DNA from: Candidatus Latescibacterota bacterium
GTDB lineage: Bacteria > Latescibacterota > UBA2968 > GCA-2709665
Length of the DNA: 64,000 nt
Assembly (NCBI GenBank): GCA_965219455.1
Contig: OZ244744.1
Coordinates: 3,936,001 to 4,000,000 of the forward strand
Reading direction: 5' to 3'
Within the stretch, counting starts at the first letter, position 1. The number at the start of each line of letters is the position of its first letter. This document shows, one piece after another, positions 1 to 64,000 of this stretch. The notes under the pieces are model-generated. The model was not told the DNA's origin. It did not search any database and saw only the letters and a program-made list of their open reading frames with translations. The position numbers were made by a program, and so were the translations under genes.

Positions 1-127
1 GTACACGACCACGCTGGCGGGCGCCTCGGCCGCGGTGTCCGGCATCGAATCCCTGAAAAGAAACGGCTTGGTCCGGATTCGTTCTCTCCAGGAATTCCAC
101 GGGGAGGAGGCGCGTGACAACGTATGA
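1..127 (+). CDS. carB: Carbamoyl-phosphate synthase large subunit, 3' end (partial)
   Basis: Frame 2 reads YTTTLAGASAAVSGIESLKRNGLVRIRSLQEFH...*, the typical CarB MGS-domain tail (YxTTLAGAxA...SLQExH). Stop at 125-127 overlaps the next ATG. pyrK/pyrD follow. Confidence 0.8.
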   Translation, partial: YTTTLAGASAAVSGIESLKRNGLVRIRSLQEFHGEEARDNV

Positions 128-1905
128 AATCGAACTGGAAAATCCTCGTCCCCTGGATCGTCCTTCTTGCGGGAACACTGGTCTCTGGGTGCGTCTATTA
201 CAACACGTTTTATAACGCCCGAAAACAGTACCGGGAGGCGGAACGAAAACGAGAGGAGGCCGAGAACGTGGCCGCCAGCGGCCAGAGGAGCCGACAGATG
301 GTGTTCCGGTACCGCGATTTCTACATGCGGGTCATACGCAAGGCGTCCATCGTCCTCGACCGGCATCCCGAGAGCAAGTGGGTGGACGACAGCCTGTTGC
401 TCATCGGCAAGGCGTTCTACTGGCGTGACAGCTACGGGGACGCCCTGGTCAAATTCCAGGAACTCCAGGAAAACTTCCCTCAAAGCCTGCTGCTTACAGA
501 AGCGATGTACTGGAAGGGGCTTACGCTCTGGGCGGCCGGAAGAGCCGAAGAAGCGCGGCCGGTATTGGCGAACGTCGGCGAGAGTGCTGATCCGCAATTT
601 TCCGGGAAAGCACGGCTCGCGCTGGCCGAATTGGAAGCCGAAGCCGGCGATCACGCCGCAGCCATAGTTGCGTATCAACAGCTGCTGAAGAGCAAGCCCA
701 GGGGACTCGCCACGAAAATATGGGTGGGCATCGGGAACGCCAGGTTTCAACTGGAACAATACGAGGAAGCCCTGCTGGCCTATCGACGTGTTCTGAAATC
801 AAAACCGAAAAACAAGATCAACTACGAGACCCGCCTTCAGATCGGCCGGATTCTGGAGCGCCAGGGAAAGTTGGACGAAGTCCTTGAAGAATACAAACGT
901 ATTTTGAAGATCAAGAGCCTGAAGTCCTATGGGCCCGACGTCCAACTCAGACGGGCGAACGTGTATCATCTCATGGGTAAACAGGATATCACCGATCAGA
1001 TCTACAATGAAGTCATCGAGCGCAATCCGAGGACCGAGTACAGCGCGAAGGCCTACTACCGCCTGGCGATGGTGGCGCAGAAGACCCACGGAAATATGGA
1101 AGAGGCGCAAGAGCTTTTCGCCAGCGCCCGAAAAGAAAATCCCGGATCCGACGCGGGCAGGGCGGCGAGAGACCGGGAAAGGGACCTGGGCAAACTGGCG
1201 CGCTTCCAGAAGGCGGCGGCCAAAGGCAAAAAAAAGGGCCTGAAAGCCCTTTTCAACGTGGCCGAGATGTATCTGTTTAATTTCTCTGAACCGGATTCCG
1301 CGCTCGCCACGTATCGCAGAGCTTACGAAATCGCCGATAGCCTGGATACCGAACTGGCGCCCAAAGCCCTCTATTCCATTGGCCTCATCTACGCGGACAG
1401 CCTGAAAAACCAGGAGGCGGCCGAACGAACCTTCAGGCAACTGATCGACGCGTATCCGGTCAACCCCTACGCCGTGAATGCCCGCCAACGCCTGACGCAA
1501 ACCCGCGAGGACGACGCCGGGGCGGAAGCCCGGTTTCGCGAGGCCGAATCGCTGATAAACGGGGGGGCGACGCCATCCGGCTATCTGGAGATCCTCAAAC
1601 AACTGCCATTGGAATTCCCCGACAGCCCCTTTGCGGCCAAAGCCCTTTATACAATCGCCTGGACCTATGCGAACCGCCTGGAGAACCCCGATACCGCCCG
1701 GGTCTATTACCAGCGGCTCGCGGACAGCTATCCTCTAACCGAATTTGCGGAAATCGCGTCGGAAAGCCTGAAGGGCAAGTTTCTGAATGCCATCGCGCAG
1801 TCCGATCCGGAAGCGCAATCCGCCGGCGGAACCGACGGAACGACGCCAGCCGACCGGGGAGACGAAACACGCCAGCGGGATTCCGAAAGCGCGCAGAAGA
1901 AATAG
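124..1905 (+). CDS. TPR-repeat outer-membrane lipoprotein (SprE/PorW- or BamD-like)
   Basis: Lipobox LVSGC followed by YYNTFYNA; many TPR repeats with FP/YP-x-S turns (HPESKWVDD, FPQS, YPVNP, FPDSP). Confidence 0.8.
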   Translation: MKSNWKILVPWIVLLAGTLVSGCVYYNTFYNARKQYREAERKREEAENVAASGQRSRQMVFRYRDFYMRVIRKASIVLDRHPESKWVDDSLLLIGKAFYWRDSYGDALVKFQELQENFPQSLLLTEAMYWKGLTLWAAGRAEEARPVLANVGESADPQFSGKARLALAELEAEAGDHAAAIVAYQQLLKSKPRGLATKIWVGIGNARFQLEQYEEALLAYRRVLKSKPKNKINYETRLQIGRILERQGKLDEVLEEYKRILKIKSLKSYGPDVQLRRANVYHLMGKQDITDQIYNEVIERNPRTEYSAKAYYRLAMVAQKTHGNMEEAQELFASARKENPGSDAGRAARDRERDLGKLARFQKAAAKGKKKGLKALFNVAEMYLFNFSEPDSALATYRRAYEIADSLDTELAPKALYSIGLIYADSLKNQEAAERTFRQLIDAYPVNPYAVNARQRLTQTREDDAGAEARFREAESLINGGATPSGYLEILKQLPLEFPDSPFAAKALYTIAWTYANRLENPDTARVYYQRLADSYPLTEFAEIASESLKGKFLNAIAQSDPEAQSAGGTDGTTPADRGDETRQRDSESAQKK

Positions 1906-1968
1906 TCGACGGGACGAGCCACCCGTTCTTCCGTCTGAATCTGTATGTCCGCGTGACGCCTTCGCCCA

Positions 1969-2763
1969 ATGATTCCACAATTTTTCCATGAAAACGCCGA
2001 AGTCCTCGTCAACGAGCAGATTGCTCGAAACGTCTACCTGATGCGCCTGAGCGCGCCGCGAATTGCCCGGGCATGCCGCCCCGCCCAGTTTGTTCAGGTT
2101 CTGACCCACGCATGCCAGGCGCCTTATTTGCGTCGACCGTTCAGCGCGCTCCGCGTGGACCCCGAGGCGGGATGGATGGAGATCGTCTACGACGCCATCG
2201 GGGAAGGCACCCGCCGGATGGCCGTGGCCGTGGCCGGTCATCGCCTGGACCTGCTCGGGCCTCTCGGTCGACCCTTTGTCCCTCCCGAAGCCCACCTGAT
2301 TCTGCTCGTTGCCGGAGGGGTGGGCCTGGTACCCCTTGCCTTTATGGCCTGGTTCCATAGGGAACGTCGAGCTGAAATGGTCTTTCTGATGGGGGCCGCC
2401 AGCAAAACGCGCATGCCTGACATGGATCGTGTGATTCCCGCCGATCTGTGTCGACGGCTGGCTACGGACGACGGCAGCGTGGGGCACACAGGCCCTGTGA
2501 CGGACCTGATTTCGGAGCATGTACTGCGGGACGGAACTCAGGTCCTCACCTGTGGCCCCCACGCCATGATGGCGCGGGTCGCCGAGATCGCGGCCGCACA
2601 CCATCTGCCCTGCTTTGCGTCTCTGGAAAACCACATGGCTTGCGGGTTCGGCGCCTGTGTCGGCTGTGTTGTGGAATACCGGACCGCGGGCCGGGAAGAC
2701 CATCGATACCGGCGGGTCTGCATTGAAGGCCCCGTGCTGGATGCCCACGCGATCGTCTGGTAA
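1969..2763 (+). CDS. pyrK: Dihydroorotate dehydrogenase electron transfer subunit
   Basis: LRRPFS FAD motif, GPLG, AGGVGLVP, CGPHAMM, and the [2Fe-2S] motif MACGFGACVGC...RVCIEGP. Confidence 0.95.
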   Translation: MIPQFFHENAEVLVNEQIARNVYLMRLSAPRIARACRPAQFVQVLTHACQAPYLRRPFSALRVDPEAGWMEIVYDAIGEGTRRMAVAVAGHRLDLLGPLGRPFVPPEAHLILLVAGGVGLVPLAFMAWFHRERRAEMVFLMGAASKTRMPDMDRVIPADLCRRLATDDGSVGHTGPVTDLISEHVLRDGTQVLTCGPHAMMARVAEIAAAHHLPCFASLENHMACGFGACVGCVVEYRTAGREDHRYRRVCIEGPVLDAHAIVW

Positions 2764-2846
2764 AACGGTGCCCGTTCGGCCTGGCACACGGAGAATCCGT
2801 GCGGCGAGAGACGGTTTCCGGTTCGAATATACAACGCTCGAATTCC

Positions 2847-3770
2847 ATGGACCTTTCCACACACATCGGCGGCGGTCTTACCATCAGGAACCCCGTGATG
2901 ATGGCCTCGGGCACCATCGGGCACGGCGCCGAGTACGCGGGGATGTTCGACTTCGCGCGGGTCGGCGGCGTGGTCACCAAAACCATAACCTATCACCCCC
3001 GCGCCGGCAACAGCGCCCCCCGCACCGCGGAAACCCCGTCGGGGATGCTGAATTCCATCGGCCTGACGAACCCCGGACTTGACGGCTTCATTGTGGAAAA
3101 GATCCCGGCCTTACAGGCCCTACCGACAGCGCGGGTTGTCAGCATCGCCGGCACTTCAAACGATGAATTCGCCGAAATGACGCGCCGGTTCAATGACGTA
3201 CCGGACGTCGACGCCCTTGAATTGAATATCTCGTCGCCCAATATGAAAGACGGCGGCCAACTCTTCGGATGTCGAGAGCAGGCCGCACATGACGTCACGG
3301 CAGCCGTAAAGGCAGTCTCAAGGATTCCCGTCATCGTCAAGCTGACGCCCAACGTAACCGACATTGCCGCCGTGGCTGCAGCCGTGGAAGAAGGCGGCGC
3401 AGACGGCATCGCGCTTATCAACACCCTGCTGGGGCTGGCCGTGGACATCGGCTCCCGGCGCCCCGTCTTGGGCAATATCACCGGCGGTCTTTCCGGACCT
3501 GCCATCAAGCCGGTTGCGCTGGCGATGGTGTGGAAGGTCGCAAACACCGTCACGATCCCGATTGTCGGCATGGGCGGCATTGCTACGGCTCAAGACGCAA
3601 TCGAGTTTCTCATCGTTGGCGCATCCGCCGTTCAGGTTGGAACCACCACCTTTATCAACCCCTGGGCTGCCCTGGAGATTGTCGATGGGATCGCCGATTA
3701 CTGCCGCAGCCACCGGATCGGTCGCATATCAGACCTCGTGGGTTCGTTTGAAACCGGGCCGTGGAACTGA
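2847..3770 (+). CDS. pyrD: Dihydroorotate dehydrogenase family 1B, catalytic subunit
   Basis: NPVMMASGT, GMLNSIGLTNPG, ELNISSPN, VKLTPNV, GGLSGPAIKP; follows pyrK. ATG 2847 chosen as start. Confidence 0.95.
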   Translation: MDLSTHIGGGLTIRNPVMMASGTIGHGAEYAGMFDFARVGGVVTKTITYHPRAGNSAPRTAETPSGMLNSIGLTNPGLDGFIVEKIPALQALPTARVVSIAGTSNDEFAEMTRRFNDVPDVDALELNISSPNMKDGGQLFGCREQAAHDVTAAVKAVSRIPVIVKLTPNVTDIAAVAAAVEEGGADGIALINTLLGLAVDIGSRRPVLGNITGGLSGPAIKPVALAMVWKVANTVTIPIVGMGGIATAQDAIEFLIVGASAVQVGTTTFINPWAALEIVDGIADYCRSHRIGRISDLVGSFETGPWN

Positions 3771-4212
3771 CCGCGTCGCAATTCACATCCTCCTGATACT
3801 TGCAATCGGCCTCACTTCAGGCTGTTTCTCGCGACCCAGGTATCGCTCCTCGCCGCCCAGGGACAACTCCGAAAAAACAACGGTCGATTCTCCCGTGATT
3901 TCGACCGAAGACGCCTTTCAGGTTGGCGTTGCCTCTTTTTATGCGCACAAGTTTCACGGCCGTCCCACCGCCAGCGGTGAAATATTCAATATGTACGGCC
4001 TCACCGCCGCGCATCGGGAACTTCCACTCGGTACCGTCATCCACGTAACCCATCTCGGCAACGGACGAAGCGTTCAGGTGAAGGTCAACGACCGGGGACC
4101 CTTTGTTAAAGGCCGGATTCTCGACCTTTCCCTGGGTGCGGCCCGTCGTCTGGACATGGTTGAAGAGGGCGTTGCCCGGGTCAAAATCCGAATTGTCAAG
4201 GCCATCGATTGA
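3748..4212 (+). CDS. rlpA: Septal ring lytic transglycosylase RlpA family lipoprotein
   Basis: Lipobox LTSGC and DPBB motifs GVASFY, TASGE, TAAHRELP, VNDRGPF, ILDLS. Probable TTG start at 3748 within ORF 3364..4212 (start uncertain). Confidence 0.9.
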   Translation: MKPGRGTDRVAIHILLILAIGLTSGCFSRPRYRSSPPRDNSEKTTVDSPVISTEDAFQVGVASFYAHKFHGRPTASGEIFNMYGLTAAHRELPLGTVIHVTHLGNGRSVQVKVNDRGPFVKGRILDLSLGAARRLDMVEEGVARVKIRIVKAID

Positions 4213-4249
4213 GGATACTGCAATACCGCGAGCGTAACGAGGCGGGCGG

Positions 4250-5500
4250 TCAACGCCCGCGGCTGGATTCCCGTTGCGAGAGGGCTCGGAAAGCGAACTG
4301 AGCGATGAAGTCGATACCCAGCAACCGACCCATCACCCGCCAGTCGTTCAGGTCGACGGCGCTCAGTCCCGGGCCGCCGCCGTCCAGCACCAGCGTGCCG
4401 ATGTAGAGGCGCGAGCCATCCGGAGAAACGCCAATCGTGGACGCGGCATCGCCGACACGGAGACGCCTGGATATAAGATTGCGCCGTACGTCAATGGCCA
4501 CCAGGAATCCGCCCGTTCGGGTCTCGCTCGAAGCCACGTAAAGCGTCTGGCCATCCGGTGAAAACGCCAGTCCCCTTGCGGAATCTCCACTCAGCTGAAT
4601 GCCCCCTGCGACCTGATCCGAATTCAGATCCAGAACCGAAACGATACCGCGGTTAATGTTGGTCACATATGCCCGTCCGCCGTCCGTCGTTATGCCGATC
4701 TCACCGGGGACGGCGCCGATAATGATGCCGCCCACGTTTTCTCTTCGATCCACGTCGATGACCGAAATGTCACGACTGTCGGCATTCGCCACGTAGAGCT
4801 TCTTCCCATTCGGCAGAATCGCCACGTCGATCGGTCTCTGTCCGACGGAGATCGTATCGACGGGGACCCGCGCCACCAGGTCCAACACCACCAGCCGGTC
4901 GTGGCGTTCTTCCGTCACGTATGCGAACCGCTCGTCGGGGCTCAGGACAATCCGCCCCTGTGATTCCGTCGGTATCGAAAACAGCGCTTCGTGATTCGCA
5001 TTAATGGCGAAGAGCCCGAATCCTTCCGAAACGAAAATTGTCTGTTCGTCCGCCGAGACCGCGATACCGGTCGGTCCCCGAAACCTCAGATAATCCGAAA
5101 GCAAATAAGATTCCGAATCGAAGATTGCCGCCCCCCCCAGCAACGGGTCGAGCACGTAAACGGCGTAGCGGGTGGATGTAGCGGCGTCAGAACGGACCCC
5201 GTACGCGGCGCCGAAAGAGACAAAATCGGAAAAATCGATGGCGCCGTCGCCATTCAGATCCATCCTGGCGTCGTACGCCGCTTCGCCTTCCCGGGCGCTG
5301 AAGCTCCGCGCGAACAACAGGAAATCCGAGAATCCGACAACGCCGTCGTCGTCAAAATCCGCCTCGAGCGGACCCTCCGACCTGAGCGTTACGGGTCCTT
5401 CGGGCTGCCAGGTCAACTTTGGAATCTGCCCTTGCGCCGGATAGACGGAAGCAGAGAAGAAAAAAACGAAAAGCAGCAACCGGTTGAGATTCCCAGTCAT
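4250..5500 (-). CDS. Secreted YVTN/YncE-type beta-propeller protein with N-terminal dockerin-like EF-hand pair
   Basis: Signal peptide MTGNLNRLLLFVFFFSASVYPAQG; paired DFDDDGVVGFSDF / DLNGDGAIDFSDF; repeats YVTE, YVAN, YVTN with SPDG turns. Confidence 0.85.
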   Translation of the reverse strand: MTGNLNRLLLFVFFFSASVYPAQGQIPKLTWQPEGPVTLRSEGPLEADFDDDGVVGFSDFLLFARSFSAREGEAAYDARMDLNGDGAIDFSDFVSFGAAYGVRSDAATSTRYAVYVLDPLLGGAAIFDSESYLLSDYLRFRGPTGIAVSADEQTIFVSEGFGLFAINANHEALFSIPTESQGRIVLSPDERFAYVTEERHDRLVVLDLVARVPVDTISVGQRPIDVAILPNGKKLYVANADSRDISVIDVDRRENVGGIIIGAVPGEIGITTDGGRAYVTNINRGIVSVLDLNSDQVAGGIQLSGDSARGLAFSPDGQTLYVASSETRTGGFLVAIDVRRNLISRRLRVGDAASTIGVSPDGSRLYIGTLVLDGGGPGLSAVDLNDWRVMGRLLGIDFIAQFAFRALSQRESSRGR

Positions 5501-5567
5501 GGAGCATCCTTTTCTGAAGGCACTCAGGCCTTCTCGGAATTTCGCGAACGGGCGCCCGGATTCGCCA

Positions 5568-6779
5568 TCATCCGGCCAGGGCCGCCCGCGCCACCCGGAG
5601 CATGTTGCCACCCAGGATTTTTTGGATATCTGCATCCGAATAACCGCGCTGGACCATACCCACCGTAAAGAGCGGCCAGTTGGTCCACGCGAGACTCTTC
5701 ACCATGTGATCCTGCCGCCAGTGGGCGTTGAACGCATCCGGCGGCCAGAACGCCGCCCAGCGCGGACGCCTGCGCGAACGCGGCGCCTTCCTCCTTTCCT
5801 CGCTGGACGCGCGTGAGGCGTAGGCCGTATCCGTCCCGATCGTGACATGATCGGCGCCGTACGTTCTTACCATATAATCGACGTGATCCAGTAGCGCCCG
5901 TATGTCTCCACTTCGCCCCAGGAAGGCCGGAATGCAGCAGATGCCCACGTAACCGCCCGTATCCACAATCGTCCGGATTACGTTGTCCGGTTTGCACCGG
6001 ATGTGTTCGTTTACCGTACAGCAGCCCGAATGGCTGGCCACCATCGGAACCGAAGACGCCCTGGCCGCTTCCAGGCTGGTCTGCCAGCCAGCGTGCGCCA
6101 CGTCCACGATCACGCCCACGCGATTCATCTCGGCCACGACCGATCTGCCGAGGTCGCTCAAGCCCGCGTTGGCCGGCTCCGCGCACCCGTCTCCCAGCAT
6201 ATTCCGCCGGTTGTACGTCAGGTGCATGATCCGAATCCCCAGTTGAAAAAAGATTCGAATATATCTCAGCTCCTCTTCCACGGTCACCCAGTCCTGTGAA
6301 AGGGGTACGCCGTTCCCGCTCATATAAAAACACCGTTTGCCCTGTGCCTTGGCTGCCTCGATATCCGCCGGCGTGGTTGCCCGCAGCAGGAAATCCCGCA
6401 TGACGTCGGCCACATAGGTAAACCGGGCGAGACGTTTAATCAATCGTAAAGGCGCCTGCCCCTCCTCGCCGGCATTCTGCACGATACAGGTCACGCCGCC
6501 CGACCGCCATGCCTCCTGAAACTCCGTCCGCTCGCCCGGATCGGTTGCGCACCGGGTCATTGACATGTCCTCATTCATGTCGTTCAACTCCGCCTCCGAC
6601 GCACCGGCTTCGACGGCAGCCGCCATCGCGTCTCCATCGATAGCGGCCCTGGGTGCGAATCCGTACGTGTCGCACACGATTGATTCCGCGTGCAAGGCCA
6701 ACCCGTGTTCCAACTCATTCTTTCGCGGCTTCAATATCTGAAGCGCAACCTGCCGCGCCTCTTCGATTTTTTCAATCAT
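5568..6779 (-). CDS. Membrane dipeptidase (peptidase M19) family protein
   Basis: GIRIMHLTYNRRN, GLSDLGRSVVAEMNRVGVIVDVAH, ASHSG, IGTD, KILGGN. Confidence 0.85.
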   Translation of the reverse strand: MIEKIEEARQVALQILKPRKNELEHGLALHAESIVCDTYGFAPRAAIDGDAMAAAVEAGASEAELNDMNEDMSMTRCATDPGERTEFQEAWRSGGVTCIVQNAGEEGQAPLRLIKRLARFTYVADVMRDFLLRATTPADIEAAKAQGKRCFYMSGNGVPLSQDWVTVEEELRYIRIFFQLGIRIMHLTYNRRNMLGDGCAEPANAGLSDLGRSVVAEMNRVGVIVDVAHAGWQTSLEAARASSVPMVASHSGCCTVNEHIRCKPDNVIRTIVDTGGYVGICCIPAFLGRSGDIRALLDHVDYMVRTYGADHVTIGTDTAYASRASSEERRKAPRSRRRPRWAAFWPPDAFNAHWRQDHMVKSLAWTNWPLFTVGMVQRGYSDADIQKILGGNMLRVARAALAG

Positions 6780-6962
6780 CTCGCGTCCCCTGTCCGTGAA
6801 TGCCTCGTTGGCCGCCGAATTACCGATCCCGAGAAAATATACGATAACGTCCGCACGCGATCAACGATGAGATTTCAAAAACCCGGGAGACGGGATCCAG
6901 TGAAAACCGGGATCCTGCGGTGGCGCGGCCGTCGCAGTCGCAGTGGATTACCCAGAAAGTCC

Positions 6963-6990
6963 TTGCGTCTTTCGAATTTTCTCATACATT
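6963..6990 (+). promoter_or_regulatory. Putative sigma70 promoter for the S1-domain gene
   Basis: TTGCGT-N16-TACATT in an AT-richer patch upstream of 7115. Confidence 0.35.
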
Positions 6991-7114
6991 TATATGTCTA
7001 GATCCGAGGGCCTCATGATGGGAGCAGGCCTGAAGATCCCCGTGCCGTGCGCGCCGGGCGAGAGTGCGGGGGTTTGACCGAACATCGCCGGAAGAGGGGC
7101 ATGAGAGAACCCGC

Positions 7115-8341
7115 ATGAACGAACCGCGAAATGTCCATGAAATGGACGAAAAATACGTTGCCGACCGTTCCAGCGACGAATTCGCAGCAATGCTCGAAGG
7201 AGAACCGGATCGGGCGCCGGAGCCGATACTTTCGGTGGGCCAGCGGCTCTCGGGACGTATCCAGACCATCGATGAATCCTCGGTGTTTGTAAACTATGGA
7301 GGCCGGAGCGAGGCCGTTGTCGACATCCAGGAACTGAGAGACGAACACGGTGAGGTCTCCTGCCAGGTTGGCGATAACATTGAAGCCTTTGTCGCTTCGG
7401 TGGAGAACGAAGTCCGATTGACCCTGTCCCGGCGTTCGGGCAACGTCCAGATACTGCGTCAGGCCTACGAAAACAACATACCGGTCGACGGACGGGTTAC
7501 CGGGTTCAACTCCGGCGGTCTGGTCGTCAACCTCAGCGGCCGGCGGGCCTTCTGTCCGGTTTCCCAGATCGATACGGGTTACAGCAAAGATCTGGCCTCT
7601 TATGCCGGCCAGACCCATACGTTTAAAATTGTTGAATTCCGAGGTCGGGGCCGCAACATCGTACTGTCGCGCCGCGCCCATCTCGAAGCCGAGGCCGCCC
7701 GCCGCGCGGACGAATTGCGTGAAAAACTCAAAGAGGGCGCGGAAGTCACGGGAAAGATCACCCGGCTTGAACGGTTCGGTGTCTTTGTCGACCTCGGCGG
7801 CGTGGAGGGGCTGGTCCACATTTCGGAAATTGCGCACAACCGGGTCGGGCATCCGAAAGACGTGCTCCGGTCCGGAGACGAAGTCAACGTGAAGATTCTG
7901 GAACTCAAGGGCCTCGGAGGAGACAAGGAACGGATCTCGCTCTCCATAAAGGCGCTCCTGCCCGACCCTTGGGACGGTGCGATCGAGAAATATAAAGAGG
8001 GGGAGGTTATCACCGGAAAAGTCGTCTCGATTCAGCAATTCGGCGCCTTTGTCGAGGTCGCTCCGGGTGTGGAGGGCTTGGTTCACGTCTCCCAACTCGC
8101 GCGAAGCCGCGTGGCGCGGCCCGCCGACGCCGTTTCGGTGGGGCAGGAAGTTCGCGCCCGAGTCCGGAAAATCGACCGGGAAAAGAAACGCATCTCCCTT
8201 TCCATACGCGACGTGCAGGAAGAAGAAAAGAAAGCGGTTGAAGTCAAGGAAATCAAAGCGTTCAAGATCAAGGAAAACACGTCCGACAACAAATCTGAAA
8301 GCGTCATGGCCGACGCCCTCCGCCGGGCCGGATTGCTATAG
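7115..8341 (+). CDS. S1 RNA-binding domain protein (ribosomal protein S1-like, four S1 domains)
   Basis: AFCPVSQID, FGVFVDLGGVEGLVHISEI, RISLSIK, FGAFVEVAPGVEGLVHVSQL. Confidence 0.9.
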   Translation: MNEPRNVHEMDEKYVADRSSDEFAAMLEGEPDRAPEPILSVGQRLSGRIQTIDESSVFVNYGGRSEAVVDIQELRDEHGEVSCQVGDNIEAFVASVENEVRLTLSRRSGNVQILRQAYENNIPVDGRVTGFNSGGLVVNLSGRRAFCPVSQIDTGYSKDLASYAGQTHTFKIVEFRGRGRNIVLSRRAHLEAEAARRADELREKLKEGAEVTGKITRLERFGVFVDLGGVEGLVHISEIAHNRVGHPKDVLRSGDEVNVKILELKGLGGDKERISLSIKALLPDPWDGAIEKYKEGEVITGKVVSIQQFGAFVEVAPGVEGLVHVSQLARSRVARPADAVSVGQEVRARVRKIDREKKRISLSIRDVQEEEKKAVEVKEIKAFKIKENTSDNKSESVMADALRRAGLL

Positions 8342-8396
8342 AAGCGGGTCTCAGGATCCGTCATCCGGGCGGCCGAGAACGGCCTGAGATACCGGC

Positions 8397-8747
8397 ATGC
8401 CCCTCTATAACACCGATCCTGAAATCCTCCTCAGGGAAGTGCAATTCCATCCCTTTCGCGGTGGGGGTCCGGGCGGCCAGCACAGAAACAAGGTTGAAAG
8501 CGCAGTCAGGCTTGTACACATTCCCACAGGAATCACGGTCGTTGCGTCCGAACATCGCCTCCAGGGGCGCAACAGGGACCTTGCCCTCCAGCGTCTCCGG
8601 CGGAAACTCATCGGATTGAACCACACGGCCAAACCCCGCGTACCCACCAGACCCTCGCGCGCGTCCAGGGCACGACGCCTGGAACATAAACGCCGTTTGT
8701 CGCGCAAGAAATCACTTCGCCGCATCGTGGACAGGTCGCATTTGTAG
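8397..8747 (+). CDS. arfB: Stop-codon-independent peptidyl-tRNA hydrolase (ArfB-like, short type)
   Basis: GGPGGQHRNK with the GGQ motif, plus a basic C-terminal tail KPRVPTRPSRASRARRLEHKRRLSRKKSLRR. Confidence 0.75.
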   Translation: MPLYNTDPEILLREVQFHPFRGGGPGGQHRNKVESAVRLVHIPTGITVVASEHRLQGRNRDLALQRLRRKLIGLNHTAKPRVPTRPSRASRARRLEHKRRLSRKKSLRRIVDRSHL

Positions 8748-8862
8748 CCCTTCGACCGAGGGGTCGGGCCAACCTCCACGTCCCGTGCTATTCTGCGTCC
8801 GCCGGATCCCTGGTCGTTGCGCACACCGCCTACCGATATTTCGGCATATTCGACGGCAGGAC

Positions 8863-8888
8863 TGAATCAAATCGAAGGTTCGTGCGTC
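8863..8888 (+). promoter_or_regulatory. Putative ECF-sigma promoter upstream of the RND pump
   Basis: TGAATC-N16-CGTC, close to the SigW/SigX-type TGAAAC-N16-CGTM consensus. Confidence 0.35.
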
Positions 8889-8898
8889 TTATGTTTAT

Positions 8899-8960
8899 GG
8901 CTTGTATCGGCCCTTAACATATGAAGCGCCCGGCAATCTATGTCCGGGACGGGACTCAAG
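8899..8960. repeat. ~60-bp palindromic repeat / mini-MITE (copy A)
   Basis: The reverse complement of 8931-8960 (CTTGAGTCCCGTCCCGGACATAGATTGCCG) matches 14239-14268 at 25/30 positions. Confidence 0.6.
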
Positions 8961-8982
8961 AGGTCAACCGAGTGCCTTTTCT

Positions 8983-11900
8983 ATGAACGACCGATCTTCC
9001 CTTTTGTCACGCATTTCCGTCAATCGACCCGTGACGATAACGGTATGTCTGGTAGCCCTGCTCGTAATGGGCGCGGTGGCATATTCCCGGATCGCGGTAA
9101 AAATGATGCCCTCCGGGTTCGATCCGCCCTTTTTGTGGTTAAGCGTCCGGTATCCAGGCTCAAACGCCACGCCTCAGGAGGTCGAGCAGCAGATCACGCG
9201 CCCCCTGGAGGAGCGGCTTCGGACCATCAAAGGAATCGAAAAGGTCCGGACGTACACCGACAGCCGGGGCGTCGGCGCCCCCCTCCGGTTTCAGCAGGAT
9301 GCCGACATGACCCTGGCGTACAACCAATTGCGGGATCAGTTGGACCGCCTCAAACCGGAACTTCCGGACGAGGTGCGAGATCGGATTTTCGTGTGGAAGT
9401 ACAACGACGACGACCGGAGCATCATGTGGGTGGGCGCGGCCATGGACTCCACAATTGTCGATCCGTACCATTTCCTGGAAACACAGGTGCAACGGCCGTT
9501 GGAGCGGATAGACGGGGTGGCCAGAGTGCAACTTTGGGGTGCGGACCCCAAAGAGGTGATGATCGAGATCGACCGCGAGCAACTGATGGCGCGGGGCGTA
9601 AGCGTCTACCAGATGGTTCAGACCCTGCAGAACGACAATTTCGCGCTCAAGAGCGGATACGTGAACGAGGGAACGAAGAAATTCTACGTCCGGTCTCTGG
9701 CGCGATACCGCAGTCTGGAAGAGATCGGCAATATCCCGATCGATTCCCGTGAGGGTGGCGTCAGGCTGCGGGAGGTGGCCGACGTGGTCTACGATGTCCC
9801 GGCTCGAAGCTGGTATCAGCGAATCGACGGCCAGCCGGCCTCATCCGTCGGGATCAAGGCCGAATCGGGAGCCGACATCACAACGGTGTGTGACCGTGTG
9901 GCATCGGCCCTACGGCAGATCGAGACCGCGTCCGGTGCGGCCGGTAAAGTGCAATTCAACGTGTTTTACAATCAGGGCGAGTTCATCCGGGCTTCCGTTT
10001 CCAACTTGAGAAATACGGGCCTCTGGGGCGGGTTGTTTGCCGCGCTGGTCCTGCTGTTCTTCCTGCGGGTCATCCGTATGACGGCCATTATTACGCTGTC
10101 GATTCCGCTGTGCGCAATGATAACCGTAACGGTGCTTTATTTTTCGGGATGGTCTCTGAATCTCATGTCAATGATGGGTCTGATGGTGGGTGTGGGGATG
10201 GTTGTGGACAATGCGGTTGTGATTCTGGAGAACATCTATCGGCGGCGGGAGAAGGGCGAGTCGCCGAAGCAGGCGGCCGTCGTGGGCGCCAGCGAAGTCG
10301 CCATGGCGATCACCATGGCGACGCTGACCACGGTCGTGGTTTTTCTGCCGCTGATGTTGATGACCGGCAATGTGGGGATGACGTTTTATCTGTCTCGAAT
10401 GGGTGTCCCCGTTATCGTGATGCTGGTGGGGTCGTTGTTCGTGGCGCTCCTGATTATCCCGCTGGCCTCGGTGCGGTTCGGCGGCAGCCGGGTGAAGCCG
10501 GATTCCAGGTCGATCGGGTGGGCCCGGATGCGTTATGGCGGCGTGCTGAAATGGGCGTTGAGCCACCGTCGGGACGCAATATTGATCCTGCTGGCGGTAT
10601 TTGCAACCATTTCGATTCCGGCAGACAAAATGAAACGCTCGGATGCCTCCCGGGGAAACATCAACGATATCGATATCTATATTCGCACGCCCCGTGATTT
10701 CTCAACGAATGAGACCTTTGAATTGATGAACGAGGTGGAGGATTTTCTTAACTCCAAGCGGGAGGCATACGGTGTCAGGACCATCCGGTCCTGGTTCCGC
10801 AAGACCCGGGGAAATTTCGAGATCTACCTCGACTCCAATCCCAACGAAGCCTGGTGGTACGTCGCGTACAAGAACCTGAGGTCGGGTCTGGGCGTTCCGG
10901 TGGATAAAACGATAGCCCGCACCGAGGTCATTAAGGATCTGAAACAGAACATGCCCAAGTACGTGGGCGTGCGGATCGGCGTGGAGAGCCGCGGCAGAGG
11001 CGGCGGCGATCCTTCGGTTTCGGTGTATCTCTACGGAGACGACACCGAGGTGCTGGCCCCTCTCGTAACGGAAGTGGAGCGCCGGCTCCGGGCGATACCC
11101 TCGGTGGTAAACGTGGATTCGGACCTGGAACGGTCCACCGACGAGGCGCAGGTCCATATCGATCGGGAGCGGGCGAGGCGCTACGGGATTTCTCCACGGG
11201 TCGTGGCGCGAACGCTTGCCATTTCCATGCAGGGGGTGAGCCTGCCCCGGTTCCAGTCCGGCGAGCGTGAGGTGGATACGCGACTGTACCTGGAAGAGGC
11301 GGACCGGCAGACGCTGCACCATCTCAAGAGTTTTATGTTCAGGTCGGCGTCGGGCGAGGAAATTCCCCTTTCCGAACTGGCCAGCTTCAAGGTAACGCCC
11401 GGGCGCGGGAGAATTCGACGGGAAGACGGAAAGACGCGCCTGGCGGTGAGGGCGTTTACGACCAAGGACGATTTAAAGAGTCTCTACGCGGAAATCGATC
11501 GTGCGATGGCTGGCTTTGAGATGCCAAGGGGCTATTCGTGGAACAAGGGTGAGCGTTTCGCCAGGTTCCGGGAGTCCGACAACGAGACGATATTTGCGGT
11601 GGTGATGGCGGTTACCTGTGTCTTTCTGCTGATGGGGGTGTTGTTCGAGTCCGTGGTTCTTCCGTTCTCGGTGCTGTTTTCCATTCCGTTCTCATTCCTG
11701 GGGGTGTACTGGACGCTCTATCTGACCGGCACGCCGATGGACATGATGGCCAATATCGGCATGATTGTGCTGATCGGGGTGGTGGTAAACAACGCGATCG
11801 TGCTGGTGGATATGATCAACCGGATGCGCCTGGACGGGATGAACCGGACAGAGGCGATTCTGGAGGCCGGGCACAATCGTTTCAGGCCCATTCTGATGAC

Positions 11901-12141
11901 CACGTTTACCACGGTGTTCGGCCTGGTGCCAATGGCCCTGGGCAATACCAATTTGATCGGGATTCCCTATTCGCCGCTCGGTCGAACCCTGATGGGCGGG
12001 TTGTTTGTTTCCACGTTTCTGACCCTGCTGCTTGTGCCGATATTCTATACGTTGCTGGACGATCTGCGGACGTTTCTGCAGAGGATTGTAAGAGCCGCGT
12101 TCTACCGGCAGGCCGCCTACGATCAATCGGCGGACGATTGA
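8983..12141 (+). CDS. RND efflux transporter permease (AcrB/AcrD/AcrF family)
   Basis: ~1050 aa; N-terminal RPVT, EVEQQITRPLE, GMVVDNAVVILENI, GVVVNNAIVLVD, RFRPILMTT. Confidence 0.95.
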   Translation: MNDRSSLLSRISVNRPVTITVCLVALLVMGAVAYSRIAVKMMPSGFDPPFLWLSVRYPGSNATPQEVEQQITRPLEERLRTIKGIEKVRTYTDSRGVGAPLRFQQDADMTLAYNQLRDQLDRLKPELPDEVRDRIFVWKYNDDDRSIMWVGAAMDSTIVDPYHFLETQVQRPLERIDGVARVQLWGADPKEVMIEIDREQLMARGVSVYQMVQTLQNDNFALKSGYVNEGTKKFYVRSLARYRSLEEIGNIPIDSREGGVRLREVADVVYDVPARSWYQRIDGQPASSVGIKAESGADITTVCDRVASALRQIETASGAAGKVQFNVFYNQGEFIRASVSNLRNTGLWGGLFAALVLLFFLRVIRMTAIITLSIPLCAMITVTVLYFSGWSLNLMSMMGLMVGVGMVVDNAVVILENIYRRREKGESPKQAAVVGASEVAMAITMATLTTVVVFLPLMLMTGNVGMTFYLSRMGVPVIVMLVGSLFVALLIIPLASVRFGGSRVKPDSRSIGWARMRYGGVLKWALSHRRDAILILLAVFATISIPADKMKRSDASRGNINDIDIYIRTPRDFSTNETFELMNEVEDFLNSKREAYGVRTIRSWFRKTRGNFEIYLDSNPNEAWWYVAYKNLRSGLGVPVDKTIARTEVIKDLKQNMPKYVGVRIGVESRGRGGGDPSVSVYLYGDDTEVLAPLVTEVERRLRAIPSVVNVDSDLERSTDEAQVHIDRERARRYGISPRVVARTLAISMQGVSLPRFQSGEREVDTRLYLEEADRQTLHHLKSFMFRSASGEEIPLSELASFKVTPGRGRIRREDGKTRLAVRAFTTKDDLKSLYAEIDRAMAGFEMPRGYSWNKGERFARFRESDNETIFAVVMAVTCVFLLMGVLFESVVLPFSVLFSIPFSFLGVYWTLYLTGTPMDMMANIGMIVLIGVVVNNAIVLVDMINRMRLDGMNRTEAILEAGHNRFRPILMTTFTTVFGLVPMALGNTNLIGIPYSPLGRTLMGGLFVSTFLTLLLVPIFYTLLDDLRTFLQRIVRAAFYRQAAYDQSADD

Positions 12142-12307
12142 TTGGCGCGGAGCGGCGAGGGATTGGACCGTTCCGCGGGTGGTCGTTGAAGTGGCTTTTC
12201 CTGGATGATGTCAACGCCGGAGGCGCGGCCCTCCGGCCTTTTCTTGTCCATGTCGCGGATGCACCAGGGTTGAAGTGGTTGGAGTTGTACGTTATATTGG
12301 GTTGGGT

Positions 12308-12327
12308 ATTTCTGGAACGGGACACTG
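12308..12327 (-). repeat. Isolated IS630-like terminal inverted repeat
   Basis: Reverse complement CAGTGTCCCGTTCCAGAAAT matches the MITE end at 19644-19663 at 16/20 positions. Confidence 0.45.
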
Positions 12328-12355
12328 TATTCTCTGGCCATTAAAGGGAGTATCC

Positions 12356-13123
12356 GTGAATTTCAGGCCGTGTATCGATCTGCGCGGCGGGCGCGTGGTG
12401 CAAATTGTGGGAGGGTCTCTGTGCTGCGCCGCCACGCCGGCGACGAACTTCGAGACAGACCGTCTGGCGGCCGACTACGCGAAGATGTACAGGGCGGACA
12501 ACCTGCCGGGAGGTCACGTCATCCTGCTGGGACCGGACAACGAGACGGCCGCGCTGTCCGCGTTGTCCGCGTATCCCGGCGGGCTCCGGGTGGGAGGCGG
12601 CATCCGGCCGGAAAACGCGCACCGATATCTGGATGCCGGGGCCAGCCACGTGATTGTAACGTCGTATGTGTTCCGGGAGGGACGGGTGGAAACCGATCGG
12701 CTGGACAGGATGGTACGTGCTGTCGGCCGGGACCGCCTGGTGCTGGATCTGAGTTGCCGAAGGCGAGGCGGCGCGTATCTGGTGGTGACCGATTTGTGGC
12801 AGAGATTTACAAGCGTCCAGGTGCACGGGCCAACGTTGACCTGGCTTTCGGAATTTTGCGACGGCTTCCTCGTGCACGGCGTGGACGTCGAGGGTAGACG
12901 GACGGGGATTGAAGATGCGCTGGTGGAATTGCTGGGCGCCGAATCGCCGATAGACGTGACGTACGCGGGGGGCGTGCGGCGCCTTGAAGATCTGGACCGC
13001 GTCGAGAAACTGGGGAGGGGGCGCGTGGGGCTGACAATCGGCAGCGCATTGGATATATTCGGTGGCGACGTGTCCTATGCGGAGGTGGTGGCCTGGCAGC
13101 GACGACGCGAGCGGCCGGCGTGA
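12356..13123 (+). CDS. hisA: ProFAR isomerase, His6/eukaryote-like type
   Basis: FRPCIDL, QIVGG, GGHVILLG, GASHVIVTS, LVLDLSCR, HGVDVEG, TYAGG, TIGSALDIFGG. GTG start follows a GGGAG RBS. Confidence 0.9.
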   Translation: MNFRPCIDLRGGRVVQIVGGSLCCAATPATNFETDRLAADYAKMYRADNLPGGHVILLGPDNETAALSALSAYPGGLRVGGGIRPENAHRYLDAGASHVIVTSYVFREGRVETDRLDRMVRAVGRDRLVLDLSCRRRGGAYLVVTDLWQRFTSVQVHGPTLTWLSEFCDGFLVHGVDVEGRRTGIEDALVELLGAESPIDVTYAGGVRRLEDLDRVEKLGRGRVGLTIGSALDIFGGDVSYAEVVAWQRRRERPA

Positions 13124-13200
13124 GGCCGCCCACCGGTCGTCCGGATGTCCTTGCCCCGTCTACCGCGTCAGGCCGGCTGCCATTTCCCGTGGAGAACCCG

Positions 13201-14232
13201 GTGACGACATTTGGGGAGATAGGTGAGATTGAATTTATCGAGCGGATCGCAGCGGCCGGATTGGTGCGGCCCGATGACGTGCGATGTGGTATCGGGGATG
13301 ATTGCGCCGTATTGGGGCGCGGCAACGAAAGGGTCCGCCTCATAACGTCCGATCTGATGGTGGAAGGCGTGCATTTCGTGGTTGAGGCTTCCGTTGCATG
13401 TTGGCTGGGTCACAAGCTGCTGGCAGTGAACCTGTCGGATATCGCGGCGATGGGCGGGGAGCCTCGTGAGGCGCTGGTTTCCGTGGCGGTTCCTCCCAAT
13501 TTCGACGTCGGCTATATGGAACGCGTATACGATGGATTGCGCGCATCCGCGGCCCGTTTTGGCGTGAACGTCGTGGGGGGTGACACAACGCGGAATACAG
13601 GGCCGCTGGTCATGAATCTGACGCTGACCGGCGAGATGGATCAGGACCGGGTGTGCTACCGCTCGGGCGCACGCCCAGGTGATCTGATCTACGTGTCCGG
13701 CACCCTGGGGGATTCCGCGGCAGGCTTGAAGCTGGCGTTGGGAGATGAAGCTGGGGTTTCGGAGGAGGACCGTGATTTTCTGTTGGGGAGGCACCACCGG
13801 CCGGAGCCCCGGTTGGCGCTGGGGCAGGCGCTGGCGGCATCGGGCGCCGTGACCGCGATGTTGGATCTCTCGGACGGGATGGCTTCGGATTTGCGGCATA
13901 TTTGCAGGCAGAGCCGGGTTTCCGCGGTGATAGGTGAAACGATGATTCCCGTTTCACCTGCGTTTCGGCGATTCTGCGAGCTTTCGAATGTCGGAACCCG
14001 GAGCCTGGCGATTTCAGGCGGAGAGGACTATGAATTGCTGTTTACCGTGGCGCCCGGGGGAAGCAATGACATCGAGGCGCTCGCCGGCGAGTCGCGGATT
14101 TGCCGCATCGGGCGGATCGAAACGGGAGACGGGCGCATTTATCTCGAAAACGCGGAGGGTGCGAGGACGAAGCTGGAGGCGCGCGGTTTCGACCATTTTT
14201 CAGGTTCCCATGCCCGTGGAACGATTCTCTGA
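13201..14232 (+). CDS. thiL: Thiamine-phosphate kinase
   Basis: GIGDDCA, EGVHF, AVNLSDIAAMGG, GGDT, MLDLSDG, GGEDYELLFT. Confidence 0.95.
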   Translation: MTTFGEIGEIEFIERIAAAGLVRPDDVRCGIGDDCAVLGRGNERVRLITSDLMVEGVHFVVEASVACWLGHKLLAVNLSDIAAMGGEPREALVSVAVPPNFDVGYMERVYDGLRASAARFGVNVVGGDTTRNTGPLVMNLTLTGEMDQDRVCYRSGARPGDLIYVSGTLGDSAAGLKLALGDEAGVSEEDRDFLLGRHHRPEPRLALGQALAASGAVTAMLDLSDGMASDLRHICRQSRVSAVIGETMIPVSPAFRRFCELSNVGTRSLAISGGEDYELLFTVAPGGSNDIEALAGESRICRIGRIETGDGRIYLENAEGARTKLEARGFDHFSGSHARGTIL

Positions 14233-14238
14233 AAACGC

Positions 14239-14297
14239 CTTGTATTCTGTCCCGGAGATAGATTGCCGAATGGTGTCATATCCCCGGGACAGGACAC
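14239..14297. repeat. ~60-bp palindromic repeat / mini-MITE (copy B)
   Basis: Arms GTATTCTGTCCCGGAGATA (14242-14260) and TATCCCCGGGACAGGACAC (14279-14297) are inverted repeats matching at 16/19; related to 8899-8960 and 19646-19829. Confidence 0.65.
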
Positions 14298-14342
14298 CAT
14301 AGTCGAATCGCACCAATTCGGAAGGACCAGGACCGGTAAGCC

Positions 14343-16784
14343 ATGTCCCGAATTCTCGAATCGAATCGTACAGACCGCCTGACCATGCCCGTCACCGGGA
14401 TGAGTTGTGCCGCCTGTGCCGCCCGGATCCAGGAGGAATTGAGAAAGATCCACGGCGTAAGCGAAGCGGTCGTCAACTACGCTACGGCAGAGGCCACCGT
14501 GCTGCTCAGGTGTGATCCGGCCGGCGTACAACAGCTTGTTCGGAGAATCGAGAGTCTGGGCTATGGTATACGCACAGAAGAAACGAAGCTTGCCATTCGC
14601 AACATGAGCTGTGCCGCCTGCGTCTCCCGGATTGAAAACGCATTGGCCGGCGTTCCCGGTGTCCTCGATGGCGAGGTCAACCTCGCGACCCGTCAGGCCG
14701 CCGTGCGCCATTTCAAGGTGCCGGCCTCCATCCTGACACGGGCAGTGACCGATGCCGGGTACGGCGCGACGGTCGTCGAAAAAGACGCGATTGAGGAAGA
14801 CGGTTTAGAGGCGGAAGAACGCTCGGAACGCCGTTCGGTGCGCATTCGTTTCATCGTTGCGGCCGTACTGTCAACGCTCATCATGAGCGTGGGCATGCTG
14901 CTCAAAATCCGCGGCGCGGCGTACCCCATCCAGGAGGTTCACCTTCTACTCTTCCTCCTGGCAACACCCGTGCAATTCTGGTGCGGCTGGCGATTTCTCA
15001 GGGGGTTCTGGAGTGGCCTGCGTCACAGGACTGCCGACATGAACAGCCTTATTGCCGTGGGCACGCTGGCGGCTTATGGATACAGCGTCGCCGGCGTGTT
15101 CGCTCCCGGTTCCGTCTACGGCGCGGGCCAGCCCGCCAGCGTCTACTTCGACACCTCCGCGATGATCGTCACCCTCATCCTTCTGGGCCGACTGCTGGAA
15201 ATCCGGTCCAGAGGCCGCACCACCGAAGCCATTCGCAGACTGATGGATCTTCGTCCGCAGACCGCATGTGTCATTCGAGATGGTGAAGAGTCGCCGGTTC
15301 CCGTGGACGACGTCGCCGTCGGCGACCTTATTCGCATCCGGCCGGGTGACAGAATTCCGGTGGACGGCGTTGTGCAGGAGGGGCATTCGAACGTCGACGA
15401 ATCCATAATTACCGGTGAGAGCATGCCCGTTGAAAAGGGGATCCTGAGCCGGGTTCTGGGGGCAACCCTCAACAAGACCGGGAGTTTCACGTTTAGAGCC
15501 TCGCAGGTTGGCGCCGAGACGGTGCATGCCCGAATCGTTCGGATGGTGCGCGAGGCCCAGGGCTCGCGCGCGCCCGTTCAGCGCATTGTAGACCGCGTTG
15601 CCGGTATCTTTGTACCCGTGGTCTTCGGGGTTGCCCTTCTTACGTTCGCCCTCTGGTGGATCACCGGGTCTGAATCCGGCACCCCCAACGCGTTGCTCAA
15701 CGCCGTAGCGGTCCTCATTATCGCATGTCCGTGCGCGCTCGGTCTGGCCACACCCACGGCCATTCTGGTCGGCACCGGCCGGGCGGCGGAACTGGGGGTG
15801 CTTATCAAGGGCGGCGCCGTCCTCGAAACCGCCCACCGGCTCGACACGATTGTCCTGGACAAAACCGGCACCCTCACAACCGGCCGCCCCGCCGTTACCG
15901 ATCTCGTCACCGCCGGTACATGCACGAAAACGGACCTACTCCAGTTGGCCGCGGCCGTCGAACAGGGTTCCGAACACCCCGTCGGAGAGGCCATCCGAAA
16001 CGCGGCGCGGGAACGGGGGCTGCGTATTGAAGATTCCCTGGAATTTGAAGCCCTGCCGGGGCTGGGCGTACGCGCAAAAAAGGCCGGTCGCACCATTCTT
16101 CTGGGCAACCGGCGGTTGATGGAAAACCGGGCTATAGTACCGAACGACCTGGAGGCGCGGGCGGCGCGCCTGGAAGCCGGCGGCAAAACGGTCCTTTTTG
16201 TCGCCGTAGACAATCAGGTAGAAGGTTTCATCGGCGTCGCCGACATCCTGAAGCCGGACGTCTTCCGCGCCGTCTCCGATCTCAAGTCACTGGATATGGA
16301 AGTCCTCCTCCTCACGGGAGACAACGCAAGAACCGCCGGGGCCATCGCGGAAGAGGCGGGCATCGGGCAGGTCATTGCCGAGGTCATGCCCGAAGAGAAA
16401 GCCGCCCGTATCGCAGCACTGCAAACCGAGCATCTTGTGGCCATGGTCGGGGATGGCGTCAACGACGCGCCTGCCCTGGCGACCGCCGACGTTGGCATTG
16501 CCGTGGGCACCGGCACGGCCGTCGCCATGGAAAGCGCGGACATCACCCTCATGTCCGGCAGCCTGTCCGGAATAGAAACCGCGATCCGCCTGTCGGGCCG
16601 GACCATGCGCACGATCCGCCAGAACTTGTTCTGGGCGTTTGTCTACAACGTTCTGCTGATTCCCGTAGCCGCTCTCGGCCTGCTCAACCCGATCGGCGGG
16701 CCCATGGTGGCAGCCGGCGCGATGGCCCTGAGTTCCGTCTCGGTAATCTCGAATTCACTCCGGATCAGGGGATTCATGCGATAG
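14343..16784 (+). CDS. copA: Cu(I)-translocating P1B-type ATPase
   Basis: Two HMA domains (GMSCAAC, NMSCAAC), TGES, CPCALG, DKTGT, SEHP, GDGVNDAP, YN and MxxSS motifs. Confidence 0.95.
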   Translation: MSRILESNRTDRLTMPVTGMSCAACAARIQEELRKIHGVSEAVVNYATAEATVLLRCDPAGVQQLVRRIESLGYGIRTEETKLAIRNMSCAACVSRIENALAGVPGVLDGEVNLATRQAAVRHFKVPASILTRAVTDAGYGATVVEKDAIEEDGLEAEERSERRSVRIRFIVAAVLSTLIMSVGMLLKIRGAAYPIQEVHLLLFLLATPVQFWCGWRFLRGFWSGLRHRTADMNSLIAVGTLAAYGYSVAGVFAPGSVYGAGQPASVYFDTSAMIVTLILLGRLLEIRSRGRTTEAIRRLMDLRPQTACVIRDGEESPVPVDDVAVGDLIRIRPGDRIPVDGVVQEGHSNVDESIITGESMPVEKGILSRVLGATLNKTGSFTFRASQVGAETVHARIVRMVREAQGSRAPVQRIVDRVAGIFVPVVFGVALLTFALWWITGSESGTPNALLNAVAVLIIACPCALGLATPTAILVGTGRAAELGVLIKGGAVLETAHRLDTIVLDKTGTLTTGRPAVTDLVTAGTCTKTDLLQLAAAVEQGSEHPVGEAIRNAARERGLRIEDSLEFEALPGLGVRAKKAGRTILLGNRRLMENRAIVPNDLEARAARLEAGGKTVLFVAVDNQVEGFIGVADILKPDVFRAVSDLKSLDMEVLLLTGDNARTAGAIAEEAGIGQVIAEVMPEEKAARIAALQTEHLVAMVGDGVNDAPALATADVGIAVGTGTAVAMESADITLMSGSLSGIETAIRLSGRTMRTIRQNLFWAFVYNVLLIPVAALGLLNPIGGPMVAAGAMALSSVSVISNSLRIRGFMR

Positions 16785-16825
16785 CAGTCCGTCGAAGGCG
16801 TCGGACTCGCTCCATACCCGGGCAT

Positions 16826-17947
16826 TCATCGCCGTTTCCTGGTATACGCCAGTATTCCGTTAACGAGCCGCTCCGCGTTGCGCTCCCTGTCCTTATGATA
16901 CCGAATCTGATACGCGTCGTCTTTATCGTGGACGTTGTGGATCTCAACCAGAATCTCGGCGTGGGCCGAATTATTCCGAAGTACCCACAGGCTCCGCCCC
17001 TGAACCCGCGCGGGCACGTCCGGATGGTTCAGAGCCGAACGCATGATGCGGGCGAAAGTTCTGGAACGGCTGTCAACCTTGCCCCGCCGTTTCAGATAGA
17101 TCGCCAAGGGACCCCTGGAACGCCCGGGGTTGTTGTCCGCATGCAGTGAGACAAACAGACGCCTGCCCCTGCGCGCCCTTTTGAAGAACCGGTTCGCAAC
17201 CCGAACGCGCTGCGAGAGATTGGCGCTCCTGGGTCGCACCCGATCGGAATTTCTCCGGTTGTAACGTTCATCGTTATAGACTTCGTTCTTTTCGTGGACG
17301 AACGTAACCTTGGCCTCCACGTTATCCCGAATCAGATGATTGGGGCTAATCACCGTCAATGCCACTTCCGCGCCCAGAAGTCGAAGTTTCCTGTACATTC
17401 GCAGTGCAATATCGTAGACATATTCATCTTCGACGACGTAAACCCGCTTGTTCTGGCCCGTTATATTGGAAACGATCGCTCCCGGATCGATCCCCCCGTG
17501 CCCGGGGTCGAGCACAATACGCCAGCCCTTGAGCGGCTGCCGTCTCTTCCTGTGGGCCCGGGAGAGAATCTCGTTGTCAAAGGCGCGCAACAGGATCTGA
17601 GCGCGCCGATAGTCCAGACTCGGGGTGGAACGCGAGGCCTCCGAATAGTTCCGGTGCCTTTGCCTGGCCGCGGTTGGCTTTCGCCAGTAGTACGGACCGT
17701 TCTGCGCCTCATATTTGACAATTCTTGGACCCAGCCGCAGCACCTGCCCCGGATAGATGTTATTTGTGCGTAGCTTGTTGATTCGCTTGATCTCCCGGAT
17801 GCTTGTCTGGAACTGCCGGGCTATGGAATACAGAGTGTCGCCCTTCCGGACCTCGTAGTCCGGCGAGAGCGCGGCAAGGGGACTTGCGAACAGCATGACC
17901 AGGCAAAGCCCGGCAGTCAGCAGGCGCAAATGTCGATAGTTTTCCAT
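16826..17947 (-). CDS. N-acetylmuramoyl-L-alanine amidase (Amidase_3) with LysM domain
   Basis: Signal peptide; LysM YEVRKGDTLYSIAR...IYPGQVL; amidase motifs LDPGHGG, VEDE, SLHAD, LVE. Confidence 0.88.
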   Translation of the reverse strand: MENYRHLRLLTAGLCLVMLFASPLAALSPDYEVRKGDTLYSIARQFQTSIREIKRINKLRTNNIYPGQVLRLGPRIVKYEAQNGPYYWRKPTAARQRHRNYSEASRSTPSLDYRRAQILLRAFDNEILSRAHRKRRQPLKGWRIVLDPGHGGIDPGAIVSNITGQNKRVYVVEDEYVYDIALRMYRKLRLLGAEVALTVISPNHLIRDNVEAKVTFVHEKNEVYNDERYNRRNSDRVRPRSANLSQRVRVANRFFKRARRGRRLFVSLHADNNPGRSRGPLAIYLKRRGKVDSRSRTFARIMRSALNHPDVPARVQGRSLWVLRNNSAHAEILVEIHNVHDKDDAYQIRYHKDRERNAERLVNGILAYTRKRR

Positions 17948-18113
17948 AATTATCGTTCTACGCGGAAGCACCAATAGATCGGCGACCACACCTGTCACGC
18001 CCTCCTGAGAGAGCACTTCAGATATTACGCTATTTGTCTGCAAAAGACAAGTCGCCTCCGCCCGGGAACGAGGGGGCAACGACGGCCCGATCCGGTTGTT
18101 TTCGCCTCACGTA

Positions 18114-18128
18114 TGGTGTTATTCACCA
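18114..18128. promoter_or_regulatory. Palindromic upstream activator sequence (candidate PspF-type bEBP site)
   Basis: TGGTG-TTATT-CACCA about 90 bp upstream of the sigma54 box; a degenerate second site lies near 18093-18107. Confidence 0.55.
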
Positions 18129-18214
18129 ACAGTCGATGACAGCCCTGTCTCGTTGTACGGAATAAATTCAGTAAATACAGATACATAATCAAAGTGTGGT
18201 TTTTTTGTCATACG

Positions 18215-18228
18215 GGTACGGTTCTTGC
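18215..18228 (+). promoter_or_regulatory. Sigma54 (-24/-12) promoter of the pspA operon
   Basis: GGTACG-GTTC-TTGC has the exact GG-N10-GC spacing of TGGCACG-N4-TTGC. An AT-rich IHF-like tract (AATCAAAGTGTGG) lies just upstream. Confidence 0.75.
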
Positions 18229-18322
18229 CTCGTGTGGTCGGCAGAACGGTGGAGGAGAACCGGAAATCGGATTTTCTTAACATGGTGGCGTTCAGATGCC
18301 CACCTTAGAAGGGAGTACGACC

Positions 18323-19000
18323 ATGGCCAAAGGGGTTTTCTCCAGAATGGCGGACATTATCAAAGCCAACATCAACGATCTTCTGAATCGCGCCGAAGAT
18401 CCGGAAAAGATGATTCGGCAGATGATTCTCGAAATGGAAGAGGCCGTCAACAAGGCGACTGCGTCCGTCGGGACCGCCGTTGCCAACGAAAAACGCCTGG
18501 AGCGTCAGTTATTGGAAAAAACCGACCAGATCGAAGCCTGGCAGAAAAAGGCCGAACTGGCCGTGGAATCCGGCGAGGACGACCTTGCCAGGCGCGCGCT
18601 GGAACGAAAGGCCGCCCTCGAAAAGGCCGCCCGCGACCTGGAAATCGCTTTCGACGAGAGCCACAAGACCTCGGATCAGCTCAAGAAACAGCTGACGCAG
18701 CTCAAGTCCAAACTGGACGAAGCACGCACCAGCCAGGGCGCCCTCATCGCGCGCCGTCGCGCCGCGCAGGCGAGAAAGCAGATCGCCCAGGGCCTTTCGG
18801 GCATCGGCGATGACGCATTTTCCAGCTTCGAACGCTTCCGCAGCCGGGTCGAAAACGAAGAAGCAGAGGCGTCTGCTCACGCCGAAATTGCGGGTGAGGA
18901 TTCCTCGCTTGAAGACTCGTTCGAAAAACTGGAACGCCGGAACACCGTGGAAGAGGAACTTGAGGCCCTGAAAAACAAACTGCGTAAATCCGATGCGTGA
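18323..19000 (+). CDS. pspA: Phage shock protein A (PspA/IM30, ESCRT-III superfamily)
   Basis: GVFSRMADIIKANINDLLNRAEDPEKMIRQMILEMEE, GEDDLARRAL, VEEELEALK. Confidence 0.96.
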   Translation: MAKGVFSRMADIIKANINDLLNRAEDPEKMIRQMILEMEEAVNKATASVGTAVANEKRLERQLLEKTDQIEAWQKKAELAVESGEDDLARRALERKAALEKAARDLEIAFDESHKTSDQLKKQLTQLKSKLDEARTSQGALIARRRAAQARKQIAQGLSGIGDDAFSSFERFRSRVENEEAEASAHAEIAGEDSSLEDSFEKLERRNTVEEELEALKNKLRKSDA

Positions 19001-19634
19001 ATTGCGAAATATCCTGGACGAAATCGCTTACGAAATTGAAAAGGCGGTGCGCAACACAAAAGAGGCCTGGCGTGACGTCCGGAACACCCGACCCATTCGG
19101 CAAGGACCGCGAACGGTTCGTCACCCACGATCGGGTCGCTCGTCTTTCCGATTCTCCGATCTGGCCACTGACGGGAGCTGCGCCATGCGATACGCCCTCG
19201 CGTTCGTTCTGAAAGCCACAGCGATTTTGTTTGGACTCGGCGGCCTGATGGGCCCCGTGTTCTCCGGTTTCCAGCCGTCCGGCTTCCGCCTGGCCCCGCT
19301 CGATTTCAGCATGGGGCTTGTGGTTGTCGCCATCGCGCTGGTCTTCTGGCTGGCCGGGTGCAGGGTCCACGCGTCGGCCGAGCACAAGCGGTACGCGCAG
19401 TATCAACATCGGCTGCTCAGACTCGCTCGCGAGAAAGGCGGAAGCCTCACGGTTCTGGAGGCTGCTACCGACGGCAGCATGACCGTCGAAAAAGCGGCTG
19501 AAATCCTGGGCGATTTGGCCGTCGGCGGCAGCGCCGAGGTGCGCGTTTCCGAGTCCGGTCTTGTTGTCTATCACTTTCCTGAAGTTGAACGCGGGGCCGA
19601 AAAATACCGGGCGAAACCGGTGGATGACCTTTGA
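18993..19634 (+). CDS. Two-TM membrane protein with C-terminal winged-helix domain
   Basis: Overlaps the pspA stop; two hydrophobic segments, then LLRLAREKGGSLTVLEAA...KAAEILGDL...G...GLVVYHFP. Confidence 0.75.
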   Translation: MRELRNILDEIAYEIEKAVRNTKEAWRDVRNTRPIRQGPRTVRHPRSGRSSFRFSDLATDGSCAMRYALAFVLKATAILFGLGGLMGPVFSGFQPSGFRLAPLDFSMGLVVVAIALVFWLAGCRVHASAEHKRYAQYQHRLLRLAREKGGSLTVLEAATDGSMTVEKAAEILGDLAVGGSAEVRVSESGLVVYHFPEVERGAEKYRAKPVDDL

Positions 19635-19645
19635 TATCTTAAACA

Positions 19646-19829
19646 GTGTTCTGTCCCATAAATTTCTCACCATTCGGCCGCCGATTCATCCCGTCTCGCG
19701 GCGTTGCCTTCGCTCGCCGACCTTACGCAGGTCGCCTGCACTCTGGCGCTGGTTCCTGAGCCGGTCGAAGGATGCGAGCCGGGCGACTCGACTGCCGAAT
19801 TCTGGCAACCTATTTCTGGGACAGAACAC
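19646..19829. mobile_element. 184-bp MITE with 18-bp terminal inverted repeats (IS630-like ends)
   Basis: GTGTTCTGTCCCATAAAT (19646-19663) versus ATTTCTGGGACAGAACAC (19812-19829), 17/18 inverted match; no transposase; GC-rich hairpin-forming interior. Confidence 0.7.
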
Positions 19830-19844
19830 GGACGGAGGGATGTC

Positions 19845-20060
19845 ATGTTTGAAGTTGGCATTGGAATTGCGCTAATTGTTCTCGCGGCGGCGGTCCACAA
19901 ATATGTAGATCGGCAAACCAAAGGCTTCATGCCCGGCAAAGTGGAAGAGCGCCTGAATGTCCGGCTGGACGACCTTGACCGAAGACTGACGGATATCCAG
20001 GAAATCATGATCGCGATCGACGAAAAGCTGACTCGGCCGGGCTCGCGAGGGACCTCGTGA
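19845..20060 (+). CDS. Small single-TM coiled-coil protein (PspB-like)
   Basis: GGAGG RBS; MFEVGIGIALIVLAAAV TM followed by RLDDLDRRLTDIQEIMIAIDEKL coiled coil. Confidence 0.7.
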   Translation: MFEVGIGIALIVLAAAVHKYVDRQTKGFMPGKVEERLNVRLDDLDRRLTDIQEIMIAIDEKLTRPGSRGTS

Positions 20061-20153
20061 TCGGCGAACGCGCGGGCATTGGGGATCCGAGAGAAACCGG
20101 ATCGAGCAACTGCGCCCGGATCAAGCCTACTCAACAACAAGAGGCGTTGAACC

Positions 20154-20528
20154 ATGAACAAAAAGCGGATTCACGTCGGTGAGCGGATTCAGGATGGAGC
20201 GGTTATCGTCTCCGTGAGTGGCGATCCCATTGCACGGCCGGATGTAGCGCCCCTGCGACGCAAAATACGAAACCTGGTCAACGACGGCGCCAGGACGGTC
20301 GTGGTCGACCTTTCAAGGGTGAATCGACTCGGCGCCGCCTTGCTGGGGGAGTTGATCAGGGGTCTGACCACCATAAGAGACGTAGGCGGGGACCTGAAGC
20401 TGAGCGGCGTTTCGGGTCGGATCGAGAGAGTCCTCGCGGTAACGAGACTCTCACGCTTATTCAAGATTGCCTATGCGGGAACCGGTCCGCCGGACGCAGA
20501 CCACAGAACTGTTAAAAAGGTGGCTTGA
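20154..20528 (+). CDS. STAS-domain protein (anti-sigma antagonist-like)
   Basis: VIVSVSGD, VVVDLSRV, LGELI, GGDLKLSG, VLAVTRL; the canonical DSS/TG serine is absent. Confidence 0.85.
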   Translation: MNKKRIHVGERIQDGAVIVSVSGDPIARPDVAPLRRKIRNLVNDGARTVVVDLSRVNRLGAALLGELIRGLTTIRDVGGDLKLSGVSGRIERVLAVTRLSRLFKIAYAGTGPPDADHRTVKKVA

Positions 20529-20595
20529 GACTTCAGTGTATAGGAAATCCACTGCTTGATTTTCGAAACGCGGGGAATCCGGAGGAGGGAACGGA

Positions 20596-21180
20596 ATGAG
20601 CTGGATATTGGAAATGGCGTTAGCCTTATGCCTGTTGATGATTGCGGGTGGGTTTTCAGTCTATCTGATGACTCCCGGTAACAAAAAGCCGAGCGGATCC
20701 ACGGTGGGGATTTTCCTGGCTGTGGCGGCCGTGGGGTTCGTAATCTGGGCCTTAACGTCTGAACGGTGGAACTTGCTTCCAGGTACTGATAATATTCCTG
20801 AACTGACCGAAGCCGGCAGTGCCGGCGGCATGTCGGGCGAAGGCTTGAAGCTATTCCTGGACAATCAACGGCGATTGGAATCCGCTGCCAAAAAACTCGA
20901 AGGCATCGCGAACAGGCTCGAACTGGCTCAATCTGGAACGGGTCTGGGTATCGCAATGGAAATTGGCATCGGAATCTGTCTGATAATTTTTGCCGGGGGC
21001 CTCGTGAGCTATATACACCTCAGGAAAAAGAGGGAGGGCAAAGGGATGAGTCCCGACCGGGCGAGACGAATGGAAACGCGGCTCGACACAGTGGATCAGC
21101 GTTTAAATGAATTCCAGGACGTCCTGATATCCATTGACGACAGGCTGAACCGGTTGAAGGGAAACAAAGTCGCAGGTTGA
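20596..21180 (+). CDS. Three-TM membrane protein ending in a PspB-like module
   Basis: C-terminal MEIGIGICLIIFAGG...RLDTVDQRLNEFQDVLISIDDRL is paralogous to 19845..20060; GGAGG RBS. Confidence 0.75.
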   Translation: MSWILEMALALCLLMIAGGFSVYLMTPGNKKPSGSTVGIFLAVAAVGFVIWALTSERWNLLPGTDNIPELTEAGSAGGMSGEGLKLFLDNQRRLESAAKKLEGIANRLELAQSGTGLGIAMEIGIGICLIIFAGGLVSYIHLRKKREGKGMSPDRARRMETRLDTVDQRLNEFQDVLISIDDRLNRLKGNKVAG

Positions 21181-21303
21181 TCAGCATTGGGACCGGTTAA
21201 CGCCGGTGCAATCCAGCGTTGACGAGGGTTCCTGGTCTCTCGTGAAACTCAGGATAGGATCTTTCATTAAATAAAACACCCGAAAAACAGAAAGGACAGA
21301 GCC

Positions 21304-21480
21304 ATGCTCGCAAAGATTCTCGGTATCATACTCATTGCCATCGGCGCATACCTCGGTATTTTCGAAGCGATCAAGCTGATCGGCGTGTCCCTGGAAGTCC
21401 TGTTTCTGCTCCTGAAACTGCTGGTTTCGTTCGTCCTTATTTACGTGGGTTATCGGCTGCTTGCGAGTGACTCCAGGTAA
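21304..21480 (+). CDS. 58-aa two-TM membrane protein (not in ORF track)
   Basis: AAGGA RBS; MLAKILGIILIAIGAYLGIFEAIKLIGVSLEVLFLLLKLLVSFVLIYVGYRLLASDSR*; fills the gap before the ECF sigma. Confidence 0.75.
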   Translation: MLAKILGIILIAIGAYLGIFEAIKLIGVSLEVLFLLLKLLVSFVLIYVGYRLLASDSR

Positions 21481-21508
21481 TTGACCCTCCTTTCGAGAGG
21501 ATATCCCA

Positions 21509-22087
21509 TTGATGGAAAACGAACGGCATCTGGTCCGGAGGGCCGTCAAAGGTGACGCGGCTGCCTTCGGCATACTTTATAAGGCCTGCCATGAACAGAT
21601 CTACGCCACGATGGTGCGACGAACCAGCGATCCTGAAACCGCGCAGGATCTCGTGCAAACCGCCTTTTTAAGGGCATATACCGCCATGGGTTCCTACCGG
21701 GGAGAGGCTGCGTTTGCCACCTGGCTTACGCAAATCGCGCTGAACGTACATAGATCCCACTTCCGCAAACAGCAGGTGCGCCGGAGGTGGATAAAGGTAT
21801 CCGAAGACCCCGCGGCCCTTGCCGAAGCTACGCGCCTGCCCGCTTGCGGCGAAAATCCTGAGATTTCGACCCAGCGAAACCAGCACCGCGAACTCGTCAG
21901 GAAGAGTATTCGCGCATTGCCGGCCAGATATCGCAAGGTCGTCTGGATGCGTTACGTCCGGGACTGGACATACAAGGAGATTACCCGGGAGTTGCAGCTT
22001 CCAATGGGTACGGTCAAGACCTGGCTCAACCGTGGAAGGTACCAATTGAAGGGCGAATTCAGAAAACGGGGGTTGGACCCCTTCTGA
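21509..22087 (+). CDS. ECF-family RNA polymerase sigma factor
   Basis: GDAAAFGILY, AQDLVQTAFLRAY, FATWLTQIALN, LPARYR, YKEI...GTVKTWLNRGR. Start is 21509 (TTG) or 21512 (ATG). Confidence 0.93.
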   Translation: MMENERHLVRRAVKGDAAAFGILYKACHEQIYATMVRRTSDPETAQDLVQTAFLRAYTAMGSYRGEAAFATWLTQIALNVHRSHFRKQQVRRRWIKVSEDPAALAEATRLPACGENPEISTQRNQHRELVRKSIRALPARYRKVVWMRYVRDWTYKEITRELQLPMGTVKTWLNRGRYQLKGEFRKRGLDPF

Positions 22088-22347
22088 GATGGCGCGCCGC
22101 GGGGTTCCGGACGCGTAGAGTTGAGGGCCGGGTCGGTTCGGCGGTTGAGCTCACGCCAGGCTCGCGGGCGACTTCGCAGGTAGGGAACGACCCGGCGCCC
22201 GTCGTCATCGGCGAAACCCATCGCAATTTTGTGTTGACGTAAAGAATATTCTATATCACATTTCGCAGCGCGGCGCGCATGCCTGGCATGCGCCTGCCTC
22301 TTTCCCACTTACCGTGTGGTACGTGCAAAATCAAGCAGACCCGCAGA

Positions 22348-22968
22348 ATGGAGCCATATTTGGATGCCTGGTGGACGGATCTGACCACGCTCAACCAGAT
22401 TTTCTACGTCGTGGCGATTTTTTTCAGTGCGTTTTTCGTCTGGCAACTCCTGGTGGTTCTACTTGGTCTTGGAGACGGTTCGGATGCAGGCGTTTCCGGA
22501 GATACAAACCTCGGCGACGCCGGCCCGGAACTTAACGACGGACTGGAAGACGGTACGGTTGCTTCTTTCAAACTGCTATCCGTCAGGTCCCTGATCGCCT
22601 TCGGCATGCTGTTCGGGTGGGCGGGCGCCCTGTATCTGGAGAAAGGGTTGGATATTCAGACCGCCCTACTTTACGCGCTTGTCTGGGGCAGTGCGGGCAT
22701 GGCGGTCGTGGCCTATTTTTTCCGCGGAATCCGGCAGCTTACAGAGACTGGAAACGCCAGCCTGGATACATGCGTTGGTACGTCGGGCGAGGTATATTTG
22801 GATATCCCGGAAGGCGGCACCGGACAGGTCCGGGTGATGGAGAGCGGCGCCGTCGCCTACGTATCTGCCCGCGGAAAAAATGGCATGCCCATCTCAACCA
22901 ATACGCCGGTCCGCATTCTACGTGTGCTCGATCCAACCACGCTTGAGGTCGAGCCGTTGGTGTCCTGA
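22348..22968 (+). CDS. NfeD-like (YuaF/YqiJ-type) flotillin partner
   Basis: Three hydrophobic segments, then an OB-fold-like VGTSGEVYLDIP...GQVRV...VRIL; directly upstream of flotillin. Confidence 0.85.
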   Translation: MEPYLDAWWTDLTTLNQIFYVVAIFFSAFFVWQLLVVLLGLGDGSDAGVSGDTNLGDAGPELNDGLEDGTVASFKLLSVRSLIAFGMLFGWAGALYLEKGLDIQTALLYALVWGSAGMAVVAYFFRGIRQLTETGNASLDTCVGTSGEVYLDIPEGGTGQVRVMESGAVAYVSARGKNGMPISTNTPVRILRVLDPTTLEVEPLVS

Positions 22969-23120
22969 GTGGATTTTGGTTCAAATGTCTATGTTTCCAG
23001 TATTTCCTAATTGTCTGATTGCGCCGATGGATGAGACAGGAAGGGTTTTCAACCCGCACGGGATTCGCTCCGGGATAGATCTCAATCAGAGGTGAAATAT
23101 CCAATTGAGGAGGGATTGCA

Positions 23121-24635
23121 ATGGCAACTGAGACGATACTGACAATTATAATGCTGTTAGTGGTATTTCTGCTCTTCGTGACGTTTATTTCCAGGTACAG
23201 GCGGTGTCCATCCAACAAGATACTGGTCGTCTACGGCAAGACCGGACAGGGGGCGGCAAAATGCGTTCACGGGGGCGCTGCCTTCGTTCTTCCGCTCCTT
23301 CAGGACTATGAGTATCTGGACCTGGAGCCGTTTGTCGTTCCCATAGACCTGGACAACGCCCTTTCACAGGAGAACATCCGCGTGTCCGTTCCGACAACCG
23401 TCACGGCGGCGGTTTCAAATCAGGCGGGCGTGATGCAGAATGCGGCAGTTCGTCTCCTGGGTCTTTCACGCGAACAAATCGAGAGTCAGGCGCAGGACAT
23501 CATCCTCGGTCAGATGCGGGCGGTGATAGCCACCATGGAAATCGAAGAAATCAACCGGGACCGGCAGGCTTTCATGTTCAAGGTTAATGAAGCAGTCTCC
23601 ACCGAAATGGAGAAAATCGGCCTGGCCGTGATTAACGTGAACATCAAGGATATTGAAGACGAAAGCGGTTATATCAAGGCTCTCGGGCAAAAGGCCGCGG
23701 CCGAAGCTATCAACCAGGCGACCATCGACGTGGCCGAGCAGGAGAAGACGGGCAAGGTGGGTGTGGCCGAGCGGGAACGGGACCAGCGCACCGACGTGGC
23801 TGCTGCGCATGCGGCCGCCGACATCGGCGAGGCCGAAGCCGCCAGGGACCGGCGCCAAAGGGTTGCCGCCCTCGAATCCGAAGCCCAGATCGGCGAGGCC
23901 GAGGCCACGAGAAACAAACGCCAGATGGTCTCTACTCTGGAAGCGGAAGCGGTCCAGGCCGAGGCCGGGGCCGAGGCAAAAAAGGCCGGTTATATGGCAC
24001 AGCAGACGGTGTCCGAGGAGGTCGCGCGGCAAAAGGGGCAGGAGGCGGCGAAGGCAGCGGACGGCGCCATCCGGGTTGCCCAGGAACGGGCTGAGAAAGA
24101 AGCCGAGGATGCCCGGGCGCTGCGCGAAGTAGCGCGACTGAGAGCGGAAATCGTCGTACAGGCCGATGCGCAAAAGCAGAAGCTGGTCGTACAGGCGGAG
24201 GCCGAGAAGGAGCAGAGGACACTTGTGGCGCAGGGGGAAGCTGCTGCCATTTTGGCACAGAAGCAAGCCGAAGCCGAGGGCACTCAGGCCATCCTGGACG
24301 CCAAGGCGGAGGGCTACAAGGAGTTGGTGGCCGCATGCGGAGGAAACGACCAGGCTGCCGCAGCCTTCCTCATCGTGGAACGGCTGACCGAGGTCGCAGG
24401 TATCCAGGCCGAAGCCATCAAGAATCTGCCCCTGGAGAAGATCATGGTGTGGGATGGTGGCAACGGACAGGGTGGTATGTCCAACCTCGGCCAGCGGCTG
24501 ATGGGCGCCATTCCTCCGATGCACGAACTGGCAAAGTTGGCGGGCCTGGAACTGCCGGAGTTTTTGGGCCGCTTGGCCGGCCAGACCGATCCGACGAGCG
24601 CCGCTGTAGACAAACCGGAAACGCCATCGGAATAG
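23121..24635 (+). CDS. Flotillin (SPFH/band 7) family protein
   Basis: RYRRCPSNKILVVYG, GGAAFVLP, ALSQENIRV, GQMRAVIATMEIEEINRDR, Ala/Glu-rich coiled coil, KIMVWDGG. Confidence 0.95.
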   Translation: MATETILTIIMLLVVFLLFVTFISRYRRCPSNKILVVYGKTGQGAAKCVHGGAAFVLPLLQDYEYLDLEPFVVPIDLDNALSQENIRVSVPTTVTAAVSNQAGVMQNAAVRLLGLSREQIESQAQDIILGQMRAVIATMEIEEINRDRQAFMFKVNEAVSTEMEKIGLAVINVNIKDIEDESGYIKALGQKAAAEAINQATIDVAEQEKTGKVGVAERERDQRTDVAAAHAAADIGEAEAARDRRQRVAALESEAQIGEAEATRNKRQMVSTLEAEAVQAEAGAEAKKAGYMAQQTVSEEVARQKGQEAAKAADGAIRVAQERAEKEAEDARALREVARLRAEIVVQADAQKQKLVVQAEAEKEQRTLVAQGEAAAILAQKQAEAEGTQAILDAKAEGYKELVAACGGNDQAAAAFLIVERLTEVAGIQAEAIKNLPLEKIMVWDGGNGQGGMSNLGQRLMGAIPPMHELAKLAGLELPEFLGRLAGQTDPTSAAVDKPETPSE

Positions 24636-24659
24636 TCACGCTTCATCAGGAGTCACGGA

Positions 24660-26288
24660 TTGAAAAGACCCGCAATACCGGACAACGGGCCGGACGCTGC
24701 CAACCACATCGGTATCGCTCAGTCCCTGCCTGAATCCGAGCATGCCGAAGCCCGGCGGTGCTGCCGCGACGGCGATACCTCGATGGAAACCGGCGACCTG
24801 GCGAAAGCCGAGGCCGCCTACCGGGCGGCGTTATCCGCCGACGTCGAGAATATGCGGGCGCGCCACAATCTGGGTGTTGTCTACTACAGGCAGGGCAACT
24901 GGCGGGACGCGCTGACCTGCTTTACGCGCTGCCTTGCTCGTGCGCCGGAACACGGTGCGGGCTTGTATTTCAATGTAGGCCTCTGCCGGCTAAAAGGGGG
25001 CGTTAACGGAGCTTTGCAGGCCTTTGAAGCCGCCACCGCAGGTAATCCGGACCATCTTGAGGCGCAATTTCAGTTGGCGCTTTTGCAGGCCGAAGGCGTG
25101 GATTCGGGATCGAACGGCCGGCAACGAGCCGTTGAAGCGCTTCGCTACATTCTCGAGGCCGTGGACCGGGGCGTGCCATTCGCCAATGTAGACGGTACCT
25201 GCTTCTTGCTCGCCAGCTTTCTCGACGACCTTCCGGACAACATCGATGAAGCCATCCTGGTCTATCGCCGAGGGTTGGAAGCGAATCCGCTGTTCGCCCC
25301 AGGCCATAACAACCTTGGCGTTCTGCTCATGGAAACGGGTCAGACCCTCCAGGCCCTTGGCGCATTCAAGATAGCCATCCAGCTCGAGCCGGACTATGAG
25401 CTACCCTACAGAAACCTGGCGCACCTTCTTTTTGATCACAAGAATTCGGCACAGATGGAACAGGAATACACTTCCATTATTGAGGAATTCGGCGCAAAGG
25501 CAGCCTCGGTCCTGGCACGCTTATCCCTTGAACTCATCGACCTGGGACGTGTGCAGGTGGGAGAGAGCCTGTATACGCGGGGTCACCAGATCAAGAACCT
25601 GATGGGTCTGGTCGGGAGCCGTACGCGCCGGCTTATTCGAAGGGTCCCGCAGAAAGACACCGTTCTCGACGATCTGAGAAACATCGCCCGCGACCAGGAA
25701 CACATTTACGACCAATGGGTCGCCTATCTGCGCAGCATGAAACAGGATCCGCTGAACCCCTCTCTGGTGGATATTCCGCAACTCGTGGGCAAAATCAAGG
25801 AGACGATCTCGACCCGGACCGGCGGCGCAGCGCTCCGCTTTGCATCTGAACCGCAGGTTCCCCAGGTCAAGGTCGATCCCGGCATGCTGCGTGAAGCCGT
25901 CACCAATCTGATTCTCAACGCGCTTGACGCCGTAGATGAGGATGGAGCGGTCACGGTTCAGGCAGGCTACGACAACAAGCGGGCGTCGGTCTTCATCGAA
26001 GTGGAAGACAACGGACCCGGCATATCCGAAGCCATTCAGGCCAGGATCTTCGATCCCGGATTTTCCACCAAGGAAAAAGGCAATGGCTTCGGCCTCAGCA
26101 TCTGTTCCCGCATTGTATCCGCCCATAGGGGAAGCCTGCGCATGATCAGCCGTCCGGGCGCCGGCGCCGTGTTCCGCATCGACCTTCCGGTGGACTTCGA
26201 ACTTGCCTCCGGACCCGAAAGTATCGGCTGGAGTGGCGATCCGATATCTACCTCGCGGCTGCCGCTGGCCGAAGAATTCATCGAGTAA
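24660..26288 (+). CDS. Cytoplasmic TPR-domain sensor histidine kinase
   Basis: N-terminal TPRs (HNLGVVYY, HNNLGVLL); H-box GHQIKN, N-box NLILNALDA, DNGPGI, IFDPGFSTK, GNGFGL; no TM segment; AGGAG RBS before TTG. Confidence 0.9.
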   Translation: MKRPAIPDNGPDAANHIGIAQSLPESEHAEARRCCRDGDTSMETGDLAKAEAAYRAALSADVENMRARHNLGVVYYRQGNWRDALTCFTRCLARAPEHGAGLYFNVGLCRLKGGVNGALQAFEAATAGNPDHLEAQFQLALLQAEGVDSGSNGRQRAVEALRYILEAVDRGVPFANVDGTCFLLASFLDDLPDNIDEAILVYRRGLEANPLFAPGHNNLGVLLMETGQTLQALGAFKIAIQLEPDYELPYRNLAHLLFDHKNSAQMEQEYTSIIEEFGAKAASVLARLSLELIDLGRVQVGESLYTRGHQIKNLMGLVGSRTRRLIRRVPQKDTVLDDLRNIARDQEHIYDQWVAYLRSMKQDPLNPSLVDIPQLVGKIKETISTRTGGAALRFASEPQVPQVKVDPGMLREAVTNLILNALDAVDEDGAVTVQAGYDNKRASVFIEVEDNGPGISEAIQARIFDPGFSTKEKGNGFGLSICSRIVSAHRGSLRMISRPGAGAVFRIDLPVDFELASGPESIGWSGDPISTSRLPLAEEFIE

Positions 26289-26292
26289 CCTT

Positions 26293-27699
26293 ATGAGTGC
26301 CCAGATCGTTATTGCGGATGACCAGCCCGAAATTCTGGACATGCTCACGCGAAGCCTGCAGGTGGATGGCCGGATCGTGAGGGCCTTTCCGACGGGAAAG
26401 AAGGCCTTTGCATACCTGCGAGAGCACATTTCGGACGTTGACATGGCCATTCTGGATATCGATTTCGGCCCGGCCGAGCCGGACGGTCTGAAAATCCTGC
26501 GGCAGATTCGCGCCCTTGTGCCCGCCTTGCCCGTTATCATCCTTACGGGCAAGGGCACCGTGGAGAACGCAGTAGCCGCCCTGCGCATGGGTGCCTCCGA
26601 CTTTATCGAAAAAGATTTCTATATTGAGGACCGGCTCGAACTCAGCCTGGAAAAACTCGACCGGGTACTTGCCGTCCTTAAGGAGAATGCCCGGCTTCAT
26701 GCCCGGGTAAAGGATCTGGACCGCGAGAATCGTTTCTACCGGGACGAGTTCGGGAAAAAGTACAGGCCGATCAACGCCAGCCCCCAGATGCTGCGGATTA
26801 TGCAGCAGGCCGAGCGTATCGCTTCCATCCCCCGGCCGGTTCTTGTTCTCGGCGAACCCGGCACCGGAAAGGAACTCGTGGCCGCTGCGATCCACTACGG
26901 CGGGGTACGGAGAGATCGTCCTTTCGTTAAAGTCAACTGCGCCGCCCTCTCCGCCAACCTGCTCGAAAGCGAACTTTTCGGCTACGAAAAAGGGGCCTTC
27001 ACCGGAGCTACCGAAGCCCGACCCGGTCGTTTTGAAGCGGCCAACGGCGGTACGCTGTTACTCGACGAAATTGGCAACACCACACCGGAATTCCAGCAGA
27101 ACGTCCTGCGTGCCATCGAATACCAGGAGATTCAACGGGTGGGCGGAGCCACGCCCACCCGCGTGGACGTACGAATCATTGCCGCCACGAATGCCGATCT
27201 TGAACGTGAGATCATCGACGGGCGTTTTCGTCAGGACCTCTTCGACCGCCTGCGCTTTGAAATTATCCGCGTTCCCCCTCTTCGCGACCGGCGTGAAGAT
27301 ATCCAGCCGCTTGCCGGATTTTTCGTTGAACAGATCGTCCGGGAGGTCCCGGGACTCAAGGTCCGTCCGTTTTCGGAAAGCGCCCTCCGCCACCTGTTGG
27401 GCTACCCGTGGCCGGGAAACGTGCGCGAGCTCAAATTCGCCGCCGAACGCGCCACGTGCATGGCAACGGGCGCATCCATCGAAACCCGGGACCTGCCGCC
27501 CGAAATCTCCAGCGGGGCTCCGGCGGCATCGGGAGACGGTTTCGACGCTCAGGTCACGGCCTTTGAACTCGGATTGCTAAGGAGCGCGCTGAGCCGAACG
27601 AACTGGAACCAGCGCAAGGCGGCCGAATCGCTCAGTTTGAGCTACGATCAGTTTCGTCACTTTTACCGAAAGTTCGGACTTGCCAAAGAAAGGTCCTGA
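26293..27699 (+). CDS. Sigma54-dependent response regulator (receiver + PspF-like AAA+ + HTH)
   Basis: Receiver motifs ADD...ILD...LTG...FIEK; GEPGTGKE, GAFTGA, LLDEIG, ATNADL, DLFDRLRF, WPGNVREL; HTH NQRKAAESLSLSYDQFR. Confidence 0.93.
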   Translation: MSAQIVIADDQPEILDMLTRSLQVDGRIVRAFPTGKKAFAYLREHISDVDMAILDIDFGPAEPDGLKILRQIRALVPALPVIILTGKGTVENAVAALRMGASDFIEKDFYIEDRLELSLEKLDRVLAVLKENARLHARVKDLDRENRFYRDEFGKKYRPINASPQMLRIMQQAERIASIPRPVLVLGEPGTGKELVAAAIHYGGVRRDRPFVKVNCAALSANLLESELFGYEKGAFTGATEARPGRFEAANGGTLLLDEIGNTTPEFQQNVLRAIEYQEIQRVGGATPTRVDVRIIAATNADLEREIIDGRFRQDLFDRLRFEIIRVPPLRDRREDIQPLAGFFVEQIVREVPGLKVRPFSESALRHLLGYPWPGNVRELKFAAERATCMATGASIETRDLPPEISSGAPAASGDGFDAQVTAFELGLLRSALSRTNWNQRKAAESLSLSYDQFRHFYRKFGLAKERS

Positions 27700-27729
27700 C
27701 ACGCGTTCTTCATATTAGGAGACCGGAAG

Positions 27730-28518
27730 ATGAATATTGTCGTATTCGGCGCGGCTGGCTGGCTCGGACGGGCGGCGCTGGCCGCTTTGGAGAAAAACCA
27801 TCGGATCCGGGCGTTCGACTTCGGCCCGAAGGCGTGGCGCGCCTGGCAGGACACCGAAGGTGAATGGACGGGCGGCGACGTCGTCCACGGAGATATCGTG
27901 GATTTTGAAGCCGTACACCGTGCCACGGAGGGTATGGACGCCGTTCTGCACATGGCGGTGTACCACTCGAACGATCCGGGCGCCCACGGCGTAGACGACG
28001 TTAAACCCTTCCTCGTCAACGTCAAGGGCCTCTGGAACGTACTGGAATCCGCCCGCCGCCACGGCATCGGGAGGATCGTGCATCTCGGCTCCTGTCAGAC
28101 CGCCCATCCCAGGGGCATCTTCTTCACGGCCGACGTCAGGCGGCCCGACGGCGGCCTTTACGGCGTCACGAAACGCCTTCAGGAAGAAATGTGCCGGCAG
28201 TTCCACGACGCGTTCGGCCTCCGCATTATTGTGCTGCGGCCGGACTACATTGTTGACAGCCGACTCGGTATCGGTCGGTACAAGGAAAAACTTGGTACGG
28301 AAGATCGGCCCTACCGCCAGGGCTGGGTGTGCCGCCACGACCTTGCGGAAGCCTGTCGCCTGAGCCTGGAATCCCAATCCATTGATTTCGACGTTTTCCA
28401 TATCGTGGGAACGCCGGGGGCCGACAGAACCTGCAACGTCGCACGGTCCCGAGAAATACTCGGCCTGGAATACCGGGGAAATCTCGAACAATACCGGACT
28501 GACGCCAGCGTTGAATAG
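27730..28518 (+). CDS. NAD-dependent epimerase/dehydratase (extended SDR)
   Basis: GAAGWLG Rossmann motif, NVKG, YGVTK catalytic YxxxK. Confidence 0.9.
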   Translation: MNIVVFGAAGWLGRAALAALEKNHRIRAFDFGPKAWRAWQDTEGEWTGGDVVHGDIVDFEAVHRATEGMDAVLHMAVYHSNDPGAHGVDDVKPFLVNVKGLWNVLESARRHGIGRIVHLGSCQTAHPRGIFFTADVRRPDGGLYGVTKRLQEEMCRQFHDAFGLRIIVLRPDYIVDSRLGIGRYKEKLGTEDRPYRQGWVCRHDLAEACRLSLESQSIDFDVFHIVGTPGADRTCNVARSREILGLEYRGNLEQYRTDASVE

Positions 28519-28555
28519 AAATAAAACGTGATTTGAAATTCCGGAGGTGGTCCCA

Positions 28556-28981
28556 ATGTCATCCAGGAAAAACGCGCGAATTGCCCGGGAGTCCCTCGAA
28601 GCCGCATTTGCCTCGGACTGGAAACGCCTTCGGGAAACTTACGCCGACGACGCGACCATGGTTGGCGGCGGACTTGACATCCGCGGCGCAGATAACATGG
28701 TGGCGCTCTGGCGGGGCTGCCACGAGGAAGAGCGGGGCCTGCGGCTCGAGATTCTCAACGTTGTCGCCGACGGCGACATGGTCGCTGTGGAGTTTCGCCA
28801 TAAGGGTATTGTAAACCAACCCCTTCCCGGACTGCCCGAAGCGTTATATGGCAAACGGCTCGAAGCGACCGAAGTGCACCTGTGCCGGTTTCGCAACGAC
28901 AAGATTACCGCCGTGACAATCTACGGCGGCGTCTGCGAATCTCCCGACGTCGCGCTGAGACGGGTCTGGGTGGCTGAATAG
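28556..28981 (+). CDS. SnoaL-like / NTF2-family protein
   Basis: YADDA, IRGAD, VVADGDMVAVE, RFRNDKI; GGAGG RBS. Confidence 0.8.
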   Translation: MSSRKNARIARESLEAAFASDWKRLRETYADDATMVGGGLDIRGADNMVALWRGCHEEERGLRLEILNVVADGDMVAVEFRHKGIVNQPLPGLPEALYGKRLEATEVHLCRFRNDKITAVTIYGGVCESPDVALRRVWVAE

Positions 28982-28994
28982 GGAAACCGCTTGT

Positions 28995-30104
28995 ATGCCC
29001 TACCAACAGATCGACCACCGCCATGTCGTCCTCAGACCCCTGGCGGACCGACAAAGCAAATTCTCGGTCGACGAGATCATGGTCGACCCGGACACGCCCG
29101 CTCCCGACCCCGGATTGTCGGCGGACAGGCTCAGGCGCGTTGCTGAGGAAATTCACCGTGCCAGGCGGCGGGGTGCTTCCGTTATGCTGGCCTACGGCGC
29201 GCATCTGGTCAAAAACGGCCTGGGACCCGTTGTGGTCCGCATGATGGAGGCAGGTTGGATCACCCATCTGGCCACCAACGGAGCCGGCACGATTCACGAC
29301 TGGGAATACGCCTTTCAGGGGCGCTCTGAAGAAGACGTTCGGGCAAACGTCGCAGAGGGGTGTTTCGGAACCTGGGAGGAAACGGGTCGCTACATTCATC
29401 TGGCCGTTCTCACCGGCGCGTTGACGGGCATGGGTTACGGAGAATCCCTCGGAAAATTCATCTCCGACAACGGTTGCGACATCCCCGCCCGAAGCGACCT
29501 GGCATCCGCCCTGCGCCGGTGGGCCCACGCCCCCACGGATTCGCCGTCCATGCCGGCGTACGCCGAACTGCTTCACGTCGTCTCACGATTTGACATTCCT
29601 TCCGGCCGCTGCCGGGTAGAACACCCGTTTAAGGAGACTTCCCTTACGGCCCAGGCATACCGTCTCGGAGTTGCGCTTACAGTACATCCGGGCATCGGTT
29701 ACGACATCATCCACAACCACCACCTCGCCAACGGCGCGGCCATCGGTCGAGGCGCGGATATCGACTTTCGGGTGTTCACGCGGGGTGTCGTTGATCTGGA
29801 TGGAGGCGTGTTTCTTTCAATAGGTTCGGCCGTCATGGCGCCGCAGGTCTTTGAAAAAGCCCTTTCGCTGGCCAACAATCTTCGAATACAGGGAAACATG
29901 CGGGTTGTGCGCCCGTTCATTGTTGTCAACGACCTTTCGCCGATGACCTGGGATTGGTCCAGGGGCGAACCGCCGAAAGAAAATCCGGCGTACTATCTCA
30001 GATTTTGCAAGTCATTCAGCCGAATGGGAGGAGAAATGGTATACGTCGACAGCGACAACCGGATCTTTCTGCACAATCTCTATCACATTCTAAAGGGGAT
30101 GTAG
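28995..30104 (+). CDS. Deoxyhypusine-synthase-fold hypothetical protein (GSU2086-like)
   Basis: GAHLVKNGL, LATNGAGTIHDWE, EDV...GCFG.WEETG, HPGIGYDIIH, IGSAVMAPQVFEKA. Confidence 0.6.
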   Translation: MPYQQIDHRHVVLRPLADRQSKFSVDEIMVDPDTPAPDPGLSADRLRRVAEEIHRARRRGASVMLAYGAHLVKNGLGPVVVRMMEAGWITHLATNGAGTIHDWEYAFQGRSEEDVRANVAEGCFGTWEETGRYIHLAVLTGALTGMGYGESLGKFISDNGCDIPARSDLASALRRWAHAPTDSPSMPAYAELLHVVSRFDIPSGRCRVEHPFKETSLTAQAYRLGVALTVHPGIGYDIIHNHHLANGAAIGRGADIDFRVFTRGVVDLDGGVFLSIGSAVMAPQVFEKALSLANNLRIQGNMRVVRPFIVVNDLSPMTWDWSRGEPPKENPAYYLRFCKSFSRMGGEMVYVDSDNRIFLHNLYHILKGM

Positions 30105-30198
30105 CGGACAGCCGAAAGTAGCACCGGACCTGTACCGCCTAACCGCAGGCATGGTCAACCGGCCTGCTTCGCCGCGCATGACTTTCCGGAAAGACGCT

Positions 30199-31371
30199 AT
30201 GGACGCCGTGCCCGAACGCGTTGTCCTCATCCACTACCACGAAATCGGCCTGAAGGGCAAGAACCGCGGCCGCTTCGAACAGCAACTGCTCACCAATATT
30301 TCACGTGCGTTGAAAGGCCTGCCGCGCGGCGCCGTTCGCCGTCTTTCCGGTCGCATTATCCTGGAACTCGCACCAGACGCGGATTTCGGCGCCATCCGGG
30401 AACGCTTGGCCGACGTGTTCGGGATTGCTAATTTTTCCGATGCCGTTCACGTGCCCAACGCCATCGAACGCATACGGGAAGGGGCGTGGGACGTCGTTCG
30501 GAACGTGGACTTCGGCTCTTTCAAGATTGCAGCACGTCGCGGCGACAAGAAATTCCCGCTCACTTCCGAGGAGATCAACCGCGACGTCGGCGCCCATGTC
30601 CAGACACTCTCCCGGGCACGGGTCAAGCTGGATGACCCGGACGTGACCTGTTTCATCGAAGTTTCGTACCAGGGCGCCTTCATCTATACCGGAAAAATTT
30701 CCGGGCCCGGAGGTCTGCCCGTCGGCGCCAACGAGCGTGCCGTCAGTCTGCTGTCCTCGGGGATTGACTCGCCGGTTGCGTCATACAAGACAATGAAACG
30801 CGGTGTGCGGCTCTCGTTCGTACACTTTCACAGCCAGCCGTATACCAACCGAAGCTCCCAGCGCAATACGGAGGAACTCGTCCGCGTGCTGACGCGGTAC
30901 CAGTACCAATCGACGCTGTATCTGGTCCCGTTCGTTGAAATCCAGCGCCGCGTGATGACCCATTCGCCTCCCGGTTACCGGGTGATTTTCTACCGCAGGG
31001 CCATGTTGCGCATTGCCGAAACCATTGCCGAGCGAGAAGGCGCGCAGGCCCTCGTCACGGGCGAAAGTATCGGTCAGGTCGCCTCGCAAACCCTGTCCAA
31101 CATTCGCGCCATCGAGGAGGTGACGCCGCTCCCCCTTCTGCGCCCGCTTTCGGGGGACAACAAAGAGGAAATTATCGATCTCGCCAGGCGCATCGGGACC
31201 TACGATATTTCAATAGAGCCCTATGAAGACTGTTGTACGGTCTTTGTGCCCAAACATCCTGAAACCCGCGCCAACCTGAAGACGGTTCACGAGATCGAAC
31301 CGAAACTCGACCTGCCCCCGCTGATCGAACAGGCACTGAAGGCGACGGACGTGATGACAGTAAAGTACTAG
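30199..31371 (+). CDS. thiI: tRNA 4-thiouridine synthase ThiI
   Basis: YHEIGLKGKNR, THUMP domain, GGLPVG, LLSSGIDSPVA, GESIGQVASQT, EDCC. Confidence 0.95.
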   Translation: MDAVPERVVLIHYHEIGLKGKNRGRFEQQLLTNISRALKGLPRGAVRRLSGRIILELAPDADFGAIRERLADVFGIANFSDAVHVPNAIERIREGAWDVVRNVDFGSFKIAARRGDKKFPLTSEEINRDVGAHVQTLSRARVKLDDPDVTCFIEVSYQGAFIYTGKISGPGGLPVGANERAVSLLSSGIDSPVASYKTMKRGVRLSFVHFHSQPYTNRSSQRNTEELVRVLTRYQYQSTLYLVPFVEIQRRVMTHSPPGYRVIFYRRAMLRIAETIAEREGAQALVTGESIGQVASQTLSNIRAIEEVTPLPLLRPLSGDNKEEIIDLARRIGTYDISIEPYEDCCTVFVPKHPETRANLKTVHEIEPKLDLPPLIEQALKATDVMTVKY

Positions 31372-32291
31372 ATATCCGACGGGTCGCCGCACCTCCCGCC
31401 CACTGCGATCCCGAACTGATCAAAAATGGCGTCCAGCAGGTGCGAGATTGCAGGGCCGAAATAACGGCCCTGGCGCCACGCCACGCCGATTTCGCGGCTG
31501 AATTGTACACCCCTCACCGGTACGGTCACCAGCCCCCCCGACGTCAGGGAATCCCGCACGGTCAGGTGTGGCAGGAAAGAAATACCCACGCCCACCTCAA
31601 CCAGTTTCCGCATGGCCTCGGGGCTTCGCATTTCCATTACCACGCCGGCCGATACTCCGGCCTCGGCGAACCGTTCGTCCACAATTTTACGTGACACCGA
31701 GTCGGCGTGAAACAGAATCAGGGGTTCCTCCGACACCTCCTGCAGGCCAACGGAAGAACGCCGGGAAAATCGATGCGACGCTCCGACAACCAGGGGCATT
31801 GAGTCTCGATAAATGGATACCGTGTTCAATTTCGGATGGATGAACGGCAGCGAAATTACCGCGAATTCAGAACGGTTCAGAAGCAGATCCTCAACCAGGT
31901 ACCTGGAAGGCGCCACCTGTACGGAAAGCGCCAGGTCGGTCCAATCCCGTATATACGCCTTCAGGATTTCCGGCAGCAGGTAGGTCACGGCCGCGTCGAT
32001 CGCCCCGAACTGAAATCCTTCGCCCGGCAGGACGTCTCGGCGTTTCAGCCGATCTTCAGTCGATTCCACCAGATCCTGGATCTGTATTCCGTAATTCGCC
32101 AGCGTTCTCCCCTCCATTGTCAACCCGACGTGGCGGCTGTCCCGGTTGAAAAGGCGGACCCCCAGCGAGCGCTCCAGGTCGGCCACCCCGCTGCTGACGG
32201 TGGGCTGCGTTACGTGCAGTTCTCGCGCAGCCCGGCTGAAGCTGTTCGCGCGGGCTACGGCCAGGAAATATTTCAGGTGCTGCAGGTTCAT
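31368..32291 (-). CDS. LysR-family transcriptional regulator
   Basis: LKYFLAVA...SFSRAARELHVTQPTVS...LE..LGVRLFNR. Confidence 0.95.
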   Translation of the reverse strand: MNLQHLKYFLAVARANSFSRAARELHVTQPTVSSGVADLERSLGVRLFNRDSRHVGLTMEGRTLANYGIQIQDLVESTEDRLKRRDVLPGEGFQFGAIDAAVTYLLPEILKAYIRDWTDLALSVQVAPSRYLVEDLLLNRSEFAVISLPFIHPKLNTVSIYRDSMPLVVGASHRFSRRSSVGLQEVSEEPLILFHADSVSRKIVDERFAEAGVSAGVVMEMRSPEAMRKLVEVGVGISFLPHLTVRDSLTSGGLVTVPVRGVQFSREIGVAWRQGRYFGPAISHLLDAIFDQFGIAVGGRCGDPSDI

Positions 32292-32317
32292 AAACACCCC
32301 CTCGGACCGAGAGATCT

Positions 32318-32332
32318 ATAGAAAATGTCTAT
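32318..32332. promoter_or_regulatory. LysR recognition box in the divergent lysR/ino1 promoter
   Basis: ATAG-N7-CTAT palindrome (T-N11-A) in an AT-rich spacer; TTGTCA-N16-TATCTT at 32355-32382 faces ino1. Confidence 0.6.
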
Positions 32333-32437
32333 AAATAATATAGTAATTATTCATTTGTCAAATATATAAAAATTCCTATCTTTTACCCCTGTTTATGTTC
32401 ATGACGGCAGATTTTCACCCATTTCAGGAGTTTCTCA

Positions 32438-33520
32438 ATGGCCGGAAAAGTCCGGGTTGCCATCGTCGGCGTGGGCAACTGCGCATCTTCTCTCGTTCAG
32501 GGCGTCCACTATTATAGGGATGCTGACAAAGAAAGCTTTATACCTGGCCTGATGCATCCCGAACTGGGTGGCTATCACGTCAGCGATATCGAATTCTCCG
32601 CAGCGTTCGACATCGACAGGAACAAGGTCGGCAAAGACCTCAGCGAGGCGATCTTCACCGACCCCAATAATACCGTCAAATTTGCGGATGTTCCTCACCT
32701 CGACGTGCCCGTTCAGCGCGGCATGACCCACGACGGCCTGGGTCGGTATCTCAGCCAGGTCATAAAGAAGGCGGACGGCAGTACCGTGGATGTGGCGGAG
32801 GTCCTGAAAGTCACGGGAACCGACGTGGTTGTCAACTATCTCCCGGTAGGCAGCGAAGAAGCCACGAAGTGGTACGTCGAGCAGGTTCTTCAAGCCGGCT
32901 GCGGTTTTGTCAACTGCGTGCCCGTCTTTATTGCGAGCGCGGGGCACTGGCCCGAACGCTTTGAAAAGCGCGGCCTTCCCATCATCGGAGACGATATCAA
33001 GTCACAGGTCGGCGCCACCATCGCCCACCGGGTACTCACCCGGCTCTTCCGTGAACGAGGCGTAAAGCTTATGCGCACCTACCAGCTGAACTTCGGCGGG
33101 AATACCGATTTCTACAACATGCTGGAACGTTCCCGACTCGAATCCAAGAAGATCAGCAAAACCAACGCCGTTACCTCTCAGCTGGACTACAACATGGGAG
33201 AGGAGAATGTGCACGTCGGTCCGAGCGATCATGTGCCGTGGCTGGAAGACAGGAAATGGTGCCACATTCGGATGGAGGGTGAGACGTTTGGCGGCGTACC
33301 GCTCAACCTGGAACTGAAGCTGGAAGTCTGGGACTCGCCCAACTCCGCCGGCGTGGTTATCGACGCGGTTCGTTGCTGCAAGCTGGGCCTCGAGCACGGG
33401 CTTAAGGGACCATTGCCGGGTCCCTCCTCCTACTTTATGAAGACCCCGCCCGAACAGTTCAGCGACGATGAGGCTCGGGAACTGGTGGAAGATTTCATTC
33501 TTCAATACGGACGGAAATAG
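32438..33520 (+). CDS. ino1: myo-Inositol-1-phosphate synthase
   Basis: [47 protein letters not shown]. Confidence 0.96.
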
Positions 33521-33563
33521 AGGATCCACACCGGTGTGCGACAGGGGTAGTCGTTAATTCAAC

Positions 33564-33599
33564 CAGAAAGGGCCGCCAAATGCCAGGCGGCCCTTTCTG
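33564..33599. terminator. Bidirectional intrinsic terminator
   Basis: Perfect 14-bp stem CAGAAAGGGCCGCC / GGCGGCCCTTTCTG between convergent genes. Confidence 0.8.
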
Positions 33600-33625
33600 T
33601 ATCTGCGTTCTCCACTCCGCATATC

Positions 33626-35905
33626 TTAAGTGGTGTCAAAAACCATCACCACGAGGATGTCCCCTCCGTCCTGCTGGACGGCCACACCCCAGTGTGTCCA
33701 TTCCTTACCCAGAATTCCCCTTCTGTGTGCCGCGCTCAGCATCATAAATGTATATACCTCCTCGACGGAAGGACCCCGGGCGAAACTCTCCGCGCCCCCT
33801 TGCGTCCGATCGGGCGTGAAGGCGTCGGACGAAAGTACGTCCCATATTTTTGCCCGGGCGAACTCCATCAGCCGCGGATGCGACTCGAGGATCGGCAATT
33901 CCAGACGGCTGCGCGCCGCATGGATCATCTGTGCAAGCCGGTCTCGGGCATCATCCGCGTCCCGAAACGGAATGACCGCAAGGACCATCTTTCCAAGCGG
34001 TGGCGGATCCCCTACGACCAGCGGCCGGTCTTCGACCACGACGGATCCGAGGGTGAGTTGCGCCAGGACCTGCACCCGGTAATGACCGGATGTTGCAAAA
34101 ACACTTTCCGGAAACACGCCGTGAAAGCGTTCTTTCTCACGTTCGACGGGAATTTCAAAAACATCCCCATCGGGCAACCGGAAAACCGCCACCCGAAGGT
34201 GTTCGACGTCGGAATGTACGGCGCCAGCCACCGTGAGGCGATCCTCCGGCTCCAGCCGTCCGGGCGTCTCATCGATTTCGGCAAGATCAGCTTTTATGGA
34301 ACCCCAGTACCTGTAGGCGTTGACGAACGTCTTGATCTGCGTCCCATCCGGAAACGCCTCAACCTGGTTGCCTTCGGCGTCGCTCTGAGAACGCCGGCCA
34401 TCCGGAAACATCTCCAGCCGGTTGCCCTGAGCGTCGGTCTGTACCTCCCGGCCATCCGGAAACACCTCCAGACGGACGCCGTCCGCGCCGGTTTGCGCCT
34501 CACGCCCGTCGGGAAATATCTCCACGACCAGTCCGTCTGCGTGGTGTTCCACGCGGGTGCCGTCCGGCTTCCGGATCACCGTGGAACCATCCTTCAAAAC
34601 CGTTCGCCGGGTCCCGTCAATAAAGAACTCCACCCGCTCGCCGTCCGGGCCCCGTTGCACGCGCCGCCCGTCCGCGAATTCCTCGAGTACGGTCCCGTCC
34701 GCGGAGACGGTCAGCCGACGGCCATTCGGGAATACCGTCACGCGGTGGCCTTCGCTGGTTACGGCCACCCTTCGCCCGTCCGCATGCCGCGTTTCCCTCA
34801 TTCCCTCGGGAAGGGTCATCTCCACGGTTCCATTCTTGCGTTTAACGTGAAGGGTGCCGTCCGCAAACCGCGTCTTCTCCGTGCCATCCGGAAAAATCGT
34901 CCGCTTTGTTCCGGTCTTGAAGCGTTGGACGATCCGCCCGTCGGCAAACCGCTCTTCCCGATTTCCGTCCGCAAACGCGGCGGCGATTCTTCCGTCGGGA
35001 TGCGTCACCTGCACATTGCCCCTCACGTCGGTCATCTCGATCCTGCCGTCGGCATAGTATTTTTCTCGTGCCCCGTCGGGCAATGTCACTTCCACGCGTC
35101 CGTCGGGGAAAACCATTCGTTGCCTGCCATCCGGAAACGTGGTCCACTCGCGACCGTCTCTGTATTTTCGCTTGCGCAGGCCCGAACCGGGCATCGTCTT
35201 GCTTCTGGGTTTTGGCCACACGCCTGCCAGTACCCGCAGATACCCCTCCGGAGGCATCTCGGCGCGTTCGCCAGACCGGTGCCGGACTCTGGGAAACAGA
35301 CTCTGATGGATACCCAGGACATCCTCCAGAAGCAGCCGGTTTTCAACCGGACTTCCGCCAGGCAAAGCCAGTTCGTTATATACGGCGGGATGCAGGTGCA
35401 GATACAAATACTGAAATCTGCCCAGCGTATCGCCGTTGCCGACCACCGTGCCGTCTCCAATCACGACGGCAACCATCACCCCCGCGATGGTCCGGCCTTC
35501 GGACAGCCATCCTGTCGAAACCCGATATTCCCTGTCCTGCCACCGGACGGTCAGGTTTTCTATGGACCATACCGTATCCATCCGCACCGCGTAATTCCGA
35601 AACGGCACGAGGATCAGATCCCGTGCGACGACCCGGGGCGACGAAACCAGAGGCCACCACGACCGGTTCGTCTCCTCGTTGGTCGCGCTGTCCCGCCCCA
35701 CCCGGATCAACTTTCCTTCGGAAACGACAGCTTCCCCCGTATATCCGCCCGCGGCTTCCACGTAATCGCCCACGGTCCATTCCGGCCGGTGGATGTACGG
35801 ACCTGGACGCTCCACGGCGCCGGACAGGGTAACCACGGGCTCTTCTCCCGCACAAGCCGACAGAACCAATGTCAGTGCGAGCCAGGCTGGCAGGTTTCTT
35901 TTCAT
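33626..35905 (-). CDS. Lipoprotein with SLBB domain, Tcp10-like xxPDG repeat array and C-terminal CAP domain
   Basis: Lipobox LSAC; SGAVERPG...VEAAGG (SLBB); ~9-aa repeats FPDG/FADG/LPDG; SAAHRRGIL...HWGVAV (CAP). Confidence 0.8.
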   Translation of the reverse strand: MKRNLPAWLALTLVLSACAGEEPVVTLSGAVERPGPYIHRPEWTVGDYVEAAGGYTGEAVVSEGKLIRVGRDSATNEETNRSWWPLVSSPRVVARDLILVPFRNYAVRMDTVWSIENLTVRWQDREYRVSTGWLSEGRTIAGVMVAVVIGDGTVVGNGDTLGRFQYLYLHLHPAVYNELALPGGSPVENRLLLEDVLGIHQSLFPRVRHRSGERAEMPPEGYLRVLAGVWPKPRSKTMPGSGLRKRKYRDGREWTTFPDGRQRMVFPDGRVEVTLPDGAREKYYADGRIEMTDVRGNVQVTHPDGRIAAAFADGNREERFADGRIVQRFKTGTKRTIFPDGTEKTRFADGTLHVKRKNGTVEMTLPEGMRETRHADGRRVAVTSEGHRVTVFPNGRRLTVSADGTVLEEFADGRRVQRGPDGERVEFFIDGTRRTVLKDGSTVIRKPDGTRVEHHADGLVVEIFPDGREAQTGADGVRLEVFPDGREVQTDAQGNRLEMFPDGRRSQSDAEGNQVEAFPDGTQIKTFVNAYRYWGSIKADLAEIDETPGRLEPEDRLTVAGAVHSDVEHLRVAVFRLPDGDVFEIPVEREKERFHGVFPESVFATSGHYRVQVLAQLTLGSVVVEDRPLVVGDPPPLGKMVLAVIPFRDADDARDRLAQMIHAARSRLELPILESHPRLMEFARAKIWDVLSSDAFTPDRTQGGAESFARGPSVEEVYTFMMLSAAHRRGILGKEWTHWGVAVQQDGGDILVVMVFDTT
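34325..35173 (-). repeat. Intragenic ~27-nt (9-aa) degenerate tandem repeat array
   Basis: About 30 units such as TTFPDG-RQR, MVFPDG-RVE, EVFPDG-REV, QTDAQG-NRL. Confidence 0.85.
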
Positions 35906-36006
35906 GGATCGCTCCCCGACAAACGATGTTGACGTGCCGGAATCCGCGGCCCTCACCGGGTTCTCCGGATTCGCCTTTGTCCCCGGCTTTCAATGCCCGG
36001 AGCCGC

Positions 36007-38469
36007 CTACCTGATACTCAATCTCGTGGTTCCCGATGTCTTCTGTCCTGACACCTGGTCCGTTACGGTCACTGTCAGGTACTTTTCTCCCGGATCGGAA
36101 GCCGACATGTCCAACTCCACGTATCCCTGGTCGTCTATACGACGGCCAATATGGGCGTACTCGATTGAAATCGACGCCTGATTGTGTTGCCGAACGTCCA
36201 GCAGCTTGCCGATTCCGCTCAGAATACGGGCACCCACCGATTCGCTCAGCGCCGACCGCATTTCGTAGGACACCCGGAACCGCGTCGCTCCGAACTCGTC
36301 CCGCTTCAGATTGTAGACTTCATAGTAAATAAAAACCGATTGCCCTCGTTCATACGCCCGCGTGGGATTGGGAATGACCTGGATGTCTCCCTTGCGGAAT
36401 CGATCACCGTCCGCCGGACGGATCGACGCGGCCATTTGAATGCCGCTCATCCTCAGATACCCCTTGGGATACGGCGGCAACACGACCTGCTGCTGGTAGA
36501 CCTGCGATCTGCCCGTACCGATCTCCAGAACCTGGACGGACATCCGGTATCTGCCGGGCGGCGCCGAAACCCGGAACATCTCCGGAACGTAGGCTTTTCG
36601 CGCCGTATCCGACGGCGCATCGGCGAAAAGCTCAAACTCCCCGTCTCTCCGAAGCACCCGCTCATTCGACTCGTTGTATAGCGCCACGCCCTTTTTCAGT
36701 TTGGCCGTGGGTTTTCTGTCGGACCCCGGCGAGAAGGAAAGCTCCCATAGCGGAATTCCATAGTACACCTCGAGATTTGAGGCGTCCTGCGCCCCCTTGA
36801 AGCCCGCCGAGTCAAAAAAATACGCCAGCGGCCCAGAGGCGAACGTGGGCCGGTAGAGTACGGGCACGCGACGCCCCACCTGGTCCAGCAGCAATTTTGG
36901 ATTCAAACGCTGCCACGTATAGAGGTGGCGGGAGTGCCCGCCCTTCCCGCTCGGCATATCGGCGAATTTGAAAGCCGTCTGTCCCAACGTGCGCGTGAAC
37001 GTAATCTCCATCCCGGGCCCCACGTCCGTATAAATCCAGTATTCCCACACCTTCCCGTAAACGGGATACACCGGCCAGCCCAGAATGCTGGACGCCATCC
37101 GTAACTTGCCGGAGAGATCCCCCGAGCCGTCGCTCAACGGGACCGCCCTGTAGCCGCCATCCGCCGTCCGGGTGACGCCCGCCGCCTCCGTCTCGCGCAG
37201 AGTCTCGCTGACGGGTCCTAAAACATCCGCCTGGCCGATCCCTCCCTCCCTTCCACCGAAGGAAGTCGTTTCGCTGTTTCGGACCCTGAGCATCTGGGAT
37301 ACCGCATCGCCGGCCTGAAGGGCGATCCGCTCCTTGATTCTGATCGCCTTCGGATCCGTTTCGAATCGGATATTGTCGGAACTGCTTACGTGGGCGGGTT
37401 GGCCGTACCGGACATAGACGCCGCCGCGCACGTCCCAGGGGAACCGATCCTTTCCGAAATGCTCCAACGAGTAGGCCACACGCCGGTAATGCTCCAGTTT
37501 GCGCTCATTCGCGGCCGTCGCGGGGGCAGGGTCTCGGCCCGCCCAGTACTGCTCGGAAAGCGCTTTCCACTCCGTCGCTGGCGCCGCATCGAACCTTTCG
37601 CGCTCCTCCTCCGCCACTTTGCGCAAGTCGTAATATACGGCCTGCGTATCCGGCTCCAGGCCTTCCAGATGCCGGTCGAACAGGACGTCGGCCCGGTCGT
37701 ATTCGCGTTGCTTCATGTAGACTTCGGCAAGCGCCAACAGCGACCGCTGCTGATAAGGATTGGGCGATTCCACAAGTGGTATCAGAAGCGGCACGGCCTC
37801 TTCAGTTCTTTCCAGTTCCGTCAATACCTCCCCCAGGTTCAGACGCGATTCCTGATGATCCGGATTCACCTCCAGTTGTCTCCGTAGCGCTGCCTCCGCC
37901 TTTTCATGCCGGACATATTCTCCTGCTTCACCATTCTTGTGAATTCGCCCGATCTGGAACCACACGTCCGGATGGTCCGGAACGATCCTTGCGAGCCGCC
38001 TGTAGGCCGTCAACTCCTTGGTGTCTCCGATGCGTCGATACGCACGGGCCAGATTGTAGTAGGCCTCGGCAAAGGATCGATCCACCGAAATCGCGTCCTG
38101 GAAGTACCTGATTGCCCATAGCAACCCCTTTTCCTTCCGCATATACACCAGCCCCAACCCATTGTGGGCGGGCGCGAATTTCCGTTTCCTGCGCCTGGCA
38201 TCCATAAACGCGTCTTCGGCCGCATCCAGGTCGCCTCGTTTCAAATACACGTGGCCCATGCCCACCAGCGAGGGTGCATGTTTCTTATTGATACGCAGCG
38301 CTTTCCTGAATTTCATCAGCGCGGCGTCCATATCTTTCGCCTCGAAAAGCTGCATGCCCTCGCTGTAATGCGCGTCAACCGGGTTCTGAAGGGAATCGGT
38401 CGACGCGGCGTGGGTATCCCTGGCCGTGCCCAGGCCGATAACAACGGCGAAAACCAGAACGTATTTCAT
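36007..38469 (-). CDS. Secreted TPR + GWxTD-domain protein
   Basis: Signal peptide; TPRs; YWAGRDP...EHYRRVAY...PWDVRGGVYVRYGQP; C-terminal PNPTRAY...YYEVYNL. Confidence 0.85.
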   Translation of the reverse strand: MKYVLVFAVVIGLGTARDTHAASTDSLQNPVDAHYSEGMQLFEAKDMDAALMKFRKALRINKKHAPSLVGMGHVYLKRGDLDAAEDAFMDARRRKRKFAPAHNGLGLVYMRKEKGLLWAIRYFQDAISVDRSFAEAYYNLARAYRRIGDTKELTAYRRLARIVPDHPDVWFQIGRIHKNGEAGEYVRHEKAEAALRRQLEVNPDHQESRLNLGEVLTELERTEEAVPLLIPLVESPNPYQQRSLLALAEVYMKQREYDRADVLFDRHLEGLEPDTQAVYYDLRKVAEEERERFDAAPATEWKALSEQYWAGRDPAPATAANERKLEHYRRVAYSLEHFGKDRFPWDVRGGVYVRYGQPAHVSSSDNIRFETDPKAIRIKERIALQAGDAVSQMLRVRNSETTSFGGREGGIGQADVLGPVSETLRETEAAGVTRTADGGYRAVPLSDGSGDLSGKLRMASSILGWPVYPVYGKVWEYWIYTDVGPGMEITFTRTLGQTAFKFADMPSGKGGHSRHLYTWQRLNPKLLLDQVGRRVPVLYRPTFASGPLAYFFDSAGFKGAQDASNLEVYYGIPLWELSFSPGSDRKPTAKLKKGVALYNESNERVLRRDGEFELFADAPSDTARKAYVPEMFRVSAPPGRYRMSVQVLEIGTGRSQVYQQQVVLPPYPKGYLRMSGIQMAASIRPADGDRFRKGDIQVIPNPTRAYERGQSVFIYYEVYNLKRDEFGATRFRVSYEMRSALSESVGARILSGIGKLLDVRQHNQASISIEYAHIGRRIDDQGYVELDMSASDPGEKYLTVTVTDQVSGQKTSGTTRLSIR

Positions 38470-38514
38470 CTTCCAACCCTCCCCACGGAAACGCTGTGGC
38501 ACGCCAACGCCGGA

Positions 38515-39378
38515 TCAGCGCCACGCAAGCGGACCCATTTCCGAGGCGCGTGACACGTCTACCAGTTCGGCCGCGGTCGCCGCTCCGCTCGAGATCGTGC
38601 TGACTCTGGAGTCGGCGAGGACATACCGGAATGCATTCCGCGGTACGGTCCCGGGTTCGTCCCGGAGACGTCGGATGATCCCTTCGGCTCTGGCGCGTTC
38701 CCCGTGACCTTCCAGATTTTCAAGCGCTGCCCTGCGACGGGGGGCATCGGCAAATAGCCCGCCGGCGAGCACGGTAGCAACGACAATGCCCATCCCACTT
38801 TCGGCGGCTGCCGGTATGACCTCTTCGGCGGCCTCTTGCGAACAGGGGTGGTAATCGTGGAAGACGAGCAGGGAATCGAACTCCCCCGTACGGGCAACAC
38901 GCGCCAGCAGGGGGATGGCCCGGTCCGTTATGCCGATACGGTCGCACAGGCCGCGTGTTTGCGCGTCTCGCAACCCCTCGAGGGTCCCGCCCCGTTCCAT
39001 GATGCGCTCCCATCCCGCCGCGCTCACCTGATGGATCTGGACGGAGAAGAGCTTCGAAAGACGAAGGCGACGAAGACTGCGTTCGACGCTTCGAAGCACG
39101 CTATCCCGGCGATAGTCGAAATCTTCGGGATCAAATCCAACCTTCGTGGCGACGTGCATCCGCGATTGCGCGGCTTCGAGGGCGTAGCCGAATAGCGCTT
39201 CGCTATTTCCGTATAGCGGCGCGGTGTCGATATAGTTGATTCCCAGCTCTTCCGCGCGACGCACGATCTCGACCGCGTTTTCCCGCGCGCGTTCGGGATT
39301 CGATCCGCCGATGTATGCGCCGCCCAGACTGACCTCGCTGACCCGGATGCCCGTATTGCCGAACGGACGGTATTCCAT
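38515..39378 (-). CDS. Aldo/keto reductase
   Basis: GNTGIRVSEVSLG, GINYIDTAPLYG, VATKVG, SLRRL. Confidence 0.92.
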   Translation of the reverse strand: MEYRPFGNTGIRVSEVSLGGAYIGGSNPERARENAVEIVRRAEELGINYIDTAPLYGNSEALFGYALEAAQSRMHVATKVGFDPEDFDYRRDSVLRSVERSLRRLRLSKLFSVQIHQVSAAGWERIMERGGTLEGLRDAQTRGLCDRIGITDRAIPLLARVARTGEFDSLLVFHDYHPCSQEAAEEVIPAAAESGMGIVVATVLAGGLFADAPRRRAALENLEGHGERARAEGIIRRLRDEPGTVPRNAFRYVLADSRVSTISSGAATAAELVDVSRASEMGPLAWR

Positions 39379-39621
39379 GTTCCCTCCTGATTGAAGTACT
39401 TATGCCCAAAAGATAGCCGAACGAAGCCGGTCACGCAAGATGTCGGGGGTCCATGCATTGACCGTGCGTAGGCGCTCGCGTGCCCTGTAGATGCCACGGC
39501 TGACAGGGTACGACTATACATTTGACCTCAAACAGGGTATATTCCCATAGATCTGCGTTTTCGCGGCTCATCGACAGCACCTGCGCCGGCCGGCGCAGCG
39601 GCTCGACAAAGGATCGTGGAA

Positions 39622-42600
39622 ATGTACCCTCGCGTGCTTGCCCTTCTCCTTCTCTTCGTACTCTCAGCAACGCCCCCGTACGCAAACTCCGCGTCAACCC
39701 CACCCGTATACAGCGCCCTTAAGAATCTGTACCTGACCACCGTACTGGTGGAGAACGGGCGGGCAGCCGCCATTATCGTGGTTCCCTCAAGCGGAATCTA
39801 CGACGCAGACGCGGTGCGAATCCAGCGGGCGATTCTCGCCCGGACCGGGGTGGAGGTACCGGTGGCGCGGGACGATTCACCTGCCGGGTCCGTGCCGATT
39901 GCGGAAAACCTGATTGTGCTCGGCAACAGGTCCACGAATCGCACCATTGCGGGGCTGTACGACCGCTATTACATACTGCTGGACCTGAAATATCCCGGAC
40001 CTGACGGCCACGTCGTGCGGTCTCTCCACAATCCCTTCGGGAACGGGCGCAATGTGATTGCAGTCGGTGGGAGCGATGCCGCCGGCGTGGCCAAGGCGAC
40101 AGATGTGTTTATTCGAAAGCTCGCCGGAGATCCCGGCAGTGGCGCCGGCCTGTCGGTCGGGTGGCTGGCGGAAATCCGTCTTGGAAACGGGATGCAGGTA
40201 CCGGAGGCGCTTCAGGATTTTGAGACCTGGGAGGCATCCGCGGGTTACCGGTCCGTGGGATATTTCGGGTGGAACAGCATCAGCAAGCATATGGCGATGT
40301 ATTATATGACCGGTGAAGAACACCACGCGCAAGAGTTTCTGCGGCTTGCCTTTCCCGACGCGGAGGCAAGGGCCCGGATTGCGGCGATCGACGGCGAAAG
40401 GATCGAGAACAAGGATGCGCCCCTCAGCGGCCCGTACCATTACACCGCGCATATGATGATCCTGTACTGGGATCTGATCGAGGAAAGCCCGGTCTTCACG
40501 GACGAACAACGATTGAGGATCACCAACGCGTTTGCGAAGCAATTTGAGCACGATCCCTATGGCCAGAGCAGGACGGCTATGATCGTACGAAACCTGGATA
40601 TGGGCAGAGAGGCATATGACACGCCGCCCTCCGGAGTAGGTACCCGGCATCACCAGTGGGCTGCCATAGCGCTCTACTGCCTCGGCCGGTACTTCCAGAA
40701 GGACTACCCGAACCCGCTCTGGCAGCACTGCATGTGGGCGGCTGAATGGCAATTCTCTCCATTGCGTCACCACGCATGGGTGATGGGCGAAGCCGATAAT
40801 CTATATTGGTACAGTACCGGCATTGCCCCGATTTTCACGTATCTGCTGATTTCGGGGGATCGGGCGCCGCTACGGAACGGCGTTCTGGTGACGCTGCTGC
40901 GCGGGCAGGAGATGCTCATATCCGGACGGGAGCCGGACTGGGCCCTTCGCTATGCCTCTTTAGGTTACCTGCACAAGGCAGCGTATCTCACGGGTGACGG
41001 CCGGTTTGTGGAATACGCCCGCCGGACCGGGGTGGCCATGGATGGTTTCCGGCTGGGCCAATCGTTCTGGCCGGAGCCTGGCCTTGTCCCGGAACAACCC
41101 ACCGATCTTACCCAAAAATGGAGTATCCTCGAGGTACCGGAGCCATTTTGGGAACGACGTGGGAGTGGGTTGCCGCTGTCGGACTCGTTTCAATTCGGGA
41201 GCTTTCGAAGTACAACCGACGCGGCGGGCGATTTTATCCTGATCGACGGACTGAACGGAGCGTCCCGAAATCCCTACCACTCGTTCGCGGTTCTGGAACT
41301 CCGCCTGGACGGGGAAACTGTACTCGAGGGGTACGGAAATCAGGTGCTGACGGTGGCCGACGGGCTGGTGGAGCCGCACAGCCCGATGGACGCGGCGCTT
41401 CGATATCGGGACGTGTTGGGCCGGACAGCCGTCGCCGTCGCCGGGGTGCCCGATGCGTCGTTCTGTAGTTGGCGCCGCGCCCTGGTGCAACGCGTGGGGA
41501 AGTATGCGTTGTTTGTGGATCGACTGAAATTCCGTGTGGACAGCGCGAATCTCGAAGTGAGGACCGAATGGACGGGGCCGGGACGATGGCGTTCGATCTC
41601 AGCGGGCGGCGAGTCGTACATCGAAAGCGGCGCTACTCGTTTCGGGATCCGCGCCTCCGACCCGGTTGAGATTGTGCTCAATGGCAGAACGGCATCCCTG
41701 GTGTGGACGGGTTCCGTATCGTCAGGTGAGGAGCGCGCGTTCTATTCGCTGATTGCCGGAAACGGCACGGCTGAAGCGCCGGTTGCCTGTGTGCGGCTCG
41801 GCGCGCAGGCGGCGGCACTGGGCCTTCCCGAACCTGCGATTGCCGTCGGTGGAGAGTACGCCCGCATTCAGGGCGACATCGTTCTGCTGGCCAGCGACCA
41901 CCTCTTCGGGAAAGATCTGAAATCCGCGGGGATGGAGGCGGTTCTTTTTACATCGGATGCGCCGGTTGATCTGGACTGGGATTTTTCCACCGCATCCATG
42001 GTGCTCACAACAAGATACGAGACAAGCATCAGCGCAGCGTTTGCTGAACCGTCGGACGTCCGGATCGATGGCGTTCCGTTGCCGCTCCGTGCCGTTTCCG
42101 ATAGCGGCGCCGTGTTCCAGGTGGCGAAGGGTCGGCATATATTGACAGGCGCGGCACCGGATCCGGATGTGCTCGCCGGAACGGTCGACGGCCTCAGGGA
42201 GCTTTTGTCGCAGGCCCTCACGGCGCGCCGGCGGGATGCGGAGATTCATGTCACGCCAGCAGCGCCGGACGGTCCACCCGCGCCTCTATTTCTGAAAACG
42301 CGGATCGGCGGTGCGGTGGCGGACATGATTTCCTTCGAAGCCGATGGTAGGAACTGGGTCGGAGTCGCCGAGGACAGAGGGGTACATCTGCTGACTTCGG
42401 ACGGGCGGGAGGGTCGGTTTTTCGGTACGGACGGGCCGGTCCGGGTGCTTCGCTGGTGGGACGCCTTCCAGTTGCTGCTTGTCGGATGCAGGGACGAACA
42501 GGTTATTGCGTTCGACCTGGAAGGAAGACGCCGGTGGACGTTTGTGTCCGAAATGCACCCGGCGGTCTACCAGGCCGGGAAGACCTACTGGTTCAAGACC

Positions 42601-43740
42601 GCGTCGGGGCACGAGGGAATCCACGGACTGCATACCGGGATCTTTCGAAACGGACAGAGCCAGGCATTCGTGGGAAGCGCGTGTACGCTGGAAATCCTGA
42701 ACGAAAAAGGTCAGCTCGAGGAGCGGCTGCCGGTGTTCTGGGGGCCCGGAACCCGGTTCGCACTGATCGAGAGTCCCAGGGCCGGCGTCGATCTCCTGAT
42801 CGCGCGCCAGCCGACGGATTCGCACGCGCTCTCGCTTGTAAACAGCCGGACGAGCGACGTGATTCGCGGCAGGTTTGCCGGAGTTCCGGCAGGCCACACG
42901 TATATTGGCGGATGGGCCTCGATGAGCAGGAAACACATTTTCAACGAAGATCTGGATGCTGACGGGACGAAAGAGGTGGTCAGCGAGATCAACGGCACGT
43001 GGAACCGGGTGACCGTGTGGGGTGAGAACGGGGCCGCCCTCTACAACGCGAACTTCGGCCCGGGGGATCCGATACCCGCACAGAATATGCGCGACCTGGA
43101 TATCGGCGATCTGGACGGAGACGGGAAGAAGGAGATTCTGGCGGCGACGTCGAAGGGACTTGTGGTCGCGCTGGACGCGCGTTGCAACCGGGTGTGGTCC
43201 CGCCGGCTTCCCAGCCCGCCCACCGTGCTGGCGTTCTTACGCGCCTATGACGCGTCCTGGGTCGTGACCGGCTGCGAGGACGGCAGCGTCGTCGTATTGG
43301 ACGGATCCGGGGAGGTCCGGGGTCTGGGAAAGGTCTCGGGGAAGCCGACCCATATTCTGAGACTGGGAGACGGCGTGGTGGTAGGGACCGACAGGGGCGA
43401 AGTGACGGGATGGAAGATCGGCGGCAGCTTCATGTGGGATGCACCGGCCGAGCCAGGGGAATATGCGCTGCATCAGAATTTCCCCAACCCCTTCAATATT
43501 GAGTGCCAGATCGCTTACCAGCTGCCCGAAGCCGGTGAAATCTCGCTGATCGTCTACAATCTGCTGGGGCAACGGGTCCGCGTGCTGGCGGAAGGAAACC
43601 GGCAGGTCGGATATTACCAGGTCGCCTGGGACGGGAGAGATGACTCGGGGAGGGAAGTGTCCAGCGGCGTCTACTGCAGCCGTCTGGTCGTGGGTGACGG
43701 CAAGTTTACGGCGGTAAAGAAGATGGTACTCTTGAAATGA
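39622..43740 (+). CDS. Large secreted multidomain protein with FG-GAP/beta-propeller region and T9SS/FlgD-Ig C-terminal domain
   Basis: Signal peptide; DLDADGTKE and DLDGDGKKE repeats; C-terminal LHQNFPNPFN...YNLLGQRVR...WDGRDDSGREVSSGVY...KKMVLLK. Confidence 0.85.
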   Translation: MYPRVLALLLLFVLSATPPYANSASTPPVYSALKNLYLTTVLVENGRAAAIIVVPSSGIYDADAVRIQRAILARTGVEVPVARDDSPAGSVPIAENLIVLGNRSTNRTIAGLYDRYYILLDLKYPGPDGHVVRSLHNPFGNGRNVIAVGGSDAAGVAKATDVFIRKLAGDPGSGAGLSVGWLAEIRLGNGMQVPEALQDFETWEASAGYRSVGYFGWNSISKHMAMYYMTGEEHHAQEFLRLAFPDAEARARIAAIDGERIENKDAPLSGPYHYTAHMMILYWDLIEESPVFTDEQRLRITNAFAKQFEHDPYGQSRTAMIVRNLDMGREAYDTPPSGVGTRHHQWAAIALYCLGRYFQKDYPNPLWQHCMWAAEWQFSPLRHHAWVMGEADNLYWYSTGIAPIFTYLLISGDRAPLRNGVLVTLLRGQEMLISGREPDWALRYASLGYLHKAAYLTGDGRFVEYARRTGVAMDGFRLGQSFWPEPGLVPEQPTDLTQKWSILEVPEPFWERRGSGLPLSDSFQFGSFRSTTDAAGDFILIDGLNGASRNPYHSFAVLELRLDGETVLEGYGNQVLTVADGLVEPHSPMDAALRYRDVLGRTAVAVAGVPDASFCSWRRALVQRVGKYALFVDRLKFRVDSANLEVRTEWTGPGRWRSISAGGESYIESGATRFGIRASDPVEIVLNGRTASLVWTGSVSSGEERAFYSLIAGNGTAEAPVACVRLGAQAAALGLPEPAIAVGGEYARIQGDIVLLASDHLFGKDLKSAGMEAVLFTSDAPVDLDWDFSTASMVLTTRYETSISAAFAEPSDVRIDGVPLPLRAVSDSGAVFQVAKGRHILTGAAPDPDVLAGTVDGLRELLSQALTARRRDAEIHVTPAAPDGPPAPLFLKTRIGGAVADMISFEADGRNWVGVAEDRGVHLLTSDGREGRFFGTDGPVRVLRWWDAFQLLLVGCRDEQVIAFDLEGRRRWTFVSEMHPAVYQAGKTYWFKTASGHEGIHGLHTGIFRNGQSQAFVGSACTLEILNEKGQLEERLPVFWGPGTRFALIESPRAGVDLLIARQPTDSHALSLVNSRTSDVIRGRFAGVPAGHTYIGGWASMSRKHIFNEDLDADGTKEVVSEINGTWNRVTVWGENGAALYNANFGPGDPIPAQNMRDLDIGDLDGDGKKEILAATSKGLVVALDARCNRVWSRRLPSPPTVLAFLRAYDASWVVTGCEDGSVVVLDGSGEVRGLGKVSGKPTHILRLGDGVVVGTDRGEVTGWKIGGSFMWDAPAEPGEYALHQNFPNPFNIECQIAYQLPEAGEISLIVYNLLGQRVRVLAEGNRQVGYYQVAWDGRDDSGREVSSGVYCSRLVVGDGKFTAVKKMVLLK

Positions 43741-43850
43741 TGTCCCGTCCTGACAGCTGACGACCTCACGGAGCATCGATCCCGGATTCGGACCGACCGG
43801 AGTTCGCCCGCCGTATCGTCTGAGTGTGTCGGGAGCATCCCGCTGAAACG

Positions 43851-45269
43851 CTATCTCTTTTTCGGGATGTAGAGGTCGGTAGCGGTACCCAGGTGGATTT
43901 CAGCGGCGATGCCCAGGGATTCGGAGAGGGAAGGGTGAGGGTGGATCGTGTGCGCCAGGTCTTCGGCGACAGCGGCCATTTCGACGCCAAGGACGGCTTC
44001 GGCGATGAGTTCGCCGGCATTGGGGCCGACGATGCCCGTCCCCAGGATTCGGCTGGTCTGAGGGTCAAAAATCAGTTTCGTGAGTCCCTCGGTACGTCCC
44101 AGGGTTGCGGCCCGGCCCGAGGCGGCCCATGGATAGCGGGCGATTTTGACAGGGCGATCCTGCTCCCGCGCCTGGGTTTCGGTAAGGCCGCACCAGGCAA
44201 TTTCAGGATCCGTGTATACCACGGAGGGGACGATGCTGTCGAAGGCCGCGGGTTGCCCGGCGATGACTTCGGCGGCAACTTTCCCCTGGTGGGCGGCTTT
44301 GTGGGCGAGCCCGGGGCCATCGACCACGTCGCCAACGGCAAAGATGCGGCTGTCGGCCGTACGCATGTGTCCATCGACGACGATGAAGCCGGGATCCGAG
44401 AGACCTGCCCGTGTATTCTCCAGCCCCAGGTTTTCGGTGTTGGGTATCCGGCCCGCCGAGAGCAGAATTTTGTCGTAGGTCTGTGGCGCCCCCTTGTAAT
44501 CGCCTTCGAAACGCGCGGATACCCCATTCAGATTTTCTTCCAGGGCGGCGACGGCGGTGTTGACGTGGATGCCGTCGAAGATGCCTTCCAGGTGTTTTTG
44601 CAGGGGTTTGACCAGATCTCGGTCCACCCCGGGTAAGAGGCCGCCGGTGATCTCGACGAGCGTCACCTGGCTTCCGAGTTGGGCGTAGACGGTACTCAGT
44701 TCCAGACCGATGATGCCGCCGCCTACGGCCAACAGGCGATTGGGGATATTCTCCAGTTCAAGCGCCTTATTCGAATCCAGGATATTCGGGCTGTCGATGT
44801 CGAAAACCGGGGGCACTGCGGGACGGGCCCCGGTGGCGACGATGGCATGGACGAAGTCGATTTGAGCGACGTCGTCACCCCCCGAGATACGGACCCGATC
44901 GGACGATTCGAAGACGGCGCGGCCGCGGATCCGCGTGACTCGACGGCGACGGCAAAGTGCGTCGAGGCCGCGTGAGAGCTTCGCGAGGATACCGTCTTTC
45001 CAATTTCGCATTTTCTCGAGATCGATTTCCGGTTCGGAGAACGTCAATCCACACGCCGCAGCTTCACGGGATTCCGAAATCAGGCTTGCAACGTGAAGCA
45101 GGGCTTTGGAGGGGATGCAACCCCGGAGCAGGCATGTGCCTCCGAGGCGGTCGTCGGCTTCTACCAGAGTGACGGGGATGCCGAGGTCCGCTGATCTGAA
45201 AGCGGCGGCGTAACCGCCCGGCCCCCCGCCGATAACGACGAGGTCGGTCTTGTGGGTGTTTTCCGGCAT
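43851..45269 (-). CDS. lpdA: Dihydrolipoyl dehydrogenase (E3)
   Basis: GGGPGGY, GGTCLLRGCIPSK, GGGIIGLE, HPHPSLSE. Confidence 0.96.
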   Translation of the reverse strand: MPENTHKTDLVVIGGGPGGYAAAFRSADLGIPVTLVEADDRLGGTCLLRGCIPSKALLHVASLISESREAAACGLTFSEPEIDLEKMRNWKDGILAKLSRGLDALCRRRRVTRIRGRAVFESSDRVRISGGDDVAQIDFVHAIVATGARPAVPPVFDIDSPNILDSNKALELENIPNRLLAVGGGIIGLELSTVYAQLGSQVTLVEITGGLLPGVDRDLVKPLQKHLEGIFDGIHVNTAVAALEENLNGVSARFEGDYKGAPQTYDKILLSAGRIPNTENLGLENTRAGLSDPGFIVVDGHMRTADSRIFAVGDVVDGPGLAHKAAHQGKVAAEVIAGQPAAFDSIVPSVVYTDPEIAWCGLTETQAREQDRPVKIARYPWAASGRAATLGRTEGLTKLIFDPQTSRILGTGIVGPNAGELIAEAVLGVEMAAVAEDLAHTIHPHPSLSESLGIAAEIHLGTATDLYIPKKR

Positions 45270-45349
45270 GGTCGCTCCGGATTGGAAAACATGCAAGGCC
45301 GCAGCCCGGATGGACTTTTTCAACGGGCTGTTAGATCTTCGATCGCCGG

Positions 45350-46642
45350 CTATCCCCCGAGGAGCATGCGTTCCGGGTCTTCGAGGGACTCAACCAGATG
45401 CCTGGTAAATCGTGCGCCGTCGGCGCCATCCACGACGCGGTGGTCGTACGATAGGCAGATTGGCATGATGAGACGGGGTTCGATGCGCCCATCGTGCACG
45501 ACCGGTTCCCGTCGGGACCGCCCCATGCCGAGTATGGCGACTTCGGGGAAGTTGACGATGGGGGTGAAGGAAGTACCGCCAATGCTGCCCAGATTGGTGA
45601 CGGTAAAGGTGCCGCCCTGAAGCTCTTGGAGGTCGGCCCTGCCCTCCCGCGTACGGTGGGCGAGTTCGTCGAGCTGAACGGCAAGTTCGAAGATGTCTTT
45701 GCGGTCGACGTCGCGGATAACCGGCACGATCAGGCCCCTCTCCGTATCAACGGCCACGCCGATGTGGTAGTAGTGCTTGAGAATGAGCTGTCCGGCGGCC
45801 AGGTCCAGGCTGGCGTTGAACTGCGGAAAGGCTTTCAGCGCGCTGACGCAGGCTTTCAGGACAAATGGCGTCGGTGTGAGCTTGCCGCCCCGGGCTTCGG
45901 TGCCGGCCTTGTGCCGCCGTCGGAAAGCTTCCAGGTCGGTCACGTCGGCCCGATCGAACTGCGTGACGTGCGGGACCTGCGCCCAGGCCGTGCCGACGTT
46001 CTGTGCAATGGTTCTACGGACCCCGGGGAGGGGCTGTCGTTCGACACGGCCCCATCGGGTGAAGTCCGGCAGGTCGGGCGCGACGACAGGTCCGACGGAT
46101 GCCGCTTCGTTCAGGGAGGACTGCACGTAGCTCTTCACGTCGTCACGGGTAATCCGGCCGCCGGCGCCGCTGCCCGGAATCTGGCGCAAATCGACGCCGA
46201 GTTCACGCGCGAATCGTCGCACGGAGGGTGCGGCCGGCACCGTGACCTGCGCAGTTTCGGGGGCCTTGGGCGTCTCGTCGGTCGTGTCCGCGTTCACCGG
46301 ACCGGGCGGCGCCTGCAGTTCCGCCGGCGGATCCGTCGGTGGCGGCTGGACCTCTTCATCGGACGCGCGCGATTCCTGCACGGCTACCCGCGCGTCCGAC
46401 GCTTGTGATGCATCGACGGCGATAAGTACGGTTCCGGGCGAGATGCTGTCGCCGTTCTTGACGTTGACCGAAACGACCGTTCCGGCAATAGAAGACGGGA
46501 CTTCAACCAGCGCTTTGTCGGTTTCCAGTTCGATGACGGGCTGATCGACCTCGATTGAATCACCTTCCGAGACCATGATACGCACCACGTCGCCCTGATC
46601 GATGCCTTCGCCAAGGTCCGGAAGTCTGAATTCCTCGGCCAC
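45350..46642 (-). CDS. aceF: Dihydrolipoamide acetyltransferase (E2), single lipoyl domain
   Basis: LETDKA lipoyl site, AAPSVRRFARE E3-binding domain, SYDHRVVDGA. Confidence 0.93.
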   Translation of the reverse strand: MAEEFRLPDLGEGIDQGDVVRIMVSEGDSIEVDQPVIELETDKALVEVPSSIAGTVVSVNVKNGDSISPGTVLIAVDASQASDARVAVQESRASDEEVQPPPTDPPAELQAPPGPVNADTTDETPKAPETAQVTVPAAPSVRRFARELGVDLRQIPGSGAGGRITRDDVKSYVQSSLNEAASVGPVVAPDLPDFTRWGRVERQPLPGVRRTIAQNVGTAWAQVPHVTQFDRADVTDLEAFRRRHKAGTEARGGKLTPTPFVLKACVSALKAFPQFNASLDLAAGQLILKHYYHIGVAVDTERGLIVPVIRDVDRKDIFELAVQLDELAHRTREGRADLQELQGGTFTVTNLGSIGGTSFTPIVNFPEVAILGMGRSRREPVVHDGRIEPRLIMPICLSYDHRVVDGADGARFTRHLVESLEDPERMLLGG

Positions 46643-46670
46643 GGTTCCTCCTTTGCGGGTGCCTCGAGCG

Positions 46671-49376
46671 CTATTTTCCGTAACTCAACGTTGGACCGGC
46701 CGCGACCGGGTTGGCTTTATCGGGGTCGACGCCGAGGTCCTCAATGGCATTTTCAACCTGGTCTCTCCCGATCCCGCCCTGGTTTGAGAGGGCGTGGAGC
46801 GCAGCGACGGCGATGGATTCGGCATCGACTTCAAAGTGTCTGCGAAGCGCCTCCCTGGTATCGCTCCTTCCAAAGCCGTCGGTACCCAGGGCAACCAGAT
46901 CCTGTGGCACCCAGGGTCGGATCATGTCGGGCAGGATTTTCATATAGTCGGAGGCGGCCACGACAGGACCCCGGGCGTCATTGAGTACGTCGGTTATGTA
47001 TGGCTTACGTGCCGGTTTTGAGGGGTGCAGCCGGTTCCAGCGTTCGGTTTCGAGGGCGTCTTTGCGCAGTTCCTTGTAGCTGGTGACGCTCCAGACCTGC
47101 GCGGAGATGCCGTATTTCTCAGCCAGAATTTCCCGGGCGCGGAGGGCCTCCCTGAGGATGGCGCCGCTGCCCAAAAGTTGAACGTGATGCGTTGCGTTTT
47201 CCAGGGAGCCCGGCTTGAGTCTATAGATACCTCGGATAATTCCTTCCTCGACGCCCTCCGGCATGGCCGGCATGTCGTAGGGCTCGTTTCCCAGCGTCAG
47301 ATAATAAAAGATATCTTCCTGCTCCCCGTACATGCGCCGGATACCGTCCTGAATGATGACCGCGATTTCGTAAGCATAGGCGGGGTCGTAAGTGAGCAGA
47401 TTGGGGACGGTGCTGGCCAGCACGTGGCTGTGACCGTCCTGGTGTTGAAGGCCTTCTCCGTTCAACGTCGTTCGGCCGGCCGTACCCCCCAGGAGGAAAC
47501 CCTTGCACCGCATATCCGCGGCGGCCCAGATCAGGTCGCCGATGCGCTGAAAGCCGAACATGGAGTAGTAGATGAAAAACGGGATGGTGTTCACACCACA
47601 GGTGGCATAGGCGGTGCCCGCGGCAATGAAGGAGCACATGGAACCGGCTTCGTTGATGCCTTCTTCCAGGATTTGACCTTCCCTGACTTCCCGGTAGTAC
47701 AGCAGCGTATCGGCGTCTACGGGTTCGTAGAGCTGGCCGACGCGGGAGTAGATTCCCCATTGTCGAAAGAGCGGTTCCATGCCGAACGTGCGGGCTTCGT
47801 CCGGAATGATGGGCACGATGAGTTTGCCGATTTCGGGATCGCGAAGGAGCTTGGAGAACATCCGGACGAAGGCCATGGTTGTGGAGGCCTGCCGACCCTG
47901 CGTGCCCTTCAGGAATTCGTCGAAATCGTCCAGGGGGGGAACGGCGAGTGGTCTTGTATGAACCTGCCGGCTGGGCAGATAGCCGCCCAGTTCCTCCCGG
48001 CGTCGTTTCATGTATTCAATTTCCGGGCTGCCTTCCGGAGGCCGGTAAAACGGTGCGGCGGCGACTTCGTCGTCCGAGATGGGGATGCCGAAGCGAGATC
48101 GGAATTCCCGCAGTTCGTCTTCGTTCAGCTTCTTCTGTTGGTGAGTGACGTTCCGGCCTTCGCCGGATTCGCCTATCCCGTAGCCCTTGATCGTTTTTGC
48201 GAGGATTACGGTGGGCGAGCCCCGGTGCTCCACGGCCGACTTGTAGGCGGCGTAGACTTTTTCGGGGTCGTGCCCGCCGCGGCGCATTTTCTGCAGCTGT
48301 TCGTCGGAAAGGTGGTCGACCATTCCGAGCAATTTGGGATGGTTACCAAAGAAATCTTTGCGGATGTAGTCGCCGGATTCAACTGTATATTTCTGGTATT
48401 GGCCGTCCACCACTTCGTTCATGCGCTGGACGAGTATCCCCTCGTGGTCCCGGGCCAGCAACGGGTCCCAGTCGTCGCCCCAAACCACTTTGATGACGTT
48501 CCAACCGGCGCCGCGGAATGCGGCTTCCAATTCCTGAATCACCTTGCCGTTACCGCGTACCGGGCCGTCCAGCCGCTGGAGATTACAGTTAATCACGAAG
48601 ATGAGGTTGTCCAGCTTTTCCCTGGAGGCCAGCGTGATTGCACCAAGAGATTCGGGCTCGTCGGTTTCGCCGTCGCCCATGAAGACCCAGACGTGGGTAC
48701 CGGAGGTGTCTTTGAGGCCTCGATCCTCCAGGTAGCGGTTGAAACGCGCGTGATAGATGCCCATAATAGGCGCCAGGCCCATGGACACCGTGGGGTATTC
48801 CCAGAAGTCGGGCATCAGCCAGGGGTGCGGGTATGAGGACAGCCCGCCGGGACGTCGGAGGTCTCGGCGGAAGTTCTCCAGAAACTGTTCGTCGAGCCTG
48901 CCTTCGAGGAAAGCCCGGGCGTAGACGCCCGGCGCGGCGTGCCCCTGGAAATACACCTGGTCGCCCACGAAGCCGTTGCCCCTGCCGTGAAAGAAGTGGT
49001 CGAAACCCACCTCGAGCAGCGTGGCCGCGGACGCGTAGGTGGAAATGTGGCCGCCAATGCCGTCGTATTCGCGGTTGGCGCGTACCACCATGGCCATGGC
49101 GTTCCAGCGAATGATGCTCTTGATACGGCGTTCGATTTCGCGGTTGCCCGGGTACGGGTGCTGCTGATCCACCGGAATGGTGTTGACGTAGGGCGTATTT
49201 GCGCTGAAGGGGATGACGACGTCCGCCCGGTGCGCCCATTCTTCAATTTTCTTGAACAGGAAGCGCACCCGGTTCGGTCCGTAGTTTTCCAGGGCATAGT
49301 CGAGCGATTCGATCCAGTCCTGGGTTTCGGCGGGGTCGACGTCCCGGGAAGGGGTTCGGACGACTTTATCAGACAT
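46671..49376 (-). CDS. aceE: Pyruvate dehydrogenase E1, homodimeric type
   Basis: ETQDWIESL, RWNAMAMV, GGHISTYAS, SSYPHP, GDGETDEPES, NCNLQRLDGP, GTDGFGRS. Confidence 0.97.
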   Translation of the reverse strand: MSDKVVRTPSRDVDPAETQDWIESLDYALENYGPNRVRFLFKKIEEWAHRADVVIPFSANTPYVNTIPVDQQHPYPGNREIERRIKSIIRWNAMAMVVRANREYDGIGGHISTYASAATLLEVGFDHFFHGRGNGFVGDQVYFQGHAAPGVYARAFLEGRLDEQFLENFRRDLRRPGGLSSYPHPWLMPDFWEYPTVSMGLAPIMGIYHARFNRYLEDRGLKDTSGTHVWVFMGDGETDEPESLGAITLASREKLDNLIFVINCNLQRLDGPVRGNGKVIQELEAAFRGAGWNVIKVVWGDDWDPLLARDHEGILVQRMNEVVDGQYQKYTVESGDYIRKDFFGNHPKLLGMVDHLSDEQLQKMRRGGHDPEKVYAAYKSAVEHRGSPTVILAKTIKGYGIGESGEGRNVTHQQKKLNEDELREFRSRFGIPISDDEVAAAPFYRPPEGSPEIEYMKRRREELGGYLPSRQVHTRPLAVPPLDDFDEFLKGTQGRQASTTMAFVRMFSKLLRDPEIGKLIVPIIPDEARTFGMEPLFRQWGIYSRVGQLYEPVDADTLLYYREVREGQILEEGINEAGSMCSFIAAGTAYATCGVNTIPFFIYYSMFGFQRIGDLIWAAADMRCKGFLLGGTAGRTTLNGEGLQHQDGHSHVLASTVPNLLTYDPAYAYEIAVIIQDGIRRMYGEQEDIFYYLTLGNEPYDMPAMPEGVEEGIIRGIYRLKPGSLENATHHVQLLGSGAILREALRAREILAEKYGISAQVWSVTSYKELRKDALETERWNRLHPSKPARKPYITDVLNDARGPVVAASDYMKILPDMIRPWVPQDLVALGTDGFGRSDTREALRRHFEVDAESIAVAALHALSNQGGIGRDQVENAIEDLGVDPDKANPVAAGPTLSYGK

Positions 49377-49448
49377 TAACGGCCTCGTTGTGATTTACCG
49401 TGCGCGGGCTTGTTGCTGACGGATTGATCGATGCCCCATCGGCCTCTG

Positions 49449-49477
49449 AATTTACCGGTAGACGGCTGAAAAGTCAA
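49449..49477 (-). promoter_or_regulatory. Putative sigma70 promoter of aceE-aceF-lpdA
   Basis: Minus strand TTGACT-N17-TAAATT about 70 bp before the aceE start. Confidence 0.55.
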
Positions 49478-49517
49478 CCATGATGCCCTTTTACGCCGCT
49501 TTAGCGGGCCTCTGCAG

Positions 49518-49557
49518 ACAAAAGGCCCCGGGAGGCACTCCTCCAGAGGCTTTTTGT
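49518..49557 (-). terminator. Putative terminator after the PFOR remnant
   Basis: Imperfect hairpin ACAAAAGGCC...GGAGG-CACT-CCTCC...GGCTTTTTGT. Confidence 0.45.
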
Positions 49558-49590
49558 GCAACGACCCATAACGATGTTTACGGCGTGTTT

Positions 49591-51271
49591 TCAGATGATG
49601 CCGGCCATCTCCTGGAGCATGCGCCAGTTCTGCAGGCGATCTTCCTGGGCGGCCATAAGGGTTTCGGAAGGATTTCCGTCTCTGTCGAATTGCTTGGCGA
49701 AACGACCTTCCGTCCGGGTGAAAGTAACAAAATCGATGGTTTCGCCCGTTTTGCGGATGGTATACCAGTCGTCCTTGACGGCTGGGTTGCCCTTGAGGTC
49801 CAGCCGTTCCTTGATACGTTCCCCGTTGCGTGGATCGTAGATGAAGATGGGGAAGGCCCGCGATTCCATGGCCAGTTTGGCCTGGTGCCCGGCCAGGTGG
49901 TCTCCCACCCCGTGTTCGGGCTGGCAGGTGGTGAAGACGTTGATCACGGCCGGGCCGTCGAATTCGTTGGCCGCGGCAATGGCGGGGTAGAAGTGGTTGG
50001 GCAGGCTGCAGATGGTCTGGGCTACGAAGGTGTCCGGATGCATCATACAGATCTGACCGAGTTCTTTGCGGCGTTCGGTTTTTCCGGGAACGGCAGAGCC
50101 GTGGACGGACATTTTTGTGTTCTGGCCCATGTAACTCGAGGTGGACGCCTGGCCGCCGGTGTTGGAGTAGACCTGGGTGTCCAGGACCAGGACGTTGATA
50201 TCCATGCCGGATCAGCACCCGATCGAGACCAGGCCCGCCGGAAGTTCGCCCGTTTCCTGGTCGATTGTGCTTTCGACCAGTTCCCGCGGGACTTCGAATA
50301 CTTCCCGGTAACCTCTCATGATGGCGTTTATGTTGGCTTCCACGACGCCCTCGCCCTTCTTGCCCCAGTATTTGTTGACGGCGTTTTCGACATTCACAAA
50401 CAACTCGTCTTCCGTGAGATTCAGTTCCTTCTGGAAGGGGGTGTGTCTCAGAAAGATCCCCAGAAGAACAATACCCTGGAAACGCTGCATCAGATCCGGC
50501 GACGGCGCTTCTTCCAGGGCAATTTTAACGGCATTCAGGGCGAGAGGCTTGATTCGTCTGGTTCGGAACGTCCTCTTGGCCCAACCTGGAATGTTGTCCC
50601 ATACCTTCTCCGCCTCGGTGTGGGGGCTCTGGATGAAGACCATGCCGCCGTCGACAACGCCGGCGGCATCGGCGGAGGCGGCCTTGATTTCGGCGGTAAG
50701 GGGATTGGACTGCGCAAGCGGGTTGTCCATTCGTTCCACAATGGAAATGGCCTTTGTACCCTTGAGGGCCTGCACAATTTCGACGCCCGGGAACGGGCGG
50801 AACGACGTGACGTGAAGGGCGCCAACTTTCAGCCCCTCGGTCTCCCGAAGCCAGTCGACGGCCGTGAGCGCGCGCGCACCGAGTATGAAAGACGGCGGGA
50901 AGGCATTTGCCCAAGATCGTGTAGAGCACCTCTTTCATCAGAACCAGAACCAGACCCTGACCCGAGGTGAAGTTGGTGACCCGGCCGCCGGCCACGGCAA
51001 AGCCTTCGGACGCAGAAGCCGAACTGTGTTCGGACTCGGGCTCTATGAAGACCAGGGTATCGCCCCACAGGTTGACCCCGCCGTTTGACACCACCGCGCT
51101 GTATTTCTCGCCCAGAATCGAGGAAGACGTGATGGGAAAAGTGCAGGCGCCCTGGCTGATGTGTTTTTCTACCCAGATTGCGGCATCGCCGCCGTCGCCC
51201 ACGTCGGGAAAACCGGGAAACGGAAATTCACCTGGCCGTCCGGCAATCTGTATTTTGGCGCTTTCCGCCAT
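49591..51271 (-). pseudogene. Pyruvate:ferredoxin/flavodoxin oxidoreductase remnant (frameshifted, internally deleted)
   Basis: Fragments FPITSS/ESEHS/FTSGQGL (alpha N-terminus), VTSFRPFP/VERMD (alpha C-terminus), QGIVLLG/KKG..VV..N (gamma), VLDTQVYSNTGGQ/CQPEHG/RAFP/EGRF (beta) lie in ~1.7 kb; frameshift near 50880, stop at 50212. Confidence 0.85.
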
Positions 51272-51587
51272 GGCGCTTCTCCTTTTCAGTAGACACACGG
51301 CGTAGCGGAACCTGACGCCTGTCTGTCAGCCCGATCCACGACCGGCCTTGGTGCGCTTTCGATAATATAATTAATAAGATAAACTATATTTCACAGAAAA
51401 ACGCATTCGCGACCTGTCTGCAAGCGTTGTGTTGACGTGGTCCTTCAAATGATTAAATGAATGGAACGACGCGTGCAGTGGACGGTCGTTGAATCCACTT
51501 GCCCGATTTGCATGGGCCCTCCATATTTAACGTGATTAAAGAGTCTCTTCAAAGATCACGGGAGCGAACGAAACACGGAGGCAAACG

Positions 51588-51899
51588 ATGCCTGAACTCA
51601 GGTACGACGGCGGAGATCCCGTCCGGGCGCTTGCGTTTTCCCGGGAACACCGCGCGGATATGCGGGCGTTGCGAAGGGTGTTTGTGGGGCCGGAGGGTGC
51701 GACCGTAAAGGATATTAACGGCGAAGAGATGTTTCTGGAAGGACTTACGTTGGGTCAGCCCCAACTGGAATCGCTGCTGAAGCTGGCCGGGGCTTCCTAC
51801 AATCCGTCAACGCTGCACGACGCGCCTCGCGGCCGAAGTCCGGTCAAGGAATTCGAGATTGTCAAACAGGACCCCTGGGGACACGATCGGGTGTTGTAG
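51588..51899 (+). CDS. Hypothetical protein
   Basis: GGAGG RBS, ATG start, coding-like composition; converges on the FAH gene. Confidence 0.65.
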   Translation: MPELRYDGGDPVRALAFSREHRADMRALRRVFVGPEGATVKDINGEEMFLEGLTLGQPQLESLLKLAGASYNPSTLHDAPRGRSPVKEFEIVKQDPWGHDRVL

Positions 51900-51904
51900 G
51901 CGAC

Positions 51905-52942
51905 TTAATGGCGGTTGGCTTCCAGCCATGCCAATTGGCGGTTATCAGGGAAGGGCGCGATCGAATTCCGCAGGTCGCCGATGCCGCCGAAGGACATCAG
52001 GACGGTGTCGTTAACCTGGAGGCCGTTGGGCAGGTCGGCTTCCGAAAAAACAATGGGTGTGCCCCAGTACAGCAGCTGCAGGGTCCTCTCTCGCAAGGGC
52101 AAACGACTGAAAAGAGACCGCTCCAGGTGGAAAAGCCGGTCAGGCATATTGAGATGGCTCTGACCGGTGTGGCCCGCCTTGCGGGCGATGCGTTCGTTGT
52201 CTCTCAGGATTTCGCAGGATACGGCGACGCTGGTGTCGTCGTATTCGGAATCCGTGACCAGAACCGGCCCCAGGCTGGCGCAACCGCCGTGCCAGTTCTT
52301 GGCCTGGGGAAGATTCAGCGGATTTTCGGCTTCAATACCGTTGTCGGTGTAGTCGTTGCCGCCGGTAAAGCCCAGGCGCTCGATCTGACCTCGGGTGTCC
52401 AGTCCGTAAAGGGTGACCAGTTCGGTTTCGGGCACGAGGCGGCGGGTGTTGTCCGGACGGGCGATGTGCCCGCGATGTCCGGCCAGCGCGTCCACGTCGG
52501 TCTTCGCGAAGAGTTCGGGTATGCCTCCGCGCGCGCATTCGCGGTATTTCTGATCGTACACGTTGACGGCTCCGCCGGTGGCCTCTTTCGCTTCGGCTTC
52601 CCGAAGCCTGGCGCTGTCGGCGTGGGTGACACCGGCCAGCCAGATCCGCAGTCGGTGGGGCTGTGCGGGCGGCGGGGTGACGGGAGCGATCAGGTGCGGC
52701 CGCCCCACGGATGGTCCATTATCCATAAGGTCGGCCAGGCTGTAGGAACGTGCTTTGGAAGTGTCGATGTCCGAGACAACCCGATCCAACCCCAGTGTGT
52801 CGCCACCGTGGGTAAAGTAGAGGTCGAATAATGAGGCAGGATACGGCTCGCACGCCGTGAGGTCCAGGACCATATCGCTTTCGACGAGGCCGAGACGCGA
52901 TGGGCCCGGTGCGGATGGATCGCGGAATTGCAGGAGTCTCAA
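51905..52942 (-). CDS. Fumarylacetoacetate hydrolase family protein (2-keto-3-deoxy sugar acid dehydratase-like)
   Basis: IWLAGVTH, PELFAK, VPETEL, GFTGGND, IEAENPLNLPQAK, SLGP. Confidence 0.8.
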   Translation of the reverse strand: MRLLQFRDPSAPGPSRLGLVESDMVLDLTACEPYPASLFDLYFTHGGDTLGLDRVVSDIDTSKARSYSLADLMDNGPSVGRPHLIAPVTPPPAQPHRLRIWLAGVTHADSARLREAEAKEATGGAVNVYDQKYRECARGGIPELFAKTDVDALAGHRGHIARPDNTRRLVPETELVTLYGLDTRGQIERLGFTGGNDYTDNGIEAENPLNLPQAKNWHGGCASLGPVLVTDSEYDDTSVAVSCEILRDNERIARKAGHTGQSHLNMPDRLFHLERSLFSRLPLRERTLQLLYWGTPIVFSEADLPNGLQVNDTVLMSFGGIGDLRNSIAPFPDNRQLAWLEANRH

Positions 52943-53032
52943 GGATTACACCTCCCTGGTGATCTAAGGGATGCGCGAAATGGCGTTCGTTCGAGGCAAG
53001 CCTTTCGCTGATTTCCACATTTGCCGCTTGTT

Positions 53033-53066
53033 TTTACACATAATATTGTGTAAATTTTTGTGTAAA
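53033..53066. promoter_or_regulatory. vapBC autoregulatory operator
   Basis: TTTACACA-N6-TGTGTAAA palindrome plus a third TGTGTAAA half-site just before the vapB RBS. Confidence 0.65.
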
Positions 53067-53080
53067 CACGGAGGTTTGCA

Positions 53081-53281
53081 ATGGCGACCAATCTTGCACT
53101 TGACGACGCATTGATCGAAGAAGCCCGGCGAATCGGTGGGCACAGAACGAAAAAGGCTGTTGTCACCGAGGCCCTGGAAGAGTATGTCCAGCGCCGCAGA
53201 CAGCTGCAGATACTCGGTCTGTTCAATACGATCGACTACGATCCGGATTTCGACTACAAGATGCAGCGGAATCGGAAATGA
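53081..53281 (+). CDS. vapB: Type II antitoxin, VapB (DUF2191-like)
   Basis: MATNLALDDALIEEA...TKKAVVTEALEEY; ATGA overlap with the PIN toxin. Confidence 0.9.
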   Translation: MATNLALDDALIEEARRIGGHRTKKAVVTEALEEYVQRRRQLQILGLFNTIDYDPDFDYKMQRNRK

Positions 53282-53697
53282 AGGTATTGGTCGATACCTG
53301 CGTTTGGTCCCTGTCGTTACGGCGCAAAGTCGTTTCCGAACATCGTGTCGTCGAGGAATTGGGAGAATTGGTCCGGGAAGTTCGGGTTCAACTGATCGGA
53401 CCGGTCCGCCAGGAGATCCTTTCCGGAATTCGTTCGCACGTTCAATTCGAGGGACTTCGAAGTCGTCTGCGGGCGTTTCCGGACCTGCCACTTGAAGTTC
53501 CGGACTATGAATGCGCGGCCGATTTTTTCAATCAGAGCCGGCGCCGGGGCGTTCACGGATCGAATACGGACTTCCTGATCTGTGCGGTATCCCATCGGTA
53601 CGAGATGCCGATTCTGACCACGGACGGCGATTTTTGTCGTTTCAGCGAATATTTGCCGATCGAGCTTCACACGCCGAGGTCGGAAGCAGAGGTCTAG
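53278..53697 (+). CDS. vapC: PIN-domain toxin VapC
   Basis: VLVDTCVW, QEILSG, TDFLI, TTDGDF. Confidence 0.92.
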   Translation: MKVLVDTCVWSLSLRRKVVSEHRVVEELGELVREVRVQLIGPVRQEILSGIRSHVQFEGLRSRLRAFPDLPLEVPDYECAADFFNQSRRRGVHGSNTDFLICAVSHRYEMPILTTDGDFCRFSEYLPIELHTPRSEAEV

Positions 53698-53701
53698 GAC
53701 G

Positions 53702-54250
53702 ATGCTGATGCAGGACGAGATGGCCGGGCTTGGGAAGCGTTTTCTCGCGTTGGTGATTGACATACTGATGCTGAAGCTGCTGGATCTGCCGCTTTCCCGC
53801 GCACTGAGAGAGGTCACGACCTCGCCAATTGCGGCGCTGGTTCTGGAGTACGGAATAACGCTGGTCTATTGTACCATTTTTCTTGCGCGCAGGGGACAGA
53901 CTCCGGGTAAGATTATGATGAGTCTGAGGGTTATTTCCGTGGATGGCGGCGCGATAGGCCGGGTCCGGGCTTTTGTCCGTTCCACCGTGAAATGGACGCC
54001 TATTTTCGTAATTTTAATTGTCCTGTCGGCACTGAACCCGTTTGCAGAACCTCATCAGGTGGCTTTGGGCGCCGAACGTGTCCTGACGCCGCCGGAGAAT
54101 TTCGATGCCGGAAGCCTGCATGTCTGGTCGATCGTCTTTTATTCGGGCTGGCTGCTGGGCTTTGTACTCGTCTGGATCACGCGCCGTCATCCGGACCGGC
54201 AGGCGCTGCACGATCGTGCGGCCGGCACCCTGGTGATGGCTTTGGGATAA
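53702..54250 (+). CDS. RDD family membrane protein
   Basis: KRFLALVID, GQTPGK, RQALHDRAAGT. Confidence 0.9.
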   Translation: MLMQDEMAGLGKRFLALVIDILMLKLLDLPLSRALREVTTSPIAALVLEYGITLVYCTIFLARRGQTPGKIMMSLRVISVDGGAIGRVRAFVRSTVKWTPIFVILIVLSALNPFAEPHQVALGAERVLTPPENFDAGSLHVWSIVFYSGWLLGFVLVWITRRHPDRQALHDRAAGTLVMALG

Positions 54251-54385
54251 TCGGCCGGATCTCAGAATCGTGCGGTCGGCCGAAGGAACGGTCTTCCCTC
54301 CGATCGATCGGGAACGTGAGGTGGGAAACGCAAAAACGGCTCTGGGATCGGGCCGGCTCCAGGTACTTCGTCCCGCGCGGTGCCT

Positions 54386-56794
54386 CTATTGCCGGCGTGG
54401 GAGCGATGCAATCCGGAAAATGCTGTCCCGCTTAATGATCCGGTCGGCATTCAGGTCCTTGACCGTCATGTGGAGCGAATAGCGACCCGGATCCGCGTGT
54501 CCCAGATCCAGTTCCACAAAGTCCGAGACCCAGATTTCGGCGCCGACCTGCTCGTATCGAACCTCGATGGCTTCGCCGTCTTTCCGGATTCTGGGCAGGA
54601 AGGTTCTGGGAGATTTGTCGCTTGTGGACTTGGAGATGACCTCGAACGTCACTTCGTAACGGGTGTTTCCGAAGGCATCTTTTTCCAGGTTATAGACTTC
54701 GAAGTAGACAAAGACGGAGTTGCCAACGTAGAAGGTACGGGACGGCGCCGGAAGAATATCCCAACCATGACGCACGAATTTCGGATTGGATCCTTCTCTG
54801 GCCTCCTCCACGTTCTGGGCGATCTGGATGTCGCTCATCATGAGTTCGTCGCCGCGATAGTCGGGCAGTTCCAGGGTCTGCTGGTAGACCTGGAGCATGT
54901 CCGTTTTCTTTCGCCAGGCCTCCACCGCAAGCTGGTACACGCCCGGTGCGGCGGTCATGTCAACGCGGTCGAGTGCCAGCAGGCTCCGGCCCAGGTTGGC
55001 GTCCGTGACCGGCACGGCGAGGTCGTCGCTGCGTTTGTGGAGTCGGCCTCTGCGGCTGTCGACAAGCGCGACGCGGCGATTGACAACGATGGTCGTGTCG
55101 ATGTCATCGGGCCGGGCTACATTGTCAATGGGCAGCCCTATGTTGAGTTGCAGTTCGGTTTTGCCGTCCTGCCCGCGAAAGGAAAGGGCTTCGTAATAGT
55201 AGTCCAGGGGATCCAGCGCTTCAAAGGCGAATCGTTCCGGTTCTTTACTGGCAACCCTGGACATCCGCGCCGCGGGAGAAAGCGTGTTAAGCCGGTTTAC
55301 CATGTTGCGGAACGGTCCGCCCCGGCTTTGCATGTTGTATTCATTAATATCTCCCGGGCCGAGGACGGGTTCCGGCGCGTAGTTGAAGTTGCCCGTGTTG
55401 AACTCGTCGGTGAAGGCGATTTCAATGCCTCCGTCGATATCGGCGTAGATCCAGACGGCCCATGGAACGGCGGACCAGTCGCCGCTGGACGTTATGGGTT
55501 TGTATCGTTCCAGGCCGACCGCGGTTTCGTCGATTGACTGACCGGGTTGCGAGCTTGAACGGACCTCCGAGTTGCGCCATGTATTTTCGGCGGCCTGCGC
55601 GGAGCGAATGGGGTAGACCGGACCCACGAATGTGAGGGCCAGGGCTTTGTTTCCGTAAAGCTGATGCGCCATGCGTTCCTGGACGCGCTGGACCTTCAGC
55701 GGCATCTGGGCATTGAGTTCACGCCAACTGGAACGGAAGTCCGGCTCTCCGTAGCGAATATATATCTCCCCCCGCCGGTCATACGGGAACTTTTTCTCTC
55801 CAAAAAACGTGCGGGCATACCACACCCGTCGGTAGTGTTCGGCCCGCCGCATCGCGCCGGCCGACGATTTGAAGGGATCTTTTCTGAGCCAGAAGTTTCG
55901 CAGGAATGCCTCGCGGGTTTCAGGTGTCGTCGTACGATAGGCATTCACTTCGCGTGAAAGGCCTACCAGCGAAATATCTTCAAAGAGGGCCTGTTCCTCA
56001 GGGGTGAGGCTGTCGATATACTGAAAGAAGGCCTCGAGCGCACCTTCAAAGTTCCGGTCGGCCATGAGCGCCTGGGCGACGATGGGCATGCCGCGCGAAC
56101 CCCCGAGCCGCTCCGCGATCTCCCGGGCCCTGTCGAGTTCTTTCTGTTTGAGCAGTTCAACGGCGAATTCGTAGGCTGCGGCCTGGTCGTTCGGGCGTTG
56201 TTCGAGATACTTTTTGTAAAACGTGTGGGCGGCCCGATTGTTGTTTTCCCTCTGGTAGAGTTTTGCCAGAAACAGGTATGGCGCTGCGTAGTTCGGATCC
56301 ACCTGTATACCTTTGTCCGCCGCTCGCCTTGCGGCGGTGGTTTTTCTGGAACGCAGGTAAGCGCGGGCCATCATGAAATGGGCTTCCACGTACGTGGAAT
56401 CCAGATCGACGGCCCTCTGCAGAGGAACGAGGGCGGCTCGGGGTCTGTTGCGGAGTTCGAGCAGGACCTCGCCCATGCCGAGATAGGCTCCCGCCAGTGT
56501 GGTGTCCCGGTCAACGGCCCCCTGGAAGGCGACGTCCGCGCTGTCCGCCTCCTGCAGCCGCACGTACAGGTTGCCTATACGGATCAGCATACTCGCCGGA
56601 TGGATGGCTTCGGGCAGTGCGGCGTTGAGTTCGGAGACGATTTCGCGCACGTCTTCCATGCGTTCCGTGGTTTGACCATGAGCGTAAAGGGAGTCGACGG
56701 TCGTGGGCGACAGCGAGAAAACGGAGGATGGCGCCAACAGAATGGCGATGCACATCCTGGCGACAAATATCGGAATGGGTCCAACAGGGCGCAT
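54386..56794 (-). CDS. Secreted TPR + GWxTD-domain protein (paralog of 36007..38469)
   Basis: Signal peptide after an AGGA RBS; TPRs; FWLRKDP...EHYRRVWYA...PYDRRGEIYIRYGEP; YFEVYNLEKDAFG. Confidence 0.85.
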   Translation of the reverse strand: MRPVGPIPIFVARMCIAILLAPSSVFSLSPTTVDSLYAHGQTTERMEDVREIVSELNAALPEAIHPASMLIRIGNLYVRLQEADSADVAFQGAVDRDTTLAGAYLGMGEVLLELRNRPRAALVPLQRAVDLDSTYVEAHFMMARAYLRSRKTTAARRAADKGIQVDPNYAAPYLFLAKLYQRENNNRAAHTFYKKYLEQRPNDQAAAYEFAVELLKQKELDRAREIAERLGGSRGMPIVAQALMADRNFEGALEAFFQYIDSLTPEEQALFEDISLVGLSREVNAYRTTTPETREAFLRNFWLRKDPFKSSAGAMRRAEHYRRVWYARTFFGEKKFPYDRRGEIYIRYGEPDFRSSWRELNAQMPLKVQRVQERMAHQLYGNKALALTFVGPVYPIRSAQAAENTWRNSEVRSSSQPGQSIDETAVGLERYKPITSSGDWSAVPWAVWIYADIDGGIEIAFTDEFNTGNFNYAPEPVLGPGDINEYNMQSRGGPFRNMVNRLNTLSPAARMSRVASKEPERFAFEALDPLDYYYEALSFRGQDGKTELQLNIGLPIDNVARPDDIDTTIVVNRRVALVDSRRGRLHKRSDDLAVPVTDANLGRSLLALDRVDMTAAPGVYQLAVEAWRKKTDMLQVYQQTLELPDYRGDELMMSDIQIAQNVEEAREGSNPKFVRHGWDILPAPSRTFYVGNSVFVYFEVYNLEKDAFGNTRYEVTFEVISKSTSDKSPRTFLPRIRKDGEAIEVRYEQVGAEIWVSDFVELDLGHADPGRYSLHMTVKDLNADRIIKRDSIFRIASLPRRQ

Positions 56795-56940
56795 GGATTT
56801 CCTTTCGGTTTCGAACGAACCGGAGCCGGATCGACGCATCGGGCAGTCTGCCGGAGGTGGTCGTGGATTTCCCCTCATTTTACGCCGATTCAGCCGAAAT
56901 GTTTCAAGTTTTTGCGTGCCTTGCAATATCCGCTTTCCGC

Positions 56941-56969
56941 TTGACAGTGCGGGTGGCGAAGGGTATACT
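56941..56969 (+). promoter_or_regulatory. Near-consensus sigma70 promoter
   Basis: TTGACA-N17-TATACT, 60 bp upstream of the ClC remnant start. Confidence 0.75.
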
Positions 56970-57028
56970 CACTTGTCGAAATCAGTTTCTTCCACGGCGA
57001 CCGGTATTTGCAAAAAAGGGATTTAACG

Positions 57029-58214
57029 ATGGATGTTGATCCCGCGCCAACGATATTGACTTCCCCCAACGCGGCAAACCGCTTCCGAAACCGGATCGCT
57101 CGGTTCTTCCCCCGGTTGAACCTCAGTGAACAGACCTTATTGATCAGTCTGGCCATTCTGGTCGGGGTCGGCTGTGGTGCGGGTTCGGTGCTGTTTCAGT
57201 GGTTGCTGGATGTGACGCACAGGCTGCTGCTTGTAGATGCACCGGCACTTCTGGGCAACCCCTTCCTGTTTCCCCTCATTCCTGCCCTGGGCGGTCTGGC
57301 CGCCGGGTTGATCGCCTGCTTCTATGAGGCCGAGGCGCGAGGCCCCGGCGTTGCGGAAGTGATGAACGCAATCATCACCAGGCGTGGCGTTATTCGCGCG
57401 CGGGTGATGGTTGCCAAGGCGTTTGCGTCTGCATTCACGTGCTGGGTCTGTTGTTGGGGTTGAAACTGCTTAGCACGTCTCGAGGGCGGCGATTATCCAG
57501 ATCGGCGGCGCTTTCGGCCGCCTCGCCGAGGCCTGGTTGCCCGGCCTCATCAGCCCCCCGGGCGCGTACGCGGTGGTTGGCATGAGCGCCTTCGTCGCCG
57601 CAACGACACACGCCCCCCTGACATCCTCGCTGATTATTGTGGAGATGACGGGAAACTACCGCCTCATTCTGCCGTTGATGTTCGCGACGGTTCTGGCGGT
57701 GGTGATGGCGCGTGTAATCGAGCGCGAGTCCATCTATTCGCTCAAGCTGAGACGCCGGGGGTTGAATATACACCAGGGGCGGGATCTGTCGGTATTGGAA
57801 AAACTACCGGTCTCGCGGATCGTACGCGCGGACTTCGACTTCATCAGAGAATACACCCCATTGCGCGAGATAGTCGACCTGATCGGCCGCAGTAATTTGC
57901 ACGACTTCCCACTTATGGATGACAAGGGTGGGTTCAAGGGCATGATCTGGTTTCACGACATACGGGAAGTGATGCTGGAGTACGATATGCATGCCCTGCT
58001 GATCGCCGAAGACGTGATGGGAAAACCACCGCCCACCCTCGAGTCCTCCAGATCACTGGCCGATGCGCTGGTTCAGTTTTCGAAGACGGATGCGGATACC
58101 CTGCCGGTATTTCGTTCCGATTCGCGCGAAGTACTGGAAGGGATCATCACTCGATCTGACCTGCTGCGCAGTTATGAACGGGAACTCCTGATTCGAGGCC
58201 GGGAGGCGGGATAG
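57029..58214 (+). pseudogene. ClC chloride channel/antiporter with CBS pair, disrupted and internally deleted
   Basis: N-part EARGPGVAEVM...KAFASA stops at 57463; the GREGP motif is garbled; IIQIGGAFG joins directly to PGAYAVVGM...HAPLT...EMTGNY and CBS domains. Confidence 0.8.
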
Positions 58215-58332
58215 CTCTCACCCACGGTCGCGCCGGACCGTGTCCGGTCGCACAAAGAAGTCGCCGATTCCCCATGCAGGTATTCCCGGGCATGATATTG
58301 GCGTATCCCCCTGTTTTTTTGTGCCTTTTCCC

Positions 58333-58361
58333 TTGACTACGAACAAGGGATGGGTTATTTT
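58333..58361 (+). promoter_or_regulatory. Putative sigma70 promoter
   Basis: TTGACT-N17-TATTTT upstream of the PTS IIA gene. Confidence 0.5.
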
Positions 58362-58436
58362 GGCGCTTCGCCCGGCCGGGCTGTGCCGGCATCGGATATT
58401 GACGGTGGTTTCGGGGTGTTTGCGGGAGAGGTTTTC

Positions 58437-58898
58437 ATGACCCTGATGGAGATTCTTTCAGGTAGGTCGGTAATCGCCGGGTTGAGGGGCCGGAACAAAC
58501 GGGAAATACTCGAGGAGCTGGTCGATGCCGTAGACGGTGACAAAATTACCGATCGAGGGAAGGTCCTGGAAGCCGTGCTTCTACGCGAGGAAATCATGAG
58601 TACCGGCATCGGACACGGTATCGCCATTCCGCACGGCAAATCCGAATATGTGAGCGAACTGGGCGGCGTTCTGGGCATTAAGCGGAATGGCGTTGACTTC
58701 GACGCGCTGGACGAACAGCCAACGTTCATCTTCTTCTTGCTGGTTTCGCCGATGGATGTTTCCGGGCCGCATATTAAGGCGTTGGCGCGCATCTCCCGCC
58801 TGCTCAAAGGCGAGGCGTTTCGCCGGCATCTCGTTGAATCGGAGGACCGCGAGTCCCTGATTGCCTGTATCGAAGAAGAGGAGAAACTACATTCCTGA
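58437..58898 (+). CDS. PTS IIA component (PtsN / fructose-mannitol type)
   Basis: REEIMSTGIGHGIAIPHG, GVDFDALD, HIKALARISR. Confidence 0.92.
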   Translation: MTLMEILSGRSVIAGLRGRNKREILEELVDAVDGDKITDRGKVLEAVLLREEIMSTGIGHGIAIPHGKSEYVSELGGVLGIKRNGVDFDALDEQPTFIFFLLVSPMDVSGPHIKALARISRLLKGEAFRRHLVESEDRESLIACIEEEEKLHS

Positions 58899-59149
58899 TT
58901 CATAAAGAACGGGCCCCGAAGTGCGACAGCCTGCGATAGATTGAGTAGCAGGTTTTTTTTGTATGCGGAGTGGAATTACGGGTTCGGCGTGGGACACGTT
59001 TATGGTGCCTGGACGGACCCCCGACGTTGACGGGAGGGTTCCGGCGGAGGTCTCGTCGGCAGGGTCGAAATCGACGCTCTATTCTCCTCTGCGCCACCAC
59101 AGATGTGGTAACTCGAACGCATGAATCTGCATTTGCATGTTGGATCGGC

Positions 59150-61246
59150 ATGTTTGGTCTATCCTTTTCATCACCGGCCATGCTGCACGGGTTGTGGGCC
59201 GCTCTGTTGCCGCTGGCGATTCACCTGTTTAACCGAAGACGGGCCGTGACCGTTGCATTCAGCAACGTGGCGCTCTTGCAGACGCTTCAACAGGATCGAA
59301 TGCGCCGCGTCAGGTTGAAACAGGTCCTTGTGCTGATTCTGCGCACACTGGTCATCTTGTTCCTCGTGCTTGCTTTTGCCCGGCCGACGTTGAAAGGGCT
59401 TGAGGGCAAGGGCTCCGTGCGAACGTCGGCGTCGCTTCTGCTGGATCGATCTCTGAGCATGAGTTACAGGGTGCCTGAAGGAACCCTGTTTGACCGCGCT
59501 CGAAACCGGGCGAAAGAGGTTCTGCATCTGTTCGATGCCCAGGACGATGTACATCTGTTTCAGGTGGATGACCGGGTGGGGGAGATTGGGCCAGGGCGTC
59601 CCGACCGCCTCGCGGCCCGGCTCGAGGTCATGCGGTACACACACAGGGGAACGGATTTTCGTCCCGCGTTGGAGGCAGCCCTGGCGCGTGCCTCTCAAAC
59701 GGAGATACCGAACAGAGAGCTCTACGTCGTTTCGGATTTTGCCCGAAACGGTTGGTCGGAAGTACCCGATACGCTTTTTAAAGGACGGGATATCACCGTG
59801 TTTTGCATTCCGGTACGGCCGTCCGAACTGAACAATATGGGCATCCGCCGCGCGTCCCCCGTCGAAGGGATTCTTGCCGCAGGGAGCGCTTCGACGCTCA
59901 GGGTGTCGTTGACGGATTACGGCGGCCCCGTCCGGTTGCGTGCGCCGGTACAGATTTATCTTGACGGACGCCGGATCGGTCAGCAAGTGATACGTACGGA
60001 GGCAGGTACCTCTCCGCGTCTCCACTTCCGATTCGTTCCGGAGAGGGGGGGACAGGTTCCCCTGCGCGTGGAGCTTGGAGACGACGACCTGGTGGCGGAT
60101 AACGTCTACACATCGGTTCTGAATATCCCGGAGCGCGTCCGGGTGCTGCTGGTGGCCGAGACCGAAGACGAGAGCTATTTCGTCTCAAGGGCCCTTGCCG
60201 CGGCGTCCAGGCAGGCGGTATCGGTTCGGTCGGTTCGGCCGGATGAATTGAACGCGGATCTTTTGCAGCAGACGGACGCGGCCTTGTTGTTTAACGTGTC
60301 GCGGCTGCCCATCGGCGCCTTGAAGGTCCTGAAATATCGGGTGCAGAGCGGAATGGGCCTGATGATCAGTCTGGGGGATCGGGTGGATTTCCGTTTTTAC
60401 AATGCCGCTGTGCTCCCGGGCTTGTTTCCGGCTTCGCTGGTGGGCATTGAGGGTTCTCCAGGACAGGTCAACACCTATCACAGGCTGCGTGAGCAGGTGC
60501 CCGATCACGCGATTTTCCGGGGCGTCGCTTCGGCGGAAGGGCTGCGAAGTCCGCGGTTTTACGCGTACTGCCGGATACGGCTGGGCGATACGTCGCAGCC
60601 TGTTCTCCTTTTCCGCAACGGCGACCCCGCCCTGGCCGAAACCAGCGTTGGCGCCGGTCGTGTGGCGTTGTTTGCCGCGGGATTGAAAACCGATCTGCGT
60701 TGGACCGACCTGCCTCTGTCGGGGTTTTTCGTTCCGTTCATACATCGACTGAGCCGCTATCTGGCCGCAGGTTCTCCCGGTCAGTCCGATTATTCTGTGG
60801 GCGACACGGTGTATCGGAACCGATCTGATGTTCAGGCCCGTGAGGCCCTGCTGAAACCTCCCTCGGGGGAGACGCGAACCATATGGCCCGAACAGCGCGG
60901 CGTACATTCGGTGTGGCCTGTCGGCGAGGTGGATATCCCCGGATTCTGGGAGATTTACGCACGGGACCGCCTGGCGGACCGATTCGCCGTTCGTATCAAT
61001 GCCGAGGAAGGGGACCCGACGCCTGCTTCAGCAGAGCGGCTGAAAAAGATATTCGCAGGCGCCCGTCTGCAAATTGTGGAACCGAAGGCCTCCCCGGCAG
61101 GCGCGGTCCGGGAAGCACGTGGGGGACGGGAACTCTGGCGGCTTGCTCTGGGGCTGGCGCTGATGTTGATGATTGGGGAGGCCATCGTCGTGCGATCGGA
61201 AAGACAGGGCAGGCGGGTTCAGACGGAGACTCGACCACCTGTCTGA
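59150..61246 (+). CDS. BatA N-terminal / VWA domain membrane protein
   Basis: PLAIHLFNRRR...FSNV...LLVLILR...AFARP; MIDAS DRSLS, TDF, VVSDF; glutamine-amidotransferase-like domain; C-terminal TM ELWR...E. Confidence 0.85.
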   Translation: MFGLSFSSPAMLHGLWAALLPLAIHLFNRRRAVTVAFSNVALLQTLQQDRMRRVRLKQVLVLILRTLVILFLVLAFARPTLKGLEGKGSVRTSASLLLDRSLSMSYRVPEGTLFDRARNRAKEVLHLFDAQDDVHLFQVDDRVGEIGPGRPDRLAARLEVMRYTHRGTDFRPALEAALARASQTEIPNRELYVVSDFARNGWSEVPDTLFKGRDITVFCIPVRPSELNNMGIRRASPVEGILAAGSASTLRVSLTDYGGPVRLRAPVQIYLDGRRIGQQVIRTEAGTSPRLHFRFVPERGGQVPLRVELGDDDLVADNVYTSVLNIPERVRVLLVAETEDESYFVSRALAAASRQAVSVRSVRPDELNADLLQQTDAALLFNVSRLPIGALKVLKYRVQSGMGLMISLGDRVDFRFYNAAVLPGLFPASLVGIEGSPGQVNTYHRLREQVPDHAIFRGVASAEGLRSPRFYAYCRIRLGDTSQPVLLFRNGDPALAETSVGAGRVALFAAGLKTDLRWTDLPLSGFFVPFIHRLSRYLAAGSPGQSDYSVGDTVYRNRSDVQAREALLKPPSGETRTIWPEQRGVHSVWPVGEVDIPGFWEIYARDRLADRFAVRINAEEGDPTPASAERLKKIFAGARLQIVEPKASPAGAVREARGGRELWRLALGLALMLMIGEAIVVRSERQGRRVQTETRPPV

Positions 61247-61525
61247 GAAGCTGTCGCAAAACCCCCAGAGGTCTTCGCGCCTGCCTGCGCGGCGCACCGC
61301 GCTGCAGACCGACACCTTTTCGCTCGCGCTCGGGAACGTGCCAGGAATTTGAAAAGAGCTTCTGAGAAACTCCTCGCAGCGGCCCGCCGGGGTTCATTTC
61401 GACGATTGTCGCGGCGACCAGCCGCCGGCCGGTCCCATGGCTCACGATTTAACGGCGGATCTAAGCCTGTGTCTGCCACCGTAAGGAATAAATATATGTT
61501 TTTACAGTAATTTATTAGTTTAGTC

Positions 61526-61554
61526 TTGACTTTTTAGAGGGGTGCTCGTATTTT
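61526..61554 (+). promoter_or_regulatory. Putative sigma70 promoter of topA with AT-rich UP region
   Basis: TTGACT-N17-TATTTT preceded by a very AT-rich tract (61487-61525). Confidence 0.6.
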
Positions 61555-61718
61555 TGAATCGGACGCGTTGCGTGCGTCACCCGGTAATTCCGGAGAGATC
61601 GTCAGGCGATGCATTGAGAGCGATGTGAACCCTTCTCTGTGTGCTTAACAACGTGTCTGAACCGTGGTGAGTCACTCGATGATGTCTTTCGATGTGGCTC
61701 GTTCTTTTGGGAGAAAAT

Positions 61719-64000
61719 ATGCCGGATGCACTGGTGGTGGTCGAGTCGCCTGCCAAGGCGAAAACGATTAACAAATTCCTCGGCAAAAGATTCAAGGTTA
61801 TGGCCAGTATGGGCCATGTGCGGGATCTGCCACCGAAGGAACTGGGAATTGATGTCGAAAACGGGTTCAAACCCACGTACCGGACCATTCGCGGACGGGA
61901 TAAATTCGTCAAGGCGCTTCGGTCGGCCTCCCGGTCGGCCGATCGGTTGATTCTGGCGACGGACCCGGACCGTGAGGGGGAAGCCATTGCCTGGCACGTG
62001 GCCGAGGCTCTCAAGCGGGGAGGCGATGCCCAGAGGGTGATGTTCAACGAGATTACGGAACGGGCGGTGAGGGAGGCGGTGGCCAACCCTTCCAGGATCG
62101 ACTCCAGGAAGGTAGACGCGCAGCAGGCCCGCAGGGTTCTGGACCGCCTGGTGGGGTACAAGGTCAGCCCGCTTCTGTGGAAAACGATTCATGGAGGTCT
62201 GAGCGCGGGGCGGGTGCAATCGGTTGCACTTCGCCTGATCTGCGAGCGGGAGGCGGCGATTGTTGCGTTTGTTCCGAAAGAATACTGGACCATAGACGTG
62301 AAGTTGAAGCGAGAGGATACCGTCCCGTTCAAAGCGCGGCTGTACAGGTTGAAGGGTGAGAAGCTGGAAGTAAAGAATCGGAATGAAGTGGACGCAATTT
62401 TGTCGGACCTTCGGGAGCTGGCGACGGATCCAACACCCCGGCTCGCCGACGTCGGAGTGTTGGATACACCCACCCCTGGCGGATATCGGATCGCAGACGT
62501 TAAAAGGCGGAAGCAGCGGCGCAACCCGTCTCCTCCCTTTATTACCAGTACGCTTCAGCAGGAGGCGTCCCGAAGGCTGCGGTATTCGGCTCGTAAGACG
62601 ATGCAGGTGGCCCAACAGCTCTATGAAGGCGTTGAGGTCCGGGGCGCCACGACCGATGCGAGCGAAACAACCGGTTTGATTACCTATATGCGAACCGACT
62701 CCACCCGGCTGGCAGGAGAGGCCGTATCCGCGGCAAGGGACTATATCCGGCAGCGTTTCGGAAAGGCCTATCTCCCGGCCAAAGCCAAGGCCTATCGAAA
62801 GGGGCAGGGCGCCCAGGATGCCCATGAGGCGATCCGCCCCACTGGTATCGAATATCCACCGCAGGCCATCGAGAAATATCTGACTGCGGATCAGGCGAAA
62901 CTGTATCGCCTGATCTGGGATCGGTTTATCGCGTGCCAGATGGCGTCGGCGGTATATAATCGGACGACGGTGGACATCCACGCGGGCGACTATGAGCTTC
63001 GAGTAACCGGATCCGTGCTGGAATTTGACGGCTTTACGGCGCTCTATACCGAGGGCACGGACGATGAGAACGAGGAAGCCGAGGCACGGCTGCCGGATGG
63101 TCTGAAGAAGGACGATGCCCTGATGATGATGGCACTGTTACCTGAGCAGCATTTCACAAAGCCTCCTCCGCGGTTCTCCGAGGCGACCCTCGTCAAGGAG
63201 TTGGAGTCGCGTGAAATAGGACGCCCCAGTACATATGCGCAGATTATCAGCACGCTCCAGGATCGGGACTATACGGAAATAAACAGCGGACGGTTCTCGC
63301 CATCGGACCTTGGCCGCACCGTAAACGGTATTCTGGTACAGGCGTTTCCCGACGTTTTCAACGTGGATTTCACGGCCCGTATGGAGGACGAACTCGACCA
63401 GGTCGAAAACGGCGAGGTGGTGTGGGTGAAGGTTGTCGAGGATTTCTACGGACCGTTTTGCAGGGATCTGGACCGGGCTGAAGGACAGCGAAAACAGATG
63501 AAGGCAGCGCTACAGGAGGAGACGGACAGAATCTGCGAGAAGTGCGGCAATGTCTTCGTAATCAAGTGGGGCCGAAATGGGCGTTTCCTGGCCTGTTCCG
63601 GATTTCCGGAGTGTCGCAATACACATCCACTCGAGGCGTCCGAGCCGGAACCATCGGGCGAGGTGTGCGAGAAATGTGGCTCGGAAATGGCGATCCGTAC
63701 CGGGCGGAACGGACGTTTTCTGGCCTGCTCGGGGTACCCGAAGTGTAAAAACACGCGGTCAATTTCGACGGGAGTGCCCTGTCCTCAGAAGGACTGCGAC
63801 GGCCAGCTCAAGGAACGGAGCAGCCGGCGGGGCAGGACGTTCTTCAGTTGCGGCAACTTCCCGAAGTGCACTTACGCGAGTTGGGACCGCCCGTTAAACC
63901 GGCCATGCCCGGTGTGCGAAGGACCGTTTCTGGCCGAACATACCGGTCGAAACGGTCAGACGTCCCTGCGGTGCCTGAAATGCAGGCATACGACCCCCGC
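61719..64000 (+). CDS. topA: DNA topoisomerase I (runs off the window end)
   Basis: MPDALVVVESPAKAKTI, GHVRDLP, ATDPDREGEAI, SAGRVQS, ITYMRTDS, AHEAIRPT, GRPSTY and C4 zinc ribbons; no stop within the window, so absent from the ORF track. Confidence 0.97.
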   Translation, partial: MPDALVVVESPAKAKTINKFLGKRFKVMASMGHVRDLPPKELGIDVENGFKPTYRTIRGRDKFVKALRSASRSADRLILATDPDREGEAIAWHVAEALKRGGDAQRVMFNEITERAVREAVANPSRIDSRKVDAQQARRVLDRLVGYKVSPLLWKTIHGGLSAGRVQSVALRLICEREAAIVAFVPKEYWTIDVKLKREDTVPFKARLYRLKGEKLEVKNRNEVDAILSDLRELATDPTPRLADVGVLDTPTPGGYRIADVKRRKQRRNPSPPFITSTLQQEASRRLRYSARKTMQVAQQLYEGVEVRGATTDASETTGLITYMRTDSTRLAGEAVSAARDYIRQRFGKAYLPAKAKAYRKGQGAQDAHEAIRPTGIEYPPQAIEKYLTADQAKLYRLIWDRFIACQMASAVYNRTTVDIHAGDYELRVTGSVLEFDGFTALYTEGTDDENEEAEARLPDGLKKDDALMMMALLPEQHFTKPPPRFSEATLVKELESREIGRPSTYAQIISTLQDRDYTEINSGRFSPSDLGRTVNGILVQAFPDVFNVDFTARMEDELDQVENGEVVWVKVVEDFYGPFCRDLDRAEGQRKQMKAALQEETDRICEKCGNVFVIKWGRNGRFLACSGFPECRNTHPLEASEPEPSGEVCEKCGSEMAIRTGRNGRFLACSGYPKCKNTRSISTGVPCPQKDCDGQLKERSSRRGRTFFSCGNFPKCTYASWDRPLNRPCPVCEGPFLAEHTGRNGQTSLRCLKCRHTTP

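Follow-up and report, generated by a model that had tools for sequence, protein, structure and literature searches.

Gene Content of the Cluster

The window, by which we mean the entire 64,000-nucleotide stretch of Latescibacterota DNA analyzed here, contains eleven co-oriented ORFs on its forward strand that an earlier note had assigned to a phage-shock-type system; all of them (11/11) exist at or near the coordinates first given. Domains were called using Pfam and NCBIfam models with their cut-offs, and the matches bear out the original identification of the pspA, STAS, ECF sigma, flotillin, TPR kinase, and REC-bEBP genes. Working from left to right, the first gene, pspA (18320-19000), encodes a 226 amino acid member of the PspA/IM30 family (Pfam PF04012, PspA_IM30, 1.1e-47) that is 72-95% identical to its relatives and scores 178 bits against TIGR02977, below the equivalog cut-off. 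Two other PspA paralogues are encoded in the genome.

The second gene, g02 (18993-19634; 213 amino acids), overlaps the pspA stop by 8 nt, an overlap kept in 45/48 sources from the families f1 and f2. No Pfam family was found for its product, in which an N-terminal helix is followed by a pair of TM helices and then by a winged-helix domain at the C-terminus. Its prior description as a TM protein with a winged helix is upheld by two hydrophobic segments, by an AlphaFold model (pLDDT 64 overall, 70-80 in the C-terminal domain), and by Foldseek, in which winged-helix proteins or domains account for nearly all of the top matches listed (E 0.01-0.05). Among the best 120 of 161 g02 protein clusters, all are without a Pfam domain and are named "hypothetical" if named at all.

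The matches listed include the DNA-binding regulators IclR, ArsR, and MarR, and relatives of g02 give sub-threshold matches to MarR_2, HTH_IclR, and HTH_24; in addition, the wider 2TM-winged-helix family occurs in two contexts, both short contigs, with no visible link to PspA. Conceivably, g02 does not anchor PspA at all; it could be a DNA-binding regulator tethered to the membrane, or else an adaptor similar to a sigma or anti-sigma factor, with DNA or the ECF sigma factor as the target of the winged helix. We think this improbable: family f4, which lacks the ECF sigma, has g02 coupled to pspA; the overlap of the two genes is conserved; and the conserved intergenic motifs are already explained by other elements (see below).

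The spacer between g02 and g03 holds a MITE-like repeat of ~185 nt with terminal inverted repeats (19645-19829), which has 148 further blastn matches in the genome and is outside the system; in most relatives, the corresponding gap is only 3-30 nt. Short contigs of multiple origins pile up at this repeat. Its read-through accounts for an N-terminal extension of g03 (19845-20060), the real length of which is ~71 rather than 118 amino acids. The g03 protein has one TM helix and a conserved cytoplasmic helix with the motif RRLTDIQD..I.IDEKL. It has no Pfam match, nor do the best 120 of its 353 protein clusters have a Pfam domain. Both g03 and g05 had been called PspB-like, a label without sequence support: PF06667 (PspB) has no match in the genome at E<=10, and hhalign of g03 against E. 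coli PspB gives a probability of 5.7%. The Atlas points, as a lead only, to a cluster in which 14% of the members carry PspB (score 0.78), and g03 may be regarded as a PspB analogue by architecture only.

Of the next three genes, g04 and g05 are accessory. The 124 amino acid g04 (20154-20528) is a single-domain STAS protein (Pfam STAS_2 1.8e-10; TIGR00377 7e-12, under the cut-off) for which Pfam finds no partner kinase in the cluster; it occurs in 6/20 relatives' loci, namely those of the window's genus and one close locus. The 194 amino acid g05 (20596-21180) combines three TM helices with a C-terminal module that is a paralogue of g03: the two are mutual tblastn matches and were aligned together. 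Full-length g05 is found in only part of the window's genus and in locus L057; both g04 and this fused paralogue are confined to the genus and its close kin. A 58 amino acid 2TM peptide, g06 (21304-21480), lies 28 nt 5' of the ECF gene; Pfam detects no anti-sigma domain in it. By tblastn, g06 is present in 22/47 loci; for most f1/f2 loci outside this set, inspection revealed a similar 2TM frame directly 5' of the ECF gene.

The ECF sigma factor itself, g07 (21509-22087; 192 amino acids; Sigma70_r2 5e-15, r4_2 3e-14), scores 105.7 bits against TIGR02937 (cut-off 42.9), and its best equivalog models, SigW and RpoE, are all below cut-off; no recognizable anti-sigma gene adjoins it. The true start of g08 is at ~22348 (22348-22968; ~206 amino acids), and its product is predicted, in a model of low confidence, to have three TM helices and a beta-rich C-terminal domain. 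The gene is always paired with that of the flotillin, g09. Its naming as NfeD needs qualifying: the Pfam NfeD match is sub-threshold (E 0.052), as it is in 12/15 orthologues (best 0.011), and a profile search of PDB sequences gave no match. With that sub-threshold support, g08 is an NfeD-like flotillin partner of the YqiJ/YuaF type. The flotillin-type SPFH protein, g09 (23121-24635; 504 amino acids), has an N-terminal TM segment and a Band_7 domain (1e-26) and aligns over residues 8-485 with the FloT model NF058507, albeit at 144.6 bits, far below the cut-off of 700.

Conservation across Latescibacterota

The gene-neighborhood comparison that the note had called for found gene order kept in 47 related loci of the Latescibacterota, an uncultured phylum. 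The order PspA-g02-(g03)-ECF-HK-bEBP is seen in 20/20 relatives' loci, g03 itself in 19/20, and the same order holds in all f1 and f2 loci long enough to show it. The core common to the three families f1, f2, and f4 consists of PspA, g02, g03, the TPR histidine kinase, and the REC-AAA+-HTH activator, and this five-gene core was recovered from 9/10 loci fetched from f4; the tenth, L113, has a weak g02 match and none of the cluster genes. The g02 family was found in 103/168 Latescibacterota genomes: 20/21 in f1, 30/31 in f2, 52/76 in f4, and 0/39 in the other ten families. The f1 genome G016 is without a g02 match, and in L091/G015 g02 has shrunk to a 69 amino acid frame while the rest of the cluster stays.

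None of the 45 f1/f2 sources that extend as far as the kinase position lacks the kinase, and it is also found in 9/9 f4 loci. The ECF gene is found in every f1/f2 locus reaching that far but is absent from 9/9 f4 loci; g08 and g09 occur in 36/45 sources reaching the kinase and in 0/9 f4 loci. Both the ECF sigma, along with its 2TM peptide, and the NfeD-flotillin pair were inserted into the core later.

The Sigma-54 Promoter and Its Upstream Palindromes

A sigma-54 -24/-12 element lies at 18214-18229 (GG at 18215-18216 and GC at 18227-18228), 106 nt 5' of the pspA ATG. The window's copy deviates from consensus at three positions and, taken alone, is not significant, as 85 matches with <=3 mismatches were found in the window vs. 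88 expected. Its conservation is another matter: an element lies 61-108 nt 5' of the pspA ATG in 56/56 testable loci. The pattern NGG[CT]A[CT]N5[CT]TGCN has one match in the 330 nt 5' of pspA in 47/48 sources, the 48th (L079) being truncated by its contig end, and it recurs in 9/9 loci of f4; elsewhere, 147 matches make up the background when both strands of 915,779 nt (1.83 Mb of strand) are scanned. The proposal of a sigma-54 promoter at the head of a conserved, co-directional gene cluster that closes with a histidine kinase and a REC-bEBP is supported. The genome has a single rpoN.

Two tandem 15-bp palindromes of the type TGG-N9-CCA (18093-18128) form a candidate enhancer (UAS) for a bEBP. 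Site 1 (18093-18107) is degenerate in the window, and site 2 (18114-18128) reads TGGTG-N5-CACCA; their centers are 21 bp apart, and a spacing of ~21 bp is also found in other loci with two sites. Palindromes of this type lie about 90-115 nt upstream of the -24/-12 element in the loci compared. The block is kept in the upstream alignments of both f1 and f2, and the f4 form is TGGCG-N5-CGCCA. Searching 40-170 nt upstream of the -24 box, we found the pattern in 42/56 loci, with two matches in 13/56, compared with an expectation of 0.048 per 130 nt. Across the genome, the pspA upstream region is the only one in which an intergenic sigma-54-like element also has the UAS pattern upstream. Conserved intergenic motifs 5' of pspA comprise the sigma-54 element, the bEBP-type palindromes, and a divergent amidase promoter, and these are the motifs referred to above in connection with g02.

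The protein that would bind the palindromes is, we infer, g11. With 13 Sigma54_activat matches and 12-13 bEBPs in the genome, this assignment is one by co-conservation only; the HTH of the bEBP varies between clades, but the enhancer half-sites vary inside clades as well, so there is no clean HTH/half-site covariation to back the pairing.

The Kinase and Its Response Regulator

The soluble histidine kinase g10 (24660-26288; 542 amino acids) has N-terminal TPR repeats, an NtrB-like H-box (GHQIKN), and a HATPase_c domain (2e-23); its best NCBIfam matches, AtoS and ZraS, are both below cut-off, and no hydrophobic or TM segment was found in it. The final gene, g11, starts at 26293, not 26203, only 4 nt past the kinase stop, and extends to 27699. 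It encodes an NtrC-type response regulator composed of REC (Response_reg 9e-20), an AAA+ domain with GAFTGA (Sigma54_activat 4e-62, AAA_lid_14), and a Fis-type HTH (HTH_8, 20.0 bits, just below the cut-off of 22). In most loci, 3-25 nt separate HK from bEBP; in four, the distance exceeds 200 nt.

The earlier description of g11 as a two-component PspF does not survive. In E. coli PspF, W56 is needed for control by PspA; the corresponding residue in g11 is R. With TIGR02974 (PspF), g11 scores 339.8, below the cut-off of 443.55, and the AtoC and NtrC models score about equally; both the REC domain and the 3', co-directional position of the gene depart from PspF. It is of course true that the AAA+ and HTH regions of g11 are 44% identical to those of E. 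coli PspF, that TIGR02974 is the best NCBIfam model for g11 by E-value, and that autoregulation of PspA is known from the classical system (PMC9239133, available text). A switch of the E. coli kind could accordingly be imagined, with PspA holding the g11 AAA+ domain inactive until stress frees it and with REC and the kinase serving as a second, unrelated input. We rate this as very improbable given the residue at the W56 position and the sub-cut-off score, and because the regulator always lies directly behind the kinase in all three families, which argues that phosphorylation is the main control.

One Transcription Unit or Several

Flotillin and HK are separated by ~22-25 nt in most loci having the NfeD-flotillin pair, with several larger gaps of up to ~460 nt. 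A contig from an RNA library spans this junction, and is weak support for co-transcription: DNA carry-over is possible, and a contig does not imply a single transcript. The ECF-nfeD gap of the window's genus is 190-280 nt and contains a conserved TTGAC[AG]-type, -35-like block, and similar blocks occur in the gaps of other clades. There may therefore be an internal promoter, in which case the array could comprise two or more transcription units. Taken further, there may be at least two independent units, in which the sigma-54 promoter serves only pspA-g02-g03, perhaps to the ECF gene, and an internal promoter of the sigma-70 type provides constitutive expression of nfeD-flotillin-HK-bEBP; the ECF sigma and NfeD-flotillin would be passengers that entered at a permissive spot, with no functional tie to PspA. 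The patchy presence of both insertions around a core that stays would fit, and an autoregulated switch does require some source of basal expression. Nevertheless, both insertions went into the same spot, with g03 on one side and the kinase on the other, and have since persisted throughout whole families, the ECF-HK gap is merely 2-97 nt in several loci without NfeD-flotillin, and the putative internal promoters have poor -10 parts. The association of PspA with SPFH/NfeD proteins also recurs in other phyla, with a functional tie in B. subtilis, according to the available text of three studies (PMC9239133, PMC11237479, PMC8581546). On balance, independent units seem unlikely, and a single array led by the sigma-54 promoter is the reading we prefer.

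The suggestion that the ECF sigma drives flotillin finds no support, as no ECF-type promoter was recognized in the ECF-nfeD gap and each of the two is absent from part of the clade.

Relationship to Known Systems

Like the pspF-pspABCDE systems of E. coli and Yersinia, the locus begins with a PspA gene behind a sigma-54 promoter and upstream activator sites, has small membrane proteins after pspA, and employs an activator that is 44% identical to PspF in its AAA+ and Fis-type HTH regions. It differs in that the activator has REC and a cognate soluble TPR kinase and is encoded at the 3' end of the operon, whereas pspF is divergent and upstream; moreover, the W56 position is not conserved, and the membrane partners belong to the unrelated families g02 and g03. 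PspB is absent by Pfam, and, as had been noted earlier, no PspC is recognizable, none scoring above the Pfam cut-off in the genome.

In the Lia system (liaIHGFSR) of Firmicutes, a PspA homologue likewise depends on a dedicated two-component system in the same cluster. There, however, LiaS is membrane-bound and LiaR is a REC-HTH protein (called REC-wHTH) acting at a sigma-70-type promoter (PMC11237479, available text); Pfam finds no LiaI, LiaF, or Toastrack domains here. With a soluble kinase and a bEBP as regulator, the locus contains no LiaRS-type module, and the idea that it merges the enteric, SigW, and Lia regulatory logics finds no support.

Two-tier cascades are known in which an ECF sigma that has no anti-sigma is controlled at the level of transcription. 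In Streptomyces coelicolor, the envelope-stress two-component system CseBC switches the promoter of sigE, and in Pseudomonas syringae, HrpR/S acts through sigma-54 on hrpL. The site of HrpRS action is the hrpL promoter (PMC3105312, available text). The present locus resembles both in that its ECF gene follows a promoter of the kind that is under bEBP (HrpL) or two-component (SigE) control, but the gene is internal to a PspA operon and not the sole target, and the cascade proposed here would follow from position only.

In B. subtilis, pspA-ydjGHI (samGHI) is under the ECF sigma-W, and two membrane proteins plus an SPFH protein are needed to bring PspA to the membrane, as the available text of PMC8581546 describes. 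The same combination of PspA, two membrane proteins, and an SPFH protein is found here; as in yuaF-floT, an NfeD-type gene lies directly 5' of a FloT-type flotillin and an ECF sigma is tied to the response (PMC8581546). Unlike in the sigma-W operons, the ECF sigma is encoded within the operon, itself behind a sigma-54 promoter, there is no RsiW-like anti-sigma, and no ECF-type promoter was recognized before pspA or nfeD. By any search run here, g02 and g03 are not homologues of YdjG/H.

The earlier note took the whole arrangement for an undescribed Psp architecture, which is only partly so. Linkage of PspA, flotillin, and NfeD is already published: operons combining PspA with band-7/flotillin and YqiJ/YuaF (NfeD) were catalogued by Ravi et al. 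2024 and, in Acidobacteriota, by Popp et al. 2022 (PMC11237479, PMC9239133). These share with our locus a co-directional PspA, NfeD/YqiJ-like 3TM protein, and flotillin with a transcription regulator alongside, but, in the available text, they center on a CesT/Tir-PspA dyad, a giant AAA+ protein, or HTH regulators, and that text makes no mention of sigma-54/REC-bEBP control, a TPR kinase, an ECF sigma, or a g02/g03-type partner. A separate CesT_Tir_1-PspA-DUF4178 locus lies elsewhere in the genome. The literature searched gave no match for TPR-kinase/REC-bEBP control, an in-operon ECF sigma, or g02/g03 as partners of PspA, and novelty is limited to this regulatory wiring and to the g02/g03 partners.

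Proposed Mechanism

In the reading that we consider probable, the locus forms a self-contained PspA-type (ESCRT-III superfamily) operon for envelope/membrane stress, under positive autoregulation by the kinase and regulator that it encodes. A single sigma-54 promoter, with a pair of palindromic enhancer sites upstream of it, would drive pspA and the genes behind it. The last two genes would form the switch: the cytoplasmic TPR kinase is predicted to phosphorylate the REC-AAA+-HTH protein, and phosphorylated g11 would then bind the enhancer and activate the promoter. Since g10 has no membrane segment, a membrane signal must arrive through protein contacts, most likely with PspA and/or g02 and g03; the latter two, g02 being translationally coupled to pspA, may hold the place taken elsewhere by PspB/PspC, LiaI, or PspM. 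In the window's gene order, the same transcript would also yield an ECF sigma without a recognizable anti-sigma, which could widen the response to a second set of genes, and in most genomes it would likewise yield the NfeD-flotillin pair, which may act with PspA on the membrane. The locus is a conserved PspA-type membrane-stress cluster, and its novelty lies in how known parts are wired together and not in the kind of system.

The psp Gene Cluster

The eleven genes that the earlier note had described as co-oriented do all lie on the + strand, between 18.0 and 27.7 kb of the window, in a complete genome of 5.84 Mb whose relatives form a clade of Latescibacterota that some submitters labelled Gemmatimonadota. 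The first, pspA (18320-19000), matches PF04012 at 1.1e-47, and its product has no membrane segments (counted by hydropathy, here and below). It is followed by g02 (18993-19634; two membrane segments), g03 (19845-20060; one), a STAS protein gene (20154-20528; none), g05 (20596-21180; three), g06 (21304-21480; two), the ECF sigma factor gene g07 (21509-22087; none), g08 (22348-22968; three), the flotillin gene g09 (23121-24635; Band_7; one), the TPR histidine kinase gene g10 (24660-26288; TPR and HATPase_c; none), and g11 (26293-27699; Response_reg and Sigma54_activat; none), which encodes a REC-AAA+-HTH enhancer-binding protein (bEBP). The STAS and ECF assignments come from Pfam/NCBIfam, searches in which g02, g03, g05, g06, and g08 matched no family above threshold.

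The g02-g03 spacer holds a MITE-like repeat of ~185 nt (19645-19829) with terminal inverted repeats (GTGTTCTGTCCCA ... TGGGACAGAACAC) and 148 further blastn matches across the genome. The g03 ORF is ~71 aa long, and a 118-aa version is a false N-terminal extension through this repeat; similar g03 extensions in loci L047 and L049 suggest a MITE-like element at the same place in two relatives. Downstream of g11, after a gap of 30 nt in which no terminator-like site was seen, lie co-oriented genes for an NAD-dependent epimerase, a SnoaL-like protein, and a deoxyhypusine-synthase-like protein (27730-30104). They are kept mainly within the genus, some occurring also in three other loci of family f1, and because of this mainly genus-level conservation they were left outside the system. 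The genome also contains two further PspA paralogues (G000:C1:2945568-2946248, locus L114, and G000:C1:1486139-1486804, locus L115): one belongs to a CesT_Tir_1-PspA-DUF4178 unit, next to which a spermine synthase gene runs divergently, a context already described by Ravi et al. 2024 (PMC11237479), and the other is an orphan with no recognisable partners.

Conservation across the Latescibacterota

Gene order was compared in two sets of loci. The first has one locus from each of 20 relatives, out of 40 in which g02 has a match; the second, obtained independently, comprises 47 loci of species-representative genomes. The order PspA-g02-(g03)-ECF-(NfeD-flotillin)-kinase-activator is present in 20/20 loci of the first set, with g03 detected in 19 and NfeD-flotillin in 17, and it recurs in the second set wherever the contig is long enough. 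The ECF gene is found in all 46 sources that reach it and the kinase gene in all 45, 36 of the latter also having both NfeD and flotillin. The 8-nt overlap between pspA and g02 is retained in 45/48 sources. Most loci have ~22-25 nt between the flotillin and kinase genes and 3-25 nt between the kinase and activator genes, although a few have gaps of several hundred nucleotides. The STAS gene and full-length g05 are restricted to the window's genus and its close kin.

By profile search, 103 of 168 Latescibacterota genomes have a member of the g02 family (20/21 in family f1, 30/31 in f2, and 52/76 in f4), against none of 39 genomes from ten other families of the phylum. Nine of the ten loci fetched from f4 consist of PspA-g02-g03-kinase-activator, without the other cluster genes, and these five are therefore the conserved core; the tenth has only a weak g02 match. 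In the taxonomic order to which the window belongs, the g06-ECF pair was inserted between g03 and the kinase gene, followed by the NfeD-flotillin pair. A P-type ATPase gene and an amidase gene are constant upstream neighbours in f1 and f2 but not in f4. At one locus of genome G015 (L091/L032, ~10001-10177 of L091), the g02 frame is down to 69 aa, with the winged-helix part alone, whereas PspA, g03, ECF, NfeD, flotillin, kinase, and activator are retained. Genome G016, of family f1, lacks a g02 match altogether.

Promoter and Enhancer

Taken alone, the -24/-12 element ahead of pspA in the window, GGGTACGGTTCTTGCC (18214-18229), does not reach significance. However, 47/48 sources have exactly one match to NGG[CT]A[CT]N5[CT]TGCN within the 330 nt before pspA, the upstream region of the 48th being truncated by its contig, and the pattern is found in 9/9 f4 loci, mostly as a near-perfect TGGCAC-N5-TTGCA. 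Altogether, the element is carried by 56/56 testable loci, 61-108 nt from the ATG in every one; the background in the same loci is 147 other matches in 915,779 nt on the two strands, mostly at fixed places in coding sequence. The case for the putative sigma-54 promoter claimed for the pspA operon is made by this conservation, not by the window's element alone. No conserved second sigma-54 element was found ahead of any other cluster gene.

Some 90-115 nt upstream of the -24 element there are 15-bp palindromes, single or in pairs spaced ~21 bp, that follow the pattern TGG(Y)N-N5-N(R)CCA. They occur in 42/56 loci, against an expected 0.048 per 130 nt; in the window, these candidate enhancer sites are at 18093-18107 (degenerate) and 18114-18128. 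Judged by the two conserved motifs (56/56 and 42/56 loci), pspA is thus predicted to be preceded by a sigma-54 promoter with upstream activator sites, as in the classical Psp system. The genome has a single copy of rpoN and 13 Sigma54_activat matches, and the two motifs in intergenic combination occur genome-wide only in the pspA region. A second sigma-54 and enhancer candidate, at 49150 of the window, was rejected: it lies within a 901-aa ORF on the other strand, and ~4 chance co-occurrences are expected. The enhancer half-sites were also compared with the recognition helix of the bEBP for covariation, which was rejected as evidence: f1/f2 and f4 have different HTHs, but the half-sites vary within clades too.

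A further conserved block, 18022-18050 on the minus strand, has a core, AAAAGACAAG, that is preserved in f1 and f2 alike, and by inspection it resembles a weak TTGTCT-17-TAATAT promoter. This promoter-like sequence suits the divergently transcribed LysM-amidase gene (16826-17947; probable start MENYRHL) better than the psp unit.

Kinase and Activator

The claim of a kinase and a REC-bEBP at the end of the operon was borne out by their domains and their adjacency (a 4-nt gap); phosphotransfer between them is predicted. The kinase, g10, has TPR repeats, an NtrB-like H-box (GHQIKN), and no membrane segment. The activator, g11, is of the NtrC type, with REC, an AAA+ domain containing GAFTGA, a Fis-type HTH (HTH_8 at 20.0 vs a cut-off of 22), and an adjoining gene for a kinase with an H-box; the REC residues DD, the D in AILDID (phospho-acceptor), T, and K are all readable.

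Classical PspF is a bEBP without an N-terminal regulatory domain that is held by PspA through its W56 surface, and W56 is needed for this control. The g11 protein is 44% identical to E. coli PspF over AAA+ and HTH, but its designation as PspF did not hold up: it has a REC domain, R at the W56 position, and a gene 3' of the kinase gene, and its TIGR02974 score (339.8 vs a cut-off of 443.55) is no better than its scores for AtoC or NtrC. Because g11 is NtrC-type and unlike PspF in these points, and because the kinase has no membrane segment, the system is read as a putative phosphorelay-controlled Psp operon. Since the kinase is soluble, PspA and/or g02/g03 would then pass the membrane signal on to it.

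ECF Sigma Factor, Probable NfeD, and Flotillin

The g07 protein has ECF regions 2 and 4 and matches TIGR02937, and Pfam detects no anti-sigma domain in any neighbour of its gene. HrpL is likewise an ECF sigma factor. The position of g07 behind the sigma-54 promoter suggests that it may be controlled at the level of transcription, as is hrpL, at whose promoter HrpRS acts in Pseudomonas syringae according to the abstract of PMC3105312. The further proposal that the ECF factor drives flotillin is unsupported, as no ECF-type promoter was recognised in the ECF-nfeD gap; by eye, no constant-spacing motif (AAC-N16-17-CGT-like) is shared across clades upstream of nfeD or g06/ECF. The ECF-nfeD gap does contain a conserved TTGAC-type block, possibly an internal sigma-70-type promoter.

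A YqiJ/YuaF-type NfeD protein has a C-terminal NfeD OB-fold after its transmembrane helices and a gene directly upstream of an SPFH gene. The g08 gene is directly upstream of flotillin in every locus that has the pair, and its product is modelled with three transmembrane helices and a beta-rich C-terminus, although the C-terminal domain (pLDDT 43-62) is too poor for a fold search. Its match to PF01957 is sub-threshold (E 0.052), 12 of 15 orthologues match just below threshold (best 0.011), and a profile search of PDB sequences was empty. From position, topology, and these sub-threshold matches, g08 is best read as a probable YqiJ/YuaF-type NfeD. Flotillins (SPFH) have an N-terminal membrane anchor, a Band_7 domain, and a long coiled-coil flotillin region. 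The partner of g08, g09, is a flotillin with Band_7 at 1e-26 and a transmembrane segment at residues 5-23; its alignment to the FloT model runs from one end to the other but scores 144.6 bits, below the equivalog cut-off of 700.

RNA-seq libraries labelled sponge metagenome (X1-X4) contain short contigs that match parts of 22523-28500 without any difference from the window (nfeD, flotillin, kinase, activator, and genes further downstream), which puts the organism, or a strain very near to it, in those samples. One contig of 776 nt spans the flotillin-kinase junction, but such support is weak because neither strand, start, or level nor the existence of one transcript can be read from contigs. 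None lies over pspA or g02, and the uncovered part counts as no finding.

Membrane Partners of PspA

The AlphaFold model of g02 (pLDDT 64 overall, 70-80 in the C-terminal domain) has an N-terminal helix, two long transmembrane helices, and a beta-alpha-alpha-beta-beta domain; the winged-helix part spans residues 125-213. The top Foldseek matches listed are almost all winged-helix proteins or domains (IclR, ArsR, MarR, TFE, and a single chain of ESCRT-II), though weak (E 0.01-0.05), and g02 relatives have sub-threshold matches to MarR_2, HTH_IclR, and HTH_24; the g02 profile gave only chance-level rows against PDB sequences (E >= 0.44). The close family comprises 161 clusters, the best 120 of which carry no Pfam domain, those that are named all being "hypothetical". 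A full HMMER search extends it to 1113 representatives (E<=1e-3). Many are ~150-aa proteins with two transmembrane segments and a winged helix; this wider family (proteins P0249-P0387) has a C-terminal EK..A motif, and in some members an RDD or TMEM43 membrane domain is fused to it. Two contexts of the wider family (loci L116 and L117) show tandem paralogues and no PspA on contigs of 2.4-2.6 kb, too little to judge PspA linkage.

The g03 protein has one transmembrane segment and a strongly conserved cytoplasmic helix, and it is often tandem-duplicated or fused, as in g05. Its description as PspB-like applies to its build only: the genome has no PF06667 match at E<=10, and hhalign against E. 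coli PspB gave a probability of 5.7%. No Pfam domain is found on any of the best 120 relatives (of 353 clusters), and in an Atlas look-up no named row reached 0.9; one cluster, in which 14% of the members carry PspB, scored 0.78 and is a lead only.

ESCRT-II winged helices, which are tandem domains, bind an ESCRT-III subunit and nucleate or dock ESCRT-III. By analogy, g02 might be a membrane winged-helix adaptor that docks or nucleates ESCRT-III-like PspA at the membrane; together with g03 it would signal PspA occupancy to the soluble TPR kinase, Psp feedback would run through the phosphorelay in place of direct PspA-PspF sequestration, and the nested ECF sigma factor would form a second tier. 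The ESCRT-II chain 3cuq_A does superpose on g02 with an rmsd of 1.6 over 56 columns (E 0.023), but amid many generic winged-helix matches, and g02 has a single winged-helix domain whereas ESCRT-II-type partners carry tandem ones. We consider this joint reading improbable. A complex prediction for PspA and the g02 winged-helix domain scored 0.00, was run without controls, and has no bearing on binding.

Relation to Described Systems

The locus shares the PspA/IM30 effector with the classical PspF-PspABC system but not its membrane sensors PspB (PF06667) and PspC (PF04024); that no PspC is recognisable was confirmed, the best PF04024 match (E 0.4) lying elsewhere in the genome. The classical activator gene is divergently upstream of pspA, whereas that of g11 is 3' of the kinase gene. 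The Lia system consists of LiaI/LiaF-TM, Toastrack, membrane-bound LiaS, and the REC-HTH regulator LiaR; none of these domains occurs in the eleven proteins, and in place of a membrane kinase there is g10, without a transmembrane segment, and a bEBP as its regulator. The idea that the locus merges three regulatory logics is therefore wrong or unproven. Of the interpretation in the earlier note, the sigma-54 promoter, the kinase to REC-bEBP step, and the lack of PspC stand, whereas PspB-like proteins, PspF, and control of flotillin by the ECF factor, like the merger, fall away or are unproven.

Passages of Popp et al. 2022 (PMC9239133) place PspA near band-7/FloT, NfeD proteins, and HTH regulators in Acidobacteriota and describe PspF outside enterobacteria as hard to assign. 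In the corresponding passages of Ravi et al. 2024, PspA occurs with band-7/flotillin and YqiJ/YuaF, PspF variants carry ACT/PAS domains, and REC-HTH two-component operons are described, PspF and two-component systems being omitted from detailed analysis there. Neither main text contains "Latescibacter" or "ECF", and the supplementary tables of both could list the architecture. The Desulfovibrio psp activator is a single-component bEBP, as stated in a passage of PMC4641369. Full-text literature searches returned no paper joining Latescibacteria and "phage shock" and, for ECF, PspA, sigma-54, enhancer-binding protein, and flotillin together, only an E. coli sigma-54 mapping paper. The claim of an undescribed Psp architecture thus stands in part: the effector side is a known theme, and the regulatory wiring and the g02/g03 partners, absent from the papers searched, are apparently a new variation that is conserved at class level.

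PspA and Vipp1 are bacterial relatives of ESCRT-III that seal damaged membranes, and to our knowledge the way they are switched on is known in detail only from enterobacteria, where PspA holds PspF, and from Firmicutes, with LiaRS and sigma-W. The locus does not reveal a new kind of machine. It points to a third conserved solution, in an uncultured phylum, in which a sigma-54 promoter would answer to a cytoplasmic TPR kinase of its own, acting with a bEBP that is a response regulator. Two unnamed membrane-partner families, closely coupled to pspA, gain a first functional context, and the ECF sigma factor and the NfeD-flotillin pair appear as stepwise additions that can be traced across families. 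The compact set of about five genes offers a testable system for how a soluble kinase may read membrane damage.

Follow-up and report, generated by a model that had tools for sequence, protein, structure and literature searches.

A Psp membrane-stress locus of Latescibacterota probably run by a two-component pair with a PspF-like activator

PspF is the model of an enhancer-binding protein regulated only in trans, PspA binding its AAA+ domain. It has been classed as a type Ic bacterial enhancer-binding protein (bEBP), i.e. one without an N-terminal regulatory domain (PMC3162934), and W56 is described as the PspA-docking residue of the E. coli protein (PMC6003685, PMC3709507). How, then, is a psp locus controlled when its PspF-like activator carries a receiver domain and is encoded directly behind a histidine kinase? 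This question is raised by a 64,000-nucleotide stretch of DNA from a Latescibacterota bacterium (contig OZ244744.1, positions 3,936,001 to 4,000,000), hereafter the window, whose features are listed in Table 1. The original prediction for this locus was that a PspF-clade activator had been brought under phosphorelay control by a cytoplasmic tetratricopeptide repeat (TPR) kinase, which had replaced inhibition by PspA. The observation behind it was confirmed, while its interpretation was supported in part. The reading that we favor, with a probability of about 0.68, is that of a Psp membrane-stress locus run by a two-component pair, in which a TPR kinase reads PspA, instead of by a stand-alone PspF.

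Table 1. Features of the psp locus in the window (positions count from the first nucleotide of the window)
Feature	Position	Strand	Basis
Distal candidate enhancer site CGGTTGTTTTCGCCT	18093..18107	+	Read from sequence; 21 bp upstream of proximal site
Proximal candidate enhancer (UAS) palindrome TGGTGTTATTCACCA	18114..18128	+	101 bp upstream of -24 GG
Sigma-54 type -24/-12 element upstream of pspA (GG 18215-6, GC 18227-8)	18214..18229	+	Conserved motif
pspA, 225 aa	18323..19000	+	PF04012, 163 bits
213-aa membrane protein, overlapping the pspA stop	18993..19634	+	Translation, conservation after pspA
Small protein, one membrane segment and coiled coil, PspB-like in form only	19845..20060	+	Translation, relatives
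STAS-domain protein, anti-sigma-antagonist type	20154..20528	+	Pfam STAS, STAS_2
194-aa membrane protein, C-terminal part like the small PspB-like protein	20596..21180	+	Cross-matches between both queries
ECF-type sigma factor	21509..22087	+	Sigma70_r2, r4_2; TIGR02937 above cut-off
Membrane protein, NfeD position upstream of flotillin	22348..22968	+	Weak NfeD match, E 0.052; identity inferred from position
Flotillin / SPFH protein	23121..24635	+	Band_7, 94.6 bits
Soluble TPR histidine kinase, 542 aa: TPRs, atypical DHp with His309, catalytic domain	24660..26288	+	Pfam, homologue conservation
REC-AAA+-HTH sigma-54 activator, PspF-like clade, 469 aa	26290..27699	+	Translation, Pfam, TIGRFAM, alignments, trees

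Domains and clade of the regulator

The regulator is encoded in an open reading frame spanning 26203-27699, in which the ATG at 26290, one base past the kinase stop, is the probable start. Pfam detected Response_reg (71.3 bits, residues 35-142 of the long frame), Sigma54_activat (PF00158; 209 bits, residues 191-352), AAA_lid_14 and, weakly, HTH_8, and the translation contains an intact GAFTGA. The predicted N-terminal receiver is thus real, and its D9, D10 and D55, the T in IILTG and the K in FIEKD align with the corresponding residues of E. coli NtrC, AtoC and ZraR. A receiver pocket, a GAFTGA-bearing sigma-54 domain and an adjoining histidine kinase gene are features of NtrC-family REC-AAA+-HTH_8 proteins, and the long helical linker after the receiver suggests receiver control of ring assembly.

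All motifs on which the PspF assignment had been built, i.e. IHY, LRAIEYQEIQRVGG, ATNADL, DLFDRLRF and NQRKAAESLSLSYDQFR, as well as GVRRDRPF at the position of the W56 loop, occur in the translation of 26203-27699, but IHY is also found in AtoC and so is unspecific as a PspF signature when taken alone. In an alignment of PspF-like rows with six other E. coli bEBPs, PRPVL..GERGTGKE, [VA]IEY and DL.DRL.F together with a one-residue insertion were present in 44/44 PspF-like rows and in 0/6 of the others (NtrC, AtoC, ZraR, NorR, GlrR and FhlA). In its HTH the regulator aligns with E. coli PspF and not with AtoC. A phylogeny of the AAA+ domain (78 rows, 254 columns) split a 43-row PspF-like set from the remaining 35 rows with UFBoot 100 and SH-aLRT 99, support that the choice of rows as best matches to the query may flatter. 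The PspF-like side comprised PspF of E. coli, Klebsiella and Pragia with 9 representatives, 10 rows labelled REC-less, 7 Latescibacterota and 14 other REC-bearing representatives; the opposite side held NtrC, AtoC, ZraR, GlrR, NorR, FhlA, their kin and the genome's 11 other bEBPs. E. coli RtcR, with a branch length of 3.5-4.4, was kept out of this tree, as were 44 rows of the larger set of 122. Grouping of the regulator with NtrC/AtoC/ZraR/GlrR was rejected by the AU test (delta lnL 111, p 6.6e-5). The AAA+ domain therefore belongs to the PspF clade, and the phylogeny that had been proposed as a check places it with PspF.

The TIGR02974 score, which had been proposed as another check, did not discriminate. 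The regulator reached 339.8 bits on this PspF equivalog, which is under the cut-off of 443.55 and about equal to the AtoC (338.9) and NtrC (333.8) scores; for comparison, PspF of Klebsiella reaches 532 bits and that of Pragia 536. It is likewise under the cut-offs of the named equivalogs NtrC, AtoC, ZraR and GlrR and lies outside them in both the AAA+ and the REC tree. We discarded TIGR02974 as a membership test, since the AAA+ stretch (306.7 bits) is the top of the genome with the next at 300.4, and unrelated bEBPs of other genomes also reach about 300 bits. Percent identity was set aside as a classifier as well, the AAA+ domain being 49-50% identical to each of E. coli PspF, AtoC, ZraR and NorR. 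Four enterobacterial matches that at first seemed PspF-like (L066, L068-L070) were rejected, their proteins having N-terminal domains of 180-200 aa and grouping with NorR.

The regulator departs from PspF proper in its receiver domain and its lack of W56, the residue matching W56 being R (GVRRDRPF). The original prediction took this as a sign of rewiring. W was found at this position in 12/12 proteobacterial-type rows and in 0/10 of the REC-less rows grouped with pspA-adjacent relatives, and its absence from the regulator says little, because the sampled non-proteobacterial members all lack it, REC-less ones included. The closest relatives outside are activators of 309-347 aa without an N-terminal domain, whose genes adjoin pspA in Calditrichia, Acidobacteria, Lentisphaerales and others. 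The prediction had also assumed that a PspF gained receiver control, and here the direction is probably the reverse. All 21 REC domains from this clade grouped together against 14 outgroup RECs (100/99, REC tree), and REC-bearing lineages fall on both sides of the basal split of the clade in the AAA+ tree. It follows that the receiver was probably ancestral in the clade and that canonical PspF reflects its loss, rather than that it was gained here; the congruence of the two trees bears in this way on the origin of PspF itself.

The kinase and its predicted contact with PspA

The prediction of a kinase with TPRs as its only input agrees with our analysis: the TPRs detected by Pfam span about residues 35-260, HATPase_c (83 bits) covers 406-511, PAS, GAF and HAMP gave no match, and there is no membrane segment, the highest Kyte-Doolittle mean over 19 residues being 1.07. 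As the HisKA model gave no Pfam match, the DHp domain is atypical. At least 90% of 20 homologues, with identities down to 28%, keep the histidine in LY..GH..KNL.G, H309 is invariant across a 24-row alignment, and the N, G1, F and G2 boxes are present. What had been called a phosphorelay is a plain two-component pair. The kinase ends in an acidic-hydrophobic tail that is conserved in 58/120 homologues and presumably resembles known TPR ligands.

Structure prediction of the kinase TPR domain with the PspA hairpin gave an ipSAE of 0.75 in 3/3 runs, compared with 0.00 for the best of three controls. The ipSAE mark is reached by 58/80 solved complexes and 2/110 mismatched pairs, counts that hold only roughly here because the complex was predicted from self-built alignments. 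The runs agreed in at least 92% of contacts, and the partner pLDDT was at least 78. The predicted contact joins kinase residues 203-244 and 272-280 to PspA residues 41-62 and 109-123. Invariant columns are enriched at this interface on the kinase side (10/27 vs 31/273, p 0.0012) and on the PspA side (15/28 vs 67/197, p 0.037), while between lineages its conservation showed no enrichment relative to the rest (kinase, 0.17 vs 0.20; PspA, 0.30 vs 0.26). The docking model supports binding of PspA by the TPR domain, in line with the earlier guess that the TPRs sense PspA.

The pspA promoter and the distribution of the locus

In all 44 upstream regions compared (the window and 43 related loci), GG[CT]A[CT]-N6-TGC occurs a single time, 64-109 bp before the start of pspA, and TGGTG-N5-CACCA is matched at no fewer than 8 of its 10 specified positions 91-126 bp upstream of the GG (44/44; consensus TGGYG-N5-CRCCA). 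A second half-site, TTCRCC, is visible at the distal spacing in the anchored upstream regions. The genome contains rpoN and only four pairs of enhancer and promoter, among which the pspA pair alone has a TTGC -12 element. A matrix built from 26 distinct enhancer sites, run on the E. coli pspF-pspA intergenic region, found two sites 20 bp apart (14.8/15.7 and 8.9 bits), a tandem pair unique in the 133 kb of E. coli sequence scanned; two UAS have been reported for the E. coli pspA promoter (PMC3709507). These motifs make pspA, about 6 kb upstream of the pair, the likely target of the regulator. Between the pspA promoter and the kinase-regulator pair, 5.7 kb away, lie the ECF sigma gene and the flotillin operon. 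A TGGCAT-N5-TTGC match at 19856 was taken as chance, since it falls within the coding sequence of the small PspB-like protein and is translated there as VGIGIA. Scans of 17900-28600 for terminators and sigma-70 promoters yielded no usable operon boundaries.

In total, 48 genome and 80 metagenome loci were gathered; the organisms that carry the locus are uncultured. In loci of the Latescibacterota type, pspA was present in 45/48 (60-96% identity) and the TPR kinase in 47/48, the misses being short contigs. Two minimal loci (L049, L050) consist only of the kinase-regulator pair, pspA and the gene for the 213-aa protein, and pspA still stands beside the pair in several loci that have no flotillin. 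The 213-aa membrane protein (no Pfam match under E 0.01) is conserved after pspA. The 194-aa membrane protein and the small PspB-like protein gave no Pfam match, the STAS protein is under the TIGR00377 cut-off, and with the threshold relaxed to E 1 the small membrane proteins still had no match in Pfam, PspB and PspC domains included. PspA/IM30 is the component of a Psp system that Pfam detects here.

The second lineage is Kofleriaceae-like. Its loci longer than 7 kb have pspA directly after the regulator (34/34), in 32/34 a homologous kinase with the GH..KNL motif before it, and in 28/34 an ECF sigma after pspA; TPR Pfam matches were confirmed in L093, the sole locus scanned. The 213-aa protein had no match in this lineage at E 1e-4, and a search around the module detected no sigma-54 element. 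A recurring element match about 2.1 kb upstream of pspA was rejected, as it lies inside the kinase gene and is probably coding sequence. Of the loci with REC-less activators, only 3/11 had a regex match to a sigma-54 element no more than 300 bp from pspA, and in the remaining ones the intervening genes probably carry the promoter. Since it is shared by at least two distant lineages, the module is not a one-off.

Proposed circuit, alternatives and known systems

In the circuit that we favor, the kinase would autophosphorylate on His309 and pass the phosphate to Asp55 of the receiver, and the activated regulator would bind both TGGYG-N5-CRCCA sites, which lie about 100 and 122 bp before the sigma-54 promoter, presumably driving transcription of pspA and of the genes for membrane proteins that follow. 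The kinase itself has no sensor for the membrane or for small molecules, and the state of PspA is most likely read by its TPR domain through the alpha1/alpha2 hairpin, as the docking predicts. Free PspA would hold the kinase off, and PspA drawn to damaged membrane would release it, the sign of this effect being taken from the analogy with the PspA-PspF feedback of E. coli.

One could instead see an ordinary NtrC-family two-component system that merely lies near a psp locus and regulates the flotillin/NfeD genes or a distant operon, its likeness to PspF being generic AAA+ conservation. The nearly equal TIGR02974, AtoC and NtrC scores, all under their cut-offs, fit this, as do the equal identities of 49-50% to four E. 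coli paralogues, the place of the pair, immediately behind the flotillin gene and 5.7 kb away from pspA, where a second target is possible, and the missing sigma-54 element near the second-lineage module. We nevertheless consider it quite improbable, given the AAA+ tree with its AU test, the shared motifs, one-residue insertion and PspF-like HTH, and the enhancer motif common to the E. coli psp region. Moreover, pspA stays beside the pair where flotillin or the ECF factor is missing (L049, L050 and others) and in the second lineage, and the genome holds no other clean pair of enhancer and promoter.

An alternative closer to our reading is that the pair does control pspA, while the TPR ligand is another protein of the locus (the 213-aa protein, the PspB-like proteins, STAS or the anti-sigma apparatus) or the tail of the kinase itself, PspA acting on the AAA+ domain directly or giving no feedback. 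The docking support comes from a single tested pairing, the interface residues are not preferentially conserved between lineages, the 213-aa protein is as constant a neighbor as pspA in Latescibacterota, and the C-terminal tail is conserved in about half of the kinase homologues; in addition, pspA-adjacent REC-less relatives also lack W56, which makes a W56-independent contact of PspA with AAA+ conceivable. We regard this alternative as unlikely, because the docking prediction is far above its controls, the predicted interface sits on the best-conserved part of the TPR domain, and PspA is the sole non-regulatory partner common to both lineages. A wider extension of the favored circuit can be offered only tentatively: the ancestral Psp circuit may have been a two-component one, with a TPR kinase that bound the PspA hairpin and phosphorylated a REC-bearing PspF, and textbook PspF may have lost receiver and kinase and shifted PspA docking to its own AAA+ surface (W56), with Latescibacterota and the Kofleriaceae-like lineage keeping the older wiring.

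If the favored circuit holds, the same activator lineage, enhancer-site type and target gene can run through a kinase, and, should the TPR-PspA contact be true, a soluble kinase without a membrane sensor could read membrane stress. Two recent Psp surveys, in their passages on PspF and two-component partners, excluded these from detailed analysis or were unable to assign them (PMC11237479, PMC9239133). Our literature searches found nothing on pspA with NtrC-like activators in Myxococcus and nothing linking PspA with the terms enhancer-binding protein, histidine kinase and tetratricopeptide.

The locus shares several traits with the E. coli PspF-PspA system (pspF divergent from pspABCDE): (i) the AAA+ clade and the Fis-type HTH, (ii) a sigma-54 pspA promoter after two similar enhancer sites at about -80 to -120, and (iii) PspA as the likely feedback signal. 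It differs from that system in that the regulator has an N-terminal receiver and a dedicated kinase and lacks W56, that the predicted docking partner of PspA is the kinase, and that the regulator gene is co-directional with pspA, about 6 kb downstream of it, in a locus without PspB/PspC Pfam domains. The REC-less PspF-like activators encoded beside pspA outside Proteobacteria, in Calditrichia, Acidobacteria and Lentisphaerales (L052-L064, L072), are alike in that the eight loci covered by the AAA+ tree fall into the same clade and lack W56; they differ in having no receiver, with a length of 309-347 aa, and no homologue of the window's kinase was seen beside such activators by tblastn. D. vulgaris DVU2989 has been described as an activator of this kind (PMC4641369). 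In LiaFSR-LiaIH of Bacillus subtilis, described as a kinase and a response regulator that induce a PspA-family gene under envelope stress (PMC11237479), a two-component pair likewise drives a PspA homologue, but LiaS is membrane-bound with HAMP, whereas the kinase described here is soluble with TPRs, and LiaR is a REC-wHTH protein acting at sigma-70 type promoters, whereas our regulator is a sigma-54 AAA+ activator. Finally, the order REC-linker-AAA+-HTH is that of NtrC1, NtrC4 and DctD-type proteins, and PDB 1NY5 and 4L4U are the best full-length matches to the regulator among solved structures (271.5 and 266.2 bits); to judge by E. coli NtrC, AtoC and ZraR in the trees, the AAA+ and REC domains of NtrC1 and NtrC4 would lie outside the PspF-like clade to which this regulator belongs.

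Placement of the regulator among sigma-54 activators

The regulator carries a receiver domain (REC) in which D9, D10, D55, T and K are all in place, a sigma-54 AAA+ domain with the GAFTGA motif, and a Fis-type HTH. Every motif from which the original prediction had assigned it to the PspF clade was found in its translation. The check proposed there, the TIGR02974 score, did not discriminate: the regulator reached 339.8 bits (cut-off 443.55), close to its scores with the AtoC (338.9) and NtrC (333.8) models, and ordinary bEBPs of other genomes score about 300 bits on TIGR02974. Its AAA+ domain was 49-50% identical to each of E. coli PspF, AtoC, ZraR and NorR. Scores and identities leave PspF-type membership undecided, and it is phylogeny that settles it, within the limits of a sampling whose rows were the best matches to the query regulator.

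The AAA+ tree was built from eight E. coli K-12 bEBPs, all 12 bEBPs of the same genome, related loci, Klebsiella and Pragia PspF (both above the curated TIGR02974 cut-off), and the best representatives with a single such domain found among 1.84 billion proteins searched. In the careful tree (78 rows and 254 columns, after exclusion of E. coli RtcR and 44 further rows for branch length and run time), 43 rows were split from 35 with UFBoot 100 and SH-aLRT 99, and two quick trees agreed with it. The larger side held enterobacterial PspF and its kin, REC-less pspA-adjacent activators, the Latescibacterota proteins and 14 other representatives; the smaller one held NtrC, AtoC, ZraR, GlrR, NorR, FhlA and their kin, the 11 other bEBPs of the genome and 11 further representatives. 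A tree constrained to group the Latescibacterota proteins with the NtrC, AtoC, ZraR and GlrR groups was 111 lnL units worse (AU p 6.6e-5), and the AAA+ domain thus belongs, as predicted, with PspF and not with NtrC/AtoC. Both results are explained by the motifs PRPVL..GERGTGKE, [VA]IEY and DL.DRL.F and a one-residue insertion, which are common to the PspF-like set and absent from six E. coli paralogues. The HTH likewise aligns with that of PspF (NQ+RAAE.L.L+Y.QFR), not with that of AtoC.

Several side observations concern these activators. At the Walker A motif (regulator residue 185, window 26844-26846), the window regulator and its closest relatives have GEPGTGKE, most members of the PspF-like clade have GERGTGKE, and the six other E. 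coli bEBPs have GE[ST]GTGKE or a similar sequence. Many top AAA+ representatives (P0004-P0016 and others) contain two to three tandem sigma-54 AAA+ domains per chain of 511-1027 aa, and these could be genuine fusions or products of gene-call merging. Elsewhere on the contig (about 2,880,900-2,885,800 and 5,068,600-5,073,400), two giant sigma-54 activators (1641- and 1605-aa open frames), each with an N-terminal region of about 1300 residues, are mutual sisters in the AAA+ tree; a 345-aa domain-less bEBP gene directly follows the second.

Origin of the receiver domain and the W56 loop

The nearest relatives outside the phylum, found in Calditrichia, Acidobacteria, Lentisphaerales and others, are proteins of 309-347 aa with no N-terminal domain, encoded next to pspA. 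REC-bearing PspF-like members also occur outside Latescibacterota, among them a cluster that carries the name Kofleriaceae for its NCBI members and, for some of its IMG members (473-480 aa), the automatic name PspF.

The original prediction read the regulator as a PspF-clade activator rewired to phosphorelay control, with GVRRDRPF in place of the PspA-binding W56 loop. According to the available parts of PMC6003685 and PMC3709507, E. coli PspF binds PspA via this tryptophan. W56 was found in 12/12 proteobacterial-type rows, but in 0/10 rows labelled REC-less, 0/7 Latescibacterota rows and 0/14 other REC-bearing rows; since the residue is confined to proteobacterial-type rows, its absence from the regulator is no sign of rewiring. 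The receivers themselves suggest that the domain was lost in PspF, not newly acquired by the regulator. Twenty-one receiver domains of the PspF-like clade formed one group against 14 outgroup bEBP receivers (UFBoot/SH-aLRT 100/99) and have a common two-residue insertion after the phospho-acceptor Asp, and the basal split of the clade, which has only 83/74 and 91/90 support, has lineages with REC on either side. A single receiver origin together with this distribution is most simply read as a receiver in the clade ancestor. Judging from these sequences, we hold with moderate confidence that it was lost in separate events in proteobacterial PspF and in the Calditrichia-type proteins.

In some REC-bearing sub-lineages the receiver is degenerate and lacks the acidic pocket; Pfam misses three such receivers at E 1e-5. 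In one sub-lineage (P0017, P0018, P0024, P0028, P0034, P0035, P0040, P0046) the N-terminus is receiver-like with the acidic pocket lost, and some members have also lost the phospho-acceptor Asp; these domains may be pseudo-receivers.

Gene order and regulatory sites at pspA

The window covers 3,936,001-4,000,000 of a single 5.84 Mb contig, and the features of its pspA locus are listed in the table.

Features of the pspA locus in the window
Feature	Position (nt)	Strand	Remarks
LysM + Amidase_3 cell-wall hydrolase gene	16826-18079	-	divergent from pspA regulatory region
Distal candidate site	18093-18107	+	second TTCRCC half-site; 21 bp before proximal site
Proximal candidate enhancer palindrome	18114-18128	+	TGGYG-N5-CRCCA
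Sigma-54-type -24/-12 element	18214-18229	+	upstream of pspA
pspA	18323-19000	+	PF04012, 163 bits
213-aa membrane protein	overlaps pspA	+	
Small protein	19845-20060	+	one membrane segment + coiled coil; no Pfam family
STAS protein	after small protein	+	
194-aa membrane protein	20596-21180	+	no Pfam family
ECF sigma factor	21509-22087	+	
Membrane protein	between ECF sigma and flotillin genes	+	weak NfeD match
Flotillin	5' of kinase gene	+	
Kinase, 542 aa	24660-26288	+	TPR + HATPase_c
Regulator, 469 aa	26290-27699	+	one base after kinase gene

The likely target of the regulator is pspA. Among 48 Latescibacterota-type loci, pspA was present in 45 and the kinase gene, transcribed in the regulator's direction, in 47, the misses being contigs of 2.8-6.5 kb. 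L049 and L050, which are the most divergent loci (57-59% identity), contain only pspA, the 213-aa protein gene, the kinase and the regulator; the ECF and flotillin genes are thus passengers that the module can lack. In front of pspA, one GG[CT]A[CT]-N6-TGC element was found 64-109 bp before the start codon in 44/44 regions (the window and 43 loci; two further loci with pspA at the contig end were dropped), against an estimated chance expectation of about 1.6% per region, and in every region a TGGYG-N5-CRCCA palindrome lies 91-126 bp upstream of this element. The genome encodes rpoN and contains just four such enhancer-plus-promoter pairs, with a TTGC -12 element only at pspA. As no sigma-54-type element was found within 1.5 kb upstream of the two other pspA paralogues (L002 at 2,945,568 and L003 at 1,486,139), the window copy is apparently the only one that this regulator controls.

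The Kofleriaceae-named cluster was traced in metagenomes (80 loci returned, the 34 longer than 7 kb examined). In this second lineage pspA directly follows the regulator in 34/34 loci (gap of 17 bp in the locus L093), and a kinase whose catalytic region is homologous to that of the window kinase precedes the regulator in 32/34; in L093 both TPR Pfam matches and the GH..KNL motif were confirmed. No sigma-54 element was found near the module. An ECF sigma gene accompanies pspA in both lineages, following it in 28/34 second-lineage loci (L093: 10649-11248, then a single-segment membrane protein of 453 aa that may be an anti-sigma factor), and a second regulatory layer acting on the same pspA locus seems likely. 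The small protein and the 194-aa membrane protein both combine a membrane segment (GIGIAL / GIGICL) with a coiled coil behind it, a module that looks PspB-like in form and is present in one to three copies per locus in related genomes.

The TPR kinase, PspA and the proposed circuit

The original prediction that TPRs are the sole input of the kinase agrees with the Pfam results: TPRs span about residues 35-260, an HATPase_c domain is present, and no further sensor domain was matched. No membrane-spanning hydrophobic stretch was found. The kinase has its N, G1, F and G2 boxes. The His helix gave no match to the Pfam HisKA model; the His lies within LY..GH..KNL.G, is kept in at least 90% of 20 homologues with identity down to 28%, and is invariant (H309) in a separate 24-row alignment. 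The C-terminus (residues 531-542, window 26250-26285) is a conserved tail, P-[LIV]-A-E-E-F-[ILV]-x-COOH; [ED][ED]F[ILV]x ends 58/120 homologues (46/55 of the 525-570 aa class, 12/56 of shorter ones). TPR domains classically bind acidic-hydrophobic C-terminal peptides, so the tail might be folded back onto the TPRs of the same kinase.

The TPRs had been proposed to sense a protein, perhaps PspA or a PspB-like tail. We chose PspA as the partner for complex prediction because it is the sole non-regulatory protein common to both lineages. Kinase residues 1-300 and PspA, with one own alignment each, gave ipSAE 0.75 in 3/3 runs (best of three controls, 0.00), with at least 92% of contacts agreeing between runs and partner pLDDT of at least 78. 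The ipSAE mark is reached by 58/80 solved complexes and 2/110 mismatched pairs, counts that are only rough here because own alignments were used. We know of no solved TPR-PspA complex, and a pass by memorised structure therefore seems unlikely. At the predicted interface the most conserved TPRs of the kinase (residues 203-244 and 272-280) meet the alpha1/alpha2 hairpin of PspA (residues 8-10, 19-23, 41-62 and 109-123). Invariant columns are enriched on both sides (kinase 10/27 vs 31/273 elsewhere, p 0.0012; PspA 15/28 vs 67/197, p 0.037); between the two lineages, interface residues showed no extra conservation over other residues, which counts against the prediction. The model supports binding of PspA but does not demonstrate it.

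We propose that free PspA would sit on the TPR domain and keep net regulator phosphorylation low, that membrane damage would pull PspA off, and that the released kinase would phosphorylate D55, upon which the regulator would assemble at the two enhancer sites and open the sigma-54 promoter of pspA. We infer this sign of the PspA effect, and that the receiver acts either by relief of repression, the mode of NtrC1, which is the best full-length structural match to the regulator, or by positive assembly.

In the accessible parts of PMC3162934, PMC4641369 and PMC11237479, PspF is described as being without a regulatory domain; PMC11237479, in part available, places PspF and two-component systems outside its detailed analysis, and PMC9239133, likewise, calls it difficult to connect PspF-like proteins beyond Enterobacteriaceae with the Psp response. 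Our search of the literature, outside the supplements and web app of these two Psp surveys, found no receiver-bearing PspF or TPR kinase with PspA.

The enhancers provide a comparison with E. coli. A weight matrix from 26 distinct Latescibacterota enhancer sites, scanned over 133 kb of E. coli sequence, found exactly one site pair (at least 8.5 bits each, 18-24 bp apart). It lies in the pspF-pspA intergenic region of the K-12 psp locus (L004:3413 and 3433, span 3413-3447) as two 15-bp sites 20 bp apart, scoring 14.8/15.7 and 8.9 bits, with the GG of the E. coli sigma-54 promoter 99 and 79 bp further on. The E. coli pspA promoter is reported in PMC3709507 to have two UAS, which may be these sites. 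With this as the sole pair in that sequence, the enhancer code of the PspF lineage seems to be conserved across phyla. The predicted contact, too, uses the part of PspA equivalent to the E. coli fragment 1-144, given as the PspF-binding part in the available text of PMC6003685: in E. coli this part contacts PspF, whereas here it is predicted to contact the kinase TPRs.
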